A stretch of DNA of 32,000 bases from the NCBI GenBank assembly GCA_035626235.1, contig DASPOB010000029.1, positions 17,096 to 49,095 of the forward strand. The letters run 5' to 3'. The stretch's first letter is position 1. Every line of letters begins with the position of its first letter. Both the position numbers and the translations under genes were made by a program. The DNA comes from Nitrososphaerales archaeon. GTDB taxonomy: Archaea > Thermoproteota > Nitrososphaeria > Nitrososphaerales > Gagatemarchaeaceae. The notes beneath the pieces are model-generated. The model was not told the origin of the DNA, ran no database searches, and worked only from the letters and a program-made list of their open reading frames with translations. Shown piece after piece: positions 1 through 32,000 of the stretch.

Positions 1-1605
1 TACGGGTGTCAGGACTCGGCCGGGGCCGGGATATACGTGGAGACGCCCGCCTCCGGTCTGTCGGCGGTCACAGTCTACGACAACACGGTGACCAACTACC
101 AGAAGGGTGGGATCGTGTGCAACTTCGCGGGCTCCAGCTGCACTATAACGGGTAACACCGTCTCCCCTCTGCCAGCCGCGACGGCAGCCAACGCGCCCAA
201 CGGCATTCAAATCGGTTACGGCGCGACGGGGACGGTTTCTGGCAACACGGTGAGCGGCAACGTCTGCACCATCCCTACATGCCTTTCGAGCAATATGATT
301 ACCTCGGCCGGCCCCTCAGTCGGCATACTGTTGTACGAGACCAGCGGCACCGTCCCCATCTCGGGAAACACTGTGACGGGGAACGACGCTGGCATCTTCC
401 TGGTGTATGACACTGGGACCGTCAACCCTGCCTCGAATGTGATCTCGGACAGCACATATGTGGGCGTCGTCGTATACGACGAAAGCCAGACAGTGGCCGG
501 AAACACGTTCTCGGGGAACCCCGTGGGAATAGAGGCCGTTTCAGACAATCCTGCCCTGCCCGCGACCGCATTTGTCAGCGGTAACTCTTTCTCAGGCGGC
601 GCTCCCTATTCGGTTGAGAATGTCACGGGGGCGAGCGCGCAAATCATCGTAGTGCAGACAACGACCACCACCTTGACCCAGACGCAGGTCTCGCCTACGA
701 CGATCACGACGACCACCGCTTCCCCGACAACGACGACCGAAACCCAGGTCACCTCGACCACTACGATATCCACGACCACGTCCCCGACCACTACGACGAC
801 GACCGAGACTCAGACGGAGGTTTCGCCTACGACCACCGTCTCCACGACTACGACAATATCGACTACCACGTCCCCGATCACGAGGACAGTCACGAACACC
901 GCCACTACGATGGCACTTTCGACTCTGACGAGGACGCAGACTCAGACTCTGTCCTCAACAGTCACTCAAACGCTGACCTCGTCCGCGACACTCACCCCGA
1001 CCACCTCCTTCCTGGTGCCGCCGCTCACGATCGTTTGCAGCCACAATTCCGTGGTCGTGGGGGGGACCATCAAGTGCGAAGCGAAGGTCCTCGCATCAAG
1101 CGCCCCGCCGACCGGAAAGGTCGTATGGTCGAGCAGCCTGCCTGGCCGGTTCTCGCCCGTTTCGTGCAAGCTCTCCAGATACATTGACTTCAGCATCTGC
1201 ATGGTGACATTCACCCCCAAGGTATCCAGCCCTCAGGTAGTTCTCACTGCGAAATACGGTGGTGACACTCACAACCAGCCTTCAATGGGGACATACAACT
1301 TGGCCGTAACTGCGAAGACGACGGAGACGACGGTGTCGTGCTCCCGCGGATACATTGTTGCAGGCTCCGCGTCCTTCACGTGCAAGGCAAGAATGGCAGG
1401 CTATTCCCCGACTGGAATTGTGACATGGGCACAAAGCGGCACGGGTGCGGTAGTTTTCGCCTCCAAGACATGTACCCTTTCGGGCGGGTCGTGCACGATC
1501 ACGATAACACCGTCGCGGTCTGGCTCGGTAATCATTGGAGCTTCATATCTGGGCGACAACGACAACCAGGACAGCGCCGGGACCATCAAGATCACAATCC
1601 AGTAG
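1..1605 (+). CDS. Secreted/surface protein, 5'-truncated by the window edge: parallel beta-helix (PbH1/NosD-like) repeats, a Thr/Ser/Pro-rich linker, and two C-terminal Cys-containing Ig-like domains
   Basis: Frame 1 is open from nt 1 (YGCQDSAGAGIYVETPASG...), so the N-terminus lies upstream. GNTVSGN / ISGNTVTGN / VAGNTFSGN / VSGNSFSG turns recur, as in right-handed beta-helix repeats. The central ~120 aa are almost pure T/S/P/Q. The C-terminal ~200 aa repeat a C..V..G....C.A.V....PTG.V.W...C.L....C pattern typical of Ig-like surface domains. TAG stop at 1603-1605; no C-terminal TM anchor. Confidence 0.8.
   Translation, partial: YGCQDSAGAGIYVETPASGLSAVTVYDNTVTNYQKGGIVCNFAGSSCTITGNTVSPLPAATAANAPNGIQIGYGATGTVSGNTVSGNVCTIPTCLSSNMITSAGPSVGILLYETSGTVPISGNTVTGNDAGIFLVYDTGTVNPASNVISDSTYVGVVVYDESQTVAGNTFSGNPVGIEAVSDNPALPATAFVSGNSFSGGAPYSVENVTGASAQIIVVQTTTTTLTQTQVSPTTITTTTASPTTTTETQVTSTTTISTTTSPTTTTTTETQTEVSPTTTVSTTTTISTTTSPITRTVTNTATTMALSTLTRTQTQTLSSTVTQTLTSSATLTPTTSFLVPPLTIVCSHNSVVVGGTIKCEAKVLASSAPPTGKVVWSSSLPGRFSPVSCKLSRYIDFSICMVTFTPKVSSPQVVLTAKYGGDTHNQPSMGTYNLAVTAKTTETTVSCSRGYIVAGSASFTCKARMAGYSPTGIVTWAQSGTGAVVFASKTCTLSGGSCTITITPSRSGSVIIGASYLGDNDNQDSAGTIKITIQ
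655..1010 (+). repeat. Thr-rich low-complexity coding tract with imperfect tandem units (ISTTTSP(T/I)T recurs about 90 nt apart)
   Basis: ACG/ACC/ACT codon runs are read directly. 'atatccacgaccacgtccccgaccact' (about 766-795) recurs as 'atatcgactaccacgtccccgatcacg' (about 856-885). Confidence 0.7.
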
Positions 1606-1746
1606 CCACCCGGGGGAGCACCGTCGTGGAGAGGGACGCATGGTTCTACTGCAGTCCCCCGGACTTGAGTCAAGTGCAGGTTCACCGGCGTGAAGGGAAA
1701 TGAACAATATTACACGAAAAGGTCGCATGTCTTGCATTGCGAAGGC

Positions 1747-1753
1747 ATTTATT
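1747..1753 (+). promoter_or_regulatory. Candidate TATA box (ATTTATT) upstream of the DUF2203-like gene
   Basis: This is the only A/T-rich heptamer in the 290-nt non-coding gap. The DUF2203 reading frame opens at 1776, about 26 nt downstream of the element centre. Confidence 0.35.
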
Positions 1754-1895
1754 CGAACGAGACGATGCGTCGTAGGCGAGTAGCAAAACGTCGTTCGACT
1801 CCGGGGAGGAAAGGCACTACTTTACTCCGCAGGAAGCTTCGAAGCTCCTCCCCGACATAAAGATACAGGTCAAGCAGCTCATCGAGCGCAAGAGG

Positions 1896-2207
1896 GTGGC
1901 CGGCCTGCTCAACGCGGAACTCCAGAGGTACAGTCTGATCGGGTTCAGGTCGGCGACGATGATGGAGAAGGCCGCCCAGCTCGAGACCCTAGTGGAGGAC
2001 ATGAAGAGAAGGGTTTCGGAACTCGAGGACTTCGGCGTCATAGTCAAGGACCTAGAATACGGGCTGGTCGACTTTCCCGCAGACCGGTACGGGGAGAACG
2101 TGCTGCTCTGCTGGAGGTATGGCGAACCCGAAGTCTCCTTCTGGCACAAGCCGAACGAGGGCTATAACGGAAGAAGGCCCCTGAGGGTGCAACTCATCCA
2201 GCCCTAG
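1896..2207 (+). CDS. DUF2203-family protein (coordinates from the first canonical start, GTG; similarity appears to extend upstream to about 1815)
   Basis: The C-terminal 'VKDLEYGLVDFPADRYGENVLLCWRYGEPEVSFWH' matches my recollection of DUF2203. The in-frame upstream translation 'HYFTPQEASKLLPDIKIQVKQLIERKR' looks like the family N-terminus, but contains no ATG/GTG/TTG. Confidence 0.7.
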   Translation: MAGLLNAELQRYSLIGFRSATMMEKAAQLETLVEDMKRRVSELEDFGVIVKDLEYGLVDFPADRYGENVLLCWRYGEPEVSFWHKPNEGYNGRRPLRVQLIQP

Positions 2208-3073
2208 TCTCGCAGGAGCTTCCGGGCGTTCCTGAAGAGGAGCTTCTCGACCACTTCCTGCTTGAGCTTCGGTCTGAGGTGGGCATCGAAATCGTCCATC
2301 CATTCCTGTTGCCTGAGCATCGGATAGTCGGTCCCGAAGAGGAACCTGTCGCTAAGGATTCCGTTCAGGTAGGGGAGCAGAGCCTGGGGGATGTACTTGG
2401 GCCTCCATCCTGACACGTCGACGAAGACGTTCGGGTTCCTCAAGGCTATGGCGACTGCGACGTCAGTCCACGGCCACCCGAAGTGAGCCATCACCAGCTT
2501 CAGCTTGGGGAACCTCTGGCAGACCTCGTCCAGGAACTCTGGCTTGCTGTATTTTATTTCGCAGTCGCCGAGGCCTGTCGTCCCTGTGTGGAAAAGGATG
2601 GGGAGCCCCTTCTCCTCGCAGAGGTCGTAGATGGGAAACATCTTGGCCTCGTTGGGGTAGACCGAATTCGCGCTACTGTGGATCTTGAGCCCTTTGGCTC
2701 CGAACCGCGCTACCGCCAGCTTCAGCTCTTTGAGCGCTTCGGCGCCTGCGTTGGGGTCCACTCCGGCGAACGGGATGAGCCTGTCGCCGGACCTGGCCGA
2801 GATCCTTGCGAGCTCCTCGTTTCTCATGGTATATTGCCTGAAATGGGGGTTCGGCGTTGCGTGGGTGTCCTGGCCAAGTATCACGGCCCTCGAGACGCCG
2901 GCATCGTCCATCCCCTCAAGCAGGTCGTCCATCGAGCTGGGCAGTCTCGCCACGTCCAGCCTGAAGAACCTGCAGGCCTTCATGATTGGGGGGTTCTTCC
3001 TCATGAAGCTTTTCGTCCAAGGGTGGACGTGGAAGTCTATCGACAACGGGGCCGCCAGACCCCGTTCCGCCAT
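2204..3073 (-). CDS. Amidohydrolase-2 family metal-dependent hydrolase (TIM barrel)
   Basis: 'SIDFHVHPW' metal-binding start, 'LKIHSS', 'LFHTG', 'VMAHFGWPW' and 'LFGTDYP' motifs. ATG at 3073; the ORF could extend to a TTG at 3109. Its TAG stop overlaps the stop of the convergent DUF2203 gene (CTAG at 2204-2207). Confidence 0.85.
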   Translation of the reverse strand: MAERGLAAPLSIDFHVHPWTKSFMRKNPPIMKACRFFRLDVARLPSSMDDLLEGMDDAGVSRAVILGQDTHATPNPHFRQYTMRNEELARISARSGDRLIPFAGVDPNAGAEALKELKLAVARFGAKGLKIHSSANSVYPNEAKMFPIYDLCEEKGLPILFHTGTTGLGDCEIKYSKPEFLDEVCQRFPKLKLVMAHFGWPWTDVAVAIALRNPNVFVDVSGWRPKYIPQALLPYLNGILSDRFLFGTDYPMLRQQEWMDDFDAHLRPKLKQEVVEKLLFRNARKLLRD

Positions 3074-3110
3074 TAAGCGTTTCCGCGGCAGGGGCCCAGA
3101 GGCAGGCAAG

Positions 3111-3117
3111 TTTTATT
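3111..3117. promoter_or_regulatory. A/T-rich TATA element (TTTTATT / AATAAAA) between the divergent amidohydrolase and bcp genes
   Basis: The centre lies 29 nt upstream of the bcp ATG (3143) and 40 nt upstream of the amidohydrolase ATG (3073). Confidence 0.45.
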
Positions 3118-3142
3118 GGGGGCCCGAAGTCGGCGCGCCCAC

Positions 3143-3616
3143 ATGAGCCACCCACATGAGCTAAAGGAGGGGGACGTGGCACCCGACTTCGAGCTGCCTT
3201 CGACGGAAGGCAATCCTGTTCGTCTGAGCTCCAAGAGGGGGAGCCAGGTCGTGTTGTACTTCTATCCAGCGGACGATACCCCGGGGTGCACCCGTGAAGC
3301 GTGCTCTTTTCGAGATAGCATGCCCAAGTTCGGCGGCATAGACGCCGTGGTTCTGGGGGTGAGCAAAGACTCGCTCGAGTCGCACAGGAAGTTCATCGAG
3401 AAGTACTCCCTCAACTTCACTCTTCTGAGCGACGAGGACCTCAAGGCGCACCGGCTGTACGACACGTGGAAGCAGAAGAGCATGTACGGGAGGGATTACT
3501 GGGGGACCGAAAGGTCCACCTTCGTCATCGACAAGAAAGGAAGGATAAAGAAGATCCTCCGGAAGGTGAAGGTCGACGGCCACGAGGTCGAAGTCCTGAA
3601 GGCCTTGAGCGCATAG
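3143..3616 (+). CDS. bcp: Peroxiredoxin, Bcp/PrxQ type (thiol peroxidase)
   Basis: 'VVLYFYPADDTPGCTREACSFRD' carries the peroxidatic and resolving Cys in a C-x4-C arrangement. 'GVSKDSLESHRKFIEKYSLNFTLLSD' is also present. ATG at 3143 is preferred over the TTG at 3116 because of the TATA spacing. Confidence 0.9.
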   Translation: MSHPHELKEGDVAPDFELPSTEGNPVRLSSKRGSQVVLYFYPADDTPGCTREACSFRDSMPKFGGIDAVVLGVSKDSLESHRKFIEKYSLNFTLLSDEDLKAHRLYDTWKQKSMYGRDYWGTERSTFVIDKKGRIKKILRKVKVDGHEVEVLKALSA

Positions 3617-3627
3617 GCAGGCGAAAA

Positions 3628-4362
3628 TTGGGCTCGTTCTTCGCCGGCGTGAAGGCCGGCACCCTCGGAGGGGCGGCCTACGTCGGGGGTCTCGCGCTCT
3701 TCAACGTCCTCGTCCTATACGCTCTCAAGGCCGACGTGCTCAACATCATCTCGCAGTCGTATCCGTCCCTCTGCAGCACGACCGCCGGCGCCAATTCCAC
3801 GGCGATCAGCGTGGAGGACTGCTTCTCCTCGGTGGTGGCGGTCTATGTCCCCTTCGCGGCCTTTCTCCAGTTCTTCGTCGTGATGGTTTACTCCGGGGTC
3901 TTCGGAAGCCTGTACGAATACTTCCCGGGGAAGGGCCCAGTAGCCAAGGGCGTCGTCATGGGTCTGCTGGTCGGAGTCAGCCTCCTGGCGCTCAACCTGG
4001 CCGGGATAGACTTCGACTTCGCGGCGAGGGTCGCAGTGAACACCTTCTTCGTGGTCTGGACCTTCGTATGCGGCGTCGCCATGGGGAAGCTCTACAGGCG
4101 ATACACCCGGCTAGTCCGATTCGTCAGCAGGGACGAAAGGGCCCTGAGAGTGCTGGTCGACAACAGGGACTTCACCGGGAAGGAGAGAACCTTTGCCCTG
4201 AGGTCCAGCCACGAAGTGAGGGCCGAGGCGAAGGAGGGCAGCTCCTTCAGGGAGTGGAGCGTCAGCGGCGGGGTCACGGTCGAGGACCCGCGGTCATTCG
4301 AGACAACGATGGAAGTCGAAGGGGACGGCGTGCTGATCGGGCAGCCGGGGACGAGAACTTAG
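3628..4362 (+). CDS. Hypothetical membrane protein (about 4-5 TM) with a soluble C-terminal domain of about 85 aa
   Basis: TTG at 3628 (or GTG at 3649) follows the bcp stop by 12 nt. Hydrophobic segments include GTLGGAAYVGGLALFNVLVLYAL, VVAVYVPFAAFLQFFVVMVYSGVF, VVMGLLVGVSLLALNLAG and VAVNTFFVVWTFVCGVAMG. The C-terminus 'RFVSRDERALRVLVDNRDFTGKERTF...' follows. The part of the 298-aa track ORF overlapping bcp is out of frame with bcp and is rejected. Confidence 0.6.
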   Translation: MGSFFAGVKAGTLGGAAYVGGLALFNVLVLYALKADVLNIISQSYPSLCSTTAGANSTAISVEDCFSSVVAVYVPFAAFLQFFVVMVYSGVFGSLYEYFPGKGPVAKGVVMGLLVGVSLLALNLAGIDFDFAARVAVNTFFVVWTFVCGVAMGKLYRRYTRLVRFVSRDERALRVLVDNRDFTGKERTFALRSSHEVRAEAKEGSSFREWSVSGGVTVEDPRSFETTMEVEGDGVLIGQPGTRT

Positions 4363-4398
4363 GCAAACGACGAACCCATCTTTCCAACCTGTCTACGG

Positions 4399-4405
4399 TT
4401 AAATA
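4399..4405 (+). promoter_or_regulatory. TATA box (TTAAATA) for the small Cys-rich ORF
   Basis: The centre is 27 nt upstream of the ATG at 4429, which is leaderless spacing. Confidence 0.45.
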
Positions 4406-4428
4406 CCCAAGTCGCAAGCGCGGGGCAA

Positions 4429-4581
4429 ATGCGCATACTAGCCGTTCCTGACGAGACCTATTGTCTCAAGTCTCACAGGCATCCCCGGGCGTGCAACGGA
4501 AGGAACCACGTCTGCTACAGGTGCGGGATGCTGCTTGGGGAGTGCGACTGCCCGGAGCTCGGGACTCTTCTCGACTACTGA
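4429..4581 (+). CDS. Small (50 aa) Cys/His-rich putative zinc-binding protein, below the ORF-track size cutoff
   Basis: My translation: MRILAVPDETYCLKSHRHPRACNGRNHVCYRCGMLLGECDCPELGTLLDY*. It has CxxC (CYRC) and CxC (CDC) pairs plus C-x9-C. Third codon positions are G/C-rich like the neighbouring genes, and a TATA box sits at -27. Confidence 0.45.
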   Translation: MRILAVPDETYCLKSHRHPRACNGRNHVCYRCGMLLGECDCPELGTLLDY

Positions 4582-5096
4582 GGCATCTGGGCGAAGGTCT
4601 CGGTCAGGCGCCTAAATCCCCGCTTCGTGTAGAAGCTCACCCCGATTTCATTGCGGACTGGCAGGTCCGCCACGATGATTTCGGCCCCCTTCTTCGTCAA
4701 TTCCCTGATCGTGGTCCGAAGGAGTTCCTGGCCCAGCCGGGCGCGCCTGTGCTCAGGGAGTATGTACATCTCGGTGATGTGGCCCTCCCTTGCGGGGCGG
4801 TAAAAGAGGCGCTCCTCGATCTCTGCCCTCACGACGCCAATCACTCTCCCGCCCGAGGTCGCCACCAGCAGCAGCGTGCCGCTCGACTCGAACGATGAGG
4901 CCAGATACTTCTCCGCCCTCTGCTTAGCGTCGGGGACGACCCCAAAAAGAGGGTCGAACTCATTGTTCAGCCTCTTCAGCCTGACGATCAGCTCGACGAT
5001 GTCCTTGGAATCGGCCTTCGACGCCTTTCTGATGCTTGGCGGGCCCGCGGATGCGGACCTCGGCGGATCCGTCTTGGGCCTATTCCGGGGGCTCAA
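4575..5096 (-). CDS. GNAT-family N-acetyltransferase
   Basis: 'IRKASKADSKDIVELI', 'GRVIGVVRAE' and 'ILPEHRRARLGQELLRTTIRELTKKGAEII...FYTKRGFR' form the acetyl-CoA-binding core. The start overlaps the malic enzyme 3' end by 17 nt on the same strand. Confidence 0.85.
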   Translation of the reverse strand: MSPRNRPKTDPPRSASAGPPSIRKASKADSKDIVELIVRLKRLNNEFDPLFGVVPDAKQRAEKYLASSFESSGTLLLVATSGGRVIGVVRAEIEERLFYRPAREGHITEMYILPEHRRARLGQELLRTTIRELTKKGAEIIVADLPVRNEIGVSFYTKRGFRRLTETFAQMPQ

Positions 5097-6459
5097 GGAT
5101 GACTCCCGACTCTCTGAGGGCGTCCATCGCCCTTCTAGAATGCTTGATCATCTCGGTGGCCGCGTCCAACAGTTCCTTCTTCGAGGCCCTCCTTCTCGCG
5201 TGCCCTTCTTTCACTGCCTGCGACCCTACTGTCGCGGCCACTTCTGGGTAGACCTTCCACTCGACCATCGTGGGCAGGATGTGGGTCTTGGACAGTCCCT
5301 TGTCCTTGGCGTGGCGCGCGAGCTCTCGCGCAGCGGCTATGACCATAGAGTCGGTGATAGTCCTCGCCCTCACGTCGAGAGCCCCCCTGAAGATTGCAGG
5401 GAAGAGGAGGCTGTTGTTCACCTGGTTGGGGAAGTCCGACCTCCCGGTGGCCACGATCTCCGCCCCTGCCTTCACCGCTTCCTGGGGCATCATCTCAGGG
5501 ACGGGGTTGGCGAGCAGGAACGCTATCGCCCGCTTGTTCATGACTGCAATTTCGCTCTTCTTGATGAGGTCGGGCCCGACTCCGGCGGCCGCGATGAGGG
5601 CGTCCGCCCCGGTCAGCGCCTCCTTCAGCCCTCCCTTCACCCTGTCCCCGTTCGTCTTGATCGCCAGCTCGTACTTCCATCTGTTCTTCACCATCAGTTG
5701 GTCTATGTCGTCTCGCTCTGGATGTAGAATGCCCCGGGAGTCCAGCATGATCAAGTCCTTCGGGTCAGCACCGGCGCCCATCAGGAGTCTAGCAGTGGCG
5801 AGGTTGGCCGCGCCGCTCCCGAACAAGACGATCCGCGAGCCCCTGAGCTTCCGTCCGGTAAGCTCGAGGGCGTTGAAGAGTCCGGCTATCGACACGCCAG
5901 CGGTCCCTTGCTGGTCGTCGTGCCACACCGGAATGCTCAGTTCGCCTCTGAGCCTGTCCAGTATCTCAAAGCACTTCGGAGACTCTATGTCCTCTAGGTT
6001 GATTCCACCGAAACTGGGCTCAAGGGCCTTCACCAGGCTGATGATCTGCTCCTGATCGCGGGCCCTCACCGGGAGCGGGAACGCGTCGACCCCGCCAAGG
6101 TATTTGTAAATCAGGGCCTTCCCCTCCATTACCGGTAGGGCCCCTTCTGGTCCTATGTTCCCTAGGCCCAGGACCCTGCTCCCGTCGGTGATTATTGCGA
6201 CGCTGTTCCATCGGCCGGTAAGCTCGAATGACAGCTCAGTGTCGCCGGCTATCGCATCTGAAACGGCTGCCACGCCGGGGGTGTACCATATGCCGAAGTC
6301 CTGAAGGGACCTTACTGGGACCTTCGGGGCGACGCCCACCTTGCCCGCATAGAACTTCGAATACGAGAGGGCTTTCTTGGCGTCGTCACCCTCAGGAGCC
6401 TCCTTCAATGGGGCACCGAGCCTGCAAGCACTATTTGAAGCTCTTGAACCAGAGGGCAA
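5080..6459 (-). CDS. NAD(P)-dependent malic enzyme (short form, oxaloacetate-decarboxylating)
   Basis: 'DFGIWYTPGVAAVS', 'AIITDGSRVLGLGNIGPEGALPVMEGKALIYK', 'GGINLEDI', 'VWHDDQQGTA' and the Rossmann 'IVLFGSGAANLATARLL'. Confidence 0.9.
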   Translation of the reverse strand: MPSGSRASNSACRLGAPLKEAPEGDDAKKALSYSKFYAGKVGVAPKVPVRSLQDFGIWYTPGVAAVSDAIAGDTELSFELTGRWNSVAIITDGSRVLGLGNIGPEGALPVMEGKALIYKYLGGVDAFPLPVRARDQEQIISLVKALEPSFGGINLEDIESPKCFEILDRLRGELSIPVWHDDQQGTAGVSIAGLFNALELTGRKLRGSRIVLFGSGAANLATARLLMGAGADPKDLIMLDSRGILHPERDDIDQLMVKNRWKYELAIKTNGDRVKGGLKEALTGADALIAAAGVGPDLIKKSEIAVMNKRAIAFLLANPVPEMMPQEAVKAGAEIVATGRSDFPNQVNNSLLFPAIFRGALDVRARTITDSMVIAAARELARHAKDKGLSKTHILPTMVEWKVYPEVAATVGSQAVKEGHARRRASKKELLDAATEMIKHSRRAMDALRESGVILEPPE

Positions 6460-6523
6460 CGGAACTGCGTCTCAAGCTTCAGAAGCGGGCGGATTCGGCC
6501 AGTGACGAAGTTTCTTCCCGCTC

Positions 6524-8620
6524 CTAGGCTGCAGGAGAGGAGGAGACAGCGTCCGCACGGGCAGGTAAGGGGGAGCCGAGCCTGGTCCTGTTCAGGGAGA
6601 GGGAGTTCGCTACCACACTGACTGAGCTCAGGGCCATGGCGACCCCCGCAAGAATGGGGTTCAGGTACCCTGTCGCGGCAACGGGAATCAGGATGGTGTT
6701 GTAGGCGAACGCCCAGAAGAGGTTCTGCTTTATCTTGCCCATCGTCGCCCTGCTGAGCATGATCGCGCCTCCCACGTCTCGGAGGTCGCTCTTCATCAGT
6801 ACGATGCCGGCAGTTTCGATGGCGATGTCCGTCCCGCTCCCTATCGCGATTCCCAGGTCCGCCCGGGCAAGTGCCGGGGCGTCGTTTATTCCATCCCCGA
6901 CCATCGCCACGACGTGGCCTCCGCTCTTCAGCCCTGCGACGGACTCGGATTTCTGGGCGGGAACGACGTCGGCCAGGACCTCTTCTATTCCGGCTTCAGA
7001 GGCAACCGCTTCCGCTGTCCGCGAGTTGTCCCCCGTGAGCATCACCACGCGCAGTCCGGCCTCCCTCAGCGAACGCACTGCCTCCTTGGCACTCGGCTTC
7101 AGGGTGTCGGCCACCCCGATGGCCCCTTCGGCTTTCCCGTCGACGGCGACCAGCATGGACGTCTTTCCCTTTCCTTCAAGGTCTGCGAGGGCAGACTCCG
7201 CAAGGCCGAGGTCGACCCTTTCCCTTTCCAGAAGGCTCCTGTTACCTACGATGATCGTCCTCTTTCCGACGGTCCCCCGGACGCCCATTCCCGCGAAGGC
7301 TTCAAACCCCGTTGGCCTCTCCACCAGGATCTTCATGGCCCTGGCCGCCTTGACCATGGCACGGCCCACCGGATGCTCTGAACCGACCTCCGCTGAAGCC
7401 GCCAGACCCAGGAGCTCCTCCTCCGTCAAGCTCCCGACCGACACCACGTCGGTGACAGAAGGTTCGCCGAGGGTCAGCGTCCCCGTCTTGTCCAGAACGA
7501 CCACGTCCACCTTGCCGGCGGTCTCGATGGCCTCCCCGCCCTTGATGAGGATCCCGTTGGCAGCGCCCTTGGAGGTCCCGACAACCATGGCAGCGGGAGT
7601 GGCGAGCCCGAGGGCGCACGGGCAGGCGATTATCAGGACTGCGATGAAGGCCGTGAAACCGTGGATGAAACTTGAGCCCGCTAGGTACCATGCGGCCAGG
7701 GAGCCGACCGCCACGATGACCACGACCGGCACGAAGTAGGCAGCCACCCTGTCAGCGAGCCTCTGTATTGGCGCCTGGCCCGCCTGGGCGTCCTCCACCA
7801 GTTTGACGATCTGCGCCAGGGCGGTGTCGCTGCCGACCTTGGTCGCCCGGACAGTCAGCAGCCCTGTCTTGTTCATGGTCCCGCCGTAGACATCGTCCCC
7901 CTCCGTCTTGTCGACCGGGATACTTTCGCCCGTCAGCATTGCCTCGTCGATCGCAGCATTCCCCTCGACGATCACGCCGTCCGTAGGCACCTTGTCCCCC
8001 GGCTTGATTCGAACGAGCTCCCCCACCTGCACCTCCTCCAGCGGCACTTCCGTCAGTGTCCCTCCCCGGATCACTGCCGCCTTGGACGGCCTCAGCTCCA
8101 TGAGCTTTCGGACAGACTCCGAGGCCCGTCCCCTCATCGCGTGCTCGAGGACCTTCCCCAACAGGATGAAACCGATTACGAGCGAGGAGACGTCAAAGTA
8201 TGTTCCCTGGGGAAGGGCGCCGGGGGCCAGGACCACAGCAGAGCTGTAGGCCCAGGCTGAGGTCGTCCCCACCGCGACAAGCGAGTCCATGTTCGCGGCC
8301 CTCGCCCGAATCGCATGCCACGCCCCCCTGTAGAACGGGAGGCCCGCCACAAGCTGGACGGGCGTCGCCAGGGCCAATAGGACCAGGCCCTGAGGGAAGG
8401 GTTCAGGTAGGGCGACGAACCAGGTCAGCATGAGCACCGGAACCCCGAGAACGAAACTGAGGACGGTCATCCACTCCAGCCTTCTCAGCTCTTTGGCGGG
8501 GGCCACGAAGGTCCGAAGGCAGGTTTCGCTGCAGAAGTAGAAGGTAGTGCCCCGCCGGGACACGTTAAGCGAATCGGGCCTCTCTTCGACGTACATTCCG
8601 CAGACCGGGTCCTTCGCCAA
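6524..8620 (-). CDS. copA: Heavy-metal (probably Cu+) translocating P1B-type ATPase with an N-terminal TRASH/YHS metal-binding domain
   Basis: The N-terminus 'DPVCGMYVE...FYFCSETCLRTF' is a TRASH domain. The TM motif is 'ACPCALGLATP'. Also present are 'DKTGTLT', 'SEHPVGRAM', 'MLTGDN' and 'VGDGINDAPAL'. The start is TTG at 8620. Confidence 0.92.
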   Translation of the reverse strand: MAKDPVCGMYVEERPDSLNVSRRGTTFYFCSETCLRTFVAPAKELRRLEWMTVLSFVLGVPVLMLTWFVALPEPFPQGLVLLALATPVQLVAGLPFYRGAWHAIRARAANMDSLVAVGTTSAWAYSSAVVLAPGALPQGTYFDVSSLVIGFILLGKVLEHAMRGRASESVRKLMELRPSKAAVIRGGTLTEVPLEEVQVGELVRIKPGDKVPTDGVIVEGNAAIDEAMLTGESIPVDKTEGDDVYGGTMNKTGLLTVRATKVGSDTALAQIVKLVEDAQAGQAPIQRLADRVAAYFVPVVVIVAVGSLAAWYLAGSSFIHGFTAFIAVLIIACPCALGLATPAAMVVGTSKGAANGILIKGGEAIETAGKVDVVVLDKTGTLTLGEPSVTDVVSVGSLTEEELLGLAASAEVGSEHPVGRAMVKAARAMKILVERPTGFEAFAGMGVRGTVGKRTIIVGNRSLLERERVDLGLAESALADLEGKGKTSMLVAVDGKAEGAIGVADTLKPSAKEAVRSLREAGLRVVMLTGDNSRTAEAVASEAGIEEVLADVVPAQKSESVAGLKSGGHVVAMVGDGINDAPALARADLGIAIGSGTDIAIETAGIVLMKSDLRDVGGAIMLSRATMGKIKQNLFWAFAYNTILIPVAATGYLNPILAGVAMALSSVSVVANSLSLNRTRLGSPLPARADAVSSSPAA

Positions 8621-8651
8621 CCCTGCTCCAGACTTGCACCGCCATGAGTGG

Positions 8652-8658
8652 GATAAAG
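8652..8658 (-). promoter_or_regulatory. Candidate TATA box (CTTTATC on the minus strand) for the ATPase gene
   Basis: The centre is about 35 nt upstream of the TTG start at 8620. Confidence 0.35.
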
Positions 8659-8680
8659 GAATTTGTCTGTCGGGGGAAGA

Positions 8681-8687
8681 GATATAG
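8681..8687 (+). promoter_or_regulatory. Candidate TATA box (GATATAG) for the TRASH mini-protein gene
   Basis: The centre is 30 nt upstream of the ATG at 8714. Confidence 0.4.
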
Positions 8688-8713
8688 TCGGCCCGAAAAA
8701 GTCGAAGAAAGAG

Positions 8714-8860
8714 ATGCCGAAAGACCCAGTGTGCGGCATGACGGTCGACGACAAAGCCGCGTTAAGCTCTGAGCACGAAGGCAGAGTCATCTACTTTTGC
8801 TCGCAGGGCTGCAAGAACACGTTCGACAGGAATCCGCAAAAGTACGTCCGCGTAGGCTAG
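8714..8860 (+). CDS. TRASH/YHS-domain metal-binding mini-protein (putative copper chaperone, CopM/CopT-like)
   Basis: 'MPKDPVCGMTVDDKAALSSEHEGRVIYFCSQGCKNTFDRNPQKY' has the C-x19-C-x3-C TRASH pattern and is nearly identical in design to the ATPase N-terminus. The gene is divergent from the ATPase. ATG at 8714 is preferred over the track start at 8663. Confidence 0.85.
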   Translation: MPKDPVCGMTVDDKAALSSEHEGRVIYFCSQGCKNTFDRNPQKYVRVG

Positions 8861-8896
8861 GCGAAAGCTGCCTACCCAGGGGCTCTGCCCAACGCG

Positions 8897-10321
8897 GTGG
8901 GCCGCCGGCTTCCAAGGTTTAACTCCCAGCACCCGGCTGCCGACGGAAGGCGCAACAAGATCTTGGTCGAGCAGGAGTTCGAGCGGTACGTCAAGGACAA
9001 CTTGGACGACTTTGCGAAAGAGGTGATGAGGTTGACGGCGCAGCCCAGCGTCTCGGCGAGGCACGAGGGCATCGAGGAATGCGCGAAGCTGGTCGAGAGG
9101 ATGTTGACGGAGCTCGGGGCAACCACGAAGGTTCTGAGACTCGAGGGGGCCGCCCCACTGGTCTTCGGCGAACTCAAGTCGTCCCGTTCGAGCAAGACGG
9201 TCCTGTTCTACAACCACTACGACGTGCAGCCCGAGGAGCCGCTGGACCTTTGGAAGTCGCCCCCCTTCAAGCCGGTGTTGAAGGACGGGAGAATCTACGG
9301 CAGGGGAGTATCGGATGACAAGGGGGAACTCGTTTCCAGGCTCAAGATAGTCGAGTCCTACATCGAGACCGCGGGCGAACCTCCCTGCAATGTCAAGTTC
9401 TGCTTCGAAGGCGAGGAGGAAGTGGGGAGCGTCCACCTCGACCAGTACGTTTCCAAGAACAGCGACCTGTTCAAGGCAGACGCCGTTTTCTGGGAGTTCG
9501 GCGAGGTGGATGCCGCGCTCAGGCCCATCGTCAGTCTTGGAGTCAAGGGGATGATCTACCTGGAGTTCGTGCTCAAGTCTCTTTCCCAGGACGCGCACAG
9601 CAGTTACGGTGCCGCCCTGCCCAGCGCTCCCTGGAGGCTTGTCAAGATGCTGAATTTGCTGAAGGACGAAAACGAGAGGATACTCGTGCCCGGCTGGTAC
9701 GACAAGGTCGAGGCCCTGAGCGAGCAGGAGATGGCCGTGCTTGAGGAGCAGCCCTTCGACGCCGAGTCCTTCAAGAAGACCTACGGTGCCGCGGAGTTCG
9801 TCGGCGGCATGAGTGACGCCCAGGCCAAGAAGGCGCTCGTTCAGAGGCCTACGGGCAACATTGCTGGAATATGGGCGGGCTACACCGGCCCCGGCTCCAA
9901 GACCGTGCTCCCGAAGGAGATTCACTGCAAGATGGACTTCCGTCTGGTGCCTGACCAGGACCCGGATGACCTCCTCAGGAAGCTCAGGGCGCACCTGGAT
10001 AGCAAAGGGTTCGCCGACGTAAGGATTGAGTTGGACAGCATGGAACCTGCCGCCCGCACCCTTTACACCGATCCCTTTGCCCAGTCAGCCATAAGGGCCG
10101 CGCGCAGGGTCTACAACAAGGAGCCCATAGTGAGACTTTCTTCGCCCGGGACCGGCCCCCTGTACGTTTTCACGAGGCGGTACAAGATGCCGTCGATCGA
10201 CATCGGGGTCTCCGGAGAGGACGCCGCGATACACGCGCCCAACGAGAACCTCAGGCTCGACCTGCTGGAGAAGGGGATGCTCTGGATAGCAGATACGATG
10301 GAAGGTTTCGTGGCTTCATGA
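8897..10321 (+). CDS. M20-family metallopeptidase (ArgE/DapE/CPG2-like dipeptidase/deacylase)
   Basis: 'LFYNHYDVQPEEP..W..PPF', 'GRIYGRGVSDDKG', 'FEGEEEVGS' and 'IHAPNENL'. The start is uncertain: GTG at 8897 gives the longest ORF, and TTG at 8963 would give MVEQEFERYVKDNLDDF..., a typical family N-terminus. Confidence 0.88.
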   Translation: MGRRLPRFNSQHPAADGRRNKILVEQEFERYVKDNLDDFAKEVMRLTAQPSVSARHEGIEECAKLVERMLTELGATTKVLRLEGAAPLVFGELKSSRSSKTVLFYNHYDVQPEEPLDLWKSPPFKPVLKDGRIYGRGVSDDKGELVSRLKIVESYIETAGEPPCNVKFCFEGEEEVGSVHLDQYVSKNSDLFKADAVFWEFGEVDAALRPIVSLGVKGMIYLEFVLKSLSQDAHSSYGAALPSAPWRLVKMLNLLKDENERILVPGWYDKVEALSEQEMAVLEEQPFDAESFKKTYGAAEFVGGMSDAQAKKALVQRPTGNIAGIWAGYTGPGSKTVLPKEIHCKMDFRLVPDQDPDDLLRKLRAHLDSKGFADVRIELDSMEPAARTLYTDPFAQSAIRAARRVYNKEPIVRLSSPGTGPLYVFTRRYKMPSIDIGVSGEDAAIHAPNENLRLDLLEKGMLWIADTMEGFVAS

Positions 10322-10322
10322 C

Positions 10323-10913
10323 TCACCACTTGCTGAGGTTTCCTTCTAGGAGACCCAGCCCAAGATGGTCTCGGTCTATGTGCCTGGAGAGTTCCTTGGC
10401 GTCCTTTTCGTGAGCCCCGCAGTACGGACAGCTCAGACCGCCCGGCTCTGCCAGCTGCGGAAGGGGGACGCGTTTCCTGACCCTTCCGGTGACGAGGCTC
10501 ATTTGAGTGACCAGGCCGACGAACCTTCCCCTGCGCGTGACGCCAAGACGGCTGATTCCTGCCCTGGACATCTTGGCGATCGCTTCGCTCGCCTTCGCTG
10601 CCTCCTCAATGGTCTCCACAGGAGCACTCATCACCGTGCCCACCGTCGTGGTGTTCGGGTCGAGCCCCTCGGCTACCACCTTGTAGAGGATGTCGCGCTC
10701 TGTCACAAGCCCCACAAGGCCCTCGCCTTCCATGACGACAGCCTCCATGGCTCCCTCGGCTCGCATGGCCGCAGCCGCTTCTGCGACTGACTGCTTGATC
10801 GAGGTCCTCGCGAAGTCGCTCTGGGTGTACTCGGAAACTTTCCGGGCCAGGCCCTCCCTTAGTCCCACGATTGGCGGCGGCTGAACCTCTCTAATAGATG
10901 TTCTCGGCTTCAA
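10323..10913 (-). CDS. CBS-pair domain protein with a C-terminal C2H2-like zinc finger
   Basis: CBS-type segments are 'AVVMEGEGLVGLVTERDILYKVV' and 'RLGVTRRGRFVGLVTQMSL'. The C-terminus is 'CPYCGAHEKDAKELSRHIDRDH'. The start is TTG at 10913, or GTG at 10868, which has a TATA-like CTATTAGA about 25 nt upstream. Confidence 0.8.
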   Translation of the reverse strand: MKPRTSIREVQPPPIVGLREGLARKVSEYTQSDFARTSIKQSVAEAAAAMRAEGAMEAVVMEGEGLVGLVTERDILYKVVAEGLDPNTTTVGTVMSAPVETIEEAAKASEAIAKMSRAGISRLGVTRRGRFVGLVTQMSLVTGRVRKRVPLPQLAEPGGLSCPYCGAHEKDAKELSRHIDRDHLGLGLLEGNLSKW

Positions 10914-10916
10914 GCG

Positions 10917-10922
10917 TTAAAT
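10917..10922 (+). promoter_or_regulatory. TATA box (TTAAAT) for the saccharopine-dehydrogenase-family gene
   Basis: The centre is 27 nt upstream of the ATG at 10947, which is leaderless spacing. Confidence 0.5.
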
Positions 10923-10946
10923 CCATCCTCCGAAGCCAGACCGGGC

Positions 10947-12071
10947 ATGAAGGTCGGCGTTCTCGGCTCCGGCCTGATGGGCTCGGTGATCTCATGGGAC
11001 CTGGCTCGCTCCAAGGGGATAGACGAGGTCGTGGTTGCGGACATCGACCCCGAAAGGCTTTCCTCGCTCAGGCGGCGGGCCGGCGGAAGGAAACTCTCGG
11101 TGGAGGTCGTAGACCTCAGGGACCCAGCAAAGACGGCCCGTTTCGTGAAGGGGTTCGACGTGCTCGCCTCGGCCCTCCCCCACGGGGTCGTGAACCTCGT
11201 CGACGTGGCTGCCGTGAAAGCGGGGTCCAAGATGGTCGACATCGCGTTCGAGGACGCACAGATGGGACTCGATGTGGAAGCCAAGAAGCGCGATTCCCTT
11301 CTGATTCCGGGCTGCGGGCTCGCCCCTGGATTGGGAGGGATCCTTCTCGCGCACGCCGTGAGGAACCTGGCGGGGGCGTACGAAGGGCACATACTTGTGG
11401 GGGGCATACCAGAGCACCCGGTCGGACCGTTCGACTACAGGCTCGTGTTTTCGATAGTGGGCCTGCTCAGGGAGTACATAGAGGAGGCCCGCGTGTTCAG
11501 GGGAGGGAAACTGGTCAGAGTGATGCCATTCTCCGAAGTGGAGAAGGTTCAATTCCCGGAGCCTGTCGGCACCCTGGAGGCCTTCTGTACTGACGGGCTC
11601 GCGAGCCTCGTCTACACCATGAAGAGTCTGAAGGTGCTGGACGAGAAGACGCTCAGGTGGCCAGGACATGCCCAGAAGATGAACGTCCTGATGGAATCCG
11701 GATTCTTCTCGAGGGAGAAGGTCAGGGTCGCCGGCGCCGAAGTTTCGCCTCTCGAGGTATCCTACGCGGTCCTAGGAAGGAAGCTGAGCGAAGGGGACCC
11801 TCACGACATCACCGTGATGAGGGTCGTCGCGAAGTCGCGCAGACAGGAGGTGGTGTACGACATGGTGGACAGGTACGACGACGACAACGCGGTCACTTCT
11901 ATGGGGAAGACGACCGGATACACGGCTTCCATAGTGGCGCAGATGGTGGGCTCGGGCGAGATAAGTGGCAAGGGAGTCATCCCCCCAGAGACGGCGGTGC
12001 ATGGGATGCTGGTGGAGAGACTGCAAGCCGAGCTGGGACGCCGGGGCGTGAAGATATCGGTCCGCGAGTAG
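10947..12071 (+). CDS. Saccharopine dehydrogenase-family NAD(P)-dependent oxidoreductase
   Basis: N-terminal Rossmann 'MKVGVLGSGLMGSVISWDL', 'IPGCGLAPGL', and a C-terminal Sacchrp_dh-like region 'TSMGKTTGYTASIVAQM'. Confidence 0.8.
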   Translation: MKVGVLGSGLMGSVISWDLARSKGIDEVVVADIDPERLSSLRRRAGGRKLSVEVVDLRDPAKTARFVKGFDVLASALPHGVVNLVDVAAVKAGSKMVDIAFEDAQMGLDVEAKKRDSLLIPGCGLAPGLGGILLAHAVRNLAGAYEGHILVGGIPEHPVGPFDYRLVFSIVGLLREYIEEARVFRGGKLVRVMPFSEVEKVQFPEPVGTLEAFCTDGLASLVYTMKSLKVLDEKTLRWPGHAQKMNVLMESGFFSREKVRVAGAEVSPLEVSYAVLGRKLSEGDPHDITVMRVVAKSRRQEVVYDMVDRYDDDNAVTSMGKTTGYTASIVAQMVGSGEISGKGVIPPETAVHGMLVERLQAELGRRGVKISVRE

Positions 12072-12146
12072 CCCGCCCCGACGCGATGTTGGAAAGGACG
12101 AGCACGGACCATGCGGAGCCTCTTCCAGGGGCTACCTGATCGGCGG

Positions 12147-12656
12147 TCATGCCGTCGTCGTGTACTCTTGCATGTGATAGACAAGGGGCTTCTTGTTCGC
12201 CATGGCAGAGGCGCTGGTCACCTCGCCAAGGACGAGCGAGTGGTCCCCGCCCTCGTACACGCGCCAGACACTGCATTCGATCGCGGCTAGCGCCCCCCGG
12301 ATCAGCGGGGATCCCGTGGTTCCGGCGTAGAAGTTGACTCCTTCGAACCTCTGTTTCGAGTCGAGCCTCCCTGCGAAACGCTCCGAGATTCTCTTCTGAT
12401 CCGAGGCAAGGAGGTTTACTGCGAAGTGACCCGTTCGCACGAGCGAGCCGTGAACGTCTGAGGCCTTGCCGATAGAGACGAGAACCAGGGGCGGGTCTAG
12501 CGAGACGCTGGTGAAAGAACTGACCGTTAACCCCACCGGCCCCCGTTTCGTCTGAGTCGTGACCACAGTCACTCCCTGGGGGAACAGCCGCATGACTCCC
12601 TTCAGCTTGCCCGCGATTTCGCCGCCGGCCCTGCGACGCCGGTCTCCCCCGCTCAT
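12147..12656 (-). CDS. Flavin reductase-like FMN-binding protein (split barrel)
   Basis: 'MRLFPQGVTVVTT...GLTVSSFTSVSLDPPLVLVSI' and 'FAVNLL' match the Flavin_Reduct family pattern. Confidence 0.85.
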   Translation of the reverse strand: MSGGDRRRRAGGEIAGKLKGVMRLFPQGVTVVTTQTKRGPVGLTVSSFTSVSLDPPLVLVSIGKASDVHGSLVRTGHFAVNLLASDQKRISERFAGRLDSKQRFEGVNFYAGTTGSPLIRGALAAIECSVWRVYEGGDHSLVLGEVTSASAMANKKPLVYHMQEYTTTA

Positions 12657-12679
12657 TGGAGTCGCGCTGCCCGAACTCG

Positions 12680-12686
12680 TTAAAAG
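12680..12686. promoter_or_regulatory. Single near-palindromic TATA element (TTAAAAG / CTTTTAA) centred between two divergent start codons
   Basis: The centre (12683) is 27 nt from the minus-strand ATG (12656) and 30 nt from the plus-strand in-frame GTG (12713). Confidence 0.5.
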
Positions 12687-12712
12687 GATTGTCCGGGGAA
12701 GTCGACGCTGGC

Positions 12713-13066
12713 GTGGCGGGCCCTCATCGAAGGCGAATACCGAAGTCTTTCCTCGAGAGAGCGGTGTATTCCTTTCTTCTGATCGCCGCGGTCGTTCTCC
12801 TTGGAACCATGGTGATGCACTCGATTGAAGGCTGGTCCTACGTGGACTCCTTCTACTTCACCAGCATGATCGCGACGGGCCAGGGACCCCCGGCCAACCT
12901 GGACCCGCAGTCGGCCTTCGGGAAAGTGTTCACGTCACTCTTGGCGTTCATCTCAGTCGGAACGGTGGTGTCCGCCCTCCTATTCCTGTTCGGACCATTT
13001 TTCGGGCGCGTCTTCCGCCTCAGTGTGGAGAGGATAGAAGAGGCGGAGAAGGAGCACGAAAGCTAG
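12713..13066 (+). CDS. Miniature 2-TM ion-channel-like protein (K+ channel pore fold, non-canonical filter ATGQG)
   Basis: TM1 is 'AVYSFLLIAAVVLLGTMVMHSI', the pore helix and filter are 'WSYVDSFYFTSMIATGQGPP', and TM2 is 'FGKVFTSLLAFISVGTVVSALLFLFGPFF'. GTG at 12713 is preferred on TATA spacing; the longest ORF starts at TTG 12656. Confidence 0.7.
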   Translation: MAGPHRRRIPKSFLERAVYSFLLIAAVVLLGTMVMHSIEGWSYVDSFYFTSMIATGQGPPANLDPQSAFGKVFTSLLAFISVGTVVSALLFLFGPFFGRVFRLSVERIEEAEKEHES

Positions 13067-13068
13067 GG

Positions 13069-14055
13069 CTAGGCCGCGCTGACAACGACGTAGGCAGCCG
13101 CAGCCAACAAGGCGGTCATCGGAATAGTAATCACCCAGGCCCATATGATCCTCCTGGCGACCCCCCATCTCACCGAGGACGCCCCCCGGGTGGCCCCCGA
13201 CCCCATCACCGCGCCGCTGACGACGTGGGTGGTGCTGACCGGGATCCCCCGCAGAGAGGCTGCGATGATGGTGGCGGCGGCCCCCGTTTCGATCGAGAAG
13301 CCGTGCACCGGGTCGAGCCGCGTCATCTTGAACCCGAGCGTCCTCACAATCCGCCATCCTCCGAAGGAGGTCCCCAGTGCTATGGAAGAAGCCGCGAGGA
13401 CCGCGACCCAAAGAGGCACCTTGAAGCTCGGCAGGTACCCTGTGGAGACCAGGAGGAGGGTCACGACCCCCATGGTTTTCTGAGCGTCGTTGGTGCCGTG
13501 GCTGAGGCTCACAAGTGCCGAGGAAACAAGCTGCAGCCTCCTGAAATATCTGTTGACAACTTCTAATGCCTTCTTGAAGAAAATATGAATAAGCAATGTC
13601 ATCAGGGTGAAGGCAACTAAGAAGCCGACGATGGGTGATATTACCATGAAGGAGACCACTGTCTCGAGCCCAGTCCAGCCGAGAGAGCCTGGCCCCGCCT
13701 TCACGACCGCCGCCCCCACGAGCCCGCCGATCAGGGCGTGAGAAGAGCTGGAAGGAAGACCGAGATACCACGTCAGCAGGTCCCAGCAGATTGCACCGAC
13801 CAGGGCCGCCAGGATCAGGTTGGGCGTTACCACCTGCGAGCTGACAATCCCAGTGCCGATGAATGTGGCCACGGCTACTCCGAACACCGCGAACGCGATG
13901 AAGTTGAAGAAAGCGGCCATGGAGACCGCAGCTACCGGGGGCAGGACCCGGGTGGAAATCACGGTTGCAACTGAATTGGCCGCGTCATGGAACCCGTTGA
14001 CGAAGTCGAAGCCGTACGCCACCGCTATTATGCCGATGACGTAGGACGAGAGCAA
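13069..14055 (-). CDS. Inorganic phosphate transporter, PiT (PHO4) family
   Basis: It has the duplicated signature 'GFHDAANSVAT' and 'HGTNDAQKTMG' and is polytopic and hydrophobic throughout. Confidence 0.92.
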   Translation of the reverse strand: MLSSYVIGIIAVAYGFDFVNGFHDAANSVATVISTRVLPPVAAVSMAAFFNFIAFAVFGVAVATFIGTGIVSSQVVTPNLILAALVGAICWDLLTWYLGLPSSSSHALIGGLVGAAVVKAGPGSLGWTGLETVVSFMVISPIVGFLVAFTLMTLLIHIFFKKALEVVNRYFRRLQLVSSALVSLSHGTNDAQKTMGVVTLLLVSTGYLPSFKVPLWVAVLAASSIALGTSFGGWRIVRTLGFKMTRLDPVHGFSIETGAAATIIAASLRGIPVSTTHVVSGAVMGSGATRGASSVRWGVARRIIWAWVITIPMTALLAAAAYVVVSAA

Positions 14056-14065
14056 GCGTGCCCCT

Positions 14066-14689
14066 TCAGCTGCTTATCATTACGTCCCTCAGCACAAAGC
14101 TGACGCTCTCGCACCTGTCCGTCACGGTCTCCATGTACTCGTAGATTTCCTTGAGCTTGAAGATGGTGATGGTATCTCCGCTCTTGAACAGAGCGGCCAG
14201 GGCCTCGTTAAGGAGCACATCGGCTTCATTTTCCAGCCTGTCCACTTCGATGCACCGCTTGTCTATCTCCTTCTTGTCGGTCCTCCGTACGGAGAGGACG
14301 GCGTGGTGTAGATTCTCCACCGACTCCCTGATGATGCCCGCGAATCTCAGCATGGGCTCGGTGGGGCCCTGTATTTCGAAGAGCACGAGCTTGTTCATTA
14401 TGGCGTTCATGAAGTCTAGGACGTCGTCGTACATCGAGGCAAGCCTGGTAAGGTCGTCCTGAGAGATCGGGGTTATGAAGCTCCTGTTGACCCTCTCGTA
14501 GATCTGGTGGACGATGTTGTCAGTGTTGTGTTCAAGGTCCTTGAACTCCCTTCTCCTTTCTTCCATGCCGTCAAACGACTTCACTGCGTCTTCGAATTTT
14601 TCTGCCCCCTCAGAGATGGACGAGGACTCGTCTTCAAGGAGGTCAAAGAAGACCTTGTCCTGGGGAATTATCCATTCCTTGATTCCCAT
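14066..14689 (-). CDS. DUF47/PhoU-like accessory protein of PiT transporters (TIGR00153-like)
   Basis: 'FFDLLEDESSSISEGAEKFEDAV', 'LEHNTDNIVHQIYERVNRSFITP' and 'LENEADVLLNEALAALF'. It sits immediately upstream of PiT, with a 10-nt gap, as is typical. Confidence 0.85.
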   Translation of the reverse strand: MGIKEWIIPQDKVFFDLLEDESSSISEGAEKFEDAVKSFDGMEERRREFKDLEHNTDNIVHQIYERVNRSFITPISQDDLTRLASMYDDVLDFMNAIMNKLVLFEIQGPTEPMLRFAGIIRESVENLHHAVLSVRRTDKKEIDKRCIEVDRLENEADVLLNEALAALFKSGDTITIFKLKEIYEYMETVTDRCESVSFVLRDVMISS

Positions 14690-14716
14690 TTCTCGCTTGG
14701 ACGCCCAGACGAGGAA

Positions 14717-14724
14717 GTATTATC
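14717..14724 (-). promoter_or_regulatory. Candidate TATA box (GATAATAC on the minus strand) for the DUF47-PiT operon
   Basis: The centre is about 31 nt upstream of the ATG at 14689. Confidence 0.4.
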
Positions 14725-14754
14725 CTTTGTCAAAGCCCTGGCCGAGGGCGAACG

Positions 14755-14761
14755 CTTTATC
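14755..14761 (+). promoter_or_regulatory. Candidate TATA box (CTTTATC) for the GNAT gene
   Basis: The centre is 29 nt upstream of the in-frame TTG at 14787. Confidence 0.4.
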
Positions 14762-14786
14762 GAAGGAGGCCTCTACGACGTCGAAG

Positions 14787-15326
14787 TTGAAGATATCGAT
14801 AAGGCGGGGGAGAAGGTCCGATACGGTGGCCTTCCTTGGTCTTCTGACGGCTCTCGCCAACTTCGAGAAGCTAGAGCCGCCGGATGAGCCATCGAGGCAC
14901 AGGCTGGTGGAGGACATCTTCGCCAGGAGGAGGCTGGGGCTGTTCGTCGCAACTGCGGGCGCCGATATCGTGGGTTACGCGCTGTACTTCTACTCTTACT
15001 CTTCCTTCTTGGCAAGGCCGACCCTTTACCTCGAGGACATCTTCGTCCCCGAGGACCACAGGGGCAGGGGGATTGGGTCCTCGCTCTTTCATCGCTGCCT
15101 GAAGGAAGCTGAGTCCAGCGGCTGCGGGAGGATGGAGTGGGCAGTGCTGACCTGGAACCTCGGCGCGATAGGGTTTTACGAGAAGGTCGGCGCAAGGAAG
15201 CTCGACGAGTGGCACGTGTACCGCCTCACCAGAGAACAGTTCGGGATTGCGGCGGAGGCTTTGCGGAAAACCCGCCACGCGAAGAAGCGCCCACGGTCCG
15301 AACCAGCCGGACATCATCGCACTTGA
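14787..15326 (+). CDS. GNAT-family N-acetyltransferase (SpeG/diamine acetyltransferase-like)
   Basis: 'KISIRRGRRSDTVAFLGLLTALANFEKL', 'IVGYALYFYSYSSF' and 'LYLEDIFVPEDHRGRGIGSSLF...FYEKVGA'. The 5' part of the 270-aa track ORF (14514-14786) overlaps the DUF47 gene antisense and has no GNAT similarity. TTG at 14787 is the first plausible start. Confidence 0.8.
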   Translation: MKISIRRGRRSDTVAFLGLLTALANFEKLEPPDEPSRHRLVEDIFARRRLGLFVATAGADIVGYALYFYSYSSFLARPTLYLEDIFVPEDHRGRGIGSSLFHRCLKEAESSGCGRMEWAVLTWNLGAIGFYEKVGARKLDEWHVYRLTREQFGIAAEALRKTRHAKKRPRSEPAGHHRT

Positions 15327-15408
15327 CGCCATCAGATGGGACCCGAATGGTCCCCAGACCCGGCAGGCGGACCTGTTGGAGAAGGGTCATCAGATACTCT
15401 AATGTTAT

Positions 15409-18084
15409 ATGGCCACTGCCACGGCCCCCAGCCGATTAGGATTGCCGCGCGTCATGCTCTTCGAGGAAGCGGTGGGGAAGGACAAGTTCCTCCTCGGAGG
15501 CAAGGGGTACGGACTGGTCGAAATGACCGCGATAGGACTCCCCGTGCCGCCGGGGTTCGTCGTCACCACCGACGCCTGTAAGGACTACTACCGGAACGGA
15601 GGAGTTCCCGCAGGGCTGTTCGAGGAGGTCAGGTCGAAGGTGAAGGCCATCGAGACAAAGACCGGCAGAGTCTTCGGAGGCGAAGAGAGCCCGCTGCTCT
15701 TCTCAGTCAGGTCGGGGGCGCCCTTCTCCATGCCCGGAATGATGGACACTGTTCTCAATCTCGGGCTCAACGACAGAATAGTGGGCAGGCTCTCCGCGGC
15801 TTCGGGGAACGCGCGTTTTGTCTACGACTCCTACCGGAGATTCATACAGATGTTTGGAAAAATCTCCATGGGAGCAAGGGGTGATAGCTTCGAGGCAATC
15901 CTGGAGGAACGCAAGAAAGAGACGGGGGCAAAGATGGACATAGACCTCCCTCCAGACGAACTCAGTGGAATCGTAGCAAGCTTCAAGGAGGTACTCAGGA
16001 GAGAGGCGGGGAAGGAGTTCCCGCAGGACCCGTATGTCCAACTCGAAATGGCTGTCGAGGCGGTGTTCAGGTCGTGGAACAACCCGAGGGCGAAGGAGTA
16101 CAGAAGATACTACAAGATCAGCGAGGCTCTCGGGACCGCCGTGAACGTCCAGACCATGGTGTTCGGCAACATGGGGCCAGACTCAGGGTCAGGTGTGGGA
16201 TTCACGAGGAACCCGTCCACCGGCGAGAGGAAGCTCTACGGAGAGTATCTAGCCAACGCCCAGGGCGAGGACGTGGTCGCGGGAACAAGGACCCCAGTGG
16301 GAATTGATAGCATGGACCCGCGCCTCAGGCAGGAGCTAGTGGCCGTTGCGGCGAAGCTCGAATCACACTTCAAGGACCTTCAGGACTTCGAGTTCACTGT
16401 GCAGAACGGAAAGCTCTGGCTTCTTCAGACAAGGAACGGGAAGAGAACCGCCCAGGCGGCGGTCAAGGTAGCCGTCGACATGGCAGACGAGGGGCTCATC
16501 AGTTTGGAGGAGTCTGTCACAAGGGTGGAGCCCGCCCAGCTCGACGCCCTCCTGCACAGGAGGCTCGACCCCCAGAAGGGCGACACCCCCCTCGCGAAGG
16601 GGCTAAACGCGTCCCCCGGGGCAGCGACCGGGGCCGTCGTCTTCGACACCGAGGAGGCGGCAAGAAAAGGAGACAGCGAGAAGATAATTCTCGTGAGGCC
16701 TGAGACGACTCCAGAGGACATCCGGGGCATAATCGCGGCGCAAGGGGTGCTGACCGTCAGGGGTGGGATGACTTCACATGCCGCAGTGGTCGCCAGGGGG
16801 ATGGGGAAGCCCGCGGTGGTCGGATGCAGCGAGATCGAGATCGCCCAGGACGGCAGGCATTTCGTGACCAAGAACGGCGAGTGGGTCTCGGCGGGTGACA
16901 TCGTCACCTTAGACGGGACCAGCGGCGCGGTATACAGGGGGGCGGTGAAGACCGTCGACCCCGTCCTGTCGCCTGAGTTCAGCGAGCTGCTCAGGAGAGC
17001 GGACAGGCTGAGGAAGCTCGAGGTCTGGGCGAACGCGGATGCCCCTGAGACTGCGTCGAAGGCCCGAGAGTTCGGGGCCCAGGGGGTCGGGCTCTGCAGG
17101 ACCGAGAGGATGTTCAACGCCCCCAACAGGCTGCCCATCGTGCGCGAGATGATCATGAGCTCGAACATGGAGGAGAGGAAGAAGCACCTGTACAGGCTCT
17201 TCCCGTTCCAGCTCGCGGACTTCAAGGGGATCTTCAGGGCGATGAGCGGGAGTCCCGTTGTCGTCCGCCTCCTCGACCTTCCGCTTCACGAATTCCTCCC
17301 TCCCGCGGAGGAGCTGCTCACTGAAATTCAAGCGATGAAGGAGAACAAATCGACTGATGCGGAGATTGCCGCCAAGAGGGCGGTCCTGGCCAGGGTTACG
17401 CAGTTGGCGGAGCACAACCCGATGATTGGGCACAGGGGGTGCAGGCTGGCGGTGACGTACCCGGAAATCTATGAAATGCAGACAAAGTCCATACTTCGAG
17501 CGGCGATTGAACTCCTCCGGGAGGAGGGAAGAACGGTCAAGGTGAAAATCATGCTGCCCCTGGTGGCGGAGGCAAAGGAGTTCAAACTACTAAGGGGGAC
17601 GGTGGATGAGGCGGCCGAGAGCGTGTTTCAGGAACTGGGAGCACGTCTTCCCTACGAGGTGGGGACGATGATAGAGACCCCGAGAGCCGCGCTGACCGCC
17701 GCAGAGATAGCGAAGTACTCCGACTTCTTCTCCTTCGGGACCAACGACCTCACTCAGACAACGTTCGGGTTCAGCAGGGACGACGTAGAAGCGAAGTTCA
17801 TACCAAGGTACATCGAAGTCGGGATTCTCGAGCAGAGCCCGTTCGACAGCATAGACGTACCGGGTGTGGGGAAGCTGGTAAAGATGGCGGTGCGGGATGG
17901 AAGGAGTGTCAAGCCATCCCTTGAAGTCGGGGTCTGCGGCGAGCACGGAGGCGACCCGAAGAGCATAGCCTTCTTTACCGAGGCGGGCCTCAACTACGTG
18001 AGCTGCTCTGCTTTCAGAGTGCCAATCGCAAGGCTGGCCGCAGCCCAGGCGGCGGTGGCGAAGAGCTCGGTTTCCACGCTGTGA
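15409..18084 (+). CDS. ppdK: Pyruvate, phosphate dikinase
   Basis: 'LGGKGYGLVEMTAIGLPVPPGFVVTTDAC' is the ATP-grasp region. 'GGMTSHAAVVARGMGKP' carries the phospho-His. 'FFSFGTNDLTQ' and 'VCGEHGGDP' are also present. An alternative in-frame ATG at 15454 is possible if TGTTATAT (15403-15410) is the TATA box. Confidence 0.95.
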   Translation: MATATAPSRLGLPRVMLFEEAVGKDKFLLGGKGYGLVEMTAIGLPVPPGFVVTTDACKDYYRNGGVPAGLFEEVRSKVKAIETKTGRVFGGEESPLLFSVRSGAPFSMPGMMDTVLNLGLNDRIVGRLSAASGNARFVYDSYRRFIQMFGKISMGARGDSFEAILEERKKETGAKMDIDLPPDELSGIVASFKEVLRREAGKEFPQDPYVQLEMAVEAVFRSWNNPRAKEYRRYYKISEALGTAVNVQTMVFGNMGPDSGSGVGFTRNPSTGERKLYGEYLANAQGEDVVAGTRTPVGIDSMDPRLRQELVAVAAKLESHFKDLQDFEFTVQNGKLWLLQTRNGKRTAQAAVKVAVDMADEGLISLEESVTRVEPAQLDALLHRRLDPQKGDTPLAKGLNASPGAATGAVVFDTEEAARKGDSEKIILVRPETTPEDIRGIIAAQGVLTVRGGMTSHAAVVARGMGKPAVVGCSEIEIAQDGRHFVTKNGEWVSAGDIVTLDGTSGAVYRGAVKTVDPVLSPEFSELLRRADRLRKLEVWANADAPETASKAREFGAQGVGLCRTERMFNAPNRLPIVREMIMSSNMEERKKHLYRLFPFQLADFKGIFRAMSGSPVVVRLLDLPLHEFLPPAEELLTEIQAMKENKSTDAEIAAKRAVLARVTQLAEHNPMIGHRGCRLAVTYPEIYEMQTKSILRAAIELLREEGRTVKVKIMLPLVAEAKEFKLLRGTVDEAAESVFQELGARLPYEVGTMIETPRAALTAAEIAKYSDFFSFGTNDLTQTTFGFSRDDVEAKFIPRYIEVGILEQSPFDSIDVPGVGKLVKMAVRDGRSVKPSLEVGVCGEHGGDPKSIAFFTEAGLNYVSCSAFRVPIARLAAAQAAVAKSSVSTL

Positions 18085-18172
18085 ATCGATGCCATTCCGG
18101 GTCGCCCAGGGGGGGTACGGAGGGAGCGCTCCTCTAATTCTTTACATGATTGTATGAATTTTTCACCGGGCT

Positions 18173-18880
18173 GTGTCGAAGCCCGTAATAGTGCCCGAGA
18201 AAATAGCAGACGGTAAGACCATGTCGGAGGCGCTTCTCGGCGTCGACCCCCAGGTGCACATCTTTTCGTCTACCAAATACAGGATCATGCAGCTGCTGAA
18301 GAGGCAGGACGGTACGGATTTGGAGAGCCTGAGCAAGGAGCTCATGGTATCCCAGATGGCGGTCTACAAGCACCTCAGGGAACTCGAGAAAGACGGCATG
18401 GTAGAACATGTCGCGCGGAAGAACGGCGTCGGGAGGCCCCGGATGTTCTTCAGGCCGACGTCAAAGTCGGCGGGGGTGTACCCGAAGGGATATGCTCAAC
18501 TATCCCTCATGGTCCTGGAGTACGTCCAAGACAGACTCGGAAAGGAGGGGGTGGAGGACGTCCTCAGCAAGCTGCAGGAAAGGGGAGTGGGGAGGTACGG
18601 GGAGAAGGTCGGGAGCGGAACCCTGCTCCAGAGGGTGAAGAGATTGGCGGCAGCGAGGGACGAAAGAGGCTTCTACGCTGGAACGACGTTGACAGACAAG
18701 GGCGCGATTGAGCTCGTGCAGCACAACTGCCCCGTCTCATGCTTCGCCTCGAAGTATCCTGCCCTTTGCGAGCAGGAGAGGGTGATGTTTGAAAGAGTCC
18801 TTGAAGCGAACGTTCAACTCGTGGACTCGGATCCGCTGGGCACCGAGCCCTGCAAGTTTGTCATTACCGCAGGCCAATGA
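18173..18880 (+). CDS. ArsR-type winged-helix regulator with a C-terminal Cys-rich sensing domain (SufR-like)
   Basis: The wHTH is 'YRIMQLLKRQDGTDLESLSKELMVSQMAVYKHLRELEKDGMVEHVARKNGVGRPRMFF'. The C-terminus is 'HNCPVSCFASKYPALCEQERVMFERVL...EPCKFVI' (C-x3-C-x8-C...C). This resembles the Fe-S-binding region of SufR as I recall it. GTG start at 18173; alternative ATG at 18221. Confidence 0.7.
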   Translation: MSKPVIVPEKIADGKTMSEALLGVDPQVHIFSSTKYRIMQLLKRQDGTDLESLSKELMVSQMAVYKHLRELEKDGMVEHVARKNGVGRPRMFFRPTSKSAGVYPKGYAQLSLMVLEYVQDRLGKEGVEDVLSKLQERGVGRYGEKVGSGTLLQRVKRLAAARDERGFYAGTTLTDKGAIELVQHNCPVSCFASKYPALCEQERVMFERVLEANVQLVDSDPLGTEPCKFVITAGQ

Positions 18881-18926
18881 AGCAAGCGAAGGCTCAGGGT
18901 CCCGCGAGCGGCCCCGGCCACCCTCT

Positions 18927-18944
18927 ATTTTCAGTTCTGAGAAT
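18927..18944. promoter_or_regulatory. 18-bp imperfect palindrome ATTTTCAG-TT-CTGAGAAT just upstream of the oxidoreductase promoter (candidate operator)
   Basis: Read directly; 7 of 8 positions are complementary between the arms. It ends 12 nt before the TATA box at 18957. Confidence 0.35.
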
Positions 18945-18956
18945 CCGCTACCGACG

Positions 18957-18963
18957 TTAAATA
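18957..18963 (+). promoter_or_regulatory. TATA box (TTAAATA) of the 2-oxoacid:ferredoxin oxidoreductase operon
   Basis: The centre is 31 nt upstream of the GTG at 18991. Confidence 0.5.
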
Positions 18964-18990
18964 GCTTCGGCTTTCGCGGAAAATCCGAGC

Positions 18991-19245
18991 GTGACCACAG
19001 TGACTGACGGGCTGCCGAAGGCCCTGGTAGTCGTAGACGCCGAGAGATGCAAGGGATGCAGCCTGTGCGTGGTCACCTGCCCCCAGAAGAGCATGTCGCT
19101 GGCGCCATCCTTTAACCGGAATGGCTTCCATCCTGCAGTATTCCACTATCACGGTGAAAGGGGGGACTGCACAGCGTGCGGGATCTGCTACTGGGTCTGC
19201 CCCGACTATGCCGTGGCAGAAGTGAGGAGCCTGAAGCGGAAATGA
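18991..19245 (+). CDS. 2-oxoacid:ferredoxin oxidoreductase delta subunit (2x[4Fe-4S] ferredoxin-type)
   Basis: It has two CxxCxxCxxxCP motifs: 'CKGCSLCVVTCP' and 'CTACGICYWVCP'. Confidence 0.88.
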   Translation: MTTVTDGLPKALVVVDAERCKGCSLCVVTCPQKSMSLAPSFNRNGFHPAVFHYHGERGDCTACGICYWVCPDYAVAEVRSLKRK

Positions 19246-20306
19246 CCAGACGGGACTTCGTGAAAGGAAACGAAGCGCTGGCGCTGGGTGCCCTGAAGTC
19301 TGGGCTAAACGCCTACTTCGCATACCCCATAACCCCCTCCAGCGAAATCCCGGAGACCCTCGCCCAGCAGTTCAAGAGCCCAGAGTATCCCGACTTCAAA
19401 GTCTTCCTGCAGTCGTCAAGCGAGCTTGAAGCAATCAACATGGTGATGGGGGCAGCTGCGACGGGCGCCAAGGCCATGACTGCGACGTCAGGGCCGGGGT
19501 TCAGTCTCAAACAGGAAGGACTCTCGTACGCCGCGAGCATGGAGATACCGTTCCTCGTGGCAGACATCAACAGGGGGGGCCCAGGGCTGGGGAATCTGGG
19601 ACCGGAGCAGAGCGACTACTTCCAGGCGACCAAGGGCGGCGGGCACGGGGGCTACAGGAACATCGTCCTGGCGCCCAACTCGGTGCAGGAGATGGCCACG
19701 TTCCCGGGCCTGGGATTCTCACTTGCGTTCAAGTACAGGAACCCGGCGATCATACTAGCAGACGCTTTCCTGGGTCAGTTGAAGGAGGACACTGCGTTTC
19801 CAGCAATAACCAAAGAGAAGTTCGACACGCCGTGGGCGACGACGGGGGCGCGGGGAGAGACAAGGCACGTCCTCGTCTCGCTCCACCTCGATTTCGACGA
19901 CCAGAGCAGGCACGTGGAGCACCTGCTGAAGAAGTATGAAGAGATGGCCCGCGAGGAGCAGCGCGCCGAGTTGTACCTTACTGATGACGCAGACGTCGTG
20001 ATGGTGGCATTCGGTATCGTCTCAAGGCTGTGCAAGCAGGCAGTCAACACCCTTAGGGCCAAGGGCGTGCGCGCGGGCATGCTCAGGCCGATAACCCTGT
20101 CGCCCTTCCCTTCCAGATTCGTCTCGGAACTTGCCTCCAAAGGAGTGAAGAGGTTCGTGGTGGTGGAGCTCAACACTGGGCAGATGGTGACCGACGTCAG
20201 GCTGGCGCTGGAGGACGGTGGAAGGACAGAGAGCCTGAACAGATGGGGAGGAATCCTCCCGTCGTCGGGAGAGATTGTGGCACAGGTGGAGATGGCTTCG
20301 GCATGA
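19242..20306 (+). CDS. 2-oxoacid:ferredoxin oxidoreductase alpha subunit
   Basis: 'VKGNEALALGALKSGLNAYFAYPITPSSEI' and 'GAAATGAKAMTATSGPGFSL'. The ATG at 19242 overlaps the delta stop (ATGA). The N-terminal 22 aa of the track ORF are rejected. Confidence 0.9.
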   Translation: MTRRDFVKGNEALALGALKSGLNAYFAYPITPSSEIPETLAQQFKSPEYPDFKVFLQSSSELEAINMVMGAAATGAKAMTATSGPGFSLKQEGLSYAASMEIPFLVADINRGGPGLGNLGPEQSDYFQATKGGGHGGYRNIVLAPNSVQEMATFPGLGFSLAFKYRNPAIILADAFLGQLKEDTAFPAITKEKFDTPWATTGARGETRHVLVSLHLDFDDQSRHVEHLLKKYEEMAREEQRAELYLTDDADVVMVAFGIVSRLCKQAVNTLRAKGVRAGMLRPITLSPFPSRFVSELASKGVKRFVVVELNTGQMVTDVRLALEDGGRTESLNRWGGILPSSGEIVAQVEMASA

Positions 20307-21115
20307 TGCCCGGGCAGGAAGAGAGCGCGAACGAATACGAGGTTCGGCTGGGGAAGCTGTCGGCCCTGACCTCGAAGCCGACGCACTACTGCTCAGGCTG
20401 CGAACATGGGATTCTGACGAAACTGATAGCGAACGCCATCGATGAGCTGGAGATCAGGGAGAAGAGCGTGGTCATCGATTCCGTCGGGTGCAGCGTATTC
20501 GCGCACGAGTACATCAATGTGGACGCGATTCAGGCGCCTCACGGGAGGGCACCCGCCGTCATGGCCGGAATAAAGAGGGTCAGGCCAGACCTGGTCGTCT
20601 TCGCGGTACAGGGGGACGGCGACGCTGTTGCCATAGGCCTCCAAGAACTCATCTACGCGGCCAGCAGGAACGAACCCATCACCATATTCTTGGTCAACAA
20701 CGCCATATACGGGATGACCGGTGGGCAGATGGCGCCAACGACCCCGGAGGGAATGGTCACAACTACGACCCCCGAGGGACGGGACACGGCATACACAGGC
20801 ACCGTCATCGACGCCTCGAAGATGCTGGCCGGCATGGACGGGCCGTCCTACGTCAAGAGGGTATTCCTCCCGGTCGCGCCCCTTAGGACGAGAGACCTGT
20901 ACAGCGCGGCAGGACCCCTGGAGGGGGCGAGGAGCGTCGTGAACGCGTTCAAGGTCCAGCTTGCCGGAGGGTTCTCGTTCGTCGAATTCGTGAGCACCTG
21001 CAGCATAAACTGGAAGATGTCGGTGCTCGACTCGAAGAAGTACGCGGCGGAGGTCCTGTCAAAAATCTATCCCCCCGGGCTGTACAAGGACAAGCTAGGG
21101 ATCGAGAGGAAATGA
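20303..21115 (+). CDS. 2-oxoacid:ferredoxin oxidoreductase beta subunit (TPP-binding)
   Basis: 'YCSGCEHGI', 'DSVGCSVF', and 'AVQGDGDAVAIGLQELIYAASRNEPITIFLVNNAIYGMTGGQ', the TPP motif. The ATG at 20303 overlaps the alpha stop (ATGA). Confidence 0.9.
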   Translation: MMPGQEESANEYEVRLGKLSALTSKPTHYCSGCEHGILTKLIANAIDELEIREKSVVIDSVGCSVFAHEYINVDAIQAPHGRAPAVMAGIKRVRPDLVVFAVQGDGDAVAIGLQELIYAASRNEPITIFLVNNAIYGMTGGQMAPTTPEGMVTTTTPEGRDTAYTGTVIDASKMLAGMDGPSYVKRVFLPVAPLRTRDLYSAAGPLEGARSVVNAFKVQLAGGFSFVEFVSTCSINWKMSVLDSKKYAAEVLSKIYPPGLYKDKLGIERK

Positions 21116-21723
21116 AGACCCAGGTGATAATGGCAGGGCACGGGGGCCAGGGGGTTCTCGACCTCGCCAACTTCGTCTCCTTCTACCACATGCTGAAGGG
21201 AATGCACGTGGCGTACACTCCCTCGTACGGGCCGGAGAGCCGCGGGGGCAAGGTAAAGTGCTATGTTGTAGTCTCTGACGAGGAGATCGACTCGCCCATA
21301 GTGGAAGAGCCCGACTGTCTCATAATAATGAACACGCCGTCGATGGACTTCGTTCCGATCCTGAAGAAGGGAGGGACCCTGCTGATGAACACTTCCCTCA
21401 TCAAGGACGAGCCTAAGCGTGACGACGTGAAGGCAGTCAAGGTCCCGGTCACGGACATCGCTGCTGGACTTTCAGAACTGAAGCTCGAAGGGGTGAAGGA
21501 CCCGACGATAGCGGCCAACAGCGCGATGTTCGGAGCCTATCTGGCCCTGGGCGAGAAGACCTTCGAGGATGTGAGCGACGCGGTCAACGAAGTATTCGCC
21601 CACTTCCTGACCGACCGCAAGAAGGTCTACATCCCGCTCAACCTGAACGCGGTGCAGCGCGGGTATTCGTACGTGAGCCAGGGGGGCAAGGGGCATCCTC
21701 AGGCCCAAGTCGTCACAAGTTGA
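21112..21723 (+). CDS. 2-oxoacid:ferredoxin oxidoreductase gamma subunit
   Basis: 'VIMAGHGGQGVLDLANF' and 'TPSYGPESRGGKVKCYVVVSDEEI'. The ATG overlaps the beta stop (ATGA). Confidence 0.9.
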   Translation: MKTQVIMAGHGGQGVLDLANFVSFYHMLKGMHVAYTPSYGPESRGGKVKCYVVVSDEEIDSPIVEEPDCLIIMNTPSMDFVPILKKGGTLLMNTSLIKDEPKRDDVKAVKVPVTDIAAGLSELKLEGVKDPTIAANSAMFGAYLALGEKTFEDVSDAVNEVFAHFLTDRKKVYIPLNLNAVQRGYSYVSQGGKGHPQAQVVTS

Positions 21724-21730
21724 AGCAACA

Positions 21731-23035
21731 TTGAGTGGAGTCGGCATGGCCAACGCCATGAACGAAAGCCTGTCCGAGAACCAGAGGGAAGTCTTTGGTG
21801 CCGCCGGCGAGGGCGGAGAGCCGAGACAAATCGGGATGGGTGCCGGGCCCGCGGCGCTGCTCGCGGTCCTGTTCGTAGGGTATCTTGCCTACGCGGCCGA
21901 CAGGCTCGTCTTCAACACTCTTCTCGCTCCCATCCAGAAGAGCCTCGGCCTCAACGGAGTTCAGGTGGGCCTTCTCGGAAGCGCGATTTACGTCGGAGTC
22001 CTGTGCACTGTGCTCCTAGCCGGCCACCTTTCGGACCGGTACGGGAGATGGAGGATCATCATTGCCGGCCTGGCCCTGTTTACGGCGTTCACCTGGCTGA
22101 TAGGCTTCTCCACGAGCTTCGAAGAAGCCTTGCTCTTTCGCCTAATCAGCGGCATGGGAGAAGGGCTCTTCTGGCCTGTAGCCATGGCAGCGGTGGCCGC
22201 TCGATACGGGGCGCGGAAGGGGCTCGCCCTTGGCGTCTTCTACACCGGATTCGACGTCGGCGGCATCATCGGCGCGGCGGTGACGGGGGCCGTCTTCTAC
22301 ATCGCGGCGGCGTGGCAGCCGGCTTTTTTCGTGGCACCGACCATAGGCCTCGTCGCGATAGCCGGAGTCCTCGCCGGTAGAAAGGGGCTCGAATGGTCCG
22401 GGAAAGATTCCTCCATGCTGGCTCTCGGCAGGGATGCTCTTGCCGTTCTCCGCAGGCGGGGGGTCGTCGTAATACTCGCGTTTGCGACATTCGCGACCTG
22501 GGCGACCGTGTGGCAGACGGTCTTTCTCGCCTACTACTACAGGAGCGTCCTCAACCTTCCAGTAGTATACAGCGCTCTGGCCTACATTCCTGTCCCGGCC
22601 GCAGGGATCGTAGGGAAAGTCCTGCTCGGAGGGCTATCTGACAGATGGAGGAGAGACAGGCTTCTGCTTCTTGCCTCCCTGGGAATGGTGGCATCATACG
22701 CGGTGTTCTTCGGCTCCTCTGACCTGGCGGTCGATGTCGCGGCATCGCTGTCCATGGGGTTCTTCAGTTCCGCTCTATTCCCCGTGATGCAGTCTCTGGC
22801 CACCGACCGTTCGGGAGGAAGGGTAGGCACCGCGCTGGGGCTCACCACGACGTTTCAGTCCGTTGCTACAATCCTTGCCCCCTTCACGACTGGCGCGATG
22901 TTCTTCATAGGGGTCGGGACAGCAGTAGCATTGGAAGCGATGGTCCCGGCCGTCCTCACGTTGGTATCCGCCGCTCTCCTCAAGGATCCCAGGCTGGAAG
23001 TCGGCCAGGCGCTCGAGGGCACCAAGGGTTTTTAG
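21731..23035 (+). CDS. MFS transporter (12 TM)
   Basis: The MFS loop motif 'GHLSDRYGRWRII' is repeated as 'GGLSDRWRRDRLL' in the second half, and the protein is hydrophobic throughout. TTG at 21731 is 8 nt after the gamma stop; alternative ATG at 21746. Confidence 0.85.
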   Translation: MSGVGMANAMNESLSENQREVFGAAGEGGEPRQIGMGAGPAALLAVLFVGYLAYAADRLVFNTLLAPIQKSLGLNGVQVGLLGSAIYVGVLCTVLLAGHLSDRYGRWRIIIAGLALFTAFTWLIGFSTSFEEALLFRLISGMGEGLFWPVAMAAVAARYGARKGLALGVFYTGFDVGGIIGAAVTGAVFYIAAAWQPAFFVAPTIGLVAIAGVLAGRKGLEWSGKDSSMLALGRDALAVLRRRGVVVILAFATFATWATVWQTVFLAYYYRSVLNLPVVYSALAYIPVPAAGIVGKVLLGGLSDRWRRDRLLLLASLGMVASYAVFFGSSDLAVDVAASLSMGFFSSALFPVMQSLATDRSGGRVGTALGLTTTFQSVATILAPFTTGAMFFIGVGTAVALEAMVPAVLTLVSAALLKDPRLEVGQALEGTKGF

Positions 23036-23059
23036 TGGAGAAGGAACGGAGGAACCCCG

Positions 23060-23317
23060 ATGTGCATCACGAAGGTCGGCAAGGTACTCTCGGCAGGCAA
23101 GGGCAGAGCCCAGGTCGAATTCTTCGGTGCCGGTGACTTGGGGGACGTCGACGTCTCGGTGGTCGGCGGGGTCACCGAAGGGGCTTTCGTCGAGGTGTTC
23201 GGAGATCTCGCGCTTTCCGTCCTCAGCCCTGCGGAAGCGAGGAGGAGGAAGGCGGTCTGGGATGAAGTGAGGAAGGCGGCGATGATGCCATCCCCGAGGA
23301 GGAGGGCACGGCCCTGA
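23060..23317 (+). CDS. hypC: [NiFe]-hydrogenase maturation chaperone HypC/HupF family
   Basis: It has the N-terminal 'MCITKVGKV' with the essential Cys2, and the OB-fold pattern '...AQVEFFG...VDVSVV..VTEGAFVEVFGDLALSVLSPAEA'. A GGAGG sequence lies 7 nt upstream of the ATG. Confidence 0.85.
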   Translation: MCITKVGKVLSAGKGRAQVEFFGAGDLGDVDVSVVGGVTEGAFVEVFGDLALSVLSPAEARRRKAVWDEVRKAAMMPSPRRRARP

Positions 23318-23355
23318 CCGAAGGCGGCATCCTGCTCCACGCGAAGCACGCATAC

Positions 23356-24081
23356 ATGCCAAACAGCCTAGGCTATTGCGGCCCCGACGACAGGGGGCTC
23401 ATCCTACGGCACATAGAAGAGTCCAAGGGGGGAGATAACCTCGCCTCGATTCTGAAGGAGTTTGAAGCGGCCTACCCTTTCCTGCGCCTCATTGCCAGGT
23501 CCACGGGAATGGACGCCTTCGACTACGCGGTGCCTGAAGCCTACTGGATCGGGAACTCGCTGCTCGACAGGGTGGAGACCCCCGAGTTCTACAGGTTCTC
23601 CCACCAAGAGCTGGTGGGCAAGGACCCGAAGGAGGTCAGGAGGTTGTTCAGGTCGGCGGGGGGGAGGGCAAGGCCTCACCACACGTTCTATGTGATGAGC
23701 ACCTACGCGACCTCAAGCGTCGCAGACGGCCCAAGCCTTTCCCAAGACGGGCGCCAGAAGGTCCAGGGGCTGATCAACAATTGCAGAATCTCCTGGGGAG
23801 AGGTGAAAGAGGTAGGTAAGAAGCGGCTGGCCGTCAAGTACGAGCCCGTGTTGCTGGACGACGGAAGGCTGTCCCTCGCCGCCCCTGCGGTCAGGAAGGT
23901 GAGCTACAACCCCGAAGTCGGGTCTTTCTCGAAGGTGAAGCCCGGTGACTGGGTGACCATGCACTGGGACTATGCCTGCGAAGTGATTTCTCCGGCGCAA
24001 CTCCGGAACATCGCCAAGTACACGGCGCTGGACATAGACGCGACCAACAGAATACTGAAGGCCTCTCCGCGAAAGCGTTGA
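23356..24081 (+). CDS. Conserved uncharacterised protein (DUF6390-like, N-terminal PN.LGYCGP motif) with a C-terminal HypC-like domain
   Basis: The 'MPNSLGYCGPDD' motif is present. Residues 143-215 (23782-24000), 'CRISWGEVKEVGKKRLAVKY...VKPGDWVTMHWDYACEVISPAQ', align by eye with the adjacent HypC ('CITKVGKVLSAGKGRAQVEF...VTEGAFVEVFGDLALSVLSPAE'). The family name is from memory. Confidence 0.7.
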   Translation: MPNSLGYCGPDDRGLILRHIEESKGGDNLASILKEFEAAYPFLRLIARSTGMDAFDYAVPEAYWIGNSLLDRVETPEFYRFSHQELVGKDPKEVRRLFRSAGGRARPHHTFYVMSTYATSSVADGPSLSQDGRQKVQGLINNCRISWGEVKEVGKKRLAVKYEPVLLDDGRLSLAAPAVRKVSYNPEVGSFSKVKPGDWVTMHWDYACEVISPAQLRNIAKYTALDIDATNRILKASPRKR

Positions 24082-24096
24082 GCCGGCTCGTCCCGC

Positions 24097-24411
24097 CTAT
24101 TTCATCTTGGAGAGCTGTTCTATGCGGGAGATTCGAGCCTTGTCGAGCATCTCGAATGACTTCTTGAGGTCCGTGAGGGTTTCCACGTTCTCGCCTGACT
24201 CCTTGGCGAGCTGTTGGAAGACGTCCTTGGCCTGGGTATTCGTCTGCCTCGAGGCGAAGCGTTCATAGCTGCTGACAAGGTCCTCTTCGACGCCGATCCA
24301 GTTGACCAGAGTCTCGATAAGAGCTTCGACGTAGCCCGTCTTCACGGTCTCTTCCACCTTCCTCGCGTCGGAAACGGTCTCGACTTCGGCGATTATTCTC
24401 TCTCTCTTCAT
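24097..24411 (-). CDS. Hypothetical acidic all-helical protein (104 aa) downstream of the hydrogenase operon
   Basis: It has an ATG start, no recognisable family, and coding-like G/C third positions. It has its own TATA-like TTTAAAA at 24443-24449. Confidence 0.55.
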   Translation of the reverse strand: MKRERIIAEVETVSDARKVEETVKTGYVEALIETLVNWIGVEEDLVSSYERFASRQTNTQAKDVFQQLAKESGENVETLTDLKKSFEMLDKARISRIEQLSKMK

Positions 24412-24442
24412 GAGACGACAGCACCTGCCGATTTTCGGGCAG

Positions 24443-24449
24443 TTTTAAA
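24443..24449 (-). promoter_or_regulatory. Candidate TATA box (TTTAAAA on the minus strand) for the 104-aa gene
   Basis: The centre is about 35 nt upstream of the ATG at 24411, in the 48-nt gap after the antiporter-like gene. Confidence 0.35.
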
Positions 24450-24459
24450 CGAGTCGTGG

Positions 24460-25893
24460 TCAGACAAGTTGGTTCAGCAGGAGGAACGGCAGAAGGCCGG
24501 TGGCGAGACTCAGCAGGAGCATTAGGGCGGGGGGCGCCAGGTCAGCGGGCTTCCTCGCCTGCACGGACCCATCCCCCTTTCCGAAGACGACGGTGTTGAT
24601 TATCTTGTAGTAGTAACCGATGGAGAGCAGAATGTTGCCGACGACAATGACTGCCAGAAAGAAGAAGGGTCCAGTCTGAGCTGAGAGCAGGGCCCACACC
24701 ACGAGGATTTCGCTCCAGAACATCCCGAACGGGGGAGCACCCATCATCGCGAGCGAGTTTGAGGCGTAGAGGAAGCCCAGCGGCCTGTCCTGCCTCCCCG
24801 AACCCTTGAGTTTCTCGAGTTCCGCGTTCTCGTATGCGGAGTTCTCCTTCCCGAGCAGCATAAAGAAGTTGGACTTCAGGAGGCTGTGATTCCAGATGGT
24901 GAAGACTACGGCGACCAGCCCGGGGAAGCTCAGAGTCGACAAGGCTGCTAGCATGTAGCCCGTCTGGGCCACCGAGCTGAAGGAGAGGATCCGTCTGAGG
25001 TTGGTCTGCGCCAGACCGCTGAGGTTGCCCACCAGCATCGTCACCACGGCCAAGGCAGCAAGGAGGATCTGAATGTCCAGGATGCTAGAGGGAGGGGAGA
25101 CGGCCCCGACCAGGGGCTGTAGAATCTTCAGGATTGCGAAGACGCCGACTCCGGTCACTGCCCCCGAAATCAGGGATGCAGACGGGAGGGGAGCCGCGGC
25201 GTACACGTCCGGGAGCCACGTGTGCAGCGGGACAATCGCAGCCTCGACCCCCAATCCCATGATAAGGACAGCAAGGCCGAAGGCTCCCGCCGATGACCCG
25301 AGCGCCGTCAAGCCGGCTCCCAGCGCTATGGAGCCCGTGGCGGCGTTGATGACGGAGATGCCGTAGAGCGCGAGGAGGCTCCCTATTCCCGCCATGAAGA
25401 AATACTTCATCGTTGCCTCGAGCGAGAGCTGCCCCCTGCCGAAGCTGACCAGACCGTACGCCGCGACGCTCATCCCCTCCCAGAAGAGGAAGAGGGTCAG
25501 GTAGTCCCCGGCGGAGATGACCCCGACCAGCGAGCCCATAAGAAGCAGGACGAGGGCGTAGAACGGGCCGATGTTGTCGGAAGGGCCGAGGTGCCTCAAT
25601 GAGTACAGCGTCACGACGAAACCCACGACCAGGACCGTGAACGCGACGAAGATGCTGAACCTGTCCGCCAAGTAGACCGTCGCCAGCGCGGACGCGGTGG
25701 GCTGGGTTACGATGAAACCTTGGTCAGGGACCCATTCAGAGATCAGAAGGGCAAGGGAGACCAGAATTGCCCCGCCGCAGACAGCTCCGACTGCGTACCC
25801 CCTGCGGCTCCCCTTGCGTCCAGCGGCGAAGTCCGCCAGCAGGGAAAGGACCGCTGCCGCGAAGAGGACTTCCATCACCGAAGTTATCCACAT
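24460..25893 (-). CDS. Antiporter-like membrane subunit (NuoN/NuoM/MrpD family) of the membrane-bound hydrogenase
   Basis: 477 aa and polytopic. The core has proton-conducting-transporter motifs 'FLFWEGMSVAAYGLV', 'PLHTWLPDVYAAAP' and 'LRRILSFSSVAQTGYM'. It starts 2 nt after the NuoL-like stop. Confidence 0.88.
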   Translation of the reverse strand: MWITSVMEVLFAAAVLSLLADFAAGRKGSRRGYAVGAVCGGAILVSLALLISEWVPDQGFIVTQPTASALATVYLADRFSIFVAFTVLVVGFVVTLYSLRHLGPSDNIGPFYALVLLLMGSLVGVISAGDYLTLFLFWEGMSVAAYGLVSFGRGQLSLEATMKYFFMAGIGSLLALYGISVINAATGSIALGAGLTALGSSAGAFGLAVLIMGLGVEAAIVPLHTWLPDVYAAAPLPSASLISGAVTGVGVFAILKILQPLVGAVSPPSSILDIQILLAALAVVTMLVGNLSGLAQTNLRRILSFSSVAQTGYMLAALSTLSFPGLVAVVFTIWNHSLLKSNFFMLLGKENSAYENAELEKLKGSGRQDRPLGFLYASNSLAMMGAPPFGMFWSEILVVWALLSAQTGPFFFLAVIVVGNILLSIGYYYKIINTVVFGKGDGSVQARKPADLAPPALMLLLSLATGLLPFLLLNQLV

Positions 25894-25895
25894 GT

Positions 25896-27641
25896 CTACA
25901 GAACCCCCACCGCGAACAGGACGAACAACGTCATGACCGCAAGAAGAATCAGGGCGGCGTTAGCCTCGAGCAGCCCCGTCTGGATGGACGAAACGGCCTT
26001 TGCCAGAGGCCCGGCGACCCCCCTGTAGATTCCCGAGTACAGCCGGTCGAAGCCGAGGCCCTCCAGCAGCGCCCCCTTCAAGGACTTCATGGTCGGGGAG
26101 GTCGCCGCGAGCTGCTTCGTCTTCTGGGCATACAGCGAGAAGGCCAGGTAGACGACGAGGAGACTCGCTGCGAGGACGGAGAGGGAGGTGGCGAGCGTAG
26201 CCACGTCCGGGAGCCCGAGCGAGGCTATCGGGTAGATTGTCTGAGGATACAGGACGCCCCAGGCAAGTATTACCGAAATCGAGAGCACGATGATGGGGAC
26301 GAGCATCACGGCAGGAGACTCCGAGGCGGTTCCCTTCCCTCTGGGCTGCCCGAAGAAGACCTTGGCGAGGGCCCTGAAGCTGTACAGGCCGGTGGCCGCG
26401 AACGCTAGTATGAGGGCCGCGACCTGCAGTGGTCCAGCCGCGAAGGCCAGCGAGAGGACTGCGTCCTTGCTCCAGAAGCCAATCAGCGGCGGCAGGCCGC
26501 TCATGGCAAGCATTGCTAGCGTGAATCCCACGAAAGTGTACTTCATCTGCTTCCTGAGGCCTCCCATCTCCTCCATGTCTCTGGTCTCCACCGCAGTGAT
26601 CACCGAGCCGGCGGCAAGGAAGGCGAGCGCCTTGAAGAGCCCCTGGCTCACCATGTGATAGGTGGCCGCGACCCCGTTCCCCATCCCCACAGCCGCGAAC
26701 ATGATTCCAAGCTGGCTTATGGTGGAGTAGGCCAGCACGCGCTTCAGGTCCTGTGCACCGAAGGCGCAGACGCCTCCCACGAGGGCGCTCAGGAGACCCA
26801 CGAAGGTGACGATGTAGAGAAGCTCCTGCTGCAGCAGGAACAGAGGGAGCATCCTGACCATGAGGAACACTCCGGCGTTCACCATCGTAGCAGCGTGGAT
26901 TAGCGCCGACACGGTGCTAGGACCTTCCATGGCGTCGGGGAGCCAGCCGTGCAGCGGGACCTGGGCTGACTTGCCCATGGCCCCCACAAGTATCAGCACG
27001 CCCAGAAGGAATACAGTCCCTCCGCCGAGGGTGGAAACCCCCTGGGGCCCGAGGACCGTCGTGAAGCTCGTGGTGCCGAATATCCACCAGACGAGGATGA
27101 CCGCCAGCAGAAGGGCCGCGTCCCCGAACCTGGTCACGACGAATGCCTTCACTCCCGCCTTCCGGGCGGACTCCCGGTCCGTGAAGAATGCGATCAGGAG
27201 AGCGGAGCAGACGCCGACGATTTCCCAGAAGAAGTAGAATTGGATGAGGTTGCCGGCCATCACCAGCCCGAGCATTGCCCCGATGAAGAGGAGTATCAGG
27301 GAGTAGTATCTCGTGAGCCCCTCCCCTCCCTCTTTCTGCATGTAGCCAATGGAGTAGACCACAACCAGAAACGAGACAAACGCGACGAAGGCCGAGACAA
27401 GGACCGAAAGGCTGTCCACCTGAACCTCGATGGACACGCTGAGCGGAGGCAGCCAGAGATGGAGGCTCTCGGTTGCGGGCCCGGCGAAGTCCAGCGCCCC
27501 CAGAGTGGCCAGGACGAGCGACGCGCCGCTCACGACCACCGCGAACCAGCCCCGAAGCCTCTTGTCGACCATTCCCAGGAGGGTCACGAACGGGACTGAG
27601 AGCAGCGGGATGAGCCAGGTGAGCCAGGCGGTGTAGATCAT
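25896..27641 (-). CDS. Antiporter-like membrane subunit, NuoL/MrpA type, with a C-terminal amphipathic helix and terminal TM
   Basis: The true start 'MIYTAWLTWLIPLL' (ATG at 27641) overlaps the NuoK-like stop (ATGA). 'FYFFWEIVGVCSALLIAF', 'PLHGWLPDAMEGPSTVSALIHAATMV' and 'LKRVLAYSTISQLG' are present. The C-terminus is 'GFDRLYSGIYRGVAGPLAKAVSSIQTGLLE' followed by a TM. The first 128 aa of the 709-aa track ORF are rejected. Confidence 0.9.
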   Translation of the reverse strand: MIYTAWLTWLIPLLSVPFVTLLGMVDKRLRGWFAVVVSGASLVLATLGALDFAGPATESLHLWLPPLSVSIEVQVDSLSVLVSAFVAFVSFLVVVYSIGYMQKEGGEGLTRYYSLILLFIGAMLGLVMAGNLIQFYFFWEIVGVCSALLIAFFTDRESARKAGVKAFVVTRFGDAALLLAVILVWWIFGTTSFTTVLGPQGVSTLGGGTVFLLGVLILVGAMGKSAQVPLHGWLPDAMEGPSTVSALIHAATMVNAGVFLMVRMLPLFLLQQELLYIVTFVGLLSALVGGVCAFGAQDLKRVLAYSTISQLGIMFAAVGMGNGVAATYHMVSQGLFKALAFLAAGSVITAVETRDMEEMGGLRKQMKYTFVGFTLAMLAMSGLPPLIGFWSKDAVLSLAFAAGPLQVAALILAFAATGLYSFRALAKVFFGQPRGKGTASESPAVMLVPIIVLSISVILAWGVLYPQTIYPIASLGLPDVATLATSLSVLAASLLVVYLAFSLYAQKTKQLAATSPTMKSLKGALLEGLGFDRLYSGIYRGVAGPLAKAVSSIQTGLLEANAALILLAVMTLFVLFAVGVL

Positions 27642-27946
27642 GCCCGCATCCTCCTTATCTCTGCGGGGTTGAGCGTCCGATACTTCCTGAAGACGGTCAC
27701 TATGACCGCCAGTCCGGCGGCTTCCACCGCGGCCCCGACCAGGATGGACAGGATGACGAACACGTGGATCTGGAGGTCGGGAGGCGCCAGGAGCCCCGAC
27801 GTGTACAGCGCGAGGTTCGCCCCGAACACCGCAACCTGGAACGCCATCATGCTCTTGATTAGGTTCTTGGAGAACGCAATGGACGCGATTCCCAAGAGGA
27901 GCAGAGCGGTCCCAGTCGCCATCAGAATGGCCTCGTCTGGCTGCAT
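27638..27946 (-). CDS. NuoK/MnhC-like small membrane subunit
   Basis: 102 aa with 3 TM. 'LLLLGIASIAFSKNLIKSMMAFQVAVFGANLAL' and '...VGAAVEAAGLAVIVTVFR' are typical of NuoK. Confidence 0.8.
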   Translation of the reverse strand: MQPDEAILMATGTALLLLGIASIAFSKNLIKSMMAFQVAVFGANLALYTSGLLAPPDLQIHVFVILSILVGAAVEAAGLAVIVTVFRKYRTLNPAEIRRMRA

Positions 27947-28429
27947 CTACCCGTTCCTCGCTAGAAGGTTGGCCACGGCCAGCATCGACGAAGCGAAAAC
28001 CGTCACGAGGATCAGCAAGTCCCAAGGCCTGAACTGCCAGGCGAAGCCCATAACGGTAGCCGAGACGTCAGACAGGAGGGTGGTGGGAGCCCCGGCCAGA
28101 CCGGACGTGAGAACGTAGACGCAGGTGACCGCCACCGCGAGTGTAAGGGCAGTCAGGCCCACCGAGACCTTCCCTGCGCCTATGTCGAGCTTAGACTCCC
28201 CCGTAATCAGTATGACAGAGAGCAGGAGGACGGAGACCGCCCCCGCGAACGTCACCATGGTGAGAAGACCCACGAGGACGTCGCCGTATATGGTGAAGAC
28301 GACCCCCAGCATGATCGAGGCGTAGAATAGCGCAATCAGGGAGATGGAGACCTTTCTGGAGAAGAGGGCCACGAGGACTGTCGCCAGGAGGACCCCCGCG
28401 ACAGCCAGCGCTATGTACTCACTTACCAA
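27947..28429 (-). CDS. NuoJ-like membrane subunit
   Basis: 160 aa with about 5 TM. The N-terminus 'ALAVAGVLLATVLVALFSRKVSISLIALFYASIMLGVVFTIYGDVLVGLLTMVTFAGAVSVLLL' has NuoJ-like topology. The position between the I-like and K-like genes fits. The TAG stop abuts the nuoK-like ATG. Confidence 0.7.
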   Translation of the reverse strand: MVSEYIALAVAGVLLATVLVALFSRKVSISLIALFYASIMLGVVFTIYGDVLVGLLTMVTFAGAVSVLLLSVILITGESKLDIGAGKVSVGLTALTLAVAVTCVYVLTSGLAGAPTTLLSDVSATVMGFAWQFRPWDLLILVTVFASSMLAVANLLARNG

Positions 28430-28814
28430 CCACTAGCGCCTTCTTCATGAGGGTCGATTCCTTCTTGAACACTGCGAGCTCGAAGTCCCTCGTGAGGGTC
28501 AGAGCCCCGAACTTGCAGTCATCAACGCACTGCCCGCAGGAGATGCAGGCGAAGAGCTCGAAGCTCGGCCGCTTGATGTCAACCTCCCTGTCCCCGACCT
28601 TCTTCTTGCCTACGGGGACCATGGTGATGACCTGTGCCGGACAGACGATCTCGCAGATGCTGCAGCCGGTGCACTTGACGGGGTCTATGTCGAGCTTCCC
28701 CCTGAACCTCTCTGTGACTACCTTCTTGCCGAACGGGTACTCCACGGTGACGGGGCGTTCCAGGCCGGTCCTGAACATCTCTCCGACTGCCCCGCCGACT
28801 TTTCTTCCTGGCAA
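28419..28814 (-). CDS. NuoI/HycF/MbhN-like 2x[4Fe-4S] ferredoxin subunit
   Basis: 'CTGCSICEIVCP' and 'CISCGQCVDDC' are present, along with an N-terminal 'VEYPF...RFRG'. The start is TTG at 28814; alternative ATG at 28778. Confidence 0.88.
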   Translation of the reverse strand: MPGRKVGGAVGEMFRTGLERPVTVEYPFGKKVVTERFRGKLDIDPVKCTGCSICEIVCPAQVITMVPVGKKKVGDREVDIKRPSFELFACISCGQCVDDCKFGALTLTRDFELAVFKKESTLMKKALVVGK

Positions 28815-28819
28815 GTCTA

Positions 28820-29794
28820 TTACCTCAGCACCACCAGAATGGCGACGGCGAGTTGTGCAAGGCTGAGGGGCGTCAGGATCGTCCAGAAGAGCCGCGTCGC
28901 CTGGTCGATTCTCACCCTGGCCAGGGCGGTCCTTATGACGAAGATAACGAAGCCGACGGCGAAGAGCTTAACGAGGAAGTAGGCCGTGTAGAGGATTGCC
29001 TGTACGGTCGGGTCCGCGCTGAGCACCGGCCCACCAGCTCCGCCAAGAAAGAGGCTCACCGCCAGGGCGGAGAGGAAGGCGTAACTCAGGTTCTTCGTGA
29101 GCTTGACGTAGGCGAGGGTGTTCCCTGAGAATTCTGTCATCCACCCGCCCACGATTTCGGTCTTGGCGCTGGGGATGTCGAAGGGGGGTTTTTCCAGCTC
29201 GGCGAGCGCCGCGATGATGAAGACCGCGAAGGCAACCGGAGCCAGGAAGATGAACCAGAGGTTGGCCTGGGCGCCTGCGATTCCGGCTATGGACAGGTTG
29301 CGGGCGAGCACGGCCGGGGTCACCATGGCAATGATCATCGGGATCTCGTAACTCGTGTACTGGACGACGAGGCGACCGATCGCTATCGTCGAATAGCGGC
29401 CTGCAGAAGCATAACCGAGCATCAACGCCATGAGCGTGGAGAATGCGAGTATGAAGAGCATGAAGAGCAGGTCCAGGGGGTCGTATAGTATGGACTGGGC
29501 GCCCACCACGGGGATGAAGGCCACTCCGATTGCCGGGGCAGCGAAGTACAGCGCCGGCCCCCATCTGAGGACGAAGCTGTCGCTCTCTGCCGGGACGATC
29601 TCTTCCTTGGCCGCGAGCTTGAAGAAGTCGGCCACCGGCTGGAGAATCCCGTAGGGACCGGTTACGACCGGGCCGCGACGTCCCTGCATGCGCGCGGCAG
29701 TCTTCCTCTCAAGCCATTCGAAGAGGAAGGCCAGCCAGACGAAGAAGGTGAGGCCAGGAAAGAGGAGCAGTTGAAGGATCTCCAGCGGGGTCAC
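28820..29794 (-). CDS. NuoH/HycD/MbhM-like membrane subunit
   Basis: 'ERKTAARMQGRRGPV...GILQPVADFFKL' and 'LAELEKPPFDIPSAKTEIVGGWMTEFSG' are NuoH-family hallmarks. The GTG start overlaps the large-subunit stop (GTGA). Confidence 0.9.
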   Translation of the reverse strand: MTPLEILQLLLFPGLTFFVWLAFLFEWLERKTAARMQGRRGPVVTGPYGILQPVADFFKLAAKEEIVPAESDSFVLRWGPALYFAAPAIGVAFIPVVGAQSILYDPLDLLFMLFILAFSTLMALMLGYASAGRYSTIAIGRLVVQYTSYEIPMIIAMVTPAVLARNLSIAGIAGAQANLWFIFLAPVAFAVFIIAALAELEKPPFDIPSAKTEIVGGWMTEFSGNTLAYVKLTKNLSYAFLSALAVSLFLGGAGGPVLSADPTVQAILYTAYFLVKLFAVGFVIFVIRTALARVRIDQATRLFWTILTPLSLAQLAVAILVVLR

Positions 29795-31035
29795 TTGTTG
29801 CCACCCCTCTTGCTGTAGTAGTCAATCCCGTACCTCCTGAGCGCCTCTCCTCCGATAGACCATTCCTTTCCCTTGCTGACGTCAAGCACCGCGATTCGGT
29901 CCATGCATCCGAAGCACGGGTCCATGCCGGTCAGCACGACGGGGACGTCCGCCAGGGTGTGCCCTTTCAGCATCTCCACGCCGGTGAGTATGTTCGCCAT
30001 GGTCGAAGTCCTGATCTTTACCCTCTCTGGAGTGCTACCTCCCGCGGACTTCACGTAGTAGAAGAGCTCACCTCGCGGGGCTTCGACGTGGAACATCGAC
30101 TCGCCGGCCGGGATGGCCCTTGGGATATTGACCTTGAAGTCCCCCGAAGGCATCTTGTCGACGGCCTCCTTGATCATCCTGCAAGAGTCGCGCGCCTCAT
30201 TGAGCCTGATCGAGACGAGGGAGGCAATGTCCCCATCATTGCTCGTCATGACCTCGGGGACGACTTCGTCGTACGCTGCGTAGGGGTCCTCGACCCTGAT
30301 GTCTCGTGGGATGCCCGTGCATCTGAGGAGAGGGCCGACGGTCGACAGGCGCCGGGTCACCTCCTGGTTGATCCGCCCCATCCCCTTCGTTCTGATGGCG
30401 AACGTCTCTTCGCTCTTCATGAGGCCGTCGTAGTAGTTGAGCCTCTTCTCGATGAACCCGGCCTCTGTCTTGAGTTTCTCGGCCATGCCGTCGGGCAGGT
30501 CCTTCCTGACCCCGCCAATGGTCGAGTAGGACTTGTTGACTCTGTTCCCTGTTATCGCCTCGAGCAGGTCGAGGGAGTGTTCCCTGTCCTTCCAGATCCA
30601 CATGAAGAGGGTGTCGAAGCCGGCCCAGTGGCCGATCAGCCCCAACCAGAGGAGATGAGAGTGTATCCTCTCCAGCTCGTGGACCACGGTGCGCAGGTAC
30701 CTTGCCCGCTTTGGGATTTCAAACTGGGTCAGGTTCTCCACCCCCTGGGTGTATCCAAGGCTGTGGGAGAAGCTGCAGATGCCGCAAATCCTCTCTACAA
30801 GATAGACGTTCTTGACCCATGTCCGGTCCTGGGCGGCCCTCTCAATCCCCCTGTGGACGTACCCGATCCTGGGCATCACCTGGACTATCTTCTCCCCCTC
30901 GAGAATGAGCTTGAAGTATTCCGGCTCCTTTAGCGAAGGATGAACGGGCCCGAAGGGCATGGCGCTCTCCGCAGAGTACTCCATGAGCCCGGCGCTCGAT
31001 TCGGTGTAGTGGGCTCCTTCTGAGTTGTCACTCAA
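29791..31035 (-). CDS. Group 4 [NiFe]-hydrogenase large (catalytic) subunit, NuoD/HycE/EchE/MbhL homologue, with a C-terminal extension
   Basis: 'FGPVHPS' and 'GYVHRGIE' are present. The Ni-Fe motif L1 is 'RICGICSFSH' (30763-30792) and L2 is 'DPCFGCMDR' (29896-29922). L2 is followed by 34 aa, 'IAVLDVSKGKEWSIGGEALRRYGIDYYSKRGGNK'. The start is TTG at 31035; alternative ATG at 30984. Confidence 0.92.
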   Translation of the reverse strand: MSDNSEGAHYTESSAGLMEYSAESAMPFGPVHPSLKEPEYFKLILEGEKIVQVMPRIGYVHRGIERAAQDRTWVKNVYLVERICGICSFSHSLGYTQGVENLTQFEIPKRARYLRTVVHELERIHSHLLWLGLIGHWAGFDTLFMWIWKDREHSLDLLEAITGNRVNKSYSTIGGVRKDLPDGMAEKLKTEAGFIEKRLNYYDGLMKSEETFAIRTKGMGRINQEVTRRLSTVGPLLRCTGIPRDIRVEDPYAAYDEVVPEVMTSNDGDIASLVSIRLNEARDSCRMIKEAVDKMPSGDFKVNIPRAIPAGESMFHVEAPRGELFYYVKSAGGSTPERVKIRTSTMANILTGVEMLKGHTLADVPVVLTGMDPCFGCMDRIAVLDVSKGKEWSIGGEALRRYGIDYYSKRGGNK

Positions 31036-31486
31036 GCTTCAGCATCTTCCTGATCTTGGCGGGGTCGGCCTCCCTCCTCAGGGGGGCCGGCGCGTCCGTC
31101 GGATACTCGTCTGGCAGGACGAACCTCCCCTTCATGTAGGGGTTTCCGTCGAAGAATATGCCCATGAGATCCTTGACTTCGGCTTCGTAAAACACCGCCG
31201 CCGGTACGGCGGGGGTGATCGAGGGGATTCTCGCATCGGTCTTGGGGACCAGCGTCTTTACCACGGCGAAGGTCTTCCCTTTCCAGAAATGGTACAGCAC
31301 CGCGATCTGGTCGCCAAGGTCCAAGGCGGTGATGGTGCTGAGGTGATAGTAGCCAGGCATGGCGGCGACCTTGGCGCAGGCCTCGGGGACCTTCTCGCGG
31401 CTGACGTTGAGGAAGACCGCCTTCTTGCTCGTGGTTACGGTGCCTCCGGTCTCGGCGGCTATCGCCTGCATGGACTCAACTGACAA
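31028..31486 (-). CDS. NuoC/MbhK-like subunit (30-kDa family)
   Basis: 'HLSTITALDLGDQIAVLYHF', 'PSITPAVPAAVFYEAEVKDLMGIFFDGNP' and 'FVLPDEYP' are present. It overlaps both neighbouring genes, by 11 and 8 nt. Confidence 0.85.
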   Translation of the reverse strand: MSVESMQAIAAETGGTVTTSKKAVFLNVSREKVPEACAKVAAMPGYYHLSTITALDLGDQIAVLYHFWKGKTFAVVKTLVPKTDARIPSITPAVPAAVFYEAEVKDLMGIFFDGNPYMKGRFVLPDEYPTDAPAPLRREADPAKIRKMLKLE

Positions 31487-31946
31487 CCTGTCGCGCCTCC
31501 TCCGGCTTGTCGGGGATTCCCGTCACCAGCTTCAGTATCCCGTAGATTATTCCCTCAGGATTCGGTGGGCAGCCGGGAATGTACAGGTCCACTGGAATCA
31601 CTGTGTCAATTCCGTGACCGGCGTTGTAGCAGTCTCTCATGACCCCTCCCCCGAGAGCGCACGCGCCGATGGCAACCACGAGTCTGGGCTCAGGCATCTG
31701 GTCGTACACTGTCTTGAGGCGGTCTTTCATCAGGGGGTTCATCGTTCCCGTCACCAGCAGGACATCGGCGTGCCGCGGGCTGGGCACCAGCTCCACACCC
31801 AGGCGCTCGGCATCGTACTTGGGGGTCAGAGCCGCGAGGATCTCTATGTCGCAGCCGTTGCAGGAGGCAGCGTTGACGTGGAAGACCCAGATGGACCGCT
31901 TTCTCGCCCAGGCCGTCAGACCGGACTTAAAACTCGCCACCCCCAA
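31476..31946 (-). CDS. Group 4 [NiFe]-hydrogenase small subunit (NuoB/HycG/EchC/MbhJ homologue)
   Basis: The four cluster ligands are 'SCNGCDIE' (CxxC, 31851-31862), 'AIGACALGGG' and 'IPGCPPNPE'. The start is TTG at 31946, or GTG at 31940. Confidence 0.9.
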   Translation of the reverse strand: MGVASFKSGLTAWARKRSIWVFHVNAASCNGCDIEILAALTPKYDAERLGVELVPSPRHADVLLVTGTMNPLMKDRLKTVYDQMPEPRLVVAIGACALGGGVMRDCYNAGHGIDTVIPVDLYIPGCPPNPEGIIYGILKLVTGIPDKPEEARQVVS

Positions 31947-32000
31947 CCAACAGGTACCACCACACGACTACTGTGACCACCCCTCCGCCGCCGACAAGGA
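31927..32000 (-). CDS. 3' end of an upstream hydrophobic ORF (possible NuoA-like subunit), truncated by the window edge
   Basis: My translation of the minus strand is ...LVGGGGVVTVVVWWYLLVGGGEF*, with TAA at 31927-31929. It overlaps the small-subunit start by 20 nt, as other genes in this operon overlap. The identity is inferred from position only. Confidence 0.3.
   Translation of the reverse strand, partial: LVGGGGVVTVVVWWYLLVGGGEF

What the first reader, a model, noticed from the sequence alone, without database searches (positions are those of the whole stretch)
24460..32000. Complex I (nuo/fpo) gene order encoding what is still a bona fide [NiFe] hydrogenase
Nine translationally coupled minus-strand genes have overlaps of 4-11 nt or gaps of 5 nt or less. 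They follow the order B-C-D-H-I-J-K-L-N, which is diagnostic of respiratory complex I and Fpo. A hydrophobic ORF end sits where nuoA would be. The catalytic pair, however, is hydrogenase-type. The D-like subunit keeps both Ni-Fe cysteine pairs (RICGICSFSH at 30763-30792; DPCFGCMDR at 29896-29922). The B-like subunit has the CxxC first cluster motif of group 4 small subunits (SCNGCDIE, 31851-31862) rather than the adjacent CC of NuoB. The characterised group 4 enzymes I know (Ech, Hyc/Hyf, Coo, Mbh, Eha/Ehb) use other gene orders and other membrane modules. Complex I, Fpo, Mbx/MBS and the Ehr-type intermediates have lost some or all of these cysteines. No NuoEFG or FpoF/O input module is present, so reduced ferredoxin is the likely donor. 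The locus therefore looks like a complex-I-architecture enzyme that has not yet given up H2 chemistry, which bears on how complex I evolved from hydrogenases.
Basis: partly seen in the sequence, partly recalled or inferred. Interest (0 to 1): 0.85.

Follow-up and report, generated by a model that had tools for sequence, protein, structure and literature searches.

The report
Complex-I-shaped nickel-iron hydrogenase gene cluster

Summary
Nine coupled minus-strand genes (B-C-D-H-I-J-K-L-N) sit at the stated coordinates, and the four cysteines align with the Ni-Fe ligands of HycE and MbhL. The cluster is larger than reported. On the source contig it runs HycI-like protease, NuoA-like, B, C, D, H, I, J, K, L, N, then a conserved 104-aa gene. 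hypC, DUF6390 and a 2-oxoacid:ferredoxin oxidoreductase lie next to it, and no NuoEFG or FpoFO is present.

The complex is a mosaic:
- B and D are hydrogenase-type.
- H and L are complex-I-type. L has a lateral-helix linker about 25 residues shorter than in E. coli NuoL.
- N is MbsH-like.
- NuoM is absent.

The same cluster occurs in about 50 species of Nitrososphaerales, Bathyarchaeia and Thermoplasmata.

The most likely function is a reversible, ferredoxin-coupled, proton-translocating [NiFe] hydrogenase.

The novelty claim fails in part. Loh et al. 2021 described an Fpo-like 11-subunit [NiFe] hydrogenase, Hfo (HydDB 4g), in Bathyarchaeia. This clade is its nearest neighbour but differs from it: C and D are unfused, M is missing, and there is an extra gene. 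I rate it a new variant of a known, biochemically uncharacterised kind.

The parts
31927..32000 (-). 3' end of the NuoA-like membrane subunit; the gene runs off the window
   Evidence: The source contig L072 gives the full 118-codon ORF, ending ...VVWWYLLVGGGEF*. hhalign of the family against E. coli NuoA gives E 8e-4, with the invariant Glu74 aligned to NuoA D79. There is no Pfam hit.
31476..31946 (-). Small subunit (NuoB/MbhJ-like) carrying one [4Fe-4S] cluster, with a CxxC first motif at 31851-31862
   Evidence: Pfam Oxidored_q6. Best PDB hits are MbhJ 170 bits, HycG 141 and complex I PSST about 133. The alignment shows SCNGCDIE matching HycG GCNGCEIE, against NuoB SCCY.
31028..31486 (-). 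NuoC/MbhK-like subunit, not fused to D
   Evidence: Pfam Complex1_30kDa, 77 bits.
29791..31035 (-). [NiFe] large subunit. L1 is at 30763-30792, L2 at 29896-29922, and a 34-residue C-terminal tail at 29794-29895
   Evidence: Pfam Complex1_49kDa plus NiFeSe_Hases. Best PDB hits are HycE 268 bits, MbhL 262, NuoD-type about 215 and MbsL 188. The ligand cysteines align, and the tail aligns with the cleaved tail of HycE. The motifs are invariant across the clade and tails are 31-37 aa.
28820..29794 (-). NuoH-like membrane subunit
   Evidence: Pfam NADHdh, 277 bits. PDB hits are NuoH/NdhA/ND1 at 138-112 bits, against MbhM 65, MbsM 62 and HycD 46.
28419..28814 (-). NuoI-like 2x[4Fe-4S] subunit, the likely ferredoxin entry point
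   Evidence: Two CxxCxxCxxxC motifs. Pfam Fer4_7. Best PDB hit is cyanobacterial NdhI at 71.6 bits; HycF scores 56.
27947..28429 (-). NuoJ-like membrane subunit (divergent)
   Evidence: No Pfam or NCBIfam hit. hhalign of the family against E. coli NuoJ gives E 4e-5 over the TM3 motif FAGAVSVLLL / YAGAIMVLFV.
27638..27946 (-). NuoK-like membrane subunit
   Evidence: Pfam Oxidored_q2. NuoK E36 is replaced by Gln and the second Glu is displaced by one residue, in all members checked.
25896..27641 (-). NuoL-type antiporter-like subunit with a shortened lateral helix
   Evidence: Scores 437.5 bits on TIGR01974, above its cut-off. Best PDB hits are NdhF/NuoL at 279-258 bits. E144, D178, K229, K342, K399 and D400 (E. 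coli numbering) are all conserved. The AF2 model (pLDDT 84.5) shows TM15 at 480-503, helices over 505-553 and TM16 at 558-577. Foldseek top hits are all NuoL/ND5/NdhF, TM 0.77-0.86.
24460..25893 (-). Second antiporter-like subunit; sits in the NuoN position but is MbsH/MbhH-like
   Evidence: PDB hits are MbsH 161.8 bits, MbhH 125.5, MrpD 106.8 and Nqo14 105.8. The TM7 Lys is replaced by Glu, as in MbsH, and the TM12 position is Glu.
24097..24411 (-). Conserved 104-aa soluble protein (called X104 here), function unknown
   Evidence: It follows N in essentially every locus of the clade. It has no Pfam family. AF2 predicts a two-helix hairpin, pLDDT 92.6. Similarity to half-ferritins is weak and not significant.
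23356..24081 (+). DUF6390 protein, divergently adjacent; a possible accessory factor
   Evidence: Pfam DUF6390, 168 bits. It is paired with hypC beside the cluster in Nitrososphaerales loci.
23060..23317 (+). HypC maturation chaperone
   Evidence: Pfam HupF_HypC, 31.4 bits, above its cut-off. Its position is conserved.
19176..21723 (+). 2-oxoacid:ferredoxin oxidoreductase alpha, beta and gamma subunits; a likely source of reduced ferredoxin (context, inferred)
   Evidence: Pfam POR_N/PFOR_II, TPP_enzyme_C and POR.

Best explanation
The locus encodes a functional, membrane-bound, energy-converting group 4 [NiFe] hydrogenase built on a shortened complex-I-like scaffold.

Proposed mechanism:
- Reduced ferredoxin, for example from the neighbouring 2-oxoacid:ferredoxin oxidoreductase, donates electrons to the two [4Fe-4S] clusters of the NuoI-like subunit.
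- Electrons pass to the single [4Fe-4S] cluster of the small subunit B, and then to the Ni-Fe site of D, where protons are reduced to H2.
- The free energy is transmitted through the NuoH/A/J/K-like module to two antiporter-like subunits. These are an MbsH-like 'N' and a NuoL-type 'L', clamped by a short lateral helix. They export protons.
- The reaction is expected to be reversible.
- The large subunit is matured by Hyp proteins and by a HycI-type protease encoded at the head of the operon, which removes the 34-residue C-terminal tail.

Shown: gene content, ligand positions, maturation genes, subunit affinities and conservation. Inferred: the ferredoxin donor, the physiological direction, the translocated ion and the stoichiometry.
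For: - All four Ni-Fe cysteines, the L1 His and the APRGE Arg align with HycE and MbhL. They are invariant in 16 representative relatives.
- The HycE-like C-terminal tail is present.
- A HycI-family protease precedes nuoA on the source contig. Pfam PF01750 scores 24.8 bits on the 94%-identity ortholog. BLASTP of the contig's own copy against E. coli HycI gives E 1e-6, and the residues aligned to HycI's DD, D and H motif positions are the same.
- HypC lies in the window. hypA or hypF lie upstream in related loci.
- B has the hydrogenase CxxC motif and is closest to MbhJ and HycG.
- No NuoEFG or FpoFO lies within 10 kb on either side.
- The 2-oxoacid:ferredoxin oxidoreductase genes are adjacent.
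- L keeps every NuoL channel residue and has a NuoL fold with TM15, lateral helices and TM16.
- The 12-gene cluster is conserved in about 50 species at 55-94% identity of D, which indicates purifying selection.
Against: - There is no biochemical datum for this clade or for any 4g enzyme.
- The ferredoxin-to-H2 span is small for a machine with two antiporter-like subunits. That favours a low stoichiometry or physiological operation in reverse.
- The coupling path is altered. NuoK Glu36 is Gln, and the TM7 Lys of N is Glu.
- Relatives of this lineage are described as mostly aerobic (PMC10640624), so an O2-sensitive H2-evolving enzyme would work only in anoxic microsites.
- Only hypC is seen near the locus in this genome.
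Confidence: 0.72

Rival explanations
1. Same enzyme, opposite physiological direction. It oxidises H2 and uses the proton-motive force to push electrons uphill onto ferredoxin, in the manner of Eha/Ehb. This is what Loh et al. proposed for Hfo. It would supply low-potential reductant to an otherwise respiratory heterotroph.
For: - Loh et al. argue this direction for the related Hfo.
- Two antiporter-like subunits plus a NuoH module are a large coupling apparatus for the small ferredoxin/H2 potential gap.
- The lineage has terminal oxidases that could supply the proton-motive force (PMC10640624).
- 2-oxoacid:ferredoxin oxidoreductases are reversible.
Against: - Neither the window nor the papers read point to an autotrophic or acetogenic pathway that needs much reduced ferredoxin in this lineage.
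- The neighbouring oxidoreductase, malic enzyme and PPDK fit catabolism, which produces reduced ferredoxin.
- Direction cannot be read from sequence.
Confidence: 0.22
2. A post-hydrogenase respiratory complex, like Fpo-like, Mbx/MBS or Ehr. It would keep the cysteines for another purpose and reduce quinone, sulfur or an unknown acceptor rather than protons.
For: - H and L are much closer to complex I than to Mbh or Hyc subunits.
- N is closest to MbsH of the sulfur-reducing MBS.
- NCBIfam scores B above the NuoB cut-offs.
Against: - All four ligands, the L1 His and the PRGE Arg are invariant across the clade.
- The protease-cleavable tail, the HycI-like protease and HypC are all linked to the cluster.
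- The quinone-binding Tyr and His positions of Nqo4 are occupied by hydrogenase-type residues.
- Known MBS, Fpo and Nuo large subunits have lost these features.
Confidence: 0.04
3. An ordinary complex I operon, as the public annotations of several subunits imply.
For: NCBI and JGI name the L and D homologs 'NADH-quinone oxidoreductase subunit L/D'. The gene order is nuo-like.
Against: - D scores below the NuoD and FpoD cut-offs (328 against 360, and 294 against 600).
- D carries a NiFeSe_Hases domain.
- There is no M subunit.
- B has CxxC instead of CC.
- Hydrogenase maturation genes are attached to the cluster.
Confidence: 0.01

Closest known systems
Hfo, the Fpo-like 11-subunit [NiFe] hydrogenase of Bathyarchaeia subgroup Bathy-6 (Loh, Herve and Brune 2021, PMC7886697; HydDB subgroup 4g)
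   Same: - nuo/fpo-like gene order.
- L1/L2 Ni-Fe motifs retained.
- No NuoEFG or FpoFO.
- No Mrp-type Na+ module.
- Ferredoxin is the presumed partner.
- Uncharacterised biochemically.
- The nearest representative outside the window clade, P0121 (50% identity), lies in a cluster A-B-CD-H-I-J-K-L-M-N that matches the published hfo subunit list.
   Different: - Here C and D are separate genes.
- NuoM is absent, giving 10 Nuo-like subunits instead of 11.
- The L linker between TM15 and TM16 is 48-49 residues, against 102 in the Hfo-like L.
- A conserved 104-aa gene follows N. The 106-aa ORF after N in the Hfo-like locus is not homologous to it.
- The hosts are Nitrososphaerales, Thermoplasmata and other Bathyarchaeia.
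- The sister relation has only 28% NJ bootstrap support.
- I could not obtain the termite-gut sequences themselves.
MBH, the membrane-bound hydrogenase of Pyrococcus furiosus (group 4d, PDB 6CFW)
   Same: - Ferredoxin-to-H2 chemistry is inferred for both.
- B is closest to MbhJ (170 bits) and D is close to MbhL (262 bits).
- The small subunit has a single [4Fe-4S] cluster.
   Different: - MBH has one antiporter-like subunit plus an Mrp-derived Na+ module, and a different gene order.
- MbhL has no C-terminal tail in the deposited chain.
- Here H and L are complex-I-type: MbhM scores 65 bits against 138 for NuoH, and MbhH 166 against 279 for NdhF/NuoL.
MBS, the membrane-bound sulfane-sulfur reductase of P. 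furiosus (PDB 6U8Y)
   Same: - Two antiporter-like subunits.
- The window's N is most similar to MbsH (161.8 bits) and shares its TM7 Lys-to-Glu substitution.
   Different: - MbsL scores lower against D than the hydrogenase large subunits do (188 bits). From my own knowledge, not tested here, MbsL has lost the Ni-Fe ligands, MBS reduces polysulfide, and MBS carries Mrp-type small subunits.
- The L-like MbsH' is only distantly similar to the window's L (102 bits).
Respiratory complex I and archaeal Fpo / Fpo-like 11-subunit complexes
   Same: - Gene order A-B-C-D-H-I-J-K-L-N.
- H and L are closest to the NuoH and NuoL families.
- L keeps all NuoL channel residues and a lateral helix plus TM16.
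   Different: - D keeps the Ni-Fe site where the quinone-binding Tyr and His would be.
- B has CxxC, not CC.
- There is no M subunit.
- N is not NuoN-type.
- NuoK Glu36 is absent.
- Hydrogenase maturation genes are attached to the cluster.
Formate hydrogenlyase Hyc and Hyf of E. coli (group 4a, PDB 7Z0S)
   Same: - D is the best PDB match to HycE (268 bits), including the cleavable C-terminal tail.
- A HycI-type protease is present.
   Different: - There is no HycB or formate dehydrogenase partner.
- The gene order differs.
- HycE carries a fused NuoC-like N-terminus.
- HycD and HycC are poor matches to H and L (46 and 86 bits).
Ech (group 4e)
   Same: Both are presumed ferredoxin-coupled and ion-translocating, with no extra input module.
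   Different: From my own knowledge, Ech has six subunits with a single antiporter-like EchA and no NuoA/J/K/L set. No Ech sequence was compared here.

Membership tests
Group 4 (energy-converting, membrane-bound) [NiFe] hydrogenases | The large subunit has L1 (CxxC...H) and L2 (DPCxxCxxR) motifs at the Ni-Fe ligand positions | tested here: met
   phmmer alignments to HycE and MbhL. MAFFT columns across 197 sequences.
Group 4 (energy-converting, membrane-bound) [NiFe] hydrogenases | The small subunit has a single [4Fe-4S] cluster and a CxxC first motif | tested here: met
   Alignment with HycG and NuoB. Best PDB hits are MbhJ and HycG.
Group 4 (energy-converting, membrane-bound) [NiFe] hydrogenases | NuoH-like and antiporter-like membrane subunits are encoded in the same cluster | tested here: met
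Group 4 (energy-converting, membrane-bound) [NiFe] hydrogenases | Maturation machinery: Hyp proteins, an endopeptidase and a C-terminal tail on the large subunit | tested here: met
   HypC in the window. A HycI-like protease upstream on the source contig. A 34-aa tail aligned to the HycE tail. hypA, B, D, E and F were not located in this genome.
Group 4 (energy-converting, membrane-bound) [NiFe] hydrogenases | H2 turnover coupled to ion translocation | not testable with these tools
   Needs biochemistry.
HydDB subgroup 4g | Assignment by the HydDB classifier or its reference tree | not testable with these tools
   HydDB is not available here. 4g is described as loosely clustered and polyphyletic. 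The nearest relative's architecture equals that of Hfo, which HydDB placed in 4g.
[quoted passage not shown] 2021) | nuo/fpo gene order, retained L1/L2 motifs, and no FpoFO or NuoEFG | tested here: met
[quoted passage not shown] 2021) | Eleven subunits, including HfoM | tested here: not met
   Only two Proton_antipo_M genes, L and N, are present here and across the clade.
[quoted passage not shown] 2021) | Fused HfoCD catalytic subunit (supplementary table) | tested here: not met
   C (152 aa) and D (414 aa) are separate genes with an 8-nt overlap.
[quoted passage not shown] 2021) | The large subunit falls in the same clade as the Bathy-6 HfoCD | tested here: inconclusive
   The closest outside representative is an Hfo-architecture CD fusion, P0121 (50% identity). 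The NJ sister grouping has 28% bootstrap support.
Respiratory complex I / Fpo | NuoD/FpoD lacks the Ni-Fe cysteines and has a quinone or phenazine site (Tyr and His of Nqo4) | tested here: not met
   D scores below the NuoD and FpoD cut-offs.
Respiratory complex I / Fpo | Three antiporter-like subunits, L, M and N | tested here: not met
Respiratory complex I / Fpo | NuoL with a lateral helix and a C-terminal anchor TM | tested here: met
   AF2 model and Foldseek. The linker is shortened to 48-49 residues, against 74 in E. coli.
MBH (group 4d) | Mrp-derived Na+ module (MbhA-C, F) and a single antiporter-like MbhH | tested here: not met
   Every gene of the cluster is accounted for as a Nuo-like subunit, and no extra Mrp-type small subunits are present. 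There are two antiporter-like subunits.
MBS/MBX | Loss of the Ni-Fe ligands in the L subunit | tested here: not met
   The ligands are retained. Only the N subunit resembles MbsH.

The most novel reading that the evidence does not exclude
This 10-subunit clade (NuoL- and NuoH-type arm, MbsH-type second pump, Mbh/Hyc-type catalytic pair) is the closest living hydrogenase to the complex I membrane arm. In aerobic or facultative soil Thaumarchaeota it would run as a switch partner of complex I. Under anoxia it would vent ferredoxin electrons as H2. When respiring, it would run backwards on trace H2 to make low-potential ferredoxin. That would add an unrecognised H2 source or sink in acidic soils and peat, where these archaea are abundant. 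X104 would be a new accessory subunit specific to the clade.
Probability: 0.18. Interest if true: 0.75.

Novelty: new variant of a known kind. Interest (0 to 1): 0.5.

Why it matters
Evolutionary interest:
- Group 4 hydrogenases are the accepted ancestors of complex I.
- An enzyme that already has the nuo gene order, a NuoH- and NuoL-type arm and a lateral helix, but still keeps Ni-Fe chemistry, is a natural intermediate. It could be used to study how redox chemistry became coupled to antiporter modules.
- That idea was published for Bathyarchaeia in 2021.

What this locus adds:
- A shorter sister form is widespread in non-ammonia-oxidising Nitrososphaerales (Group I.1c / Gagatemarchaeaceae relatives), peat Bathyarchaeia and some Thermoplasmata.
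- The two genomic papers on those Nitrososphaeria that I read do not mention any hydrogenase.
- Public annotation calls several subunits complex I. Metabolic reconstructions may therefore miscount it as NADH dehydrogenase and miss an H2-cycling capacity in acidic soils and peat.

Tried and rejected
- Pfam and NCBIfam gave no hit for the A-like and J-like proteins. Only weak profile alignments to E. coli NuoA and NuoJ support the names.
- X104 has no family. The Foldseek matches to encapsulated ferritins and EncB are not significant (E >= 0.18), and two-helix hairpins are common. The idea that it is a di-iron half-ferritin is weakened by the absence of any His in the window clade. It is not homologous to the ORF after N in the Hfo-like locus.
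- In the NJ tree of 160 large-subunit sequences, only the window clade (100%) and its internal splits are supported. All deeper nodes are unresolved (support 0.00-0.29), so I make no claim about placement relative to NuoD/FpoD.
- The representative library carries no names, so subgroup labels (4b-4i) could not be put on the tree.
- Literature searches for 'Fpo-like/Nuo-like/complex I-like hydrogenase' found only the Loh et al. paper and one unrelated paper. A search for Asgard 'Complex I-like subunits' hydrogenases found nothing in the held library.
- A reading as ordinary complex I, or as an Mbx/Fpo-like post-hydrogenase, was considered and rejected because of the ligands, the tail, the protease and HypC.

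Full report
**1. What is in the sequence**

The region 24460-32000 holds nine tightly packed minus-strand ORFs:

| Gene | Coordinates |
|---|---|
| B | 31476-31946 |
| C | 31028-31486 |
| D | 29791-31035 |
| H | 28820-29794 |
| I | 28419-28814 |
| J | 27947-28429 |
| K | 27638-27946 |
| L | 25896-27641 (ATG at 27641) |
| N | 24460-25893 |

- Junctions are -11, -8, -4, +5, -11, 0, -4 and +2 nt.
- Pfam and NCBIfam assign B to Oxidored_q6, C to Complex1_30kDa, D to Complex1_49kDa plus NiFeSe_Hases, H to NADHdh, I to a two-cluster ferredoxin (NuoI-like), K to Oxidored_q2, and L and N to Proton_antipo_M. J has no hit.
- G+C is even (0.58-0.64) across the window, so nothing suggests a recent insertion.

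**2. The cysteines are at the ligand positions**

- phmmer against PDB sequences aligns RICGICSFSH with HycE RVCGICGFAH and MbhL RMCGICSFSH. It aligns DPCFGCMDR with DPCYSCTDR and DPCLSCTDR.
- T. thermophilus Nqo4 has RMDYLHSFAH and DPVMGDVDR at the same positions, and the MAFFT columns give RIEYLGGCVN and DFVMSDVDR for E. coli NuoCD.
- D continues 34 residues beyond the DR of L2. That tail aligns with the tail of HycE. From general knowledge, HycI removes the HycE tail.
- By score, D is closer to hydrogenase large subunits (HycE 268 bits, MbhL 262) than to NuoD-type chains (about 215) or MbsL (188). It falls below the NCBIfam cut-offs for NuoD (328 against 360) and FpoD (294 against 600).
- B has SCNGCDIE, like HycG GCNGCEIE, where NuoB has SCCY. 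It keeps the GAC and PGCPP cysteines. Its best PDB matches are MbhJ (170 bits) and HycG (141), ahead of complex I PSST (about 133).

**3. The cluster is larger than reported**

An exact-match look-up found the source contig: NCBI GCA_964489775.1 CAZBAH010000040.1, 99 kb, and an ENA twin. NCBI names an identical protein as coming from a 'Nitrososphaerales archaeon'.

Upstream of B:
- A NuoA-like gene lies there. Its last residues are the hydrophobic ORF end at 31927-32000.
- Before it lies a 189-aa protein of the HycI protease family. Pfam PF01750 scores above its cut-off on the 94%-identity ortholog. BLASTP of the contig's own copy against E. coli HycI gives E 1e-6. The aligned residues match at HycI's GN..DD, DA and THN motifs. 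From my own knowledge these hold the metal ligands.

Downstream of N:
- A 104-aa gene (24097-24411), which I call X104.
- Then, divergently, DUF6390, hypC and an MFS transporter.
- Then the three subunits of a 2-oxoacid:ferredoxin oxidoreductase.
- Pyruvate phosphate dikinase and malic enzyme lie further on.

No NuoEFG- or FpoFO-like gene lies within 10 kb on either side.

**4. Conservation**

- The protein database holds hundreds of D homologs at 70-90% identity. Where named, they come from Nitrososphaerales, 'Thaumarchaeota' or Gagatemarchaeaceae MAGs.
- A scan of one genome per GTDB species returned 67 loci.
- About 50 of them carry the same order: protease, A, B, C, D, H, I, J, K, L, N, X104.
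  - Nitrososphaerales: D at 63-94% identity.
  - Three Thermoplasmata MAGs: D at 66-72% identity.
  - Bathyarchaeia: D at 55-59% identity.
- A Bathyarchaeial sub-variant has the order protease-B-C-D-I-A-H-J-K-L-N-X104, with a 1076-1080-aa L that contains two antiporter modules.
- L1 is R[ITV]CGICSF[SAV]H, L2 is DPCFGCMDR, and the tail is 31-37 aa in the 14 standard-order representatives examined (44-54 aa in the two Bathyarchaeial sub-variant ORFs).

**5. The complex is a mosaic**

- H is complex-I-type: NuoH/NdhA/ND1 score 138-112 bits, against MbhM 65, MbsM 62 and HycD 46.
- L is NuoL-type.
  - It scores above the TIGR01974 cut-off.
  - NdhF/NuoL/Nqo12 score 279-258 bits, against MrpA 208, MbhH 166 and HycC 86.
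  - It keeps E144, D178, K229, K342, K399 and D400 in E. coli numbering.
  - The AF2 model (pLDDT 84.5) has TM15 at 480-503, amphipathic helices over 505-553 and a final TM at 558-577. Its best fold matches are all NuoL/ND5/NdhF chains.
- The TM15-to-TM16 linker length tracks the number of antiporter-like subunits:

| Cluster | Antiporter-like subunits | Linker (residues) |
|---|---|---|
| Window L | two | 48-49 |
| L075, L076 | two | 40-47 |
| E. coli NuoL | three | 74 |
| Hfo-like L (L071) | three | 102 |

  The lateral helix therefore seems cut to span one neighbour instead of two.
- N sits in the NuoN position but is closest to MbsH (161.8 bits) and MbhH (125.5). Its TM7 Lys is replaced by Glu throughout the clade. 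P. furiosus MbsH has the same substitution; MbhH, MrpD and Nqo14 do not.
- The NuoK-like subunit has Gln at E36, and its second Glu is displaced by one position.
- A and J are divergent. Only weak profile alignments link them to NuoA (E 8e-4, invariant Glu on D79) and to NuoJ TM3 (E 4e-5).
- NuoM is absent.

**6. Mechanism**

- Firm inference: this is a matured, functional, membrane-bound [NiFe] hydrogenase.
- Electron path: I (two clusters), then B (one cluster), then Ni-Fe. This follows from homology with MBH, FHL and complex I.
- Ferredoxin as the partner is inferred from three things: the lack of any input module, the adjacent 2-oxoacid:ferredoxin oxidoreductase, and the resemblance of I to NdhI of the ferredoxin-dependent cyanobacterial NDH-1.
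- Proton translocation is inferred from the intact NuoL channel residues and from the absence of Mrp-type Na+ subunits.
- Direction cannot be read from sequence.
  - I favour H2 evolution as a ferredoxin sink in anoxic microsites.
  - The reverse reaction is a serious alternative: H2-driven ferredoxin reduction powered by the proton-motive force, as Loh et al. proposed for Hfo.

**7. Comparison with what is known**

- Loh, Herve and Brune (2021, PMC7886697) described Hfo in termite-gut Bathyarchaeia. [quoted passage not shown] HydDB placed it in 4g. They noted similar clusters in Ca. Methanomethylicus and Pyrodictium delaneyi, and argued that it closes the gap between hydrogenases and complex I.
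- Their subunit table lists hfoA, B, CD, H, I, J, K, L, M and N.
- An exhaustive HMMER search of 1.84 billion cluster representatives gave, as nearest neighbour of the window's D, a 560-aa CD fusion (P0121, 50% identity). Its contig reads A-B-CD-H-I-J-K-L(649)-M-N, which is exactly that architecture.
- In an NJ tree the window clade (16 representatives) has 100% bootstrap support. P0121 is its sister at only 28%, and deeper nodes are unresolved.
- Other near relatives use the same ten subunit types in other orders:
  - J-K-L-N-(104 aa)-B-C-D-H-I-HycI.
  - B-CD-I-H-J-K-L-N, directly followed by a Cys-less nuo operon.
- The 4g label itself is loose and polyphyletic.
- The Loh paper does not mention Thaumarchaeota.
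- Two genomic papers on non-ammonia-oxidising Nitrososphaeria and Gagatemarchaeaceae contain no mention of hydrogenase in their main text.
- NCBI and JGI label L, and often D, as NADH-quinone oxidoreductase subunits.

**8. X104**

- The 104-aa protein has no family.
- Its invariant residues are E20, E21, T25, G26, Y27, E29, W38, V41, E42, D44, L45, Y49, L68 and R96.
- It folds as a confident two-helix hairpin.
- Hints of a half-ferritin relationship exist: NCBIfam EncB at E 0.004, Pfam Rubrerythrin on a Bathyarchaeial ortholog, and Foldseek EncFtn/EncB at E >= 0.18. None is significant.
- The window clade has no histidine at all.
- Its function is open.

**9. Verdict**

- The functional reading is supported.
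- The claim of being unprecedented is not.
- The locus is a member of a widespread, undescribed sister variant of the published but uncharacterised Hfo-type hydrogenases: shorter by one pump, with unfused C and D, and with an extra conserved gene.
- Interest is moderate. The locus is useful for complex I evolution and for H2 cycling in acidic soils and peat, but it is not a new category.

Noticed in passing
window 24097-24411 (-): A conserved 104-aa gene (X104) follows N in every locus of the clade. It has no Pfam family. AF2 predicts a two-helix hairpin (pLDDT 92.6). Similarity to half-ferritins (EncFtn/EncB) is weak and not significant. Bathyarchaeial orthologs carry E..H-like motifs, but the window clade has no His.
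   Followed up: yes
window 23356-24081 (+) and 23060-23317 (+): DUF6390 is paired with hypC next to the hydrogenase cluster in most Nitrososphaerales loci. A 33%-identical DUF6390 also sits beside a different group 4 hydrogenase in an Iainarchaeum MAG (L064). It may be an unrecognised hydrogenase accessory or maturation factor.
   Followed up: partly
window 24460-25893 (-), residue in motif GLGVEAAIVPLH: The TM7 lysine, conserved in NuoL/M/N, MrpD and MbhH, is glutamate in this subunit across the clade. P. furiosus MbsH (6u8y_H, AVEAELFPL) has the same substitution. The TM12 position is also Glu.
   Followed up: partly
window 27638-27946 (-): The NuoK-like subunit lacks the TM2 glutamate (E. 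coli E36 is Gln here), and the second glutamate is shifted by one residue. This holds in all relatives checked, so the central coupling path differs from complex I.
   Followed up: partly
L055 10001-11231 (same contig as L001, CAWCFU010000001.1): A second copy of the large-subunit gene, 75% identical at the protein level, has 5 in-frame stops and no flanking operon. It is a decayed paralog about 145 kb from the intact cluster.
   Followed up: no
L075 9580-21629 (CP094288.1, closed 1.83-Mb genome): A B-CD(NiFe)-I-H-J-K-L-N hydrogenase cluster is directly followed, on the same strand, by a Cys-less nuoA-B-C-D-H-I-J... operon. A hydrogenase and its complex I counterpart therefore lie in tandem.
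   Followed up: no
L031, L036, L038, L039, L041 (Bathyarchaeia): A sub-variant has the order protease-B-C-D-I-A-H-J-K-L-N-X104. Its L is 1076-1080 aa and holds two Proton_antipo_M modules, an apparent L-M fusion. Its H is 68-72% identical to the window's H although D is only 57% identical.
   Followed up: partly
public annotation of homologs: NCBI and JGI name the L subunit, and often D, 'NADH-quinone oxidoreductase subunit L/D'. Two genomic papers on non-AOA Nitrososphaeria and Gagatemarchaeaceae never mention a hydrogenase in their main text. The cluster may be routinely counted as complex I.
   Followed up: partly
window 15409-21723 (+) and 5080-6459 (-): Pyruvate phosphate dikinase, a MarR/TrmB-like regulator, the three-subunit 2-oxoacid:ferredoxin oxidoreductase and a malic enzyme cluster near the hydrogenase. 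This forms a pyruvate/2-oxoacid node that would make reduced ferredoxin.
   Followed up: no
L076 4557-13019 (DASVYS010000163.1): The same ten subunit types appear in a different order, J-K-L-N-(104-aa NuoA-like?)-B-C-D-H-I-HycI, flanked by two-component regulators. The D subunit is 44% identical to the window's.
   Followed up: no
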